A stretch of 64,000 nt of DNA from Somniosus microcephalus (taxonomy: Eukaryota), in the NCBI GenBank assembly GCA_052327205.1, contig CM126228.1, forward strand, positions 21,142,001 through 21,206,000, written 5' to 3'. Positions 1-64,000 of the stretch are shown here, piece after piece. The notes beneath the pieces were generated by a model, which was not told where the DNA came from, ran no database searches, and worked only from the letters and a program-made list of their open reading frames with translations. How positions within the stretch are numbered: the first letter of the stretch is position 1; each line of letters begins with the position of its first letter. A program made the translations under genes and the position numbers.

Positions 1-1394
1 TGTCAAGATTTTATACAAACATACCATCTTTCAAGTGTATCATTTGTTGTCAAACAACTTTCCTCTGATGAAAGATCCCACAGGATTGTCCTGAAAATAT
101 AGCAACACTATTTTTAAATTAGACACAACAATATATGTGAGATCAGTGGCTGTAAAGGTATATTTGAAAAACTCAACTTTTGAAAAAAAAATGTTATCAA
201 GTGATTTTGATATTAAAAGCTGAAAATCTTCTGCCAGGAGATTATTTAAAAATATTTAAGCAAGTTGGGACTGTTGGTACAGTGCTTTAAAACACGATCC
301 TTTCACTCTGTGGATATTTAGTCCCAACCCATCCTTGACTGATAGGAAGAAATTCTCTTTGTGCCACATGAAATGAGATTGGGTATTCGCAACCCAGTTC
401 TGAGTGGCCAGAAACACACAACATAAAACTGTCCATAATTTAGGATAAACTGGCACCAGCAATCTCACTCAGAGGACTGTAGGATGGCTGGTGGAGGTAG
501 CGGAAAATACACATTTGTGTAAATGGGAAGTTTTCTGTGGTTGGATTAAGGTGCAATTTGGGGGCAGAGTAGAGGACGCTTTACTTTCTGTCTGCCTGGT
601 GCCATATCTGACCTGGGACTGTTTGGTGTCAACACTGGGTGCCAAAGAGAGAAATATCCCATTCTCCAGATATCGCTCACCTTATACAGTACAACACAAA
701 ATTCCACCTGAATATATACATATAGAAAGGAACATCAGCATATAACATTGTTTATGCTTGGCAAAATTAGAGTGGGCCTGATGAAGAATGCATCAACGAC
801 CATTTCCATACCTGCTGAGTATCTGCATTTCAGCAACCAGCTGCAGAATTGTCTTGATCAGCTGCTGATGAAATTCATTTAAACTCACTTCCAGAATTCA
901 CCATAGGAGCAAATACAGAATGAAAAGAGGTAGAGTCATGACAGAGTAAAAAGAGAGCAATGATAAATTAAGGTAAAAAACTTTTGGCAGTAGTGGCAGG
1001 CTCCTGGGTAGAGCTCTGGTTTCGGAGGGCAGCATGGGCAGGAGGTATAACTCAGCACTGTTGGCCGACACCACTTCAAAACTGATATTGGTATCATACC
1101 AATGTCATAACTGCATCAGAATGTTGTGATATGAGCAATTGAATGCATTGGTAGGAAATTCCTTTTTTCCCCATTATTTAACTGTGGCATTTGCCCATTT
1201 ATTCTAACTGTAGACAACTAAGGCCACACAGTACATTTCACACCATATGTTACTCAGAACTGCTCTTCATTTAATGTAGCAAGTTGAAATGGAATTTCAG
1301 GATTGGCAACTCGATGAAACCTTTTGTTGTTGCACATGATATTGTCGCCTAAATAAACTTAGGGCCATAAATTTAGGATTGATGCTAACAGCGT

Positions 1395-1590
1395 AAAGCG
1401 AAAGGCTAGAAGATTTTTTTGCACAAAGGGTGATTAGAATTTGGATTGCATGGATCAACAGTTGAAGAGGCAAAATATTAAAGGGTATGGAGAAAAAACA
1501 TGTAAAGTAGATCACGTTGGTATGGAAATAACATTGGTATAGGCATACCAGGCCCAATGGCCTCCTTTTGTGCTGAAATTTATATTATGG
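1395..1590 (+). mobile_element. Degenerate CR1 LINE 3' fragment
   Basis: Resembles the CR1 3' ends elsewhere in this window (ttttttgcacaaagggtgattagaatttgg...aagggtatggag...ggcccaatggcctccttttgtgctg). Confidence 0.5.
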
Positions 1591-1639
1591 TTTTATAATT
1601 AGGTTACAACCAAAATCTTTGGTGGAACATATACTCTAT

Positions 1640-2400
1640 GGGCCGTATTTTCCGATTGGAGGCTTCCTGCGTGTGGAGGCTTCCGATCTGGAAAAATCTA
1701 CAAACTTACTTGAGGGCTCCCGAGGCACCTATACTTCCGATCCCGGGCCTCTCCAAACTCCGAGTGCGCAGGGCCCACGTATCCCAGGGGCGCGGGCAAT
1801 TCACAAGCGTCCCTGGGATCACGTGGGCCATGGGAAGCCAATCACAGAAGGGAATCTCCCTTCATACACTTGATAGATAGAGCTGTCAAATATATGAATG
1901 GAGATCACCCCAAAAACATAGTAAAACATTAAATACATTTTTTTTAAATCACCTTTTTAAAATTATTTGAAATTGCAATAAATTAAATATTTTAAACAAA
2001 AATTTAATTTTTTGAAAAAATTAAAGTTTTTTTACGGAGCTAAAAATAAACTTACCTTTTTTAAAGTATTTTAAAATGATAAATGAGTGAAAATTAAAAA
2101 AAAAATTTTTTTTCAATTCTTATCTTGGTAAAAGCAGGCCTTACACTTGCTTTTACCAGGCGTAAGAATTCTAAGGGTTTTCTGCGGGTGGAGGGTCTCC
2201 AGAAAGCGCAACTCTCTGCCCGTGGAGGCCCTTCTACAGGGCAGGTGTCCAATCCGTCAAGGGCACGCTTGACAGATCGGAAATGTCGGTTTTCAGCACA
2301 TGCACAGTGCATGCCTGAAACTGGCATTTCCGATGTCCCTACGGGTGCGTGGGTGCGTACACAGCTCATACACACCCGTAGGGATCGGAATATATGGCAA
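1640..2400. mobile_element. Non-autonomous TIR element (MITE-like, probably Harbinger-mobilised)
   Basis: Imperfect TIRs GGGCCGTATTTTCCGAT and (rc) TTGCCATATATTCCGAT, 13/17 identical. CpG-rich arms surround an AT-rich core, with six TTCCGAT/ATCGGAA motifs. Flanks are TAT and TAA. Confidence 0.65.
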
Positions 2401-2699
2401 TAACTCTAATTAGAAGTCGCAGAATGTTGGTCAATTAAAAACATTCCCAAATTATGCTGTTTTGCCTCCCAAAAAAACTCGGGCCTTGAAATATGATGTA
2501 CAATATTAAGTCCCATCATGAATGCCTTTCCATGAAATTCCTTCTTTAACTACTTGAATGGAAGAATTCACTCAATTATAATGAATCAATGCTCCATTCA
2601 AATAGAAAAGGAATTGTATATGAAGTGTTAAGCAGATAAAATCTACGCATCATTTCAAGCCTTGATAGGATTATGTTTTGGTATAATAAGGTGGCTAGA

Positions 2700-3140
2700 A
2701 TAAAAGAAAAAAACTTGCATTTGTATAGCGACTATCATGACATCCCAAAACACTTTACAGCCAATGAAGTACTTTTGAAGTGTAGTCACTGTTGTAATGT
2801 CGGAACCGCAGCAGCCAATATGCACACAGCAAGCTCTCACAAACCGTAATGTGATAATGACCAGATAATCTGTTCCAGCGATCATGATTGAAGGATAAAT
2901 ATTGACAGGAGGAGAACTTATCTGCTCTTCTTCGAATAGTGCCATTGGATCTACCTGAAAGGGCAGATGGGACCTCAGTTTAATGTTTCACCTGAAAGAC
3001 GGCACCTCCGACAGTGCAGCACTCCCTCAGTACAGCACTGGAGTGTCAGCCTAGATTTTGGGCTCAAGTCTCTGGAGTGGGACTTGAACCCACAACCTAC
3101 TGACTCAGAGAGATGGTACCAACTGAGTCGAAGCTGATTG
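2700..3140 (-). mobile_element. tRNA-derived Deu-type SINE with an L2-like 3' tail
   Basis: tRNA-like head on the minus strand (gacttgaacccacaacc...tgactcagag = rc of a B-box region), central gcactccctcagtacagcactggagtgtcagcctaga, and a tail aacttgcattt(g/a)tatagc shared with the L2 ends at about 41745 and 45143. Confidence 0.7.
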
Positions 3141-4375
3141 TAATATCCAGTTATATGAAGAGACAGAAAAGACAAAAGACCATCTACATTTAAAGTGCTG
3201 GAAAATCCAACATTTTATTTACTACATTTTGTGACTACATAAACGCTGAAACATTTTAACACTGAAAAAGCATGATGACATCATCACTTGCTTTTTTGCT
3301 TAGCAAACACAGCAGATGATATTGCACGGCGAATAGTGAGAACAGTAGCAAAGCTTCAAAACTAAAATAAAAAATCTTAATGCAGTACAGGAAAGATACC
3401 TAGAAACAAACCAGAATAATGCCTATTGCATTACACTCGCAGCTACGCACAAAAATACATAAGAAGCGCTTGACTAAGAGAAAGATTGACAAAATATCAG
3501 CAATAAACTGTAATCATATACAATAATCACTTATTTGGAAATGCAGATGCAAACGCATAAACTACTACCGCTTTCTAATTTGCAAAATGTCAGCAAGTTG
3601 TCTTTTATCAAAACCTTTTTTTTTTAAAGCTTTTCTGATTTCATTGCTATGGAAGAACTCCCTCTGGCTCTTGGAAGAGATACTATTATCTACGCACCCT
3701 TCACCTGTTGATTGTCTTAGGCGCTCGCTTTTAGGTATTAACTCCAAGGCAATCTAACTTGAAAGCGGAAGTGCAAAAATGCTGTGCAACTAACCTTTCT
3801 CGAATTAAGCAACAATAAACCTGAAAGTGTGCATTATTGATGAGAAGATGCACGGTGAAGTTCCTTGGACAAGAGCGCAAAGACACTGTCTAAATCCAGT
3901 CTTAAATGCAGCAACGCTTGTTGTTTCGTGTTGGCGGTATACGTTGGAATATTGGTCGCAATGTCTTATTACCATTGATGAATTGCGAACGGAACGCCAG
4001 CAGTTGCCTTAATATTTGATCATTACACTCGTGTTATAACATCTTGGTTACATCCCATGGTTTATTCCATTCCAACATTGTGTGTTTAGCAATATCTTAC
4101 AGCTTATTTTGTTAGTGCAGTTTAATATTGCGCTGTATATTGCACAGTCAGAATGTGGGTATCACCAACCACACACATTTTCGAGTTCATTATTGGTGTA
4201 AAGTATTGCCTTGGAAAATTCCGTTTGTGGACAAATAAAAGGTAACATTCAACCACCTTGGTTGATAGAATCATTCAAAAAAAAACTTAAAATGAAAGCG
4301 ATTATAAACAAAGTAACCCAACATACCTCTGTTACTAGGGTGGTTACCCAGCGGGGCACAGCAGAATGATCTCTG

Positions 4376-4576
4376 ATACAAAAGCAAAATACCGCGGATG
4401 CTGGAAATCTGAAATAAAAACAGAAAATGCTGGGAACACTCAGCAGGTCAGACAGCATCCGTGGAGAGAGAAACAGAGTTAACGTTTCAGGTCCATGACC
4501 CTTCTTCAGAACATTAACTCTCCACAGATGCCGCCTTACCTGCTGAGTATTCCCAGCATTTTCTGTTTTTATTTTA
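4376..4576. mobile_element. Penelope-type fold-back element (inverted pseudo-LTR halves)
   Basis: About 57-bp inverted repeat (aaataaaaacagaaaatgctgggaacactcagcaggtc...gtggagag versus ctctccacagatg...cccagcattttctgtttttattt). It encloses a hammerhead core; a second copy lies at 43796-43986. Confidence 0.7.
4478..4512 (-). ncRNA. Minimal type I hammerhead ribozyme motif
   Basis: Minus strand GUU-CUGAAGA-AGGGUCAUGGACCU-GAAA-CGUU^AAC: intact CUGANGA and GAAA cores, stem II AGG(G)UC/GACCU, loopless palindromic stem III, and stem I GUU/AAC. Confidence 0.6.
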
Positions 4577-5827
4577 GAATGACCTCTGACCCTATCGTCT
4601 AACATCACTGCGTTAAACGAGTTAAACCAGTCTGCTTCCGGGAAATAAGGACTGCTGGGAGAGAAGTAGTTAGTAAGAAAGATGTATAAAAACACATTAA
4701 AATTGCTGGTAAGTGCGTCAAATACATATTTATTAAAGATGTATAAAACCATGGTGTCGAAAACAACTTAAAAAAAAATTTCCTCCAAGGTCGGATATTA
4801 CCTTTTTTATATATAACTTTGACGGGGTGGCCACTGTTCCAACAATGCTCGCCCCACAGGCATTTACACTTCAGGAACCCCCCAGGAGATTTCGGTGTAT
4901 GTAGTCCGACCTGAACTAGCTAAATCAACGATATTCCCCTCGAACACTAGTATGAGATAAAGTGGAGAGTTTCCAGCGTCAAGTTAGCTTGCCTGTAAAG
5001 TTCTACGCCCTCTACTTTCTATGCCCGTGCGAATGACAAATTAAAACTTTAATGGTTATACTTCACACACCCCAGTGCTTTAAAACGTTAAACAAATTTA
5101 AGATTCTTTGGATGTGCGGTCTTTCTTGCGAAAGGACCCTGCCTTTGTATATATTTTTTAAACATAAAAAAACGAGACTTTAAACATAGCGTAAGAGCCT
5201 TCTAAGTGACGAAGTGATATCTTGAACCTTGTTTTTTTTTGGCATTTTAATTTGTTGGGATCTGGCAGTGTTTGTAACACCCGAAGTGCCTGCTAAGATA
5301 TCTCGGAAGATGTTCGGCTCTGCAAGTCATACAGCATTTTTTTTTCTTCATCAGCTTTCTCTGAACATGAGAACAGAACTCTTTACCTGCAGATTGTATC
5401 AGAAAGGTTTGGTTGCTTGAGAAACCTACTATGTACACCATTGGAACAAACACGGATACATAAATTAAGACAGGAATCAAAAAAATATTTACATGAGACA
5501 AACGGGATTAAAATAAATCACAGCACACCAACATTTTTGCAGGAAATACTGACACGTATCTTAGCAGAGAATGGCTTACCCTGTAAAAAGGACTACTAAT
5601 AAAACACAAAAGCCCAGTTTAATTGAAAAGAAAAAAAATCAGGTTTCCTCCCACAACCAACCCCACACAACCCCCTCATCGCCAAAATACTTCTTCCTCG
5701 AGCGCATCAGAGTTCTGCCAAATCTACAAAATAAATAATTATAAAGCTTTGAAGTAACGTTAACAATTATCAAACTATTAAGTTCTGCCTTATCACATAG
5801 ACTCTCTATACAACATAACCCTAAAGA

Positions 5828-8800
5828 TTTATTACTATGAGGTATCTTGAGAAATTGGTTAAAGGATGCACGGCCTCCGTTTGTGTGGATACTCTAGGAC
5901 GCAAAAAAGAGCTTTGGTTGTCAGCAAAAAGTGGAAATATCCTTTGGTATCAAAGAAAGTTTCATTGCATGGTTGCACTGCAAAGCACCACGGTGAAAAG
6001 TTATTCCATTTTTCTTTAAATAGTGGCCTTTCTAGAGGCTGAGGTATTCAAGAGTAAGGTGAGAAGAGGTCAACAGCGGTTTAACACTTTGGTTCAAGCA
6101 AGGCACTCGTCCTATGATTTTACAAATTTTGCAATATGTTTGCCTATAGCTTTTTATGAAGAAAACTTCACACTGAGTGACAGTTGAGGGTTTAAGGAAA
6201 GAACGCCGAGTAGCCCACTCACGAAGGCCGTGCAAGAAAAATCTTTGGTATTCTTTGGTATCATCGATGTGATTAAAATCACGAATGGAAATCGAGTGAG
6301 GTAGCATCTTTGGTTCACACTATAAATAGTAGATCTTTACACATTTTTACACGTGGAAGCAGCTATTTTACCTTTGCTTCTTTGTCTTAATACTAGTAAA
6401 TGATTACCAAATGTATCGTAAAGCTAACCACACCACAAGAAACACAAGGCCAGAATATTGTTAAAATCCGGATTATTATCCATCGCAATGGCCTCCTGCG
6501 CATGAACGCACCTGGCTAAATGCCACCTTTGAAAATCCACTAGTACATTCTCTTTGTGCTGGGGGCCTTTTCTTGTTAAAGCGTTAGACAGTTTTCTTTG
6601 GTCGTCATAGAAGGGAATGGGGGGAGTGTAGGGGAAGGAGGATTATAAAATACTCTTCAAATTTATAACGGGAATTTAGTGGTAACATTCACTCAAGGGA
6701 AGATACGAAAACAACTGATAGAAATATATATTTCATATCACCCTAATTTTCCCGGCATGGGGGAGGGGAGATTGAGTGGACAGATAATAATCACAGAATA
6801 TGACTCCGACTCAAACTAAATTTGAAACCCTAAATATGTTTCAACGATTTTCAGAAATGTCACATTAAAGCTGCAAATAAACACCGATGTATTTTCAGAG
6901 AAATGGCGCCAGAGACCTTTCAACACTTTCAAAAGGGTGGGATTTCACACTAGGGAGAAATCGTTAAAAAGTCTAAATGCATTGCAGCATTTTCCTTTCA
7001 GAAAATGAGAGAAAGACAAATTCCTTCAACAGTTTAAATGCACCAATTACTCTTATTTTCTCACGACCTAGGCACCCATTTATGTGCCCCCACGCTCTGA
7101 CTATCACTTCATGATATAATGATATCCAGGTTTTTTTGGTTTTATATATGTACATTGTGTGATCCCCATTTGACAGTTACTTGGTTACAAAACAGTTCAG
7201 TTTTAAAATTGCGAAACAAAATAAACGTGAAGATGAACATTTACTTTGGGGTTTCGCTTGCATATTCAGTTAGAGTTGAGGTAAAGAAGTTATTTTAATG
7301 AGTCCTTTAACTGGAAACGACCATCGTCACAATTGTTGAATATAGTCAATCCTTGTCATGTATGTAAGACACGTGCCATTTACTTTGACAAGCTATAAGA
7401 TATGTCATACCAATGAAAGGGTCATGGCAGAATAGAACAACATTAACAACAGCAGTAGGCTTGTTAAGGCAAATTCAACTTCACCAGGTCGTTCGTCTTC
7501 TACTCCTGAGATTGAGTTATCAGTCTCTCTGCTCAAGCCTGTTTTGAGTCGCATGTACAGGTGTTAAGCCAATAAAGTCCAACCCGTCTATAACAAACAT
7601 TTTACTATTCGTGTGTCATGTCATACGCCCCATTAAGTTGTTGCCCAATCCAAGTACCTTGTTTGCACCATGACCCACTTCAGCTGATGGCACAGCTATG
7701 TGACACGATGGTATCCTGAAAGTGGATACTAAGACAGTCGGTCGGGTTACAAAATGGGCTGGTTTTCCACTGTAGCTCGCCGACTTCTAACACAAGTGCA
7801 ATGTTCCTGAATAAAAAGTTATCTTTGGTTTTTTAGCAGAGACTATACATGAATTTTTTTTAAAGCACAAAGGGTAATATGTAACTGCAACTGGGTGACT
7901 GAAAAGTTGCTTCCTGTCAAGGATAATACAGCTCTTGACCAAAACCTGAAACATATGGTGCTCAGTATCCCAGACTTGTATTGGACAGAGTTTGATCTCT
8001 CTTCTGTTTCACTGTGGGAAACTAACCTGAATCGTGTAACAACCTTTAGTGTTTACAGTATTGAGCAGTAAAGTGCCTCCCTTTTAATTGGTGCATCAAA
8101 ACGGTTTGCTAGTTTTACTGTCAGCATTTGCTGAACGGGAATGTAGAAACAATCCTTGTACTGCACTGACTGCCCAGAGTTAGACACTAAACGCTCCCAG
8201 ATCCCTGGAGACCAAAGTTGTGTAGATTGTTTTGGCAGCGTTGATGGGGTGGGGCGATTGCATCTATTATGGGCCAAGAGTTGAAACTTTCTTAACCAAC
8301 AATTTACCTAGTTCTGCATACTGGTTTTCTTTTTAATGTTTAATGATGAGGGAGTTTTTTATTTTTAAAAAGTGGTTCATTTTTCAGGATTTAATGCTCC
8401 TGGACCAATATATTTAACAAACTCTATAAATGATTATTTCCCTGACACATTGGGTAAGTACGGTTTAAGAGTTATGCTCTGATTATCGTTTTGTAGGTCA
8501 GGGGGTCTTAGAATGTACGATATCAAGGGAGTTAAAGAACTTTGCCCTAAAGCATAACAGACAAGTACTGTAAAATAAGTTAGTCGCGATAGTTTGTGTT
8601 ATTTTGTTCTTAAGTGGGACGCTTTCATATTGAATTCTTGGGTCAAATTTAGGCGAATTTGATATAACGTGTGCTTCCAAATACAGGCTAGACTACACCT
8701 GGTAGCTGTATCAGGAAAGGACTTCTAGTATTAATCACTGATTTGTTGTAACAGTCTGTTCAATGCAGTATTAATCTCTATTAGCGTGTTTGATAATGCG

Positions 8801-9753
8801 GAGCCCATGTGGGAAACCACACCACCCCTAAACACGTTGCCTTGTCTGCTGCGATTTGGATAGCAAGGAACACGGATAGAATGATGCCTAACTGATCCTA
8901 ATATTACTGGCAAATTTCTTTTAACACATAAAACAAAGGTTCTTCAAATACAATACCGTGTCATTAACTTAGTGTGCAAAATACATTCGAATAGAAAATA
9001 ACAAATGATGGATTTCAAAAACTCCCAATAAAATTAATATTTGTGCTTCTTGCGAAATCTCGCGGTCATCTATCCTGCTCTTTGCTATCCAACATAATCC
9101 ACTACACTGGGTTTGGTGTTGTTAAAGATTATTTGGGGCCGTTAGCTGTTGTATAATTGTTGCATTTCGTGCGCCAAGTGGAACAAAGAGGATGTACTAG
9201 TGTGAGGCGACAGAACAGCTCTCAGCACCTTGAACACTGTGCCCAAAATCGGCGCTTCCGGGTTCAAACAGCAAAGAGCTAGAATCCAATCACATTCCAA
9301 ATGAACATAGACGACTCCACAATTGTACGGTCGTGCCTGAGCACAACCTGCAGACCAGCCCCTTGCAAAGTCTCTGGCCACTGGGCCGTACACGGTACTT
9401 TTACAACATACACCTTCATGGTATTCCCGTAGAAGTGAAATGGGTCAATGTTTGAAGTAATGGTCTTTTCATAACAACATGACGATGCTCCCAACGACTC
9501 ACAGCCACACACGTTGAACGATGCTGAGTGTGATGAAAGTGTACGACCAGCGGCTTCTTTCTTACTTTTTTTTTGCAAAAGTCATAATAAAGTGTTGTAG
9601 AACGGAGTCCTAATGCAGGTCAATTAAGTCTTTGGTTTCGTTGGACATATAAATATTATATTGTCTTTGAGTTCAATAATTAAACCTGCTATCTGGAGGT
9701 CCTGGTCATTTATTTTAAAGCTATTCCACCGAGGTTTAGTCCGGGGGTCCCCT
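5828..9753 (-). promoter_or_regulatory. Inferred long ONECUT1 3' UTR with clustered miRNA seed sites
   Basis: Nine miR-9 seed matches on the mRNA strand between 5912 and 9636, plus let-7, miR-124 and miR-218 sites. Candidate AATAAA on the minus strand at 5833-5828. The distal end is uncertain. Confidence 0.6.
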
Positions 9754-10046
9754 TCATGCTTTGGTACAAGTGCTTGATGAGGAAGATGAATTGACTGAGT
9801 TGGTGCTGCCGTCATCCTGCCACTTATCCAAACTCCTCCGGCGCGCGTTCATAAAGAAGTTGCTGACAGTGCTCAGCTCCAGCCCCAGCTGCTGAGAAAT
9901 GGTTATTTGCAATTCTTTGGACGGACGCTTGTTTTCTTTGAATATTGCGTGTAGAGTTCTGCGCTGAACGTCTGTGAAGACCAGCCGAGGCTTTTTGGGC
10001 GTCGCGCCCCTCTCTTTGCCATGCTCCTGCTCTTTTCGTTTGCACG
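9754..10046 (-). CDS. ONECUT1: ONECUT1/HNF6 coding exon 2 (homeodomain and C-terminus)
   Basis: Not in the ORF track in the right frame. After the acceptor cctttgctttgcag| it reads (A)CKRKEQEHGKERGATPKKPRLVFTDVQRRTLHAIFKENKRPSKELQITISQQLGLELSTVSNFFMNARRRSLDKWQDDGSTNSVNSSSSSSTCTKA*, with the onecut-specific FFMN in helix 3. 293 nt; 1090+293=1383 nt = 460 aa + stop, and the phase matches exon 1. Confidence 0.96.
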
Positions 10047-11597
10047 CTGCAAAGCAAAGGAGGTAAAATGAATCGACCAGCCGAAGAAAATATCAGGCAG
10101 TTTCATAAAAAGGAACAGATGTAATGATCTGAACAATATCGAGTTGCATTATTCAGCCCAAGCTCTCTTAGTTTCCAAATAAGATCCCAATTAGTCATTT
10201 AACGATTCGAGATTTCTTCCTCAAGGAGCTATATGTCAATTTCGGGTCGATTACTGACAACAATTTAAATGTAACCAGTTGTATGTGAGTGGGGATATTG
10301 ACTGAACGGGAGTCCTCAGTGAAAGAGATCTCTGGAGAAAAATTTAAATATATGTAAAGATTTACACAAGTGGCAGGATTAAAGTCCCCCAGCACAGGAC
10401 GAAGGAATGTATTCTTTTATAAACAAGGATATTACAGCAACGTCGGCCATGCACGTCACTGCTTGCAACGAGAAGCAAGGATTGGGATTATGGAACGGCC
10501 ATTTGGGCCATCCATCTCATTCTGATCATTAAGTCTAGACTAGTTTTCTGTGCTGCCTTTTCTAATACCATTTCACTCCAAGTGCAAGTCCATATCTTCA
10601 CTTCTCTTCCTATTCAGGAATTCGCCCAACTCTGTAGAATCAAGTTAGGATTAGGGTTAGGGAATAACCTGTTCTTGGTATCATCTTGTCTCCCAATCTG
10701 ACACCTTTCATGTGCGAATACTGATACCAGAATTTGTTTTAAGGGTGGAGAGCTTTTTGAATATTTTTTGTCGGGGGAAATAAGCCTGTTGGAAAAAGCT
10801 TCGTTGCTGATACAGATAAGGAATGGATATTTCTATTAGATTCCTAATAATAGCAAAATGCTGTTCTACTGGAGAGCCCAGGTATATCAGATAGATGGTG
10901 CAGCTCTAACTGAATTCAAATCTATTACTGCAATTAAAATCTAACGACTACTTTCAAAAGGAACTACTTATTAAAGACAAATTATAGATTGACTTGATAA
11001 ACAGAATTGTTATCTATCAAACACTGACCCAAGTGAAATTGTTTTACAGTTTCTGCCGATAGATTAAACAGTCTTGTACCACAGTGCCTTTATCTTAAAT
11101 CCGTTTTACAAATACAGCAAAACCAAATATTTTAAACTTTCAAATTGCACTTGAGGCCGTTCGCTCAATGACACAATGGCGGTCTTTACAAATTGATGTA
11201 ATATTACTTAGAATTCAACCTTTGTCTCTTGCTTGTACTCACCACAATCAAGAAGAAACTGCTTTTCGTTTTGGATTTTTTTTTAAAAATGCACACTGCT
11301 TAGTACAAAGCTTTCAGTTGCCAATGACTACAGTGTAAAATAGAGCTGTGGCTGTCCAATGAAAGATGCTTCAGCGGAGGTCAGAGAGGTGAGAGGCTCA
11401 TTCCACACAGAGAGGCACCTAACCTGCAGCCCAAGATAAAGATAAATCTGCCAAATGTCATTTATCATGGAAATAACTAAGGGGAAGAGGAGGATATCGA
11501 TCAAAATTACTTCACTTAAGGTCGCTGCTTTTAAAAGGATGTGAACTTTAAAAAAATGTTTTGGGTAACCAAACGGAGAAAGAATGAAACTGCGAAC

Positions 11598-11618
11598 TGA
11601 GCTGTCCGTGGTGCTGAA
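11598..11618 (-). promoter_or_regulatory. RE1/NRSE (REST binding site) in the ONECUT1 intron
   Basis: Minus strand TTCAGCACCACGGACAGCTCA matches the canonical TTCAGCACCACGGACAGCGCC at 19/21 positions, with both half-sites and the 2-bp spacer intact. Confidence 0.85.
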
Positions 11619-12113
11619 TCCCATCTCCACGCCCCATTTGGCCAGCGATGCGGCCCGGGGACCCGAGGGTTAAACAGCAGAACTTGCACAGGCGCTGACT
11701 GCTGTGTAAACAGCGTTTGCGCCACTGGTCCCATTTCAACCCTTTCTAAACCAACCTTAGATTGTAAAATTAAGCACTCTGCCCATTGTGATTAAAATAA
11801 TAACCCAATTAATCTCTAATCCCAGCATATTGTCTGTTTTCAGAACAGAGTTGGTTAAAATCTTTCTAAAAGTTGCATTTTATCCCTGCTGACTGTAACT
11901 GGGACAACATCGTCATTAAATCATGGAGGAATTCATAACAATAGAACGGCGCCCTATTCCACGAGACTGCTGCCTCGAGCCAACGTCCAGTGTTTACCCG
12001 TTGTACTAAATTACGTGGGCTTCACTTCACTGCTCACTGTTGCAAACGTAGGTGTTTATATCTCTAAATATTTATTCAGTCCATGACGTAGGGAACTGAA
12101 GCCACAGACTCAA

Positions 12114-12127
12114 CCAGTAGATGGCGG
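12114..12127 (+). promoter_or_regulatory. CTCF motif in the ONECUT1 intron
   Basis: CCAGTAGATGGCGG matches the CTCF core CCASYAGRKGGCR. Confidence 0.6.
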
Positions 12128-15100
12128 CCTGGTCCTTTGCAACATGTCGATTGTGACCAGCAAACAGTAACTCATTTGGTCTTTGATTATTTGAATTAGT
12201 TCCAGCTACATACCAAACATGTGGACACTAAGGCTACGTTTTCATTATGAAGGAAGACTGATAGAACTATGTAAAGTCATCTTTTGCATATGTTTAAGGC
12301 TAAAGGCGGAAAAGCGTCCCATCGCTCCTTTAGATTTGCAATTTGTTCAATTTGGAAACACTAGTAAGACTGTATAAATGTAATGTTTTTGTTATTTACC
12401 ATTCGAAGGTTTTAATATTAGGTTTAACAACACATGTTTTTTAATCGAGTGTGTTTAATTACATTAAATTACACTCAAAATCCCAACAAAATATTACTCC
12501 CTGGAAAAGTAAGGCATTCACTCCAATGTGGGAGCGAAGGAGGATCCCATCTAAAGTACTACAATACTTTATTTTCTAATTTGAAAATAAACGTACTTGT
12601 TATGAACATTTCTTCTGAGTATCTCTGGCCACAACAAGCAACGCGAAGTGGCGAAGTGTCTGAAATAATAATTGTGCACATTTTTAAACAGCTCCTGCTG
12701 AAACGCTGTAACTACAAGCTGTGCCAATTTCGCAGCAGCCACAGGGCGCCTTCCTTTGCCTCCCTTTAATTGCTTCCACGTCATTTGACCTAAATCAATC
12801 ACTTCACTCAAATTAGATATAGGCAGATAACACTTTAAACTTCATCATTTACCTATTAATTACAATCGTCGTCATCTTCGTAAGTGCAAAAAGGCTATCA
12901 ATAGTGCTTTTAATTATTTACTGAAACCTAATCGAAACGAGACTGTTACACAAATGGCCAGAGAATGAACTAAGAGGAGCTTGTAATTCTATTCTAAAAT
13001 CCGCGGTTTGACATTGTGTTTTGGTTGTAAAAATCATTGTACCCCGTAAACAACTGCTGAAAGTCTGCATGTATAGTATACAGAGACAGACTTCATCTAA
13101 TATTGTAAATTGAATAAGTACACTCGAGTATTCTTAGCCCAAGACTGAAAGTGAAATATTTCGAAAACTATGCTATATTTAAAAATTGTTAATGTCTTTA
13201 AAGAGGAGATTGCATTACCTGCCAGAATATCAGTAACATCGTTTAAATGCTTGTAAATGCCTTCAGTTTAGACAAACATTAACAGAAAACAAATGTGGTT
13301 GGGTATTAGGTAGTTATAAATCAATAAAGTTACAAGGACACTGAGAAGCAAAATCAGGAAATGTCACAGGTGTAGAACTTTCCCAGAGTCCAACTATTTA
13401 GCCTAAAATATTCCAGAACTCGTATCGCATCTCTTATCGTTACAAAGCAAACAAGCAAATAGTGTGCAACGTTGCAAACAGTGGGAACCAATGTTTCCAA
13501 ATGTAACTAACATTCTAAGTCCATGAGAAACCCAAAAGCTTCCATCCAAATGAGGTTGTTCCAATCACACAAAGGAGCCCGTCATACTCTCAGGGAGCTG
13601 CTGGAGTGGTTTAGAACCCAACAAAAACATAGAAACGCACGTCTGCGCATTGGTGGACAGGTGAATTTCTGGGTCAGAATTTTAATTAAAGTAATTAATC
13701 ACAAGGGAGCTTTCTGAAAAAAGATGTCCTATAATTCTTGAAACATATCGAGGCCTTGTTAGAGGAGACAGCTGGAATAATTAAACATTTCAGGTTGCTA
13801 AGCAACGCAACATAAAATAATAAGGAAATTATTCACAACTTTTGTAAAATGTCTGTTTCACAACTTAAATTTAACAATAAAAATTACACCTTTCTCTTCT
13901 GCCACTTATGTCTGATTAGACCCCAGAAGTAAATACAAATAATGAATGTCTTGCACCATTGATGCACACTTGCTAGTGTGTAGTACCTGGCACTAACTGC
14001 TGTGTAAATTAGAGAGCAATTCACCCAATTTATACCGTTGTTTTTACAGTCTTGAAGCACATTCATCTTAGATCTGAATAGACTTGGCGTTTTAGGTGCT
14101 GCAAGAACACACTTTATAAATATCACAATAAAAATGTGGTTGGATTGATTGTAGCTGAAATTTACACCAGTCACGTCTGCACTTATAAGAACACATGAAC
14201 ATAAGAAATAGGAGCTTGTTTTTTGTGTGTTTGCAAATCACTGTTTGGAATTAACAACTTAATAGCAGTAATAAGAAATGGCGAATACTTAGAGTAATGG
14301 TTGTCCCTTTTCGTAAATAAGAAATATTTAGAAATTCAATCTCAACTAAATGTAACTCCTTAAACCCGTGACATTTGTTTGCGCATGTCACTGTTAAATG
14401 GGCCGAAACTGGAGAACTGACATGTTAATATATTCACAAAATACCGTTTGAAAAGGCTATTTACATCCGTGGGCCTGCTGAGAAAATGCAGATAAGTGGC
14501 TGGTATCTCAGCTGGCCTCGACGGATTCCTGTAATATCTGTTTTATGTACATTTCCACAATCTGCAGATCCTGACTTCCCCAATTATATCAGGGCGCAAC
14601 ACAGATAAGTGGAAAGAAAAGTTGAAATACCCTCTAAATACCCGTAACAACCAATGGGCGATGTTAAAACGATATTCATTTGAATCGAATTAACTCACTT
14701 GCAAATATTGTCAATAATTACCTGCGCGCAATCCAGGAAAATTTTCCAACAATTTCGAACGCTTTGAAACGTCTAACAAGCACCTTTTGTTTTATATTCT
14801 TGATTTTAAAATTATTGCAAATACTCCACCTTGTTAGATGAATGAACTCATTATATATTTTTATGGGAATTAAGTTCTGAAGAGATTTTTACATGGCGAA
14901 TTATCAGGCATATTGTGAAGCAGTGATAGTTAATAAGCAACATGTGGATACTGTGAGGTAGGACATTTTTTGACCAGCGTATGCTGCATTTTGTGGAGTT
15001 AAGCACTTTCTTGTCCCACAACTACAGCCAACATGTGTCAATTCTCCGCTGAATGGGCCATTTAAGTTGTTTCGCCAATTGCCCTGAAACCTGCCACTTG

Positions 15101-18100
15101 CTGTCCCCAAAAAGGCTGTTTGTTTACAGTAGAGTTTTTCCTCCATTATGGTCAAAACCATCTTCCATTGTTTGGAAATTATTATCTGAAAATGATTCAT
15201 TACGTCAGTGTAAGATTTGTATTGTGTCATAGCGTTCGTCTGTGTAAATGTAAAGCCAAGTACGAATAAAATCTGTCAGCTACCTTTTTAAAAATCTAAG
15301 AAACCAATTAAAAATGCAATAAAAAATCGTGCACTTAGATTTTTCAAAGTAAATGTGTATAAAAATGGGGTAAATCTAGATTTGAAATATGAAGAAGGAA
15401 CAAAATGGAGGCTGGAGAGGTCAGACTTGTAATTAGTGTCCTCTGCTTACATTTGAAGACAGTACAGGAAGTGTCAAGACCTCAATATTCCTTACATGTA
15501 ACTACCAATTTTTAGACTGTTTGCGGGAGGTTCAATGTAATCTCGGTGCTAGAAATCCCCCAGGGAGCCGCTGGATGAGGCAAACACAGGAGGCTGGCTG
15601 GACAAAGCAAGGAGAGAGCCGTATGAATAACACATTTCACTTAGCCCATAAAATTGTTTCAGCCTCTTCACAGAAGGACGTTTACCAAAAAAAACCCTTA
15701 TACAAAGCAATGAAACCGGCTGCTGTTCAGGTACAGGCTGGCAGGAAGACGGAAAGCAGCCCAGATTAACAGCTGTTAAATAATCACTCCCACACACGGT
15801 GTGCTTTCAAGATTCGGCGTGTTAACTCCGCCAAAAGATCAAAAACATAGCAAAGGTATCCAAGTTAATGAACACTTTGTTTACCTCCAATATCTGCCAC
15901 ATAATTCATTGTTTCTGTGTGGGATTTTATGGGAATTGTTTATCGGGCTAACACATTTTGCTATCTAATTTGTTAGAATTATTTCTGCAAAAACATGGTT
16001 ATGCACACGTATATCATATATTCAGACAAGTCGTTTCTTTAATTTTCTGTTTAAAAGAGGATCTGTGTTTTTCAGTGTAAAAGAATAAATAATAAATGAA
16101 TTGACTAAATAATATAGCACAGGTTAGGACACGATTAGATGGCTTTCCATCAGGTTGTTGTGTTTAGCACTATAAATATAACGACTATACGTAAACATTT
16201 ATTACTTAATGGACACACACAAAGAATTGTAATGTCTGAGATATCGCAGCTAACATTCCAATCTCCTTTAAAGGCCACGGCGAACTGAAATAAATGCATA
16301 TTAATAAGGTAAACAGAAAGGGTCTGTGGTTAAAGAGGTGATTAGCAATCCAAATCAGTGTGTGGGTATTTTCTATTGAGATGGAGACGTGACCTGTTCT
16401 AACATCAGCCAGCCCGCCTTGGCAGCGTTTACCTTCAGATAACACCCATAAGACTCGACAACATATTCTAATTCAAGTGGTTGTTTCCAGTATCGATCCA
16501 TGCAAATAAATGTAGACTGAGGTCGACAAAATTGTCGTAAAAATACACTCAAGGCTGCTTCTAAAAATCGAACAATGCGAATGTTATCAATCGTTCGATG
16601 GAGATTTCTTGGCGAGCTATTTACTCAACCGTACGCATGCTCTCAGAGCGATTGGATCTGGATTTTAATTATAGGACATGAAGAGCTGAAAATAGGTCAG
16701 TTTCTACAAATATATATACATTTATATATATATACGGTTTGCATGTGTCTTTTGCTATCTTGTGTAAGCTACGATTTAATATTCAAACGGGGCTTTCCGT
16801 GGCCAGAAGCAACTTTCTAAGTATTGCTCAATATTTTTTCTGCGAATAATTGAATTTTAACGAGGTTAGTATATTATTTTCTAAATAAAGTAGATTTTCA
16901 GATGAAACTACAACCTTTGCTGTAATCCATTCTGAAGTAAACGTTAGACTGCTAACGCACTGTGATTCGTTTTAAAACCAAAACCAAGTTTCCATTACGT
17001 TTTACAGCTGGGATCCGGAGAGTTCTGCATATTAATTGCTTTCCCATTATTATTATATATATAATCGCACTTCTTTTACAAAAATGACACACAATACGGC
17101 GAGCAAATACAGAAAAAAACCAGCCTTCCTTTGTGCTCTTGAAGTCTGAATTAAAAATGCCCACAAGTGCACGTCAGAGCCTGTGTGAAACGGATCACTG
17201 CTCCTGACTCTGGCTCAGATTGACTGTCTTTCGTTCTCTTGGGAAAAATTAATGGAGACCTATCAGTTAATTAACAAAGCCTCACGCAGGGCCACACCGA
17301 GAGAACAAACCCAGGCTGTCCTCACTCGGTGCAACACAATTCAAAAGTTACCAAAAGTAACAAGACGCCTTTTTTTCATAAATCACTGGCTACAGATCTG
17401 ATGCTTAATAAATCTGTAGGGCTCGAAATGACACCAATTAATACTCTGCATGGCTTCCTGTAAACTCGAGTCAAACGAGTATGTGAAACCAATGGCTAAT
17501 CATTTAATTTCATGGGCTTCAAAACAAACACATTTGGATTCCGGTCTGTCCTGGAAAGGTTGGGTTACTGATTTAACTCTACAACGCTACTGTAAGGGGG
17601 AGCGGTCGATTGTCAAAGGCGTTTGGATTCTCGTCTGGCTCTGAATACAACCGAGTCACAAAACTGAAGTGACATTTTGTGAGATTAGTTTCCATTCTAC
17701 TGTAGACAGACCCGCACCAGTGCAGTTAGATCAGCAACCCGGGGCTGCACTGGTCCCCTTGAACAATTGGGGCACGGGGCACAGGTGCAATGGGACTGCA
17801 AGTCGAGAGAGACAGGGGCTGCACCGCCGCGATCGCTGTGACAATAAAAACATTTACTACTGTAACAGAACTGATCAGACAAGTTTGGGATTGAGGGCTG
17901 CGTTCGATTGTGGGTTAGGATCCTGGTATTCGAACTAGACTTAAGAGAGCCCAATTATAAACAACCTTTTACTAGAATGGGGGTTTCTGTCTTGTCCTTT
18001 TGTATCATAGTCGCCCCTGTGAATCTCTTTACTGACACGGCCATTGTGTGACCATAGCACCAAGTACAAGACCCATTCACAGAGAGAGAGAGAGAGCGCG

Positions 18101-18111
18101 CTGGTCCTTAC

Positions 18112-19201
18112 CTGCCAACCTCAGAGCCGACATTCGTTGGAACTCAGGCTCTTGTAGCCACTTCCACATGCGCCTGAAGGTCTCCCGGCCCGACTTGAGT
18201 TTACTCCAGGGTTTGGGGTTCCTCAGCAGGTCGGACAGGGTCCCCTGCGAGCGGCACAGCACCCGCTGCGCGAAGATGGCTTGCGGGATGCTGTAGCGCT
18301 TCAATTCGGTGGTGATCCTCTGGGCGATTTCTTTGGTGTTGATCTCCTCCAGCTGGCCCGAGCCCCCGCCGCCGCTGGACTGCGATCCGTTGGAGGAAGG
18401 AGGCTGCTGCTCGGCCCGGCCCGAGCCCAGGACCTGCCCGTGGCCCTGGGCGTGCGGGTGGACGTGCGGCGGGTGGTGGTGGTGGAGCCCATTGATGGGC
18501 ACCATGCCCACGGAGGGAGGGCTCAGCCCGCGGCTCAGGTGCTGCTCCCCCCGGCTCAGCATGCCCGGGTGGCCCTCGAAGCCGTTGGGGGTCAGCATCT
18601 TGTCGCCGGGCATGGGTCCGGCGTGCCCGTAAGGTGGCAGGCCGTTCTGCGAGTTGTGGATGGTGCCCAGGCCATTGGGTAGAGAGGAGCCGGACAGAGG
18701 CGACAGGCTTTGGCCCATGCCGGCCATATCCTTGTGGTAGTGGCTGTACAGATTGTTCATCGAAGTCAAACCCCTGTCGTCTCGCATCAGGGTGAAGCTG
18801 CCGCTCACGTTGCCCGTCAAGCGCTGGTGGTGATGGTGGTGGTGGTGGTGATGGTGGGCGAACTTGTCGGAGACGGTGGAGATGGGCGGCAGCGGCTGCA
18901 GCGGGGTCAGGGTGGTGTAGGTGCTGCTCATGCTCATCCCCGGCGGGGTCTCGCAAGCCATGGTCATGGTGGGGTGCAGCGGGGCGGCCAGGGCGTGCTC
19001 CGGGGGCCGGTGGTAGTCGCCCGGAGCCTCCAGGATCGAAGCCATGCTGGACACCATGGAGCGAGCGTGGACCGGCAGGTTGCGGTGGCCGATCGGGCGG
19101 CCGTGGGGACTCTGGCCGCTCATCAGGTCGCCGGGCTGCACCGGATCATGAGCCACCCCGTGCAAATCGCCCAGATTCTCCATCGACAGCTGAGCGTTCA
19201 T
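18112..19201 (-). CDS. ONECUT1: ONECUT1/HNF6 coding exon 1 (N-terminus, TP box, poly-His, CUT domain)
   Basis: Translation MNAQLSMENLGDLHGV...TYTTLTPLQPLPPISTVSDKF-H10-QRL...EEINTKEIAQRITTELKRYSIPQAIFAQRVLCRSQGTLSDLLRNPKPWSKLKSGRETFRRMWKWLQEPEFQRMSALRLA. The MNAQL start and the ITTELK residues favour ONECUT1 over ONECUT2/3. The exon ends at a canonical donor GCAG|gtaagg (intron starts at 18111); 1090 nt, phase 1. Confidence 0.95.
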
Positions 19202-19760
19202 GCTTCTCGCAAGCTTTTAGTCCGAACATCTATCTGGCGTGTCCCCGGGAGAGCTCCACAACACGAGGTTCAGTTGCACTTTGCATTTCATTCATTCATT
19301 CATTCATTTATTTCTGCCAAATTTCATCTATTGTCACCCCCTTCGGACCCCCTTTTTTTCTCTCTCTCTCTTTCTCTCGTCTTCTTCTCTTCTCTCCCTT
19401 CGCTTGAAGGTTTTCTCTCCCACCCCCTCCCTCCCTCCCTCCCTCCCACCGCTTGTTGGGGCTCAGATCGCCGGCAGCCGCGGTGCCCGCCCGCTCCTGT
19501 CCCTCGCCGTCTCTCCAGCCATGTCCTCCTTGTGTGTGTCGGCTCCACACTTGGCTTGTCTTTGGCCCCAGCCGCCGCCGCCGCTGCTGCAGCCCCCCCG
19601 CCCCCCGCCCCCCACCCCATCCAGCCGGCGGGGCGCTGCGCACTCTCTGTCTGCGCACTCCTCTGCAGCCGCCCTGACGTCAAGCCCACCAATTGCAATT
19701 TGGCATTTCACTTCCGGGTTTCCCTTGTCAACACAAAATAGAGAGAGAGAGGAGAGAGGA
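19202..19760 (-). promoter_or_regulatory. ONECUT1 5' leader and GC-rich proximal promoter
   Basis: CpG-rich region with a perfect CRE TGACGTCA (19675-19682), CCAAT (19689-19693) overlapping the palindrome AATTGCAATT, ETS CCGGAAGT on the minus strand (19710-19717), and GC/purine tracts. The TSS cannot be determined from sequence alone. Confidence 0.65.
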
Positions 19761-21832
19761 AATCAAATCACAGCCTCCTGTTTAAAGCAATCCTGGCTCC
19801 AAGCTGCACATTGCACCTCCTCCTCCTCCCCCATCACACTCTCCACCAACACACATTCCTCTATTGCATTCAACAGCAAATGCTGCATCTAAAACATTTT
19901 GCACTAACTTTCAGATTTAAAAACATTGTATCTCAACGCATTTTACTCATAATCGGACTTATTTATAAACCAGCCGCACGGCACACACGGGTTAATTGAT
20001 TTTTTTTTTTAGGAATTTATTAAAACTGACCCGAAATTGACAGGCAGCCGAGATATTTTAGAAAAGGACCTCGTTCAGATCAACTCCAAACTGAACAGCG
20101 TCCCCGTTCTGATCCACTCGCTCCTCGGACGGCCACGGCCCGTTTAATTCCACGTATTTTTCATAAAAAAAAATCACTGAGCCCAGGTTTTTGTTTTTGT
20201 TTCCTTGCGGGAAATGAAGTTGATGTAATGGCGGCTCCACTGTAGATCAGGCTGGGAATGAAAGGCAGATCGTGGTCCGGCTATTTGTTTAGAGAGAGAG
20301 AAGAGAGAGAGAAGGGGCGGGGGGTGCAAAAATTAAAATTAAAGACCTGTGTTCCCAATCTCACAGCAGCTAGCCACCGGCCGAACATGTCGATTGGAAA
20401 TTCCAGGATAATGACGCAGATGGAAAGTGCAGTCAAAAACTGGTCGCAACATGTTTAGCTGAATTTGTATAATATATGTTTGATCAATAAACTGAGCTTG
20501 GATAGGCCAACAAAAGGAGATGATGTAGATTTAATTAACCACACAAGTCACTTCTGACGACTACAGTGCAACAAAATTGGCAAACAAATTAAATGGAAGA
20601 AGCTTCGAGCCACCGATCTATTTTTAGGTCGGCAATAGTTTGCTCGCTTTGGACTCGATCCCCTTCAAAAAAAATATAACGTTGATTCTCACCGGCAAAT
20701 AATTAAAACAAATAAGTGTTTACATTATGATAGAGACAATGGGTTTTATTTCTAAGAGGGACGCCGATCGACTCATGTCACTGTTTTAAGCACTGTCCCG
20801 ATAGGGTGCTGGCCACAAACGGGACAGATGTGCCTATTGTTCTACGAGTAACAATAACGGATGAGGCTAGACAAGTGTTTGGAAAATGTGGCCCTGTTCT
20901 CGCAGGCGAGCCGCGGGAGGGACGGAATTATGACATAATAGATTATGATATTTGACTGAATTCGAACAGATCTACATGAAATTGGTGAAATTGATTGGAT
21001 AGCAGAGAGTCGAATGATGGATATAAACAGGGCAAGTGTCGAATTATTGTCAGAATCCCATGTACAGAGAAGCCACGAGCAGGAATCAATCAATCACTCT
21101 TTTATTTCAGGAAAATTAAAACTATTATTATGATGGCAATTATGACATGACAAAGTGCTGAACATAACATTAGCGAACAAAACATTAACAACAAACAGAT
21201 GAACAGGATAATGTAAAACAAATCAGTGCAGGGACAGCGTATGTTACATTATCTGTTTAATCAAGCCCCAATTAGCATTAAGATGGATGCATTGCAGCAT
21301 TTATATCATTAAGCCATTATCTCGGCAGGAGTGTTTAGCAGCAACTGTTTCCATCAGTTATTTGCAATACATCTTCGGAAACAATGAAATAATCTCTGTA
21401 AAAGACAACCATTACTTTGTTGTCATGCTTCAAATATGCAGCAACTGAAGTTTCATCAATTAATAGCTTGTATTCTGATTATTGATTTGATTAATACTGT
21501 GGAATCTTACTCAATGCAATAGATTAGGTGGGACAACAAGTTGTACATAACCAGACCTGCATATAGCCCTGTCAGTACGATATCATGGAAATACTGGGAC
21601 CTCAAATCAATTTGCCACAAATTGGCTTATCTTAGATTTATACATACGTGTGGACTCAAATTTTGTTTTTCTAAAGTTCGATTAATAGTTGAAGTACCCA
21701 AAAAAGTGAAAATCTTAATAAGAAAAAAGTGGGGATTGGTAAATTATCTTTCATTAGATTGTGACAAAAACATGAATATAACACCACTGTTTTTTTAATC
21801 ATTGATCCATTCTTAATTCTTAATATAAACTG

Positions 21833-21861
<29 letters not shown>
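21833..21861 (+). repeat. (GT)n microsatellite
   Basis: About 14 GT units, seen directly. Confidence 0.95.
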
Positions 21862-21864
<3 letters not shown>

Positions 21865-24800
21865 ATTAATGACACTGAAAATTACCCTCAGTGATTGTGT
21901 AAGTATTTGGGGGAAATCAGCATATTTGAAATCAAAAAGGTACTGGCTAGAATCTAAAGGCTGCCTTTAGTTGTTCCAACAAAACGCTAAAAGGACTGTT
22001 ATGGGTAAATTTAAGCAGCATCTTGAACAGGCGTCTCCTTGCCCTTCTTTTATGGTGTTTTGCAGTGGTCAGTTGCTCGAGGTCTGTCCTGATTGAAAAG
22101 GGACATGTCAAAGGTGACGCTTCAAGACTCCAAGAGCCAACAGCTGCCGTTTCAACAGATTAACCGGAGACTTTTTTGTACTTTCGCTTGTTGAGCTTCT
22201 TGGAACCTGCTTAGCCACAAGAAAACACACATCTGTCAGTCGAAAACAAAATGCAAGAAATAAGACATGAACGATGCATTTTAGCGAATTAAAGCTTAAT
22301 ATTGCATATAGACACATTAAACAATACACCTGCACCTTAATAACAACCATGTTTTAATAGCAATCATGTCTTATTAAGAATAATTAAACTTTTAAAAATT
22401 AAAAGCAAGATATCATTTTGTTACGTATTGTCAATTTCCCATCAATTAAAGATTGCTCCAGAAACAAGACTGAATGTCAACGAGTGGCGGTAAACAAGTG
22501 CTCCTAAACTTAGCAGCAAGCTCATTAATAACACTTTGAAAGTTTTGAACCACTATCTCGCAGGCACTGATATACTGCACAGTAAGTGTGTGTTTTATTC
22601 TCTTGAAAGAAACACGCGTCCTGCGATTGCTAAAAGCCAAATATAAGCACAGGTCGGGTTTGCAATTCAGACTCCGCAGGCGACAAACACACAGTGCAAA
22701 TATCGCTAGAGTTGATGCATTTAATGAGATTTCGAAACAGTTGCCATCGTTAAATATTTTGAATTTCAGTCAAATGCCTTACTGTGATAAGTACGTGTTT
22801 AAACGTGATTTATTTCGAAAGTACATAGGGGCCTTAAATTGCCCATTGTTGTGACGGAAGGTATAACCTGACCTCAGATTTTGGTCATTGTGTTGAAAGT
22901 GATATGCTTATAAGGCATATACTCGCCCGACTTAAATGAACAGATTTGCACTGCTCATCCTTAAACTACAATGTATATAGTGAGGACGGTGTTCGTCATT
23001 TTAATGAACATTACGAGATGTACTTCCCGCAGGAAAGCAGAGGCCAAGCTTCGCGCTAAAACTGCATCTGTTCATATTCTCATACTGGTCGATATTTTTC
23101 ATTCACACTCACGCCTCTGCGGCTTGTAAAGGGAAAATTAGACTTTTGTTGAGATTCACTCAAGCAAATCTTATTCGTGTTAGAACGCGAGTTTGTCGCA
23201 TATGTTTTGTGACTGAATTAGAATATATAAAATGGTCGTGACCTGACGGTACTTCTTTACACTGAAAATAGCTGGGCCGCGAGGCCAGCAGACAGGAAGA
23301 ATAGCACAAGAAAAAAAAAGGCATGTGCCAATTAATTTAGTGGGAATTGATTGGTATAAATACCCATGTTATTAATATGTAGTCAAACATACATTTGCAA
23401 TGACAATCAGCAGCTCCCCTCAATTTTGTGGGCGATTTATTTCAAATGGATTTCACACGAATGCAAACTGTTTCCTTATCATATTGTTGCCACTTTAAAT
23501 TTCATTGTAAAATTATAATATAAATATTTGCCATTTTGACACTTTAGAGTTAAACGTGAAATTCACTCTGGGACATTCGAAAAATATTTCGTGTTCACCT
23601 TTGCTTGGAGATAGCATTCCTTATTTTTAAGCTATTTCAGAATTGTGATGTTCTTGTATCTTTTTAAATAAGCAGTTTTACAAGATTTATTAAAACCATC
23701 CGCTTACATTTTCTACTAATTTATGCTTGTTCACGATACCGTAACAAGTAACAAGTGTTTCACTTTCACTTCTGTTTCCATTTCTATTTCACAAAAAAAA
23801 ACCTGCCCTGTTACTGGGTATTTACAAAACAGCAACGTGAGAGCAAGGCGTTCGAATTGTGCTTTAATGATGTAACCTAGCTGGAAAAATAGTCACACAT
23901 TCATTGCATTATCGCCACACTCTCAGCATTGGGACATGAAGGTGGCCCACAGTTCGACTAACAACATGGAGGGGCGACGACAGCCAAATCTAGGGCAGGG
24001 CACAAACGCATCGTTCGTATTTCAGCCGGGCCTAAGTATAAAAGGAATCCATCGTGTCAAAGTCCAGGTAGATCTGTTATTGACTGCAGAGTAATAGTTC
24101 CCAAACGCCACTAATGTAGGCTGCGTCTCAACAGAAGTTACTGCACTTGCTCGTGTACATTATCTCCCCTTATTTCGCATTTTATGAACAACTTGCTAAG
24201 CAAGCAGAGTTGTTCCCATTAAATATTTACACTCTAATGTCTTCTTGTTTCAAATTATTAATTAGGCGCCTTTGGTCATTTTAGGTTGAAATGGAGAGTC
24301 TGCGAGGCTTTAAATATGATTTCAAATTATTACAGCCTTCTGTAATGCGAAAATTATTCGATGTCTTGCATGTCAGAGATTAACAGCTTTAAGGATCAAT
24401 AATATGAAATTCGCATATTGGAAGCGGGCAAATGACAGGGTTATTGATAGCAGGCATGTAAATTACTTCATACTGTAAAATAAATAAGAAAGTAAAACCG
24501 CAATCACCGGGATTAAAACGGGTAAATTGCTGTATACCTGCCGCCACAACACTGGAAACGTGGCAGCGAAATGGTTAGAATAACGACTAATTGTAGCCAG
24601 CGAGGATTTCAAGTGACCCTAACTGCAATAAGATCAATGCAAAGCGTTACAAGAAAACGTCATTTCTTTGTAATTTTCAAACTGATTTTAACATCAACTT
24701 CGAATTAGTTCCTGTTATTATATCGGCCGAAGCACTCCAGAGCAACAACCATCCGTAGCTTGAAGATTTATTTTCTTTTTAAATTGACTGAAATAAATAC

Positions 24801-27800
24801 TTATGGTGATATTAACCCAAGACTCGCCTTTCCAAATATTTTTTTGTTCTATACCCTGAGACATCACGTTGCTCTTTGGTGAATATGCTTATACTCTATT
24901 TATAAAAAGTAATTTATAAACTTTTGTTATTAACGTTAGTGTCATCTAATCTGGTAAATGTATTATATACCGCCTTTCACTTTGAATATGTGCCGTTAGC
25001 TTAGTTTCTCATTTACGTAGTATTTTTCTCTTGAAAAGGGTTGTCTATGAAATATTTTAGAAATTCAGGCAATTATCAGCTTCATTTGAAGGTACATTTC
25101 ATGTCATTGATACTTTGTATTCGCTAAAAACATAGTATTTGAAAATAATGAAGAGCTATCAGTAATATTTATGTTTATTTGAACGTTCAAGACGCCGTTT
25201 TCTAAAATTGTTTTAGCGTATTTTTACATAGTCGAAAAAGTATTTTCAACTTAATGCAACTTTTTTTGATTCCTGTAACATTTTAATGTTTAAGTTATAA
25301 AAGTTTTGATTGCACCGAGCTGAATTAATTCTTCTGGAAAAAGTTACATGACCTGGGCGAAACTAAAATTCAGGAACAAGCTGTATTCCCCCCCCCCCCC
25401 CCCCAGGATAAACGATGTTGCTGATAATACTTACATCAGTTCCAAGTTACAGACGCTCGAAAATAATCCAGGGACAGTTTCCACTGGTTACATCCAATTG
25501 GTGTCGTAATTATGGCACAATTGAAAAATTATTTTACACAGATCTTAAATGAAAGCCCACAATAAAAAGGGGCTCAAATTTTTCAGAGAATGGATTAAAT
25601 GCTTCTAAAACAAGCAACTCCGTTAAATACGACCAAGCGTAAACCTGCAAAAGCTGCCAATGTATAGAATTTATATAACGGAATCTACATGGCAACTTAG
25701 GTCTAAGAATTTAAAACAGTGCGGTTTTATCCATTGTCTACGAGATTGGTGTAATGGGCCAAACTTGTGGCAGAAAAAAAGCTGGTAACGAAGAATCTGT
25801 TTTTATTACTTTTTAATATTTATCAAAATAAACCAGCACCATTGTAAACTGCGATTTCCCAAAGTCTAATGACATGTATTTTAAATGTCTTAACCCCCCT
25901 CCCCCCTAGCAATGGAGGAATGCAAAGCTGGGTGTGTGCTGATATAGGTAAGAAATGTGTTACTGGATAACCACTGCTGAAGTTTACTTTTCCTAAACGA
26001 GTAGGCCAAAACCAAAGAACTTTAAACAAACTTAGAAAAACAACGATAAAAAAAACACTTCGCTACCTGACTACCAGGTCTATAGCGCCGATTCAGATAG
26101 CCCATGCACGTCCTTTACTACATTCCCTGAACCATTGCCTACACTTTATTTTGAAGAAGGCCCTACAAGTTACACTATAACCTTTCACAGTATCGAAAAG
26201 TAAACGAAATGCCCCGTGACAGTAAAATGGGTCGAGTCATTTTGAAAAGAATAATTCGAGTCAAGCACCCAGCATTGACAATATACAAACACACATTACT
26301 GCGCGCTTGCACCTGCTGTTGTTTGGATGACATCCGTGCATAGTTTAAAAACCAAATATAAACAAAGTGAGCTCTACAGAAAGGCAGTATATTTATAGTC
26401 AGGAACTGCTAATTGTTGTTGACGGCAGGTTAATGTAAGAGAAGGTTGTATTTTTGCAAATAGCGCCCAAATGTGCTGGGTTTGGGATGAGGCGGATTCT
26501 TGCACATTTAAGTTTCCGATATTAGCATTTTCCCGGAGAAATGAATGAACAAACCAGTTTCAAAGACTTGTGCATGTCTTTTAGAATGGCTCCTTCTACC
26601 TTATGTACCATATCAAAACAAATTAATGGGGCACATCAAGGTCAGCTGCCACAAGGAACACAAACGTAACTGACGAAACTGTCATAAATAACAATAACGC
26701 TATCATTTAAATACCAGGCTGCTACAACGAGTCTTTTTAAAAAGCTAAACAAATGGTGCGTGCAAATTAAATACCAATTAAATATTCGAATAAAAAAACC
26801 CAGTGCAAGTGGGTTATAGAAAGACCCTGACTGGCTATATAAGAAATATACTACACAAACTTTTGTTTGTCCTTGTAACTAAGCTGCACAGGTGCCAACC
26901 TGTTCTTAGTAATCAATCACAATGCTGAGCTTCAGAATTTAACAGATTTCTGGAAGTTTGGTAATCGTTCTTAAATTTGATGCGGCTAATTAATTCGGGC
27001 CAACGCCGACACAGATGAAAGAGCTGTGTTACTTTTTAAAAAAAACATAGTTGTAATAAATCAACAACACGGCTAAACGCTCTTTCTAAATGACAACACA
27101 AACTAAACCGATGCAACTCTTAATGTCACGTCCAATCCGTGCACTCACAACAAAACAACTGTCTATGCTTAAATAGCAAATCAGTCTGCGGTAGAATGTG
27201 GACCAAACAGTGTGAGGGCGTGAACTCCGATCATCGGCCATTTAAATAAACCAGTATGGGTCATTTAAGTTAAAGCATCAGGTACAACAACAGATTAATG
27301 AATGGCGTGTGTAGATTTAAGCAGCGGGAGAAGAGCAAGCAACACTATTGGTGAGAAGGTGAACTGCTCCTTGAGCTGTTTACACAATTAATTAGCTCCC
27401 GCCCCCCCACCCCCCGCCCCCGAAAAAAATTAGGACGGCTCGCCAATAAACAATGCTGTGCGGCAATTAGATGTCCCATTAACAACAGCAGCAACCGAAG
27501 GGTTAAAACAAAAGAGGTGTGTGGGTATATAATACCATGTACAGATGCAGAAAGGTAAGAACGGAGAGGTGCTTTCCCGCTGTCTCCCTTTCTGCAACAC
27601 AGTCCTCATGTTCACTTTAAATTGCTCCATACAGCCTGGATTTCACAAGGAGATTGTATTCATCCCAATGGCCTTGCAAACTCGTGCTAATTGTAGTAAA
27701 TCTAATCACAGTAAATGTCGTTACTATAGTGGGCGTTTTCTTTCTGTATTAGCCCAATAGTTTGGCATCTTAACCAAGATCTTTTGAAGAAAGTAGTTGC

Positions 27801-29475
27801 AAGTTTTAAACGGGATAGCATTTCAAAGAGACATGAGATTGCACGTCAATCAACTTGCAATTATCAATATAAAAGCCTTTGCGGGTTTACCGCACATAAA
27901 TACTAAAGGATGTGCAGCGATAACTAAATCGAAAACTTGAGTCCCTCAATCAATAACAGGGACGAATATATTTCAGCTTTTCACACTGTTGCGCCAAACA
28001 ATTCAATGCTTTTTGAAGAGGTTTAGTCACAACAGACAAACTTGCAGTGGTATCTGGATATTCATTTTTCCATACCAGTGCAACGTAATTTTAGATCACA
28101 ATAATCCATATTTTCATAAAGCACTGGGCTCGTTATCATTTTTCAGAGTAATACACAGCTCATCTCGTGTGTTACTTCACCTCCCCATTTCTGAGCTGGC
28201 GCCCTCTCAACCAATACAGACCAGTCGTCATTTCACCGCAGTTACCAAGCAGACATGGAGTCGAACTCCTCCTTCAAAGTACCGCAATCGCTCTTATCAA
28301 ATAATGAAACAGGTCTTACATAATATCATCAGCTACTGCACATCTGACAGTGAGAGTGGCAAAGTTTTTCTACTGCAACTCAAAGAGAAGCAAGGGTTTG
28401 AACCTATTCACAGCCCCGAACTGCTATATTTAATTAGCCTTATAGCTTGTTCAGTGAAATGAAACATTAAAAAGTTCGAATGTTCTCCTATCTTTTACTG
28501 TACCCATTACCCATTGAGTAAATAACGTATTGTGAAAATCGGAAACGACTAAACATCGAACTTTGGCATTTATGTAATCGCTACCATTGACACTAGAATG
28601 CCACCCGTGAGCTATCCCTCCCCTTATAATTCAAAATATCTGTTCAAGCCCCATCGTCATTCTACAGCAATGAACATCAGCCCCTGGGACAATAATATTA
28701 TATTCTAAGAAAATAAATCAGCAAGTTGATTGAGGCGAATGTCTGAAGAATTCTAAATGGCTAAGGAACTGTAAAACATTTAGTTCCTAAGTGCTGATAA
28801 AATCTGAACACCGCACATCATTAATAAACAGTATCATAATTAATGATAGAATTACAGAACTAAAAAAAACCACGACTCAGGCCTTAGAACAAATAGATTA
28901 GCAACAGAACCCGCTTTTTAAACAGAGTTAAGACAGTACTATTGACAGTACTGTATAAATATTTCTGTATTTTTTCTCAGTTGACTGAACGCATTTTATT
29001 ACACATTTGTATAATGACTAAAGGCATCAGACACAATCTTTATGAAACCGGTTTCCATAACTAATATGTCCCACTATAAAAAGAAAGCCTACCTACATTT
29101 GTACCCCACTGGTTCACGTAAATAACCCGATAACCGCTGATTTACTGCAAAATGTACTTTTGAAATCTTTACATGGAAATGTTGGTGCATCGAAGGCGGC
29201 TGCTACACTTCAGAAAACCCATTCATTACAGAGCGGCTGGATTCACACACATACTTCCAACAATCCCGAACAGCTTTATATTAGAATGGCCTTTAGCCGA
29301 GGAACAGAGAGAAGATCTATAACTAAGCATCATATTTGCAAGTTGCGAATGCAATATAAGAAAATGGAATTAATATGACTGGAAGGTAATGCTCTGCCAG
29401 TTTTATTATACGCATAAATAGGATAGTGTTAGGTTTTTGAACAGTAAGTTGGAGGCGATGGTCTATTTTATTCAG

Positions 29476-31004
29476 ATTTGCATGGTACTGCACTTTATCT
29501 TAATGAGTTGGTTTGGTAATCTCAGTTCACGAAGACGGTAGCCTAACATTTGCATATTTATCAATAATATATTTGTAATAGTTTCAGATTAATCCGCCTC
29601 GATTAAACTAAATTGTTGTATTTTAATGAACATGACCATATGAACAAGGTACTGCGGAAATTGCACATTCGGGATGGTCATTAAGCCAGTACACCTACTC
29701 TTCGACAAATGCGCTGTAATTTGTGCACCGAACTCTCAAATTCTCTGAAATATGTGAGATATTAAAAGCTGGAATCTACACGTCACTTCCTGTTTTTACC
29801 ATTCAGAAAAAGTTTGCAAGGTCTGGTTCTGCAGTCAAACGAAACAGAATTAATGAATTACATTTATTGAAACATGCCAAAAGTACTCGGAGCTGCTCAA
29901 TCCTCGATGTTCAGTCACCACCAACAGCCAGGACCTGCTCCCCCGTTTACGCACAGTTTCAGCTCATTTTTGTCCAAAGTTTCTCATTTTAAATTGCCAA
30001 ATTCTTACTTGATTTGGGACACACACACACACACAGTGTTTAGGTTTTGGGCTGGGCAAATTGCAGTAAAAACTGCCTAACGGCACATTCCTGTTTCTTT
30101 ACACTTCCATCCCAGCTCACATCCAAATATATTCTCAGTTCAACACTTTTTTTAAAAATCTCCCCACCCCCCCGGCCCGGATGTTGACATCTCTTTCCAA
30201 GGATTGAACGCGGCGCCCTTTCTCCCCCACGTCCTTTAACAGGAGTGTGATGCTGCAGGTTCTCCGCGCCCCTGACACACGCCCTGGCCCTCGCAGGCTT
30301 TCGGAGCTGGTTCGCAGGTCCGCTCCTAAACTCAGCGGGGTGCCCAATGTCACTGGGACACTGTAGCCGATGGCTATTGATAACCGTATCCCTTGGATTT
30401 ACCAATTCTGACTTTAACGGTGCATACAGATATACTTACCGAAATCCGTGCAAAAGGCATATTTGCATCATTTCGTGGCATGTTGCATCTCATAAACATC
30501 CACAGGCAGCCAGATCTCGTACATGCCCCAAGCAAAATATATCTGCATAATTTCAATTGGAAGATCTGCTGCTTAGCTCCTGTCCCATCTTTTTAACTCT
30601 TTTTTTAGGTGCTTAAAATAGAAAAGTTTATCAGCAGGTGATCGCTTGTCCGGGGGATCGCCTGCAGTCAGTCGGAGAATAAGACCATTCGGTCCCCGGG
30701 CCAAGGTAATCTCCAGTCCCCTTTGGCCCATCCTTGGGAGTTCAGGAGAAAGATCAGAGATCGCCCCCCGCGCCACCCACCCCCCTCCACCCCATTCCTC
30801 TCCGTCTCGCTTTCACCAAACGGTTCGTCGGAAAATAATGTTTTTTTTTGAAAAAAAAGATAAACCAAAAGCCTCCATCCCTGGCCGTGGGGCAGGCAGC
30901 TCGTTTCGGCCAGTATATCCTCGCATTTGGAGATGCTGCTTGCATTTGAATAGCGCTGGCTTGTTATGTATCTCGCTGGTATGAAAGGGAATCAGTATGC
31001 AAAT
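29476..31004. promoter_or_regulatory. Candidate upstream enhancer with four perfect octamer motifs and a GC/CpG-rich patch
   Basis: ATTTGCAT at 29476, 29548 and 30461; ATGCAAAT at 30997; CpG-rich stretch at about 30150-30900. Confidence 0.4.
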
Positions 31005-34000
31005 TGCTTCAGTTACAATCGAAAGGTTCGATCTGAAGTGGATGCTAACGGAAGTGGATGTCAGCTATCTCTGCATTAGCCGAGATATATCTGCCCAGTG
31101 ATGCAGCGGTTTAAAATTCTTGTTAATTAAAACAACGAGCGAGCTTGCAACATGTCTGCTTTCTCTCTCTTCCCCCCCCCCCCCCCTCCCCCGTGATCAG
31201 CCCCTTTAACACAATTATTATTCTGCAGGTGTTATTTGATGGCTTGTAGTGAGTGTTTGTGCAATACAACAGGCTAAGTGCTTGCAGTAAGGATCTGGGC
31301 ACCAGCTCTAGATCACAGAGCACCCCCCCCCCCCCACCCCCCCAACCGCAGTCTCCAAATCCAAACGTTTACCAATCAATACATGCAAGAAATGAACCTG
31401 GAGAAAAAAAGATGTGTTGCTGCGGTTTAACGGTTTATCCCAGGCAAATATACAGCACTGCCTTACGTCAGTTCTACCTGGACCAACCTTTCACTCGCTC
31501 AAATCCGAGGAAAAAGAAAGATGGGTTTGATTGCGGTAACGTGCTGTCTGTTCCGACTGCTATAGGTTAAAACTGCCCTTTTTGACCCCTCTCGCTGCAA
31601 AGCCAGAAATCATATAACATTCCAGATGTAATGTCGGTGGACTTGGGCGACATGCTCTCAGAAGACAAGCGGGCGGACGTTTTAAGGGTTATCATTAATG
31701 GTGATTTGGATTTGTTTTTCATCTTAGAAAGGAAGATTTTAGAGCTGACAGCACAATATAAACCCACGGCCGCTGTCGTGTTTCTCACCGAAAGGGATAT
31801 TTTATTGATCCACCTTCTTGAAAATTGCATTGGCGCTGGTCCCAGGTCATTAATACCCAAACTGTGCTTCACAGCAGCTCTCGGAGATGCGCAGTGTTTT
31901 GAATGACGGGGCTTCCTGTTAAAACAACCCGGGAAGCACCAAGCCTCAGAAAACCATTTTTAACAGAAACTTTTCGATTCTGAGATCAAAGCCTTTTGCG
32001 GATATTAATCCATAAGGTGGCCTACAGTTCCCTATCCTTTGAAATAAAATTGTTGGTATATTGTTTAGACAGTAAAATTATTGGAAAATATATTTAAAAA
32101 GATAGCCACCCCGCCATGATTTTTTTTAATGTGCAATTGTCAGCAAGTTCCTTATATTTTCTCTTTCAAGTTTCAGATTTCTTTTATTCAGCCCATTTTG
32201 TGTTTTAATTTTGAGCAAATCTTCGTTTGCCGTGGAGTCTTACGCAGCGAGCCGTGCTGACAATGTTGTTACAGAATAGCAGCGCGCCGACTCCATCCCA
32301 CTTGTCTAAATGATCAGGGAGAATTCTTAAAACCCTGCTGTGTATCTATTGACAGCTGACTTTATTCATACGGGACGTACTTAGCTGACAGTCCCCAGTA
32401 TGCGTCTCCGATTTGCTCACGCCACCAAAATCATTTGGGCTATAAGGGCACACCTTAGCAACCTTGTAATCCATTTTGTTTCTAATAATACTGGAATCTA
32501 ATTCATTTGGAACATAACGCAAACCAATTGATGGAGATGGGAGAAGAACCCCTTTGCAGTGAGGCTGATTTTGACAGGAGAGCGCTATAGGTGCTTTGCT
32601 CTCTGCGATGATCTTACGGTCTCGCTGCTGCCTTGCCCCAGTTGAAGCTTATGGCTAGTCTAAGCTGACCATCTGTCATTCAATTAACGTTTCAAGGCAG
32701 CTGATCTGTAACCAGGAGGGTCAGCGACCCCAGGACAAACCCAATGCTGCCAGAGAAAGGCGACAAAGTTCAAATGTTAAACGCCTGGCACTTTACAGAA
32801 TTTGGGCAGCCCAGGAAATTTGCCTATGTAAAGCTTGCATTGAGGTCTCCCGGGAGTCAACACCCAGATTTCGATTTAAAGATGTCAGCATACTTACACC
32901 ATTTTATTCTTCTGAAAAACCAAAAACACTCTTAGCGAACAATAGATTAACAGGGGCTGGGTTTTGTTCAATGTCACGTTTAAAGTTGTATCAGTTCTTC
33001 TGGAGATGGGAGTAGATTTGAGCAAAACACTTTTTTCCCCCTCTTGTAAAGTTACGCAAATTTCCTTGAGGTGATTTCTTGCTGCAGGGATATTCTAAAG
33101 CGACTGGAAGACGGGGAGGCAGAATCGCAGAATTAATGAAAGTGACTCAATTGATTTGTCAGTAAGCGGCAAAATTTACCGCCACGTCATCATAATCATA
33201 ATTCATAACCCCCTCCCATTCATGATAAAAAAAATTTGGAATTTCCAATTTCTCATTCTATAAATCCTAAGCAGTCAAACTTACCCGGAATATGAAACAG
33301 CGCCTTGAATATCGAGAATTTTTATTACAGTCTGCAACTTGGTTATGTTGGTGTCGTAAATTCATGCTTGGAATGTCATCCTATACACAATTATTTTTAA
33401 AAAATCAGGTATTCTCTAACTCTTAAAATGTACACACAGCCTATAGAAATACAGGTCTAACGAGTTATCTAAAGCTTTCCCTCGGAAGACCAGGACACAT
33501 TGAGCTTCAGCTATGCTAATTGATTCACTATAAATATTTAACTAGCGTCCTCATTGGAGCAGGTACGATTGGGCTTCTTTCTAAACACGTGTAATCTATA
33601 GTCAGAGTTCATCTGCATCCCTGTACTTTGAGGAATGTTCGCTTCTATCTAGATTTGTTCTGTCCTACACCCAAATTGGGCGAATACAAATACTGCAGGT
33701 AGAAAGCGGAATGATATTCGAGCAAAATAACGCAATTTCTACGTCGGATCGATTGGCCACGAATTTTAACCTTTTAATCATAATTTTCTTTTTAGATCCC
33801 AAGAAAGTGAACCCTTCTTCCCAATAACATATTTTCAAGGCCCATCCTTCAAGTATTGAGGCATATAACTATTAATATTCTGAAATATAACTGCTGTTCG
33901 GGAATGTGTAGGATATTATTCAGAGCTTAATAGCTTCTGAAGATATTGAAAAATCAGCAGAAATTATTTCAGGTCACGTGGAGGGTCTAAGCTAGTTTCC

Positions 34001-36201
34001 TTGTCATAAAATCCATCCTGATTCAATAGTCTTTCACATCCAATTCTCAGGATTGTTAGAATGGTAATGCGGGTTCCTTTTAAGCACCTTTGCATTTAAA
34101 CTTGGACAGCTTCACAATTCGCAGAAGAACCATTTCTGTTGATCGTGGAGCCAAACTGGAATCCGAACTGAACGCTGCTTCTGACCACTTATTACACGAG
34201 ACTGAACCCAGCTCTTACTGACTTCAGTTCAAATCCAAATGACACCATTTAGATACAATTTTATTGGAATAAACAGTTCATAACACCGAAGAGCAAAGCC
34301 TACATTTCCGTTCTCAATTTCTATAGAAAGATGAAGTTCAAACACAAATCTATATATTAAACATTTTATAACTTTTTAGCAGAAGCTGGTTCAGGAAAAA
34401 AAACATTAAATGTGGCACTCAGATAGATCATGTGTGCACCCTTGTGAAACATTAATTTATCCCATTAGATATGAAGGAAGCAAAGATTAGAAGCGATGTC
34501 CCCATGTGTCATATGCTCTAATTTTCACCTGCTCGGTTCCCTCTCCCATTTTAATAACGATTTGGCTTATGACAGGCTCAGAGACAAGATAATTTTACAG
34601 TTAGTCATTGAGCTAATAAAAACTTTCAGCACTCCGATTCAATAATACATTCTATGCTTAATTCAAAGTCACTTAGTTTGAATTATCTGATAATTCATTT
34701 TTAAAGTACTGCGTTGGTACCTTTCCATGTTATTTATGCTGCTTCATTCAAATTACCGGATAATTCATTTTTTAGGGCAACGGCAACTTTGCATTATCAG
34801 AAGTAGACTGTATTTCAAATTGCAATCATTTGGATTAAGATTAGTTCTGCATTTAAAGCACAGCAGACACTAAACATTAGCAGTACCTTCAGTACTGCAA
34901 TATATTATTTCTGCACTTTCATTCATGGAGATAACAGCTTTCAGTAAATCCCAGCTGATAGTAAAGGCACAGTTATACTATAGGGGTGAGGACAATGCTT
35001 TGGTTACAGTGATGCAGGAATGGCAGACCTGAGTTATAACATTGGCACTTCACTCAGAGAAAGTGGGATTTAACCCACATGCATGGGACTCTGCTCAGCA
35101 TTATCCAAATTATGGTTCCTTTTTAATGTCAGAGTGGATGGGACATTTAGCTCTTTGCTAACATTAAAAAGATGAAACATGTACTTCAGCTATTTGCCAG
35201 GGAACTATTTTTTTAAAGTTTCCTTCATACTGCTTGCAGTTACTCAGTGAACCAAATTGTTATGAATATATTATGGTGAACAAGTTAGAACCATATTTAT
35301 ACAACATACTTTTCATCAATGCAAAGCCAAAACCTATTAAAAAATATCTTAGCTTTAAGGTTGTTCAACCAAAATGATCACTTCAGGGATTTTTTTCAGT
35401 CGTTAATTAAGGATAAAGACACTGAAAATGGAACTGAACTTGATGTTGTTCTGCAGTTACAGCTAGTCATATCCTTCATGGGGTTAAAGGCCAGATAAGT
35501 GACATCAACCATAAATAACAATTACATCAAGATTTTATTACAGTTAAAGGAACAAAATGGGATAAATGTTATATTTTGAACGAAAGAGCCCCCCCTAATT
35601 GAAACTATTATAAGATGATGCTTCAGTATTCCCCACAGAGCAACGTGAGCTGCCTTTTATTTCTCTTCAGAGGCTGCCATATTGAAAACCTCACAGCACA
35701 AGCTGAGATAGAAATATTTGGGTGGTTTCAGTTCAAAATAAAATGAGTTTGTAATTATCCACAGAGTCAGTTAAAATGTTTGTCAGAGAAAGTCAGAGTA
35801 ATTTAATTTAAAGACAATGGGCTGAAACACAGTTTGCTCTAGAAGACAGAATCTATCAAAGCTCCCATTGTTTTCAAAACTGGCTTTTCTGGCACCATAC
35901 AACCATTTCAGGCTGAAATGTAAAATAGCTTCAATAAAATTAATATTTAAAAACAAATTTCAATATTGTTAAATATTCTAATTAGCTACAAACCATGTAA
36001 AACTGTATAAAAACTGAACCTTCATCTTCATGGATATACCATTATGAACATTACCTGTCATGAAATCTAACCATTGTTTCAGCTGTCCACCTCTAATTCA
36101 AGAGGTGTATTGTGTAATATATGATCTGTAAAGTAGTCTGTAAAACAAGAGATGATAATGGGGAAAGATGATATGTATGTACATATACATATGCATATAT
36201 A

Positions 36202-36816
36202 TCTATATCTATCTATATATCTATATCTATATATATGCGGTTGGTTTGTCTGTCTGTATGTCCGCTGTCTGTCTGTCCACTATACACTCAAATGTTATAG
36301 AGCGTACCTACACATACGTTATATCAAAAGAAAGCTGATGATCAGGGGAGTGTCATAGGTGTATTTACTTTTTGGTCAGACAAAAATTGTTCGGACAGTA
36401 TACAAAAAAACATTCAAAAATCCGCTCATTAGCGGTTGACCAATCCTACCACTCATTAGCATTGAGTGACGTGATGGTTGACCAATCCTACAGTTCAGTG
36501 ACCTGATGGTTGACCAATTGGTGCATCACGGGCGGGACCTAATCCTGCAGCCTCCCAAAACTTCGCCGCCATTTTTTCCCCTGCTTTTCCTCAACAGTGA
36601 GTGGGGCAGCTGTGTCGGCTCGCCGGAGCGGGAGGCGAGTTGGGGTCACTCGGGCCGGGTCTCACAACCGCTCGGCCCGAGACACAGAGCGGGGGAGCGG
36701 CAGCGGGCGGCCGTCAACCACGCCGCCCGAGACACAGAGCAGGGGAGCGGCAGTGGCCGCCCGTCAACCGCGCGGCCCTCTAAACTGCCCTGGCAATGCC
36801 GGGCCCCCCCTGCTAG
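36202..36816 (+). mobile_element. Non-autonomous Helitron-like element
   Basis: The 5' end has reiterated A|TCTATA starts followed by a (TGTC)n-like tract. The 3' end has a GC hairpin CCTGGC-AAT-GCCGGG a few nt before CTAG|T. There is no TSD, and it sits inside a TA/CA-rich tract. The exact 5' TC is ambiguous (36202-36226). Confidence 0.7.
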
Positions 36817-36861
36817 TACATACACACACACATATATATACACATATTTTCCGCTTATCTA

Positions 36862-36940
36862 ATAAGAACATAAGAAATAGGAGCAGGCGTAGGCCATACG
36901 GCCCCTCGAGCCTGCTCCACCATTCAATAAGATCATGGCG
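36862..36940 (-). mobile_element. CR1 3' tail fragment
   Basis: ataagaacataagaaataggagcagg...ggcccctcgagcctgctccaccattcaataagatcatggc, near-identical to the CR1 end at about 54647-54727. Confidence 0.8.
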
Positions 36941-39440
36941 CACCATACAACATAATAGGAAGAAAGATTGGATGTACAGGAAATATATATATTGCAGTTC
37001 ACTTAAAATACAAACACGACTCTTTGCAAACCTAGACCAAAGAGCCATCATTTAACAGTTTTCTGATGGCAGTAATTAGACTCATTAGGCAATACATTCT
37101 GCAGCCTCAGACCTGTCCTTGGGCTTCTTTTATATTTTTAAACTCAATGTCAATTTTTCATATTGAGAATCTAGTAAAGTATGGCAATGAATGAATGGCT
37201 AGATCTACTAAAAGTGCATATGCATGTTTCTTCTCAGGTTCCCAGTTAATGTGTGTGCACAGACATTCAAAGCTTTCAAAGATGATTTATCAAGTTTGTT
37301 TTAGAGTGCATGTTATTAATAATGTGTGTCCATTCATACCAGCCTAGATTTCACGGGGAAAAAATAGCAAGTACAACATATACAATTACATTTGCTTTTT
37401 GAGACTTGACAGCAATAACTTATCTCCTTTGTTGCAACTGTGTTTGTGCAAACTTGTCTTGATATGTTATAATCCATTTCATTGCACTTAATATCTGGAC
37501 ATATTCTGTTACAGACTGCAGCCATTCTGGTTGTCATTGTGGTACTAACAATGATAACCTGAGGTGACTGAGGCTTTTTGATGTCATGGAAACTGATTTA
37601 TACATCAATTAATGGCATAAAATGAGCACTCAAGGTGCGCCAAATTCAAATCAGCAGGTGGAATTTAAAACATACTCATTATTTTTGGGATATCTGATTA
37701 ATTCTCAGTTCTGCGAGCCATAAACCAAAGCTTGCTTTTGAATCCAAAATTCTACATTTTTGCGCTAAACTATGCTGCATAACACTGTGGGTATTTAACA
37801 CTTGTACCTTCACGTGCATTGAGCTTTATGTATTTTTCATCGTCTCATAATTTATATCATGGAATAATGTAAAGATGTTATTACTGATTATTATGATATT
37901 CAGAATTGGGACATTAACGGAGTCTTGCCATCAAGGCATCTTTAAAAACAACCATTTGAAAAGATTAGCAACAAGTTTGACATCTTTTTGATATATTTTT
38001 TTAAATCGTGAGTGCTCATGACATAGGTTGGGGTGGGGGCAGCTTGGAGGAGTGACCGAGTCTAGCAGGAACACTGAATTTGTTTCCAGAGTGTCGAAGC
38101 TGCAGTACCCTGGGTTAATGAAGGCATCAACTGCTGTTAATTCAGCCCCCTTACACTGTCAAAATCAGTAAACCTTTCAATCCAGTGTCTCTAATAAAAA
38201 GATAGAAAATGATCAAATATTTGTTGAAGTTAATAGTCATTTCTAAAAGGGACCCTGCTTCATGAGGTTCCCTCGATAAGCTGACTTAATGTGCAACATG
38301 ACATTCAGAAGTAATTAATGGAGTATATCCTTACACTACATTTTATAATCATTACTTCATTCAATTCAGTAAAGGCATTTTGATTTGTCACCACCCATTA
38401 CACCCAACTGCTGTATAGTCTGCAGGTCAACACATGCAACTGAGCATAAAGATTTTGAATACTCAAACTTAAATCAGCTACTTGCAAAACAGTGATCCCT
38501 TACATTAAGCATCATAAAGGCCATTAACAAATTGGAGTCAGGTTTGAATTGGATAAACTACTCAATAGTTACAAGATTTGTAAAAGTCTATAGCAAAAAT
38601 CAATGCATTTTTTGCAGGATAAGATGAATAGGAAGTACAGACCATGGGATAAAAATAAATGATTTGAAAGAGAATTATGGCAAAGACATGGGCTTTGTAT
38701 GTGGACAAGTCTAACATACATAGGGACAGGCAGATGCTGTGAAGCAGTCAATATTCCCTTTCATTGCTTCTTTGAATAGTGCTGCTGAAATTCTCATCAT
38801 TGTACTGTACCAATTTCATTGTGATTTCTTTTCCTTTATTAATTTATTTCTCCTGGTTTTACAGATTTAAGGTGTAAAAATGAAAATCTTCCAAAAATGC
38901 CTAACTTTGGGTAACTGGTTTTCATGTATACAATTATAATTACTGTAAAAAAATTTATGAGCTTTAAATTTCTTACGATTTGAAAAACTCATCTAATTCC
39001 CTTATGCTGACTAATAAAAATCATTAAAATTATTAATGTCTGAGTCTGAAACTTTCTATTCCCAGGCAGCTAATGGGCACAATATGATGTCCTAAAGACT
39101 GAAAATTTATTATTTAGAATCTTGAAGAAAGAGATGAACAATTTCATTAAATTTGAGCGAGTTATAGCTTACATAATATGGATAAGATTGACTACTTTCC
39201 ACTAAATCAGTTGGCATAATATTTGCTGTTAGAACTGGAAGATCATTGCTCACTAATGTCTCAATTGGACAGCACCAAGCAGTGCAGTATCAATGGATTT
39301 TTGAAAGTGATGTGAGTGGGCAGTCAAGTTGCTTGGTTGCATCACACCTGATGAGATGATAGCAGTCCATGCATATGTAGTTAAGTGCTCACAGACCTCA
39401 ATCCGCCAGTGAAATATATACTATATACTACACATACATG

Positions 39441-39943
39441 CCTTGGAGGCGGTGCAACAAAGGTTCACTAGATTGATTCCTGGGATGAGAGGGTTGTCCT
39501 ATGATGAGAGATTGTGTAGAATGGGCCTATACGCTCTGGAGTTTAGAAGAAGGAGAGGTGATCTCATTGAAACATATAAGATTCGGAGGGGGATTGACAG
39601 GGTAAATGCTGAGAGGTTGTTTCCCCTGGCCGGAGAGTTCAGAACTAGGACTGCATAGTCTCAGGATAAGGGGTCGGCCATTTAAGACTGAGATGAGGAG
39701 GAATTTCTTCACTCAGAGGGTTGTGAAACTTTGGAATTCTCTACCCCAAAGGTGTGTGGAGCTGAGTCTTAGTATATTCAAGGGTGAGATCGATAGATTT
39801 TTGGACTCGAGGGGAATCAAGAGATATGGGGGATCGGGTGGGAAAGTGGAGTTGAGGTCGAAGATCAGCCATGATCTTATTGAATGGTGGAGCAGGCTCG
39901 AGGGGCTGTATGGCCTACTCCTGCTCTTATTTCTTATGTTCTT
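39441..39943 (+). mobile_element. 5'-truncated CR1 LINE (ORF2 C-terminus and 3' UTR)
   Basis: LEAVQQRFTRLIPGMRGLSYDERL...RGDLIETYKI...HSLRIRGRPFKTEMRRNFFTQRVV; ends in a ttcttatgttctt tail. Confidence 0.9.
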
Positions 39944-40355
39944 GTCTGTATCCGACACACTTCAGGTGTCACACTGAAATAAAAGTGTTAAAAAAAGTGT
40001 CGGTCTGACCTCGAATTGACCTAAGCATCTGCTAAGACCAATGAGCCTCTAATTGACCTAAACAAACACAGCAACTATACCTTGTGGCGTTAGAGGGGCA
40101 CACCTGGCTGTAAACAGCAACATTTTAAGAGAAGAATCATACACTGCGTGTTACATGGTATAATGTTCCTTTCCATCTAAAACAACATATCCTTCAATCT
40201 ACCATGCACTGTGCCATGGGAGATCCACTAGTAATTGAAAAGAACTGATGGGATTATCACTCATTTCTATTACTAGAAGCATAAAGAACATAAAATATTG
40301 TTTAAATTTGTGTTTGATGTGCTGGCTAAGCACTAGTTGTAGTTTGCTGCAGTGA

Positions 40356-40810
40356 GGAACATGGGAACATAAGGAACAAGAGTAGGCCATTCAGCCCCGC
40401 GACTCTGCTCCGCTATTCAATTAGATCGTAGCTAATCCACACCTAAACTCCATTTACTCGTATTTGGTCCATTTCTCTTGATACCCTTATCTAACAAAAA
40501 TATGTCTGTCTCAGCCCTGAAAATTCTAACCGTCCCAGCATCCACAGCCTTTTGGGGGAGAGAGTTCCAGATTTCCACTACCCTTTGTGTGAAAAAGTGT
40601 CTCCTGAATGGCCTAACTCTAATTTTAATATTATGTCCTCTTGTTCTTGATCTACCCTACCCGAGGAAATAATTTCTCCGCATCAACCCTATCAAATTCT
40701 TTTAACATTTGTAACAGATCAATTAGTTCACCCCTCAGTCTTCTATACCCAAAGGAATACAAGCCACATTTATGCAACCTGTCCTCTTAATTTCACCCTC
40801 AAAGCCCAGC
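40356..40810 (-). mobile_element. Degenerate CR1 3' fragment
   Basis: gaacataaggaacaagagtaggccattcagcccc...tccacagccttttgggggagagagttccagatt, homologous to the other CR1 3' ends. Confidence 0.8.
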
Positions 40811-41734
40811 TGCACAGTCACCTTTTCCAGTTGGTCTTCTTACTGATATCAAACCTCTGATTGCTGAGAAATCAGCATGGATATTATTGGCTGGATGATA
40901 CTGCATGGATCTCATTGGATAGGACAGAAATGACACACTGAATTGATGCCAAACATTCAGCATAATTGGGGAACAAATTAATCTACTTCCTCAGTTAGCA
41001 TACTTCTTCCTTCACAGGTAATCGCGACCACATTAATACAACATTTGGATCTGAATTATAACCAATGGTGATTATTCAACAAGAATAACAAATGCATTTA
41101 CAGAGAACACGGATTTTCAACTTAAATAAACTCGAGGATGTGGAGCATCAAGTATATGTAGAGTTTTTGTACTAATTGGCTCTTCTGCCACTCCTATCAT
41201 AGATGCCTTTATGTGTGGCTGGGTTTCAGCCTCTGTTACTTCCAGTTGCCAGGTTGTAAAGGACAATTACTCTAATGCAATAGTAACGGTTACAGAATAC
41301 ACTCCACTTCCCAAGATGCAACATTGGCCTCGGAGCTGCAGTTTCCTGGTAACCCAGGAAATTCCTGCTGGTATTCTGAACCGATGTGCTATTGATTAGC
41401 AAAATGATGAATGGTGAGTAATAGAATTCCTTATCTAGGTTCAGGCAGGAAAAAGCAAAGACATACAGAAATGTTGTATCTGCATACTTCTATAGGCTCA
41501 CAGCCTGGAACGGAAACTACTGACCATTGTCTGCTTTAACACAGATTACAGAGAAATACATCTGCAGATTTCCCATACAGTGAGTCTGTGAATCACCTTT
41601 ATTTAATTAATGATTATGTTTTATATTTGTCAAATAAAAAAAATATGAATCTAGATTCATTATTTCAAGGTACCCATGTTAATAGTAGGACTGTAGTTGG
41701 CAGTTGTACAACTTATTTTCTTTTTTAAGAAAAA

Positions 41735-42140
41735 GACAACAACCACTTGCATTTATATAGCACCTTTAACGTAGTAAATCATCCTAAGGTGCTTCACAGG
41801 AGCGTTATCAGGCAGAATTTGAAACCGAGACACATAAGGAGATATTAGGACAGGTGAACAAAGCTTGGTCAAAGAGGTCGGTTTTAAGGAGCGTCTTAAA
41901 GGAGGAGAGGGAGGCGGGGAGGTTTAGGGAGGGAATTCCAGAGCTTAGGGCCTAGGCAGTTGAAGGCATGGCCACCAATGGTGGAGCGATGAAAATCGAG
42001 GATGCACAAGAGGCCAGAATTGGAGGAGCGCAGAGTTCTTGGAGGGTTATAGGGCTGGAGGAGGTTGCAGAGATAGGGAGGAGCGGGGCCACGGAGGGAT
42101 TTGAACAGACGGCTGAGAATTTTAAATTCGAGGCATTGTT
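41735..42140 (-). mobile_element. L2-clade LINE 3' fragment
   Basis: Minus-strand peptide EFKILSRLFKSLRGPAPPYLCNLLQPYNPPRTLRSSNSGLL...GGHAFNCLGPKLWNSLP, a typical L2 ORF2 C-terminus, with a tail of aac repeats. Confidence 0.85.
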
Positions 42141-43795
42141 GAAAAGTACAGTAATCTGTGACGGTATTTAATCTTGCTGGCACAAACATTCAGTGGCGGA
42201 GGCATCACAGTGTACACTAATAGCTGACACCAAATTAAAGTGACAGAGTTACAGTGATGTAGCTCTGTCACCCTTTGACACATGTTGATGTGAATGCCGG
42301 TCTGGCTGCAGTAAACTCATCATTGACAGGTCGTGACGGTGACGCATCAACTTTACATATCTGCCTCTTCAAAGTTGTCAGCATCGGGAAAGCTTTAAAT
42401 GACTGCAGTGACGGTAAATAGATCTCCAGCCTGCGGATGCCTGACTCTGAAATCATTGCATTTATGGGGTCCTTTTCCATCTTTGGTCAACTGTCACATT
42501 CAGCTTAAATATGTAATTAGCAATGCGTATATTAAAAGCCAGAGAATAACACAGCAGATAGCTAAAAAGGTAAACTGGCACGCGGAAAGTGTTTTTGAAA
42601 CAAAACGCACAAACCGTAAGGACGTGAGTTTTGAATTTTCAATAAATATAAATATTGTAGGCCACGCTTTTAGTAACAAATGGCAAGAAGTGGTTTTAAT
42701 TTATAAATCATAATGTCACCTAAAAAAAAATTAACACCATGTTTTAAGAGTGTTGCTGACTACAGTGTTAAAATTTAAGATCATCTAAAAAAAAATCACT
42801 GAACTGAAATTAAATCAAAGCAAGGCTAGACATGGTCTTGTGGGTTGTGAACAGGTACACAGTAATTTTAAGTATTTGTTGGAGCTGAGGCCTGTCATTT
42901 GAGACGTGATAAGAAATAATTTGTAATAAGAGAGCTACCTTCTTCAATTGTCTTCTGCTGAAGTGGAGAGTCCCAGTAATGATTTATTGCCCTGCTGCTT
43001 GTCTGCTGATAACTGGTCACCAAATGGCTCCTCATTACTCAAAGCTCCTTCGTTCTCTATAACCAAAATCTTTTCCCATTAGTCCAGTTTTGTTCAGGGG
43101 AAATGAATGTAAGACCTACCAATGTAAGCCCATAAACTATTTTAGTATATATATATTTAAAAAAATCATAAATAATGGGAGAAAATCTTGTTTGCTACGG
43201 CTGCTGGATCAACTGCCTCTTGGCCTTTTGATAGCATCTTTGAAATGGAAATGTCCAGCTGCCTGACCTTCTGTTCAATGACCCTTTTGTACAAAGTCAA
43301 ATCACCATGGCTTCTCCGCAGCCCAATCACAGCAATTCACCTGATGGATACTTTATGCCGTTAATACCATTTACAAAAAAAAATAGAATATTCTACCTTC
43401 AATGATTTCATGCTTGCTCACATTGAAAGAGCTAAAATTGTATAGGAAAGAAAAAGGAGCACGTGGAAAATCATGTTAAATGGGTACTTTTGCAATCTCC
43501 TATTAAACGTAATTTTATGGATCATAGAAACAACCACTCAAGTGGTAGAGAATTAAATGCAACTTATAACAAGTATACCCAGCGCAGTGCGGTCTTCTGC
43601 CGAGTCATGATAATAATTGGAAGAATGTTATAGTAAATTTGCTGCATGCATTTTGCAATAGCGACTTTATTGGTGTTTGTACAAGGTTTTCAGTGTCAAT
43701 TAATATACCCTGTGTGAAACCCATTGACTACCTGCAGAAGGAGCTCACAGATAATTAGTCATTATGGAAAGGAGGTTGTTAAATCGCTCACATTA

Positions 43796-43986
43796 ATACA
43801 AAAAGAAAATACAGCAGATGCTGGAAATCTGAAATAAAAACAGAAAATGCTGGAGATACTCAGCAGGTCAGGCAGCATCTGTGAAGAGAGAAACAGAGTT
43901 AACGTTTCAGGTCGATGACCAAAAGGTCTCTTCACAGATGCTGCCTGACCTGCTGATTATCTCCAGCATTTTCTGTTTTTATTTAT
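43796..43986. mobile_element. Second Penelope-type fold-back element (hammerhead CUGANGA core deleted)
   Basis: Same inverted arms as 4376-4576. The centre retains gacctgaaacgttaac on the minus strand but lacks the CUGANGA box. Confidence 0.7.
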
Positions 43987-45132
43987 TGTTAAATGCCTCA
44001 CCGTTTGATTATTTCAGCTTCTTATTGCGCACTTATGATTTTGTAAGGGAGGCTTGACTTGTTTAATTTGTAAAAGTTGCAGTTCAATGGAATGTTTATT
44101 TGAGAGTGTGGGTGGGGGGAGTGGTGGTGGTTGGCAATGATGTCAAGTTTCTCAGTGAGCGCATGAAACGATAGGGTTCGGAACAATGTGGCAAGCTGCC
44201 CAGTCTCTCAGCACACAAAAACTGGTTCATAATTACACTATAATTCAATCAGAAGTCTTTTGCTGCAGATAAATCCCTAATGAAATTAGGATTCTATGCA
44301 AAGTTAACACTGAATACAGACATTCATAAATTGGTAGATCACATCAGCACTACTTTCTATATAATCCCTCACAGTGTTGTACTCAGTTAATATCCAATTT
44401 GTAAAATCGGACTTTGGAAAGGCATAAGGTTAAGGCTGACGTGTTGTAACAGAGTCATTACATTTCTCATTCGGACACTTCATCACTCCAGCTGCCGTGT
44501 TTCATATCTGGTTTACTTACATTTATCTGCTGTGCTCATTAAGCGATGGCCTTCAGACAAGGGTGTGAAAACACACCTTGGATACCTGGGATGATGAGGC
44601 AGCCTTCGCTGAACCATTCCATATTAAAGCACCACACTGAACAACTCCACAGATCACAACTTCCTGCAGAATTAGATAACGGGGTAACATTCCCATATTA
44701 ACTTTTAGTTTGTAAAGATTTTCCTGTCTTCTTGAAAAATTTGGGCTGAAATCAATAGGCATTTTATAGATATATATACATAAGTTCACATTAGAATGAG
44801 GGACTAAAGAGCACTGCTCACTCTCTGCCAGTCGAGTCCATGATTATTCTGAGCCCTGACTCTGGATTCAGGCTGCCTTTATAGTATTGCTGAAAAACTG
44901 CTTCTCACCAACGTGAAACAGCTGTAATATAAAGGCAAACTTTGACATTTTAAAAGGAACTCCACTTATCAATCATAATGTGGTTTATTTTCTGTCCTTA
45001 CAAAAGCAGACCAACAGGTAGTGAAGAATAAGAAGATAACTTCCAACATCACAGAATGCAGAAAGTTACAGACTAAGTATGAAAGAAAGCAAAAACGACA
45101 ACTGAAAAATAGCACTATATCAGCTGTCATGA

Positions 45133-46410
45133 AAACAACAACAACTTGCATTTATATAGTACCTTTGATGTAGAAAAACGTCCCAAGGCATTTCACAGAA
45201 GCCTAATCAGATAAAAATGGACGTCAAGCTAAAGAAGGATGTATTAGGCGGGTGATCAAAGCATAGGCAAAGAGATGGCTTTTAAGGAGGGTCTTAGAGA
45301 GGGAGTGGTTTATGGAGTAAACTCCAGAGCATGGGGCCTAAATGGCTGAAGGCACGGCCATCAATGATGGGGCGAAAAGAGGATGCACAAGAAGCCAAAG
45401 TTGGAGGAATGTCGATTTTGGTGATTGGGGGCGGGGGATTTATCTAGGACTGGAGGAGGTTACAGAGATAGGGAGGGCTGAGGCCATGATGGGATTTAAA
45501 GATGAGGATGAGAATTTTAAATGAGAGGTATCGGGGGACTGGGAGCCAATGTATGTTATCAAGCACAGGGGTAATGGGTGAGCGGGACTTAGTGCAGGAT
45601 AGGATATGAGCAACAAAGCTTTGGATGAGCTGAAGTTTACAGAGGGCAAAGGAATGAAGGCCAGCTAGGAGAGTATGGAATTGTTGTCTGGAAATGACAA
45701 CGGGTATGGATGAGAGTTTCAGCAGTAGATGGGCTGAGACAGGTGCAGAAACAGGAAATGTTATGGAGGTGGAAGTGGGCGGTCTTTGTGATGGAGAGGA
45801 TATGGGATTGGAAGATCAGCTCAGAATACAACACCGAGGTACTGAACCATCTGATTCTACCCGAGAGACGGTGGAATAGGATGGAATTGGTGACAAAGAT
45901 ACAGAGTTTGTGGTGGGGCCTGAAGATGATGGCTTTGGTTTCCCAATGTTTAATTGGAAGAAATTACGGCTGATCCAAGACTGGATGTTAGATAAGCAGT
46001 CTGACAACACAGAGGCAATGGAAAAGTCCAGAGAGGCAGAGCTGGGTGACGTTAGTGTACATGTGGAAGCTGACCCCATGTCTTCAGATGATGTGGCCAA
46101 GAAGTGGCATGAAGAAGAGGAAGAGGAGGGGGAAAGGATCGATCCTTGGGGGACTCCAGAGGTAACAGTAGAGGGGTGGGAGAAGAAGCCATTGCGGGAG
46201 GTGCTCTGTCTATGATTCAACAGGGAAGAAAGAGTAGAACCAAGTGAGGGCAGTCCCACTTAGCTGAACAATGGAGGAGGTCGGTGAGGTCAACTGTTTC
46301 AAATGTTGCAGGGAGGTTGAGGAGGGTGAGAGGGATAGTTTGCCCTGGTCACAGAGGATGTAATTTGTGACGTTGATTAGGGCTGTTTCAATGCTATGGC
46401 TGGGATGGAA
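45133..46410 (-). mobile_element. Decayed L2-clade LINE (RT remnant and 3' end)
   Basis: Minus-strand remnants SHPSTVTSGVPQGSIL, LSDCLSNIQSWISRNFFQLNIGK and HILSITKTAHFHLHNI; same 3' tail as 41735. Confidence 0.85.
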
Positions 46411-46412
46411 AC

Positions 46413-47813
46413 AGGATGGCCTTCACCTAAACCGGAGAGGCACCCTTGTCCTTCTGGAAAGGGTAAATAGGGGAGTGGGGAAAGATTTAAACTAGTTAGG
46501 AGTGTGGGAGGGGGAAATCCACACAGTAGGTCAAAAAGTATGAGAAAATAGACCAGTAGGATATATGGGCAGTGTGGGGACAGTTATCCAATAAGAGTTC
46601 TATACGTGAATGCACAAAGCACAAACTATAAAACAAATGAGTTAGAAGCACAAAATGAGCTTAAAGGGTATGATGTAGTAGCCATTAGATGATCTGGCTG
46701 CAAGCTGGGCATAATTGGGAGATAAATATTTCAGGCAATAGGACCTTTAGAGAGGACAGGGAAATTGGGAAAGGAGGGAGAGTAACAATATTAATAGAAG
46801 GGAAGATTACAACAGTAGAAAGAAGAGATTTCAGTAAGGGCTATTAGGCAGTGGAAACACTATGGGTAGAGTTAAAGAACAGCAAAAGATGAAAAACTCT
46901 GGTAGGAGATGTCTACAGACTGCCTGATAGTCATGATGTTGTGGGGGATGTATAAATACAGAGATTAGGGAAGCATGTAGCAAAATGGTTATAATGGCAG
47001 ATTTGAATTTTCACATAGACTAGGAGAATCAAAACAACTCAAGTAACAAAGATAATGGCTTTGCAGAATGCATTCGTGACAGTTTCCTGGAACAATATGT
47101 TTTAGAACCTTCAAGGGAACAGGTTATAATACATTTTGCTAATGTGAATCCCATATATAAAAAGGGAGACAGAACAAGTCCAGGGAACTATAGACCAATT
47201 AGCTTATCAGTGATAGGATGATAATGGAATCCTTACTCAAAGATGTAATAGAAAAACATCTAGAAACTGAAAATATAATAAAGAGTAGTCAGTACGGATT
47301 CAAAAGCGAAGGTCATGCTTGACCAACCTTATTGAACTCTTTGAAGAAGTAACAGAAAGGATAGATAAGGGTAATGTAGTAGATGTAATATATTTGGATT
47401 TCCAAAAGGCCACATTCAACTGCATCCTGCATAGTAGACTCATAACTAATGTCAGAACATGTGGAGTCAGGGGACAAGTAGCAGAATGGATAGCAAGCTG
47501 GCTACAAAACAGCAAACAGAGAGTAGGGGTTAAAGATAATTTCTCAGATTGGAAAAAATGTGGGAAGTGGTGTTCCACAATAATTGGTGTTGGACCATTG
47601 TTGTTTACCATTTACATAAACAATTTGGACTCGAGAATCAGAAGTACAATTTCAAAATTTGCAGATGATGCCAAATTGGGGGTTGTAGTTAATACAGAGG
47701 AGAACTGTGACAAAATACAGGAAAACATTAATAAACTTGCACAGTATAGGTAAGTGTGAGGTAGTACATTTTGGTCGGAGGAATAAGGAGGGCACCTACT
47801 CCTTGGAAAATAA
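46413..47813 (+). mobile_element. Decayed CR1 LINE (ORF1 esterase end, APE remnant, RT part), cut off at a Harbinger end
   Basis: ggatggccttcacctaaac encodes DGLHLN, the SGNH/esterase motif of CR1 ORF1. It is followed by APE remnants (YVNAQS, VIMADLNF), then RT LTNLIELFEEVT...VIYLDFQKA...ISKFADDAKL...KCEVVHFGRRN. Confidence 0.85.
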
Positions 47814-48103
47814 GGCCAGAACTGTGCCTACCTGGGTGGGTCCAGTGTGGTTGGTGTCCGTGGGGGGTCGCGACCCCGCTGCTGTCTCCATCCCGCTGTT
47901 GAAAATGAGCTTACCTTAATGGGACCTATTAAGCCCGCCTAGCGCATTGCCCAACCCAATGAGATGGAGCTGGTCTGGTGACATCATTCATGATGCGTTT
48001 TCAGCCGGGATCCTTAAAGGGACCATGGCCACATTACTTCTGAAGTTTTATTTAACCTAGTGTTGTCAGTGCATAATACTTCTGAGGGATTCCTACTGCA
48101 ACT

Positions 48104-50056
48104 ATGTCCAGCACCAGACAAAAGTGTGCACCCCGATTCGATGAGGTCTCCCTCCAAGCTCTGGTGGAGGGACCAAGAGCATATAAGGAGGTGCTCTTTC
48201 CTTCCTCAGGGAGGAAAAAGCCTCCACAACAGACCAAAGCTGTGTGGCTGCAAGTGGCCCAGGAGGTGAATGCAATTTCACTGTGCAGCAGAACCTGGCT
48301 GCAGTGCAGAAAGAGGTTTCATGACCTTCTACGCACAGGAAAAGCGAGTATTCCATCCCCATGACCCTCAATCTGATCCCCATCGCCTCTCATCACCAGC
48401 ACTCTGCTTTGTCAACCTCCTCCTCCACATCCCACTTCACCCTTACATCCCTGCACCTTTACCCATTCCTTCTCTCTGTATGTTCACATTCACTTAACTA
48501 TTCGACTATGCAGCCCTCACACTCCCTATCACTGTGATGCTATGACAACAACTTACAACACACAGGGAGGGCCCTTGGTCTTGGCACCTCACTCCATCTT
48601 TGTGTCCTTCTAAGCATCTATGCTATGGATTCTCTACACTCACTCCTTCATTCTCACTCAAACTCCACTTGTGTCCCTCATTGCAGGAAAAGAAAGCCCA
48701 CAATAACAGGGAGAGGGCAAGGACAGGAGGAGGGCCACCCTCAATAGCCCAGCTCACCACTGCAGAGGAGGCAGCCCTGGAGATCGTGGGAGTGGAGGAG
48801 GATGCGCAAGTGGGGGGATGGACAGACGGGCGCATCACAGCAAGCTGGTGACAGAATAGTTTTGCATCTCTCTCATTGACATTGCATGAGTGACTGATAT
48901 GGATTATGATGCTTCAATGTGCACGCAACGTTTATCTCACATGTCTAACTCTTTCCTTTACTCCCCCACAGGACCATCGACAGCCCCCCTCCCCACTGTC
49001 CAGGAGGAACAGCCTGAGCCACCAGACTCCTCAGAGGAAGCTGCAACCTCTGAGGGTGTAGCGTCAGTAGAATTAAGCGCACCCAGCACCAGCGCAGAAA
49101 CTCACACCTCGGTGGGACCTTCGCGAGATAGAGTAGTGTTGTCACCTGGTGTATCACAGCTCACAAGTGAGCATCAGCAGATGGTGGAGACAGGGACAGC
49201 AGTGGAGAGTCCTCGTCGGAGAACGCAGGACTCTCCCAGCTCGGCTCAGCTGCATATCGACCTGGTGCCTCCGGGTCCATCCAGAAGGAGAGCGGAGCTG
49301 GAACTCCAGGAACAGGTGCAGGAGTCTCTGGCAGGTTTTGTCTCCAGGGTCACTGCAAGTGTGGAGCCCATCGCTAACATGAGCAGAGCCTTTGTGGAGG
49401 CGTTGGCGCATAAACGCATCACCATGGAAAGGATGGCAACCTCCATGGAAAGGATGGCTACCTCCGTGGTAAGGCTGGCTACCATAGAGGAGAAGATGGC
49501 TACAGTAGAGGAGAGGATGGCTACGGCCATGGAGGAGCTTAGTCGCCAGTGTTTTGAAAACATGGTCATTGTTCAGAATAGACTGACATCTCTTGAGGAG
49601 CGATGGTCAGCTATTGAGCAGAGAAACCAGACCTTCATGGAAGTCCTCTGGAGTAGGACTTCCATTGCAGAAACGGGTCCTCATGGCTCCCCTGAAGTGC
49701 AGCAAGGTGCTGTCAAGCCACTTGCTAGCTCTGAAGTGGGGCTGACCCATGAGAGGGATGTTGGTGGCAGACAACAAGGAAGTGGGGGCTCCTCTTCAAG
49801 CGCTCACATGACCATGCCACTGCAGAGCCCTCGGTCAGAGCCCCACCAGAGTCCACACCCAACTGAGATCGGCGTCTCAGCCCCTGCATAGCCGCAGGAG
49901 CAGCAGACTGTTGGCGAGCCCTCACAGGCTCGCAACCCCAAAGGATGCTCGCCAAAGGTGACAAGGCAGGAGCAGCAAAAAGTGAGCAAGGGGCCTCCAC
50001 ATCTGCTGATGCCACAGGGGAAGCACCATGTAGGAGCACGTGTAAGAGGAAGATAA
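48104..50056 (+). pseudogene. Harbinger A Myb/SANT-like DNA-binding protein, three exons (48104-48343, 48687-48847, 48972-~50056)
   Basis: MSSTRQKCAPRFDEVSLQALVE...AVWLQVAQEVNAISLCSRTWLQCRKRFHDL, then exon 2 EKKAHNNRERARTGGGPP (typical TGGG motif). Donor 1 is gcgagt. A one-base frameshift (probably in the G-run near 48812) and a stop at 49889-49891 inactivate it. Confidence 0.8.
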
Positions 50057-50320
50057 AGCACAAGTAGTCACAAAGGTAGTCACTTGGGTGTTCTGTTGTG
50101 CTTACGTTTGAAAAGCCATCCGTGAATTGAGATGATAAAAAAATTTGATGGCAAACTGTTGAAGTTGTGGCCTGTCATTTCGCAAATGGGACTTCCAGAT
50201 TGAGGGCTTAGGATGACTTGCAATTGTCAGTATGGTGGCCAGAGTGATAGGAATCCGCAGGTTCTTGTCCATTGTTGATACTCTGGTAAGGTATGAGGCA
50301 AAAGTGTTTGATTGGGCAGG

Positions 50321-51749
50321 CTAAGCAAATCTGGCCAATATGGGTGCATCCCTTGCATCCCGGGCAGCAATCTGCTCGCGTGCTGCTGCTGGTTGATGCG
50401 CCTCTGCAAGCTGTTCATTGTCACTCTCCACCTCCTCCTCCTCCTCCTCATCTGAGGAGGCTATGCGATCAGCCACTTCTACCTCATCCAGCTGCAAGCC
50501 ACGATGCTGTGCCATGTTGTGAAGTGCACAGCAGACCACGACGGTTCTGGAGACCCTGGCTGCTGAATACTGCAGGGCTCCACCTGATCTATCAAGGCAT
50601 CTGAATCGCATCTTCAGCAAGCCGATGGTTTGCTCGATTATGGATCTGGTGGAAATGTGGCTGGAGTTGTAGCGCTCCTCAGCTTCGTTGGATGGGCTCC
50701 TCAACGGCGTCATTTGCCACGTCTTCAGGGGATAGCCCTTGTCTCCAAGCAGCCTTCCGTAAAGTTGGTCTGGCGGACTGAAGAGCGGGGGCACACTAGA
50801 CTGGCGCAGGATGAAGAAGTCATGGCAACTGCCAGGGTACTTGGCTCAAACATGCAAAATCTCCTTCTTGTGGTCACACACCAGCTGCACGTTGAGGGAG
50901 TGGAAGCCTTTGCGGTTGACAAAAATACCTGGATTGTGATGGGGTGCCTTAAGGGCCACGTGTGCAGTCAACGACGCCCTGCACCCTTGGAAAACCTGCC
51001 AGATTTGCAAACCCAACCGCACGCGCGGTTATACTTGCTTAATCCTTGGAGAAGTTGATGTAATTGCGCGCGATGGCAAAGAGGGCATCGGTTACCTGCG
51101 TGATGCAAGTGTATGCGGCCGCCTGGGAGATGCCGCTGATGTCTGCTGTTGATCCCTGGAATGAGCCTGAAGCAAAAAAAGCTGAGTGCGATGGTGACTT
51201 TGATGGCCACTGGTAAGGGGTGTCCACCCGCTCCTCTGGGCTCCAGGTCTTGCTGCAGCATTGTGCAGATGTCACCCACTACCTCTCGCGACAGTCTGAG
51301 CCTCCTTTGGCACTGCTGCTCAGTCATGTTGAGGTAGCTCATCCTCTGTCTGTAAACCCTGTTTTGGGGGGTACTCTTTTTGTTCGTACCAAAAAAAAAA
51401 CAAATTGACTGTAAACAAAAGTTCAACTAAAACTTAACAAATCATATTAAAATTTGGTTATCCGGGTTGATGATGCACTCCAGTCCCCGCGGCGCCCACC
51501 GGTCACGGAAATACTCAAGCGCACTGGCGGACACCGCGTGCTCCATCTCCAGGGCTGTTTTGGGGGGTATCTCCTGCGCCGACGTGCTTCCATGTGCTGG
51601 CGCCTTCTGGCTTGTGCAGCTTCAGGTGGGTGAGCAGCAGCTTGGCGCTCCTGTTTTTGCTCCTGCTGTTGTTCAGGGTTCTGCTGCTGCCGTGGCTGGT
51701 CTTCGTCCAAATCTGATGTCCAGGAGGAAAGGAAATAAATGGTTCCCAT
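50321..51749 (-). pseudogene. Harbinger A DDE transposase (HARBI1-like), disrupted
   Basis: [70 protein letters not shown] and [17 protein letters not shown] supply the catalytic D-D-E. Broken by frameshifts, stops and a 181-bp insertion. Confidence 0.9.
51374..51554 (-). mobile_element. 5'-truncated non-LTR retrotransposon 3' end (Tx1/L1-like) with a 15-bp TSD
   Basis: Exact TSD CTGTTTTGGGGGGTA at 51359-51373 and 51555-51569. The minus-strand peptide LEMEHAVSASALEYFRDRWAPRGLECIINPDNQILI* is followed by a T-rich 3' UTR ending AAAAAGAG. The clade assignment is from recollection of Tx1 ORF2 C-termini. Confidence 0.7.
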
Positions 51750-52621
51750 GCTTCTGGTATATACCTCAGTCGAGGAAGTGCTCAGTCAAGGTGGAGAGAT
51801 GTCACACTGGAGATGGGTGTCAGGCTCCAAACTTCCACAACAATGAGTAGGCCTGCTAAAAGTTCCCTCAGACCTGAGACAACAAAGTTCTGCCACCTGC
51901 AAATGATCATTGCTGAAAACTCCTTTTTAATGGTGGAGCTGCAGCTGTTAGTAAGCAGTCCACTTGTGAGGCCACCAGGATTAACTGGCGTGTTCCAGAG
52001 GAGACGTGCAGGACAGGGGAAATGTGTTAAATTCAGAAAGGCCTCTCAAAATGGGATTATAGAGGCACTTAACTGGTTGTTAAGGGCCTTAAGGGCCTAT
52101 CCCACCTCTTGGAGGCGGGATGGAAATGGGGTCTGAAACCACAATTGTGGGAAAATTGCTCAGAGGCGGGATTGGGCCCGCCCGGCTTTTTTGCGATTTT
52201 AACACCTCACAAGCCCCCAAACTCGCCTCCTCGGGCCTGGCAAAATCCAGCCCAGAAAATCCAATGGGGAAAAAAGTCGGTATCGACCATTTTGGGGAGT
52301 TAACATCAGCAGGCCGCAAATTTTAGCGCCCGCCGCAAATTAGCGCCGGCGACCGCGAAATTCGTCTCTGAGGCTCCTGAAGGTGATTGGAGCGCTAAAT
52401 CAAGCGCTACACACTTCTCTTAGGGCGCTAACGTCAGGGAATGGAGCGCTACCTCAGAGCGCTACTCAAGCTCAACCGATGTCAATGACCTTGTATTCAG
52501 ACAGACTGGAACCTTGCAGTTCTTAAAAGGGAGGGTCCATCATGCTGCACAGCCTCACCCTGCTCATTGCTGTGTTTGACCTGGGTCTGCAAGGAGGTGC
52601 AATTCTTCAACTAGGAATCTC

Positions 52622-54510
52622 ATGGCTGCTCAGAGGCCCAGGGAGAGAGCTCGCCGGTTCAGCGACCAGGCATTGGAGGCTCTGGTTGTGGCTGTGGAAC
52701 GCCGATGGGCAGTGCTGTTCCGAGATACTGGCAGGAGGCCATTGCCCCAGGAGTGCACAAGGGTGTGAAGGGAGGTTGCACAGTATGTTTCATCCAGTAG
52801 CCTGGTCCAAGCGACTCACACGCAGTGCCGCAAGAAGTTCAGCGACCTCACTCGGGTGGTCAGGGTGAGTAGATGTATGAACTACATCTACATCAAACCA
52901 TCTCAACCTCACTCTGTGCACAGATGGTATAAACTGCCAAATCTCCAACATTCACTCAACAACTATGCCCATCTACTAAAAGTCACAGCCACATTTCACA
53001 CCTTGCAGACATTAACGGCTATTCAACTATGGTAGGCACATCTGCCAAACACGTGGCTGCACACTCACTCACACGCTGTCCTTTTTCTTGCAGGCCAAGC
53101 TTTCTCATAACAGGAGGGAGCAACAATGCATGGGAGGTGGACAGGCGGAGCTGCACCCCCTCACACAGCTGGAGGAGCGAGTTCACAGAATCATCGCCAG
53201 TCATGTCATGGGCGCTGTGGCAGTCGGAGAGGTCGACCCCCTTGAGGACAGCAATGGTATGTTCATCATCTCTCTCTCCTCTCTCAGACCACTTCCCCCT
53301 CACACCATGAGCCCTTCCCACTTTCCATCCAAGTATACTGTTTCCATTCCTTGTTACCATTCTGCCCCCTCCCCTCGCGTTAAAGCCACTCTTGTACCTT
53401 CCTCCTTTCAGATAGTGAGCCACCATCTGACCAGCCTGTCCCTCAGCCTCCCAGTGGCAGCAACACGGGAGGAGGAACACCAAGCCGGAGCCTCACTGCC
53501 TGCGTCTCCCGAGGGCGATACATCGGATACTGGGGCCACGTGTTCACTGGAGGGGAGCAGAGGAATTGGCTCTGATGTGGGTGAAGCTCCGGGACCCAGT
53601 GGGCTGCAGCAACGCCATGAGGAAAGGGAAGCTCGGGGGTCATCTGCCCGGAGGGTGAGTGCACACACGAGTTCTGCTGCACAGGACTCAGATGAGGACC
53701 TCGATATCGCGGTGATGAATACTCAGGCGATGAGCCTGCATACTGAGCTCATGGGTGCAATGGCAAGGGTGCCCGAGAGCATGGATGCACTGGCTAGGAG
53801 CGTGGAGGAGTCCGCCGCCAGCACAGCTGTCATCTGTGCGCAAACCCTCAAACCCATCCTTGCCTCGTTGCAGAGGATGGTTGAATTGCAGGGAGACCGT
53901 GGGGACCCAGACCCCATGCCGTGTGTAATGGGTGAGGTGGCAGCATCTATTGCAGCACAGGCCGAGGCAACGCAACGGCTTAGTGCTGGAATTGAGTCAT
54001 TGGTTGGTGCCATCCAGTTTTAGACTGCTCTGCTGCAGGCTCAGATTGATGCCACGCAAGCACTGACTGCTGCCATCGTAGCTAGGTTGACCAGTGTCCA
54101 CCGGGGATCTGACGGTGCCGCAGCAGGCCAGCAATCTCTGCTTGAGCAGATTGCTCCGGATGCTGAGGTTCTGCCCCGGGGAGTGGCAGTGTGTCGGTCG
54201 AGCAGGAAGGTGCTGTCCTCTCTCAGGATGACAGCATTCCTGCTCCTACCATTGCACTTGCCGCAGCCTGTAGCCCAGCCATCCGAGACTGCTGCCGCCT
54301 GTGCAGAGTTGGCACAGTCTGCAGCCGGGCCTTCCAGGCCCAGAGCTAGTCGAGGGCGTCCTTCAAGGACATCTGCAGTCTCTGGATCCCAGACTCAGCA
54401 GCCTTCCACCAGCCTCGCTGCAGCCACTGAGGCCCCATTACAGAGGAGCAGTAGGGTTGGGAGGGGGGGAAGTGCAAAGGGGAGGGAGATCATTGAGGAG
54501 GGCCCAGTAA
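52622..54510 (+). pseudogene. Harbinger B Myb/SANT-like protein, three exons (52622-52864, 53094-53256, 53412-~54510)
   Basis: MAAQRPRERARRFSDQALEALV...RV*REVAQ...TQCRKKFSDLTRVVR|gtgagt, with a TGA in place of the conserved Trp at 52766. Exon 2 is AKLSHNRREQQCMGGG|gtatgt. Exon 3 is Ala-rich and helical, with frameshifts. Confidence 0.8.
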
Positions 54511-54645
54511 ATAACATTTTTAGAACAAATGGGGGGAGTGTGTGTACCAAAGTTGGGTGTGTTTGTAAATATATTGTTCAGTTTGGTAAGAAGTATTTCC
54601 GTGTGCTAAGAACCAGTTCTTTTTGTTCATAAATTGTGTTTGTTT

Positions 54646-56174
54646 AACATAAGAACATAAGAAATAGGGGCAGGAATAGGCCACTTGGCCCCTCGAGCCT
54701 GCTCCGCCATTCAATAAGATCATGGCTGATCTTGGGCTCAAAGCCACTTCCCTGCCCGCTCCCCATAATCCTTCACTCCCTTATCTTGCAACAATCTGTC
54801 TATCTCCACTTTAAATGTATTTAATGACCCAGCCTCCACAGCTCTCTGGGGCAGAGAATTCCACAGATTTACGACCCTCTGAGAGAAGAAATTCCTCCTC
54901 ATCTCATTTCTAAAAGGGCGACCCTTTATTCTAAGACTGTGCCCCCGAGTTCTAGATTTCCCCATGAGGGGAAACATCCTCTCTGCATCTACCCTGTCGT
55001 GCCCCCTCAGTATCTTATATGTTTCAATAAGATCACCTCTCATTCTTCTAAACTCCAATGAGTATAGGCCCAACCTGCTCAACCTTTCCTCATAAGTCAA
55101 ACCCCTCATCTCTGGAATTAACCTAGCAAATCGTCTCTGAACTGCCTCCAATGCAAGTATATCCTTCCTTAAATAAGGAGACTAAAACTGTATGCAGTAC
55201 TCCAGGTATGGTCTCGCCAATGCCCTGTACAGTTGTAGCAGGACTTCCCTGCTTTTATACTCCAACCTCTTTGAAATAAAGGCCAACATTCCATTTGCCT
55301 TTTTGATTACTTGCTGTACCTGCATGCTAACATTTTGTGTTTCATGCACAAGGACCCCCAGGTCCCTCTGAACTGTAGCATTTTGTAATCTCTCTCCATT
55401 TAAATAATAGTTTGCTTTTTTATTTTTCCTGCCAAAGTGGATAACCTCGCACTTTCCCACATTATACTCCATCTGCCAAATGTTTGCCCACTCACCTAGC
55501 CTGTCTATATCCCTTTGCAGATTCTTTGAGTCCTCTGCACAACTTGCTTTCCCACCCATCTTTGTATCCTCCGCAAACTTGGCTACATTACACTCGGTCC
55601 CTTCATCCAAGTCATTAATGTAGATTGTAAATAGCTGGGGCCCCAGCACCGATCCTTGTGGCACCCCACTAGTTACCGTTTGCCAACCGGAAAATGACCC
55701 ATTTTCCCCGACTCTCTGCTTTGTTAGTTAGCCAATTCTCTATCAATGCTAATATGTTACACCCAACTCCGTGAGCTCTTATCTTATGCAATAACCTTTT
55801 ATGTGGCACCTTATCGAATGCCTTCTGGAAACCCAAGTTTTCCAATCCGCTGGGACCTCTCCAGCATCCAGGGAATTTTGGTATATTGCAACCAATGCAT
55901 CCACTATCTCTGCAGCCACTTCTTTTAAGACCCTGGGATGCAGGCCATCTGGTCCAGGGGACTTGTCATCTTTTAGTCCCATTATTTTACCGAGTACTAT
56001 TTCCTTAGTGATAGTGATTGTCTTTAGTTCCCCACTCCCTGTGGCCCCTTGATTATCCATTATTGGGATGTTGTTAGTGTCTTCTACAGTGAAGACAGAT
56101 GCAAAATATTTGTTCAGAGTCTCTGCCATTTCCCCATTCCCCATTATTAATACCCCAGTCTCATCCTCTAAGGG
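54646..56174 (-). mobile_element. 5'-truncated CR1 LINE inserted between the two Harbinger B genes
   Basis: KSPGPDGLHPRVLKEVA, PQGSVLGPQLFTIYINDLD...AKFAEDTK and EAVQRRFARLIP; (ttcttatg)n tail at the 54646 end; internal deletion near 55835. Confidence 0.92.
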
Positions 56175-56338
56175 TTATTGGTTGTGTTTAATAAGACACG
56201 GTTGTGCAGAATAATAAATGTTTATTTCAATGTTACGAATTTGGTCATGTTTCTCATTGGAACTTTGGCTGGTCATAGGGGTTGCGAGGTGGCTGTAATG
56301 ATGTGGTTGTTGATCCCAAATGCCATCTGCTCTCTCAT

Positions 56339-57703
56339 TCATCGGAAGCGCTGTGTAATGAGGTGTTCACGAACGGCCCTTGCAGAAGCAACATTGAGCA
56401 CCTCCCTCCTACGTTGGTGCTGCTCCCCTTCCTCTTCATCCTCCTCCTCCACCTCCTCCTCCTGAGGTGGTCCACCAATCCCTGATGGCAATGGCTGGGT
56501 CCTCAGAATGACCAGGTTGTGCAGCATGCAGCACACAACTATGAAAACAGAGACTCAATCAGGGGAGTACTGCAGGGCTCCTCCAGAGTGGTCAAGACAG
56601 CGGAACCATTGCTTTAGCACACCGATGGTGTGTTCAATCAGGTTCCTGGTGGCGCTAAGTCTCTCATTGTATGCAAGCTCAGCAGGAGTGCTGGGGTTAC
56701 AGAGCGGTATCATCAGCCAGGTGGCGAGTGGATAACCCTTGTCCCCGAGGAGCCAGCCACGAGGTTGATGTGGTGGTTGGAGCAGGTCTGGGACACCAGT
56801 CTGGCACAGGATGAATGCATCACGGCTGCTGCCAGGATAGCGGGCATTGACGGCGAGGATGTGCTGTCTGTGGTCGCACACCAACTGCACTTTCAGACAG
56901 TGGTAGCTTTTTAGTTTGTGGAACACCTCTGCATTTTGATGAGGTGCCCGCAATGCCACGTGGGTGCAGTCAATGGTGCCCTGAACCATGGGGAAGCCTG
57001 CTATCCTTGTGCATTCATGCTGTTTGTCTTGGGTCATGGGGAATGAGATGTACGCTGATGTAAGAAAACTACTAAGTACTTGGTTTGAGTATAAAACAAG
57101 GCTTTAATCAACTGTTTCACAACCATGAGTTCTAGTTACATCACTAGTTCCTGGTTACAAAAACGTCCTGAGCAAGCTGGGCCCACGCCCGAGTATTTAT
57201 ACTTTCCTTGGATGGCGCCACCAGCTGGCCGTCCAGTGTTATCTCATGTGTCATTTCTACATGAATGGTAAGATTCATGACATACTCCCTTCTCCTTCTG
57301 TTCAGAGCGTCTGTGACCTCCCACAATGGACAGCGAACTGGGAGATGTTCGCAATATCCCCTGTGGAAGCCTGGAAGGAGCCGTTGGCATAGAAATTAAG
57401 AGCGACTATGACCTTCACTGCCACTGACAGAGGCATCCTGGTCCTGAGCTGAGGCTGGAGCTCTGGCTGCAGGAGGTGGCAGAGCTCTGACCACCTCCTT
57501 GCTGACGTGGAGCCTTCAAAGGCACTGCTCCTCTGAGAAACTAATGTAGGAGAACTACTCCCGGAATACCCTGGGAGGGTAAGGTCTCCCGTGCAGCGCC
57601 CTCTTGGCCTTCCTCCCTCTGGCCACGTTTTCCACTCTCTCTGCCTCCGCTGCCTCCAATGGTGAAGCTGGAGGGCGAGGCCCCGTGCCAGTATAGCCCC
57701 CGT
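56339..57703 (-). pseudogene. Harbinger B DDE transposase, disrupted
   Basis: (M>T)GAIL..., [72 protein letters not shown]. The start codon has decayed to ACG; there are frameshifts and a solo-LTR insertion. Confidence 0.9.
57056..57282 (-). mobile_element. Solo LTR (227 bp)
   Basis: TG...CA termini; on the minus strand TATAAA precedes ATTAAA. 5-bp TSD TACGC/TACTC with one mismatch. Removing it restores the transposase peptide RRRREYISFPMTQDKQ. Confidence 0.75.
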
Positions 57704-59509
57704 TACCTTTGGTACTGCAACATTTACAAGAGTTAAGTGAAATGCAATCTCATAAGTTTTGCTGACGCGCAAAACTCCTTCAAGTAGGAAACCGTCAAAT
57801 CTCTCCAAACGCCTCTCTGCTTCTGTCAACGTGCGAAGGCAGCATTGTTTGCCGACAGGAACAAACAGGAAGTGCACGTCTTTAAATAGCGCTCCCCCAG
57901 CTCCCAGCCGACTACAAACCGTTCCCTTCTACCTGTTGTTCCTAGCAGCAGGCGCTGAAGCAGGGGGAGAGAATCAATTTCTGATCCGGGGCACTACTGG
58001 GGTGATGTGCGCTTGGATGATGTCACAATCTCGGGGTGCAGGAGATCGTGACGGTAGTGTTTAGCGCCACCGCAAACCGCCAGTTGAATTTCGCGGGCGG
58101 CGTTAAAATCGCCGCGCACGGGCAGTAAGTCATTAGCGCCTCCGGGGGGCGGTAACGGGGCGCAAACGGGAGGCGCTAACCAACCAAATGTTTCCCCCAA
58201 TGTATGTTATCTCACAGGTACCTACCTGTGTTTTAAAGTTAGAAAATTAAGTTAACAACAAAGACAAATCAAAGTGAAAAAAGATTCCTAAGTTTTCCTG
58301 GTGGCTGTAGGTGATTGGTTTATTACTTAGTCATTCAGGCACAAGATTTTGTTATTACAAAATCACCATCTAAAGGAATCAGTATTGGGAATGTTCATGT
58401 TCTGAAGTTCCAGGTTAAAAATGAAGATGGAAATCAGTTACAAATTTGTTTTAAAAAAAGGCTGAATTATATATCTTTAAACAAGTCTCTTTTTTGTCAG
58501 CGGGATGCCTGGAAACATATTAAGAGTCTTCAAACTAAGTTACTGAGGAATCCGTGCAGGTGGTTGCTGTTTGCTCAATATGGAGTGCACACTCTCCCTG
58601 TAGGGACACACCTTAGATACTCAAGTCCAGAGAGCAAAATCACAGATGTAGCTCAGGGAACCCTAAGTGTGCTGGAGTTTAACAAGCTAAAATAGTGCAA
58701 CCTACCAGCACAGAGTACATGCTGCTCCTTCAGCCAGGGTGACTCTATACATTACGACACTTCCTTGCAAGATTTTCTGGAGCCATGTGGGCAGAATTCC
58801 AGCGGCTAGTGAAAGGTCGATCCCTCTATGTTCCATTTGTGTGCCAGACTGGTTGGCCAATCATCAACGGTGCCCTGGAGTACTGCAGACCTCCTTGGTA
58901 CAGAGATCCAATTACCAAGCTTGCCAAAGGTTGATTTGGTTCCGAGCTCCAGGCAAATGATCCTGCAGTCTCCTCAACCCCAAAAAGATCCTGCACCCTC
59001 TCCCCCCCCCCCCCACGTCAAGCTGGTCAGTGGACAACTGACAAGTGTGGGTTTAAGTGTTGCCAGGTTGACAGCAAGTACCAGGAGCTTCTCAGAAACA
59101 GTATGGTGAACAACACAACTCACACTAAAATGTGGAAGTGCTGTGCCACATCCTCCAGTGTGGGGACACACGATACCACATCAAATCGTGGTTGCACTAT
59201 TTGGCCGTGCCAAGCTTCAGCAGTATCTGTTTATTCCTCTGAGACTTAGTCACGGTAGGTACTGAACCATGAACATATGAGCATGTTCTCACACCTGGCC
59301 TGTAGGTAGCGCCTGCAAGCAACTGTTTCAGAATTTTCTCACCTATCAAACAGACGTTTGCCTCCAGCAGGTTTGAAGGTCTTACTCAGGATCGCTTGGA
59401 ATTTGCCAGCCATCCTGATGTTCTAGATCTCCAAATCCAATGCCATGTATCAACTGCTTAATCCAAGACCTCATGAGTGCCTTTGGCAAAAAATACTTGC
59501 CTGCCATGA

Positions 59510-62451
59510 GGCTGAGTGTTAAAAAATCAAGCCTGAAGGCTTTGTGTCTTAATGCAAGAAGCATTCGTAATAAGGTGGATGAATTAGCTGTACAAATAGA
59601 TGTAAATGGATATGATATAATTGGGATTACGGAGACATGGCTCCAGGGTGACCAAGACTGGGAATTCAACATCCAGGGGTATTCAATATTCAGGAAAGGC
59701 AGAAAAAAGGAAAAGGAGGTGGGGTAGCATTGCTGGTTAAAGTGGAGATTAACACAATAGTAAGGAAGGATATTAGCTCTGATGATGTGGAATCTGTATG
59801 GGCAGAGCTGAGAAATACCAAGGGGCAGAAAACGTTAGCGGGAGTTGTATACAGACCCCCAAACAGTAATGCTGAGGTTGGGGATGGCATTAAATGGGAA
59901 ATTAGAGACGCATGCAATAAGGTCACAGCAGTTATCATGGGTGACTTTAACCTACATACAGATTGGGCTAACCAAATTAGTAACAATACTGTGGAGGAGG
60001 AATTCCTAGAGTGTATACGGGATGGTTTCCTGGACCAATATGTCGAGGAACCAACTAGAGATCAGTTCATCTTAGACTGGGTATTATGTAATCACAGAAT
60101 CACAGAATCACAGAAACCCCACAGTGCAGATAGAGGCCATTTCGGCCCATCGAGCCTGCACCGACACATATCCCACCCGATCCCCGTAACCCCTACACCA
60201 ACACATATCCCACCCTATCCCCGTAACCCCACATATTTAATCCCCCTAACACTAAGGGTCAATTTATCATAGCCAATCAACCTAACCTGCACATCTTTGG
60301 ACTGTGGGAGGAAACCGGAGCACTCGGAGAAAACCCACGCAAACACGGGGAGAATGTGCAAACTCCACACAGACAGTCACCCGAGGCCGGATTACATTTA
60401 AAGATCGCATGGATGAACTACAGAATTTGTTCATCCCTGTTTGGCATAAAAATAAAACAAAGAAGGTGACTCAACCGTGGCTAACAAGGGAAATTAGGGA
60501 TAGCATAAGATCCAAGGAGAAGACATATAATTTGGCCAGAAAAAGCAGCAAAGCTGAGGATTGGGAGCAGTTTAGGGTTCAGAAAAGGAGGACAAAGGGA
60601 TTAATTAAGAGGGGGAAAATAGATTATGAGAGTAAGCCTGCAGGGAACATAAAAACTGATTGTAAAAGCTTCTATAGATATGTGAAGAGAAAAAGATTGG
60701 TGAAGTCAAGCGTAGGTCCCTTGCAGTCAGAATCAGGGGAATTTATAATGGGAACAAAGAAATGGCAGACCAATTAAATACATACTTTGGTTCTGTCTTC
60801 ACAAAAGGAGGACACAAATAACCTCCCAGAGATGTCGGGGAACATAGGGTCTAATGAGAGGGAGGAATTGAATGAAATCAGTATTTGTAGGGAAATGGTG
60901 TTAGGGAAATTGACGGGACTGAAGGCCGATAAATCCCCAGGGCCTGATAATCTACATCCAAGGAAGTGGCCCTAGAAATAGTAGATGCATTGCTGGTCAT
61001 CTTCTAAAATTCTATAGTCTCTGGAACAGTTCCCATGGATTGGAGGATAGCTAATGTAACCCCACTATTTAAAAAAGGTGGTAGAGAGAAAACAGTGGGG
61101 AAAATGCTAGAGTCCATTATAAAAGATGTAATAGCAGAGCACGTGGAAAACAGTGACAGGATCGGACAAAGTCAACATGGATTTACAAAAGGTAAATCAT
61201 GCTAATCTACTTTTTGATGATGTAACTGGTAGAATAGATAAGGGAGAACCAGTGGATGTGGTGTATTTGGACTTTCAGAAGGCTTTCGATAAGGTCCCGC
61301 ATAAGAGATTAGCGTGCAAAGTTAAAGCACATGGGATTGGGGGTAAGGCACTGTCTTGGATAGAGAACTGGTTGGCAGACAGAAAGCAACGAGTTGGAAT
61401 AAACGGGTCATTTTCCGAGTGGCAGGCAGTGACTAGTGGGGTACCGTAGGGATTGGTGCTAGGACCCCAGCTATTAACAATATATATATAAATGATCTAG
61501 GCGAGGGAACTAGATGTAATACCTCCAAGTTTGCAGACGACACAAAGCTGAGTGGGCATGTGTGCTGTGAGGAGGATACAGAGAAACTCCAGTATGATTT
61601 GGACAGGTTGGGTGATTATACTGCATTTGCCATGCATCTGCCCAATGTGGATAAATGCAAGGTTATCCACTTCGGCGGCAAAAACAGGAAGGCAGATTAT
61701 TATCTGAATGGCAATAGATTGGGAAAAGGGGAAGTGCAACAAGACTTGGGTGTCCTTGTGCACCAGTCACTGAAGGTAAGCATGCAGGTGCAGCAGGCGG
61801 TTAAGAAGGCAAATGATATGTTGGCCTTTGTAGCGAGAGGATTCAAGTACAGGAGCAAGGATGTCTTGCTGCAGTTGTACAGGGCCTTGATGAGACCACA
61901 CCTTGAGTATTGTGTGCAGTTTTGGTCACCTTATCTGAGGAAGGATATTCTTGCCATGGTGAGAGTGCAGCGAAGATTCACCAGACTGATACCTGGGATG
62001 GCAGGAATGACATATGAGGAGAGATTGGGTCGATTAGGCTTATGTTCCCTAGAGTTTAGAAGAATGAAAGGGGATCTCATTGAAACATAAAATTCTAACA
62101 GGACTAGACAGACTAGATGCTGGAAGGATGTTCCCGATGGCGGTGGAGTCCAGAACCATGGGTCACAGTCTAAGGATAAGGGGTAAGCCATTTAGGACTG
62201 AGATGAGGAGGAATTTCTTCACCGAGAGAGTGGCGAACCTGTGGAATTCTCTACCACAGAAGGTAGTTGAGGCCAATTCATTAAATATATTCAAGAAGGA
62301 GTTAGATATATTTCTTAAGGCTAAAGGGATCAAGGGATATGGGGAGAAGGCAGGGACAGGGTACTGAGTTTGGATGATCAGCCATGATCTCATTAAATGG
62401 TGGAAGAGGCTCGAGAGGCCAAATGGCCTACTCCTGCTCCTATCTTCTATG
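59510..62451 (+). mobile_element. CR1 LINE ORF2 (APE + RT), decayed, with internal deletions
   Basis: LCLNARSIRNKVDEL...GITETWL, GVVYRPPNS...VIMGDFN, VVYLDFQKAFDKVPH, SKFADDTKL, RPHLEYCVQFWSP; 3' end ctcctgctcctatcttctatg. Confidence 0.92.
60090..60390 (-). mobile_element. 5'-truncated HE1-type V-SINE
   Basis: V-domain gggaggaaaccggagcac.cggag.aaacccacgca.acacggggagaa.gtgcaaactccacacagac; (aatcacag)n tail; tRNA head missing. Confidence 0.8.
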
Positions 62452-64000
62452 ACTCCTGCTCCTGGGTAATTAGTGACACATAAACCTTCATGCAGCCATC
62501 TCCTCGTTATGCCACAAATCCAGCTCATAGTTTTGTTCGGGATTTTGTATGTGGGCCCAGGATTTCTGAACAGTGAAGCAGACCGGTTAGGATATGACTT
62601 ATATACCACAAGCTTGAATTGCATTGGGACTTTGCTGTCATTGAAGAAGGAAGGGAAAAGCCAAAGTGTTCTTTGCTCCTTCACAGCACAGTCCCAAAGG
62701 ACTGTGTCCAAGGTGAAGTTACCATTCACTAAGGCCCCCCAGGTACTGATACCAATCAACAAGTGGAATAAATGGCCCTTATATCTTCAAGAAATAGCTA
62801 TGGGATCCCTTCTTGAGCCTTGCAAAATCGTAATAGTGCACTTGGGCACCTGCTACCATATCCCACTGGCTCACTCATTAGTCAAGATGGTGCATACAGC
62901 ACATTAAATTACCATGTGAGTCTACCAATACCAGCATTGTGTGAAAAAGAGCACGGCAATTCTCAAACACACCTGAACAATCCATTCTCCTTTTGCCATT
63001 CTTACCACAAACTCTGAGCTGGTGCAATCTTTGCAGTGCCATCACTGGTGTAGCACTGACAGTATTTCAACAATGATGTGAATAGCAAGCTGCAGTTACA
63101 TTCCCCATTTGCAACGGTATGGGGCCTGTGGGGGCGGGCGGGTGAAGGGGTGGGGGACAGCAGAGTTCTATGTCTGTATGTTCAAACATATACACAGAGA
63201 GCTGGTTAATGGGCTTCACCTCAGATCAGCTTCTTCCCATTGAGAAGAGTCACTAGGACAGTCAACGCTAATGGGTAGAAACTGAAACTGCACTTCCTCA
63301 GTTTATTTATAAAAAGCAGGCTGTGCATCAGTGACAAGTTACTATGTTAGCATGGAGTAAAATAAAGCAGAATGATCTCTTAGCGGTGCTCTCCCCTTTT
63401 CTGATGGTGGCCATTGCTGGCAGTTTTATACTGCCCTTTTGGCACCAACACACCAGAAATACTGCATCACAAGTGCTAAAGATACAGTATAACGACAATG
63501 GTAGATATTAGAGATGAAATGCCAAGCAATGCCATAACCACCGCCACTTGCGAAATTCTAAATCTAGGCCCACAAAATATATTGTAATCAAATAAAGTCT
63601 GGTTCCTAATGCTGGACTTGCTGCCATGAACAAACTGTATAAAATTATTTGCACCCTTAATATGAGGTCAGTTTCTATCTCAGCCATTGCATTTCTTACA
63701 ATCATTACAACCAATATGTTTTCGATTGTCATTGCACAACAATTAATAAATAATTACACTGGCGATCTTTTGAAAATGGTTCCAGTTAAATGCTATTTGC
63801 TGTCCTATAAGCGAAGTTCATTGCTGCCAATGACCAGAAGGCTCTTTGGCCATCCTCTGAAGAGGACTCTTTAGGCTTTGTTGCTGCCGCAGAGAGTCAA
63901 TATGTTATCACACTCTTGTGGTTGAGCAGATTGATCTTGTGCTGACAGTACAGCAAAAGCTGTCTATAATGACCACCTCTGGGACTGATTTCAGGTGGCT

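Follow-up and report, generated by a model that had tools for sequence, protein, structure and literature searches.

A predicted long 3' UTR with clustered miR-9 and let-7 sites behind shark ONECUT1

Do the miR-9 seed words that crowd the 4 kb behind a shark ONECUT1 gene belong to a long, microRNA-regulated mRNA tail, or do they have another origin? We addressed this question in Somniosus microcephalus (assembly GCA_052327205.1, contig CM126228.1, 21,142,001-21,206,000); this stretch of 64,000 nucleotides is called the window, and all coordinates are window positions. The gene lies on the minus strand. Coding exon 1 (18112..19201) is an open reading frame with a CUT domain (Pfam, 1.6e-34), His tracts and a GT donor, and coding exon 2 (9754..10046) follows an AG acceptor, carries a Pfam homeodomain and finishes with the CTKA-stop end, the stop codon being 9754-9756; the intron between them spans 10047-18111. 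The identity of the protein to two shark sequences of HNF6 is 94.2% and 92.2%; across four shark HNF6 proteins it is 87-94%, and for amniote and teleost HNF6 about 80%. The exon 2 homeodomain scored 159.7 bits against PDB HNF6 and 128.3 bits against ONECUT2, ONECUT2 being the sole comparison. With CUT domain and homeodomain spread over two coding exons, and nearer to HNF6 than to ONECUT2, the predicted gene is well supported as a shark-type ONECUT1/HNF6.

The miR-9-5p heptamer ACCAAAG occurs ten times on the minus strand in 5912-9765, nine times past the stop and once in the last codons (T-K-A). A sequence-only reading of this DNA had placed all of these sites correctly, quoting 8mer starts for the 8mers. 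It had also put the copies in the remaining ~60 kb of the window at about 8; the strand-specific scarcity holds, but the exact number is 9. The plus strand has 6 copies window-wide, 1 of them within the 5912-9765 region. The miR-9 arm sequences that we used are mammalian (checked against PMC7294468) and may differ from the shark's own miR-9. In 5800-9753, 9 miR-9-5p sites were observed against 0.48, 0.55 and 0.78 expected from 2-, 3- and 4-let shuffles, with 0 of 2000 shuffles reaching this number at each order, so that the comparison with a shuffled background called for by the earlier reading bore it out (9 against 0.5-0.8); six are 8mers, against 0.13-0.32 expected. Under Markov orders 1-3, ACCAAAG was the top 7-mer of this region; CCAAAGA came second, and TACCTCA, a let-7 word, third (or fifth at Markov order 3). 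Six of the nine sites are packed inside 396 nt (P=0.003 vs uniform placement). The opposite strand of 4700-9753 held one miR-9-5p and one miR-9-3p match, and seed matches stood above chance on the mRNA strand, as in a canonical target, for miR-9-5p, miR-9-3p and let-7.

Could such an excess be functionless, the product of chance, of a repeat or of a local duplication? Several sites have common flanking letters (GATACC or AATACC), which would fit old short duplications. However, the shuffles at three orders speak against this explanation, as do the absence of any BLAST match of the region elsewhere in the window, the fact that none of the 20 largest repeat families listed covers the cluster, and the teleost conservation described below; it is already largely refuted, and we give it almost no credence. 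No Rfam family matched in 5830-40000, and neither CpG content nor local AU content was informative. Alternatively, the words might work in the DNA, as factor-binding sites of a 3' enhancer rather than as RNA sites. The reverse complement of the miR-9-5p word presumably resembles a TCF/LEF-type motif, clustered motifs near a developmental gene would fit, and ONECUT1 is described, in the excerpts available to us, as having long-range enhancers. Against this, the orientation is 9 to 1 in favour of the mRNA strand, 6 of the 9 sites have the terminal A that miRNA 8mers typically carry, three seed families share both the enrichment and the strand, and the best-conserved block shows two distinct registers of match to miR-9-3p; we regard the enhancer explanation as very improbable.

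Both the gene identity and a long miR-9-loaded 3' UTR draw support from the statistics and the strand bias, from proximal conservation in a teleost and from what is known of the OC1 UTR in bony vertebrates. This predicted UTR is well supported and would extend over at least 3.9 kb (5828..9753, minus strand), a stretch enriched in mRNA-strand sites and with no repeat in common with the rest of the window. It had been called hidden, and in kind it is not, since TargetScan already lists OC1 UTRs that are long and have 12 conserved miR-9-5p sites. Minus-strand AATAAA hexamers are found at 9709-9714, 8358, 5828, 4729 and 4568. The candidate distal poly(A) signal, at 5828..5833, comes 5 nt after the last let-7 site, and its downstream GT/TG count of 10 is at the 90th percentile of the 52 minus-strand AATAAA. 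The alternative, more distal hexamer at 4729..4734 would lengthen the UTR to about 5 kb and has a downstream U fraction of 0.48, above the 90th percentile; between the two signals are a miR-9-3p 7mer-m8 (5742-5748), a miR-9-5p 7mer-A1 (5105-5111) and two words, at 5430-5437 and 5486-5493, that we take to be of Pumilio type. The 3' end may lie beyond the distal cluster, near 4729. As for the proximal hexamer at 9709..9714, it is present as had been reported, directly after a miR-9-3p site, and it is a doubtful poly(A) signal. An isoform ending there had been proposed to escape nearly all sites; this reading is weak because the teleost locus has no hexamer at the aligned position, the downstream context is unremarkable, and the conserved miR-9-3p site at 9715-9722 would still be retained.

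The distal cluster (5838..6314, minus strand) comprises miR-9-5p 8mers at 6307, 6252 and 6242 and 7mer-m8 sites at 6087, 5942 and 5912, a let-7 8mer at 6297 with 7mer-A1 sites at 6040 and 5838, and a miR-124 7mer-m8 at 6100; two pairs in it (6307/6297 and 6252/6242) have a 10-nt pitch. The seed words used for let-7, miR-124 and miR-218 are those that we take to be correct, and the let-7 word may differ from the shark's. With a 7mer-A1 at 7277 that had been overlooked, let-7 has 4 sites of at least 7 nt in the UTR region, against 0.32-0.34 expected. Enrichment is marginal for miR-124, which gains a 7mer-A1 at 7465 (2 vs 0.39 expected, P=0.06), and for miR-218, with an 8mer at 9041 and a 7mer-m8 at 8670 (8670..9048) and a 7mer-A1 at 6554-6560 (3 vs 0.65, P=0.03), both P values being before correction for several families. 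The multi-miRNA module that had been proposed stands for miR-9 and let-7, and miR-124 and miR-218 were set aside as core parts of it. Elsewhere in the UTR, miR-9-5p 8mers lie at 6595-6602 and at 7822..7829; the latter adds in-register pairing to nt 13-16, and an in-register run of 4 was found at 0 of 75 background sites. The 7mer-m8 in the last codons (9759..9765) is also present in the teleost locus. It probably has no effect, and its letters are for the most part dictated by the peptide; miRNA sites in ORFs have a weak effect.

The region is also predicted to fold. The distal cluster has z=-2.66 on the mRNA strand and z=-0.87 on the opposite strand, and two nested inverted pairs span the UTR on the minus strand: 9183-9202 with 6538-6557 (19/20 complementary, beating 300 of 300 trinucleotide shuffles) and 8085-8106 with 7028-7049 (19/22, reached by 10 of 300). 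The top 20-bp long-range helix thus exceeds chance. These helices and the distal fold would suit a long UTR that serves mainly as a structured sponge, or as a separately stable miR-9 RNA, most protein coming from a short isoform. The site-rich human OC2 UTR is reported to be rather resistant to miR-9 and was proposed to be a ceRNA (PMC10356556). OC1 in mouse Neuro-2a cells was not lowered by miR-9 in a study that describes mouse OC1 as being without sites; a site-free OC1 isoform can therefore dominate in some cells. On the other hand, the human OC1 reporter, mRNA and protein all respond to miR-9, a miR-9 sponge de-represses chick OC1, and the tandem 8mers of the shark cluster are mostly unpaired in the predicted fold. 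A mainly sponge-like role is accordingly unlikely in our judgment. The supplements of a mouse APA atlas (PMC12097126) contain no Onecut rows.

The other arm of the mir-9 hairpin was absent from the earlier reading. The UTR has 5 miR-9-3p sites against 0.62-0.70 expected (P ~5-8e-4): an 8mer at 9715-9722, 33 nt past the stop, a second 8mer at 6865-6872, 7mer-A1 sites at 7860-7866 and 6576-6582, and a 7mer-m8 at 6419-6425, these last two within 6419..6602, all on the minus strand. Each 8mer is accompanied by a 5-nt complement to nt 14-18 of miR-9-3p, in register at 9728-9732 for the first and at 6883-6887, with an offset of +5, for the second (6865..6887). This 5-nt match was found at both UTR 8mers and at 0 of 53 background sites; a 3' pairing run of at least 5 characterizes 2 of the 5 UTR sites against 0 of 53 (Fisher P=0.006, post hoc). 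Moreover, the supplementary 5-mer has just two copies in the 3924-nt UTR candidate, each preceding a miR-9-3p 8mer.

The first of these sites lies in the best-conserved block of the UTR. The vertebrate comparison was one teleost HNF6 locus, L001, the sole vertebrate-type locus among 30 found (33 of 64 parts scanned); its protein resembles cichlid and croaker HNF6 at 97%, and it reaches 763 nt past the stop, covering the proximal UTR. The block 9713..9741 (minus strand) is identical to L001 at 27 of 29 nt, it is the only match below E=0.5 between the UTR and the 30 loci (E=2.3e-5), and its local score of 48 compares with a maximum of 40 in 1000 shuffles. Within it, the seed and five contiguous supplementary pairs are in register in both the window and L001. 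The miR-9-5p 8mer at 9629..9636 is also kept, within a 12-nt exact word at a similar distance from the stop, so that in this one locus both proximal sites are conserved above their flanks.

Seed, central gap and 3' pairing, kept in shark and teleost, are also what a trigger of target-directed degradation (TDMD) of miR-9-3p would have, in which case ONECUT1 mRNA would, through 9713-9741, adjust the amounts of the two miR-9 arms relative to each other. The duplex energy of this site, -17.3 kcal/mol, is the lowest of the miR-9-3p sites examined (background minimum -13.7). However, its 5 contiguous 3' pairs fall short of the minimum of 6 seen in 12 of 13 validated triggers (PMC10899785), no literature linking ZSWIM8, miR-9-3p and a trigger was found, and miR-9 is not named in the main text of PMC10620050. 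The trigger reading was set aside on the pair count, and we hold it to be highly unlikely.

Two further lines of evidence were rejected. Human OC1 UTR primers (PMC10914762 supplement) gave no usable anchors: the forward primer had P=0.66, and the best place of the reverse primer, 7872-7891 (P=0.062), was equalled by 2 of 27 control tiles. A pre-vertebrate miR-9 link was sought in invertebrate Onecut loci, where 8 sense sites were counted against 4.5 expected (P=0.09); the four 8mers among them came from two related loci and were not at aligned positions. The 30 loci were reduced to 26 screened, leaving out L025, L027, L029 and L030 (partial or weak matches), and to 13 counted, after L006 and L028 (near-duplicates), L013 (23 nt downstream) and L017-L022 and L024 (ending at introns) were dropped; L010 and L012, also dropped, have one sense 7mer-A1 and one antisense 8mer, which would weaken the strand bias.

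Altogether, we propose that the 4 kb behind ONECUT1 most probably form a long mRNA tail whose miR-9 (both arms) and let-7 sites lower the gene as neurons mature. Transcription would continue through to the AATAAA at 5828 or 4729, Argonaute would load at the miRNA sites, and the closely spaced distal sites might act cooperatively. Both hairpin arms would act, the less abundant 3p arm with the help of supplementary pairing at its pair of 8mers; every isoform would retain one of these 8mers. The timing role is transferred by inference from chick and mouse work. We speculate more tentatively, with the odds against it, that in jawed vertebrates both arms have exerted a two-tier control of ONECUT1 ever since their last common ancestor. 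In this scheme the cluster of guide-strand and let-7 sites, which lies 3.5 kb away in a distal segment that would be folded and optional, would be the developmental timer. If this holds, the timer of neuronal birth order formed by miR-9 and Onecut, described to date in bony vertebrates, would go back to the split between sharks and bony fish or earlier. The conserved miR-9-3p site would then offer a compact, editable way to ask whether the star strand has ancient targets of its own, with five supplementary bases and one seed open to mutation in zebrafish, chick or mouse.

How does this arrangement compare with known systems? Regulation of ONECUT1 by miR-9 is already known in mice, humans and chickens, and the shark case is what a specialist would expect. 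In human, the predicted targets that the two miR-9 arms share include ONECUT1 (PMC10931570). A let-7 co-cluster and 3'-supplementary miR-9-3p sites were not found described in the portions of the OC1 literature available to us, and PMC11675081 has no passage on sharks or miR-9. In chick motor neurons, a miR-9/Onecut temporal switch (Luxenhofer et al. 2014, as excerpted via PMC4284387) closes the window of early-born neurons, whereas the shark role is one that we infer from the DNA. The miR-9-3p seed with 5 bp at nt 14-18 fits the 3-5 bp of the 3'-supplementary class and is one pair short of the six of TDMD triggers (PMC10899785). Human ONECUT2 also has a site-dense long 3' UTR (14.6 kb, with 13 conserved and 13 non-conserved miR-9 sites; PMC10356556), and its miR-9 sites 7 and 8 are two nt apart (PMC10914762), a spacing comparable to that of the tandem 8mers at 6242/6252; however, it is a paralogue, and its UTR is three to four times longer than the shark's. 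Another close system is the OC1 UTR of bony vertebrates. Although cartilaginous fish stand outside the human, mouse, chicken, frog and fish comparisons, and the 9-10 shark sites are known here from sequence, the two have in common an orthologous gene, many canonical miR-9-5p sites and a multi-kb UTR.

The gene in this window is a shark-type ONECUT1. It has two exons on the minus strand, exon 1 (18112-19201) with the CUT domain and exon 2 (9754-10046) with the homeodomain. Against solved structures, exon 2 scored 159.7 bits with HNF6 and 128.3 bits with ONECUT2. Exon 1 shared 87-94% identity with four shark HNF6 proteins; for teleost, amphibian and amniote HNF6 the figure was about 80%. Below the stop codon (9754-9756) lies a predicted 3′ UTR of 3924 nt, the UTR candidate. 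The coding sequence itself carries miR-9-5p matches on the minus strand (an 8mer at 18330-18337, a 7mer-A1 at 9914-9920 and a 7mer-m8 at 9759-9765), which may be set by peptide or codon choice; both exon 2 matches are also present in L001, a teleost-type HNF6 locus.

The sequence-only reading had described a long UTR rich in miR-9 sites, and all the sites it listed are present. The miR-9-5p excess holds against a shuffled background: the seed match ACCAAAG occurs nine times after the stop (5800-9753) for an expectation of 0.48-0.78, a count reached by none of 2000 shuffles at each of three orders. A ranking of the region's 7-mers that names no miRNA beforehand puts it first. The opposite strand of the region contains a single copy; these words could be taken for enhancer elements, but that reading leaves the strand bias unexplained. 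The sites are also clustered, six of the nine falling within 396 nt (P = 0.003). As for a multi-miRNA module, let-7 sites are clearly in excess (4 versus 0.3 expected), whereas miR-124 (2 versus 0.39) and miR-218 (3 versus 0.65) are only marginally so. No second copy of the region was found elsewhere in the window, and no Rfam family matched it.

The unbiased ranking also raised GCTTTAA, a 7mer-A1 match to miR-9-3p (sequence from the accessible part of PMC7294468) that was absent from the sequence-only reading. Sites of at least 7 nt for this arm number five, with 0.62-0.70 expected. A metagenome search with exon 2 as query gave 30 loci. A single one, L001, is vertebrate-type, and it encodes a protein 97% like the HNF6 of cichlid and croaker. 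When the 3924-nt UTR candidate was compared with all 30 loci, the sole significant DNA match was the block 9713-9741, identical to L001 at 27 of 29 positions (E = 2.3e-5; score 48 against a shuffle maximum of 40). The first miR-9-5p 8mer (9629) is likewise kept in L001; this comparison spans 763 nt past the L001 stop, and the conservation results concern the proximal UTR only. Within the block, a miR-9-3p 8mer is accompanied in exact register by five bases able to pair with nt 14-18 of miR-9-3p, and shark and L001 share both. The UTR candidate has the five-base word at one other place, ahead of the second miR-9-3p 8mer (6865-6872). Such a 3′ pairing run accompanies two of five UTR sites, against none among 53 in the background (Fisher P = 0.006, post hoc because the pairing was noticed after the alignment was viewed). 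Because the block extends beyond seed and supplement, other constraints may add to its conservation. Target-directed miRNA degradation, in which this site would act as a trigger, is unlikely: the site offers five contiguous 3′ pairs, versus at least six in 12 of 13 triggers in the accessible part of PMC10899785, and we found no paper joining ZSWIM8, miR-9-3p and a trigger. The conserved supplementary site is cheap to test.

Several miR-9 and let-7 sites (5838-6258, minus strand) share a GATACC or AATACC flank, as if one duplicated core had given both site types. AACCAAA, the match to a 5′-shifted miR-9-5p form, occurs six times in the UTR candidate for about one expected (5912-9637, minus strand), mostly overlapping canonical sites, and a shifted 3p form also fits two miR-9-3p sites.

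AATAAA hexamers lie at 9709, 8358, 5828, 4729 and 4568. The first, directly after the miR-9-3p 8mer, had been proposed as a possible source of an isoform escaping nearly all sites; the hexamer exists, but the isoform is doubtful because the hexamer is missing in teleost L001, and the miR-9-3p 8mer would be retained. The last let-7 site is followed by the hexamer at 5828. Downstream of this one the sequence is GT-rich, and downstream of the hexamer at 4729 it is U-rich. Because two Pumilio-type words and two further miR-9 sites sit between these two hexamers, the UTR could extend for either 3.9 kb or about 5 kb. A 20-nt inverted pair (9183-9202/6538-6557) beats 300 of 300 shuffles; by itself it does not favour the mRNA, since on the opposite strand its one mismatch would become a G-U pair. 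A nested 22-nt pair (8085-8106/7028-7049) was reached by 10 of 300 shuffles, and further arms of this long-range set join 6221-6234 with 5867-5880. Folding of the UTR by such nested arms would place the distal cluster of miR-9-5p and let-7 sites (5838-6314, minus strand) closer to the coding region. For the distal 500 nt, the mRNA strand folded at z = -2.66 and the other strand at z = -0.87.

An older, pre-vertebrate miR-9 link received no reliable support from the invertebrate Onecut loci. Elsewhere in the window, a 61-nt inverted repeat (4408-4578, arms 90% complementary around a 49-nt spacer) lies shortly past the final candidate poly(A) signals and resembles a small mobile element. A CpG-rich island (30000-33000), 11-13 kb upstream of the ONECUT1 start, is possibly regulatory; its 106-codon open frame (31586-31906) had no Pfam match. 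The GC-rich stretch 48000-58000 holds DDE_Tnp_4 transposase fragments (50321-50845, 56555-57103), likely from Harbinger-type elements, beside long ORFs without a Pfam match (48890-49891, 53016-54023); LINE-like reverse transcriptase fragments were recognised by eye nearby. In two related invertebrate Onecut loci, the coding stretch for the end of the homeodomain occurs again beyond the first stop (L007:1470-1520, L008:1000-1050), which suggests tandem alternative last exons. L008 has three miR-9-5p 8mers behind the gene (2130-2620), and L007 is without them at aligned positions.

The site excess is real and, judged from sequence, the UTR candidate is the shark counterpart of the known miR-9-loaded ONECUT1 UTR. 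The long UTR would be made in neural tissue, where the distal cluster would be occupied, probably in a cooperative manner, by miR-9-5p and let-7 complexes, and ONECUT1 would be lowered as both miRNAs rise; the minor 3p arm would bind the two reinforced sites. Luxenhofer 2014 is said to describe the chick miR-9/ONECUT1 switch, and Simion 2010 reportedly deals with miR-218. In the accessible parts of the following sources, the chick switch is summarised (PMC4284387), Onecut is up-regulated in miR-9-2 knockout retina (PMC13060328), ONECUT1 is a predicted target of both miR-9 arms (PMC10931570) and the 3p arm is minor yet present in deuterostomes (PMC3834235). Among the matches listed, in a search thin in subscription papers, we found neither a description of a shark Onecut UTR nor a supplementary miR-9-3p site in ONECUT1. 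Human ONECUT1 is repressed by miR-9, with no repression in mouse Neuro-2a cells (PMC10914762, in part). As far as the available text goes, the same paper has mouse ONECUT1 without miR-9 sites and unresponsive in Neuro-2a, whereas a 2026 preprint gives 12 conserved sites. The conflict could stem from annotation of a short as against a long UTR, or from genuine isoform choice. The paralogue ONECUT2 is named as being targeted by miR-9 and by miR-218 (PMC7961372), and its 14.6-kb UTR is described as a possible sponge (PMC10356556), both from partial texts. Its sites 7 and 8, two nt apart, are the strongest PAR-CLIP sites in the accessible part of PMC10914762, and the same two-nt gap is seen in the shark pair 6242/6252.

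Follow-up and report, generated by a model that had tools for sequence, protein, structure and literature searches.

The closest described systems are the Onecut genes of mammals and birds. In the mouse, the RE1 mus19025:136 (PWM score, 0.9235) is located in intron 1 of Onecut1, 5,176 bp past exon 1 and 20,728 bp ahead of exon 2, is assigned the '+' direction, and has ChIP-PET support of 15 tags from ES cells and nine from neural stem cells (PMC2573930). REST is also bound at the Onecut1 site in the E13.5 mouse pancreas, 6,635 bp past the start (PMC8415321), and, according to a review (PMC5323410), REST sites close to Onecut1 were detected in the ChIP-seq of Johnson 2007. In human ES cells, the REST peak assigned to ONECUT1 (chr15:53,075,562–53,075,880, hg19; score, 2,758) is counted as conserved, its mouse partner being chr9:74,868,433–74,868,655 (PMC4499139). 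Mammalian binding, which the initial annotation had proposed as a check, is thus documented for the mouse intron-1 RE1 in ES, neural stem and E13.5 pancreas cells and, for human, by an ONECUT1 peak syntenic with that of the mouse. The paralogue ONECUT2 offers a second likeness, combining an intragenic REST site with a long 3′ region dense in miR-9 sites (PMC4499139, PMC8415321, PMC10356556); its conserved REST peak occurs ~11.5 kb past the start (PMC4499139, PMC8415321) and its 14.6-kb 3′ UTR possesses up to 26 miR-9 sites (PMC10356556). For the cartilaginous fish, a precedent for RE1/NRSE elements is found in the protocadherin cluster of the elephant shark, with five sites predicted in silico, though this is a different locus at which the sets of sites differ between species without a positionally kept site (PMC2926608).

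A second layer of control has been described in birds, where onecut1 is under miR-9 repression in the motor neurons of the chick (Luxenhofer 2014, as presented in the review PMC5415563), ending Onecut expression as the early-born types yield to later ones (PMC5415563). Onecut factors label the first-formed neurons and are quickly lost (PMC8612522), such that the transient expression window put forward for the gene studied here is, in early neurons, an established property of the Onecut genes. REST and miR-9/miR-124 have been described as a feedback loop, and this double-negative loop supplies both regulators of the feed-forward loop proposed below.

In the 64-kb stretch of DNA analysed here (the window), one intact protein-coding gene was identified, on the minus strand. 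Coding exon 1 (18112–19201, ATG at 19201) encodes a CUT domain and is enclosed by a 1.8-kb CpG island (17993–19798), the single intron of the coding region (10047–18111; 8,065 bp) is bounded by GT...AG in phase 1, and coding exon 2 (9754–10046) encodes a homeodomain and extends to the stop codon. Spliced, the two exons form an open frame of 460 amino acids without internal stop, with one CUT domain (PF02376, E = 1.6e-34) and one divergent homeodomain (PF00046, E = 2.2e-11) detected in Pfam. The best PDB match of exon 2 is HNF6 (155.7 bits compared to 124.3 bits for ONECUT2), and the closest proteins are HNF6 of the sharks Pristiophorus (94%) and Heptranchias (91%). In a protein tree of exon 1 and 30 named proteins chosen out of 120 listed, exon 1 was placed inside a 15-row ONECUT1 clade (support, 100/100) as sister to Pristiophorus (support, 100/98). 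The gene is ONECUT1 and the lineage is shark; the bit scores and the tree rule out ONECUT2 or ONECUT3. Several shark and ray proteins named 'HNF6' or 'ONECUT2' in their sources fall with ONECUT3 in the same tree, and database names of cartilaginous-fish Onecut genes are consequently unreliable.

The sequence TTCAGCACCACGGACAGCTCA (11598–11618, minus strand, sense to ONECUT1) is a canonical RE1/NRSE located, as the initial annotation had placed it, in the sole coding-region intron (10047–18111), 6,493 bp past the exon-1 donor and 1,551 bp ahead of the exon-2 acceptor. It consists of a left half-site, a 2-nt spacer and a right half-site, and has two mismatches (19/21) to the 21-bp consensus that we took as the standard form for scoring. 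The earlier description of the site as near-perfect was upheld, as it is the sole match in the window at three mismatches or fewer and none of 100 dinucleotide shuffles contained any match. Further, it has no mismatch to a published degenerate 17-bp core consensus (PMC4430910); the shuffle control for that core, run at one mismatch, adds no significance because 58 of 100 shuffles match. At two mismatches to a 16-bp RE1 core, the 64-kb window holds four matches in all against 0.38 expected. Weaker RE1-like matches occur on the plus strand at 9222–9237 (in the UTR), 18223–18238 (in the CUT-coding sequence) and 28677–28692 (upstream). The RE1 in shark ONECUT1 is a canonical motif that exceeds chance in the window and, as predicted from its sequence, likely binds REST.

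Downstream of the stop codon, a putative long 3′ UTR (4729–9753, minus strand) was delimited by an AATAAA at 4734 with U-rich sequence downstream, a signal that would give a 5-kb UTR with all nine miR-9-5p sites. Seven miR-9-5p seed matches are clustered within 690 bp (5912–6602, minus strand), and two more occur at 7823–7829 and 9630–9636 on the same strand, based on microRNA seed sequences that we take to be the accepted ones. The 5 kb past the stop contains nine sense matches and one antisense match (0.64 expected; 0/300 shuffles) and six 8-mers (0.16 expected; 0/300 shuffles). This 5-kb region was picked after the cluster had been seen, and the count of sense seeds from the stop to the window edge (10 compared to 1.06 expected) is independent of that choice; an additional match in the last codons (9759–9765) was excluded from the UTR counts. 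Among 3,546 7-mers the miR-9-5p seed ranks first. The whole window holds 25 matches against 12.9 expected, the excess lying on the sense strand downstream of the stop, and none is present in the ONECUT1 intron. The putative UTR also contains four miR-9-3p seeds (0.53 expected; minus-strand sense starts at 9722, 6872, 6425 and 5748) and four let-7 seeds (0.31 expected; minus-strand sense starts at 7283, 6303, 6046 and 5844), though both, while exceeding the shuffles, were chosen post hoc from a ranked list and fail correction for 3,546 words. A possible proximal poly(A) signal, AATAAA at 9709–9714 (minus strand), occurs 40 nt past the stop codon and could give a short mRNA without miR-9-5p sites. 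Other AATAAA signals on the minus strand include those at 8358–8363, 5828–5833 and 4729–4734.

The initial annotation had paired miR-9 with miR-124 as post-transcriptional repressors, and the two fared differently. The miR-9 arm is strongly supported by both the nine seeds against 0.64 expected after the stop and the published chick repression (PMC5415563), with the difference that repression itself was demonstrated in the chick and the shark contributes seed matches alone. The miR-124 arm was rejected, with seeds at chance level in the 5 kb past the stop (one match each to two 7-mers, compared to 0.26 and 0.37 expected, reached in 71 and 92 of 300 shuffles; no 8-mers), and in this respect the shark ONECUT1 departs from the REST-miR-9/miR-124 loop. 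Two miR-218 matches (0.48 expected; 29/300 shuffles) were likewise not significant. As for ONECUT2, that gene is a paralogue, and the shark ONECUT1 has nine miR-9 sites in ~5 kb; the OC1 UTR is called short in PMC10356556, compared to the putative ~5 kb in shark ONECUT1. Overall, the excess of miR-9-5p seeds lies where a long 3′ UTR would be. MicroRNA control of temporal patterning is also the subject of a 2026 preprint (10.64898/2026.10.02.755877), which reportedly makes heavy use of miR-9 and let-7 and probably covers the UTR arm.

We assign a probability of roughly 60% to the reading that the shark RE1 is the counterpart of the REST-bound mammalian intron-1 site and forms, with the miR-9 cluster, an incoherent feed-forward loop. 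In stem and progenitor cells, REST would occupy the RE1, as it does in the mouse and at the syntenic human position, and would dampen ONECUT1. REST would at the same time repress miR-9 through the double-negative loop established in mammals. The drop in REST at neuronal birth would then free ONECUT1 at once, while the co-released miR-9 would accumulate later, and miR-9, perhaps together with miR-9-3p and let-7, would silence the long-UTR mRNA, through sites present here and in line with the repression demonstrated in chick. The expected outcome would be a pulse of ONECUT1 in early-born neurons, and a loop of this kind fits the expression of Onecut in the earliest neurons and its rapid loss on maturation.

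The functional weight of the RE1 is the weak point of this mechanism. Onecut1 is active in the embryonic pancreas, and REST is reported to be expressed in pancreatic progenitors and ducts. The earlier proposal that the gene is held down in non-neural cells fails as a rule, as REST is bound in the pancreas and its loss in the Rest-knockout mouse pancreas brings no significant rise in Onecut1 (log2FC, 0.30; adjusted P = 0.12; PMC8415321). Given pancreatic binding with a weak knockout effect, 'held down' is better worded as a dampening that strong distal enhancers override in endoderm; located 6–8 kb from the promoter and overridden by endodermal enhancers, the RE1 would be a dampener and not an off-switch. 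It could be argued from the same data that the RE1 is real and bound with little regulatory effect, and that timing is set by distal enhancers and miR-9 alone. Human pancreatic progenitors need an enhancer at a distance of 664 kb to express ONECUT1 (PMC11406439), and Onecut1 is missing from the lists of REST-loss effects searched: Onecut is present in two of the six searched supplements of PMC2573930, both binding tables, with Onecut1 apparently not in the dominant-negative expression list, and Table S7 of PMC4499139 includes Onecut2 and not Onecut1. REST repression is described as strongest from promoter-proximal sites, and in PMC8415321 just 29.8% of the up-regulated genes showed REST binding, with enrichment highest for promoter-proximal binding. 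Such a bystander role is nonetheless unlikely, since selection is implied by the near-perfect shark site together with a strong peak, conserved between human and mouse, in the same intron; further, the negative expression data do not come from newborn neurons, and a review names both Onecut1 and Onecut2 among the targets activated on REST depletion (PMC5323410).

The dampening RE1 of the feed-forward reading can be compared directly with the mouse Onecut1 element, which occurs in the same gene and the same intron and is likewise a canonical 21-bp RE1. Both elements are in sense orientation ('+' in a plus-strand gene for mouse, '-' in a minus-strand gene for shark), a one-in-two test in which the strand of mouse Onecut1 was deduced from signed distances in the supplement of PMC8415321. 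Their distances past exon 1 are similar (5,176 bp in mouse and 6,493 bp in shark), whereas the distances to exon 2 are not (20,728 bp compared to 1,551 bp), the intron being ~26 kb in mouse and 8 kb in shark. The two 21-mers are identical at 14 of 21 positions, with the shark site nearer the consensus and all seven differences outside TCAG, ACC and GGACAG. The mammalian element is REST-bound by ChIP, whereas the shark element is known from its sequence.

Shark and mammalian elements could instead have arisen independently, by turnover or convergence, in which case the link to the gene would be old or repeated and the element itself not ancestral. The identity of 14/21 would suit this account, as would the documented turnover and transposon-borne duplication of RE1s: a human counterpart has been given for 12 of 85 alignable frog sites, and 15–30% of REST peaks have been given as common to human and mouse. 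In 11 rows of the motif table for ES cells, the mouse site's initial 13 bases recur, and a duplicated family is possible (PMC2573930). A Xenopus tropicalis screen of 742 sites contains no onecut gene, though it is a weak test because the strict consensus demands A or C at position 6, and the bound mouse site, with its G there, is itself missed. At genome-average density, from published site counts and genome sizes that we assumed, an 8,065-bp stretch has a ~0.35–0.4% chance of containing an RE1, a value that understates chance because RE1s favour the introns of neural genes. Against independent origins stand the shared gene, intron, orientation and approximate distance from exon 1, the restriction of all seven differences to positions outside the three conserved blocks, the repeat-poor locus, and the strong conserved REST peak of ONECUT2 (PMC4499139, PMC8415321). 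Convergence therefore appears improbable, and the shark RE1 is, to judge by its sequence and position, quite probably homologous to the mammalian Onecut1 intron-1 RE1. Among the literature matches listed, there was no published shark or deep-conservation report of an ONECUT1 RE1. Johnson 2009 (Mol Biol Evol) is said to concern RE1 evolution. The accessible part of PMC6582315 does not mention REST or RE1, and the supplement of PMC1794552, as far as available, lists Onecut2 and not Onecut1.

Adjoining the RE1 is a small GC- and CpG-rich patch (11575–11725; 10 CpG in 150 bp, 58% GC) on the exon-1 side, which is in the top 1% of intron windows with its centre picked post hoc. The local enrichment noted in the initial annotation is real in these terms, but the patch is small and its CpG observed/expected ratio (o/e; 0.69 for 11601–11800) equals the intron average (0.67), since the whole 2–34 kb domain around the gene retains CpG (o/e 0.6–0.9, compared to mostly 0.24–0.5 elsewhere in the window). 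A CpG island at the RE1 was rejected in favor of a 150-bp patch within this domain. No self-repeats were detected at 8–36 kb when the window was compared with itself, and retention of CpG without self-repeats is the typical look of the hypomethylated domains of developmental genes; the 2–34 kb region looks like such a transposon-poor domain. REST peaks have been reported as hypomethylated, with methylation gained on knockout, and in the proposed circuit the patch would likely be a footprint of low methylation protected by REST. The FOX-type GTAAACA previously noted near 11706 is present (11706–11712, plus strand) and was not counted within the element; it is one of 14 copies in the window (9.8 expected; reached in 14/100 shuffles), a chance-level frequency at which it is uninformative, and it was rejected as part of the element.

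A CTCF-like core, CCAGTAGATGGCGG (12114–12127, plus strand), is located 496 bp from the RE1 toward exon 1. It was noted in the initial annotation and matches a CTCF consensus exactly, being the sole 14/14 match in the window to the 14-bp form that we presumed (0/100 shuffles); at one mismatch there are two matches (0.69 expected; 14/100 shuffles), a count near chance. Under the orientation convention that we take to apply, the motif points toward the promoter and the 5′ gene desert. A density of one CTCF motif per 64 kb is unremarkable. The human ONECUT1 domain holds WDR72 as its only other gene (PMC11406439), which, with the direction of the motif, makes a loop anchor plausible, and the motif probably serves as an ordinary anchor directed at the 5′ enhancer desert that is dispensable for the feed-forward loop. 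The RE1, CpG patch and CTCF site might alternatively act as one unit, with REST gating a CTCF anchor that connects distant 5′ enhancers with the promoter. A distance of 496 bp separates the sole RE1 of the window from its sole exact CTCF consensus, a pairing expected at ~1.6% if one site were random in 64 kb (our own post hoc arithmetic), and the human domain with its single other gene is compatible with long-range contacts of this kind. Toward exon 1 from the strong human REST peaks there are also weak, non-conserved ones, at a distance of 622 bp in ONECUT1 and 780 bp in ONECUT2 (PMC4499139). These weak peaks have no mouse counterpart and are candidates at most as CTCF sites, and the CTCF motif itself has no CpG enrichment. 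For ONECUT1, the exon-1 side was called for the strand that we presume the human gene to occupy. In the literature searched, nothing was found on CTCF binding or conservation in the ONECUT1 intron, and a structural unit of this kind is doubtful.

A more elaborate conjecture, offered as a long shot, takes the 496-bp pairing as a hint and reads the weak human peaks at 622 and 780 bp as CTCF sites. An intronic RE1-plus-CTCF cassette would then have existed before the ONECUT1/ONECUT2 duplication and before sharks and bony fish separated, REST would gate a CTCF anchor positioned 500–800 bp to the exon-1 side and tethering the promoter to the far 5′ enhancer desert, both arms of miR-9 together with let-7 would close the expression window from the 3′ UTR, and the proximal poly(A) signal would let liver and pancreas escape. 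Least probable is that the RE1-like sequence has no function and arose by chance or from a transposon: at genome-average density ~3% of random 64-kb windows would carry an RE1 and RE1s can travel on LINE2 elements, but none of the 100 shuffles gave an RE1 match, the intron is the very one bound by REST in the mouse (PMC2573930), and the 1.3 kb around the RE1 and CTCF motifs has no similar stretch elsewhere in the window (best E = 0.07) and lies in the self-repeat-free 8–36 kb. A transposon origin of the RE1 is thus unsupported by self-comparison within the window. A structured RNA reading was rejected, with no Rfam match at gathering thresholds in the 64-kb window, and a scan for bacterial promoters and terminators gave chance-level counts, irrelevant to a vertebrate.

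Several other features of the window were recorded. The presumed promoter contains the window's sole full copy (19675–19682) of what we take to be the CRE palindrome. Within the intron, 14600–14941 combines FOXA-like words with two HNF1-like sites (each at two mismatches) and 200 bp rich in CpG (o/e 1.55), and is a candidate endodermal intronic enhancer, possibly the counterpart of an endodermal intronic enhancer that we presume for mouse Hnf6. ONECUT-like motifs, in the form we assumed for them, occur in the intron (13318–13326) and 2.3 kb upstream of the ATG (21480–21488), suggesting possible autoregulation of ONECUT1. An Hnf6 intronic enhancer is not documented in the accessible part of PMC8452540. 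Upstream of the ATG, at 11 and 17 kb, two GC- and CpG-rich patches (30070–30970 and 36418–36960) are possible enhancers or antisense promoters. No Pfam match was found for a 106-amino-acid frame (31586–31906) or for the long frames at 48890–49891 and 53016–54023. Remnants of DDE_Tnp_4 (Harbinger-type) transposases are present at 50324–50845 and 56558–57103, and remnants of LINE reverse transcriptase/endonuclease at 54700–56200 and 59600–62450. A short repeat with inverted arms of 58–61 bp occurs in two copies (4376–4578 and 43796–43984), and 2760–3130 resembles what we take to be a shark SINE.

As the regulators and most of the links are already published, the finding contributes an age and a handle for testing rather than any new mechanism: REST binding at mammalian Onecut1 and repression by miR-9 were known, and the age of the wiring is new. 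The shark RE1 and miR-9 signature extend the known mammalian and avian arrangement to the cartilaginous fish, and two-layer control of ONECUT1 by REST and miR-9 is, from the sequence evidence, likely as old as the jawed vertebrates. Given the fast turnover of REST sites, a site kept in one intron and one orientation from shark to mammal would be one of few ancient links from REST to a transcription factor. Onecut opens the temporal code of vertebrate neurons, and a single 21-bp element would provide a handle on whether REST or miR-9 sets the Onecut window. If the proposed reading is true, the timing of Onecut by REST and miR-9 would date to the jawed-vertebrate ancestor, about 450 My ago.
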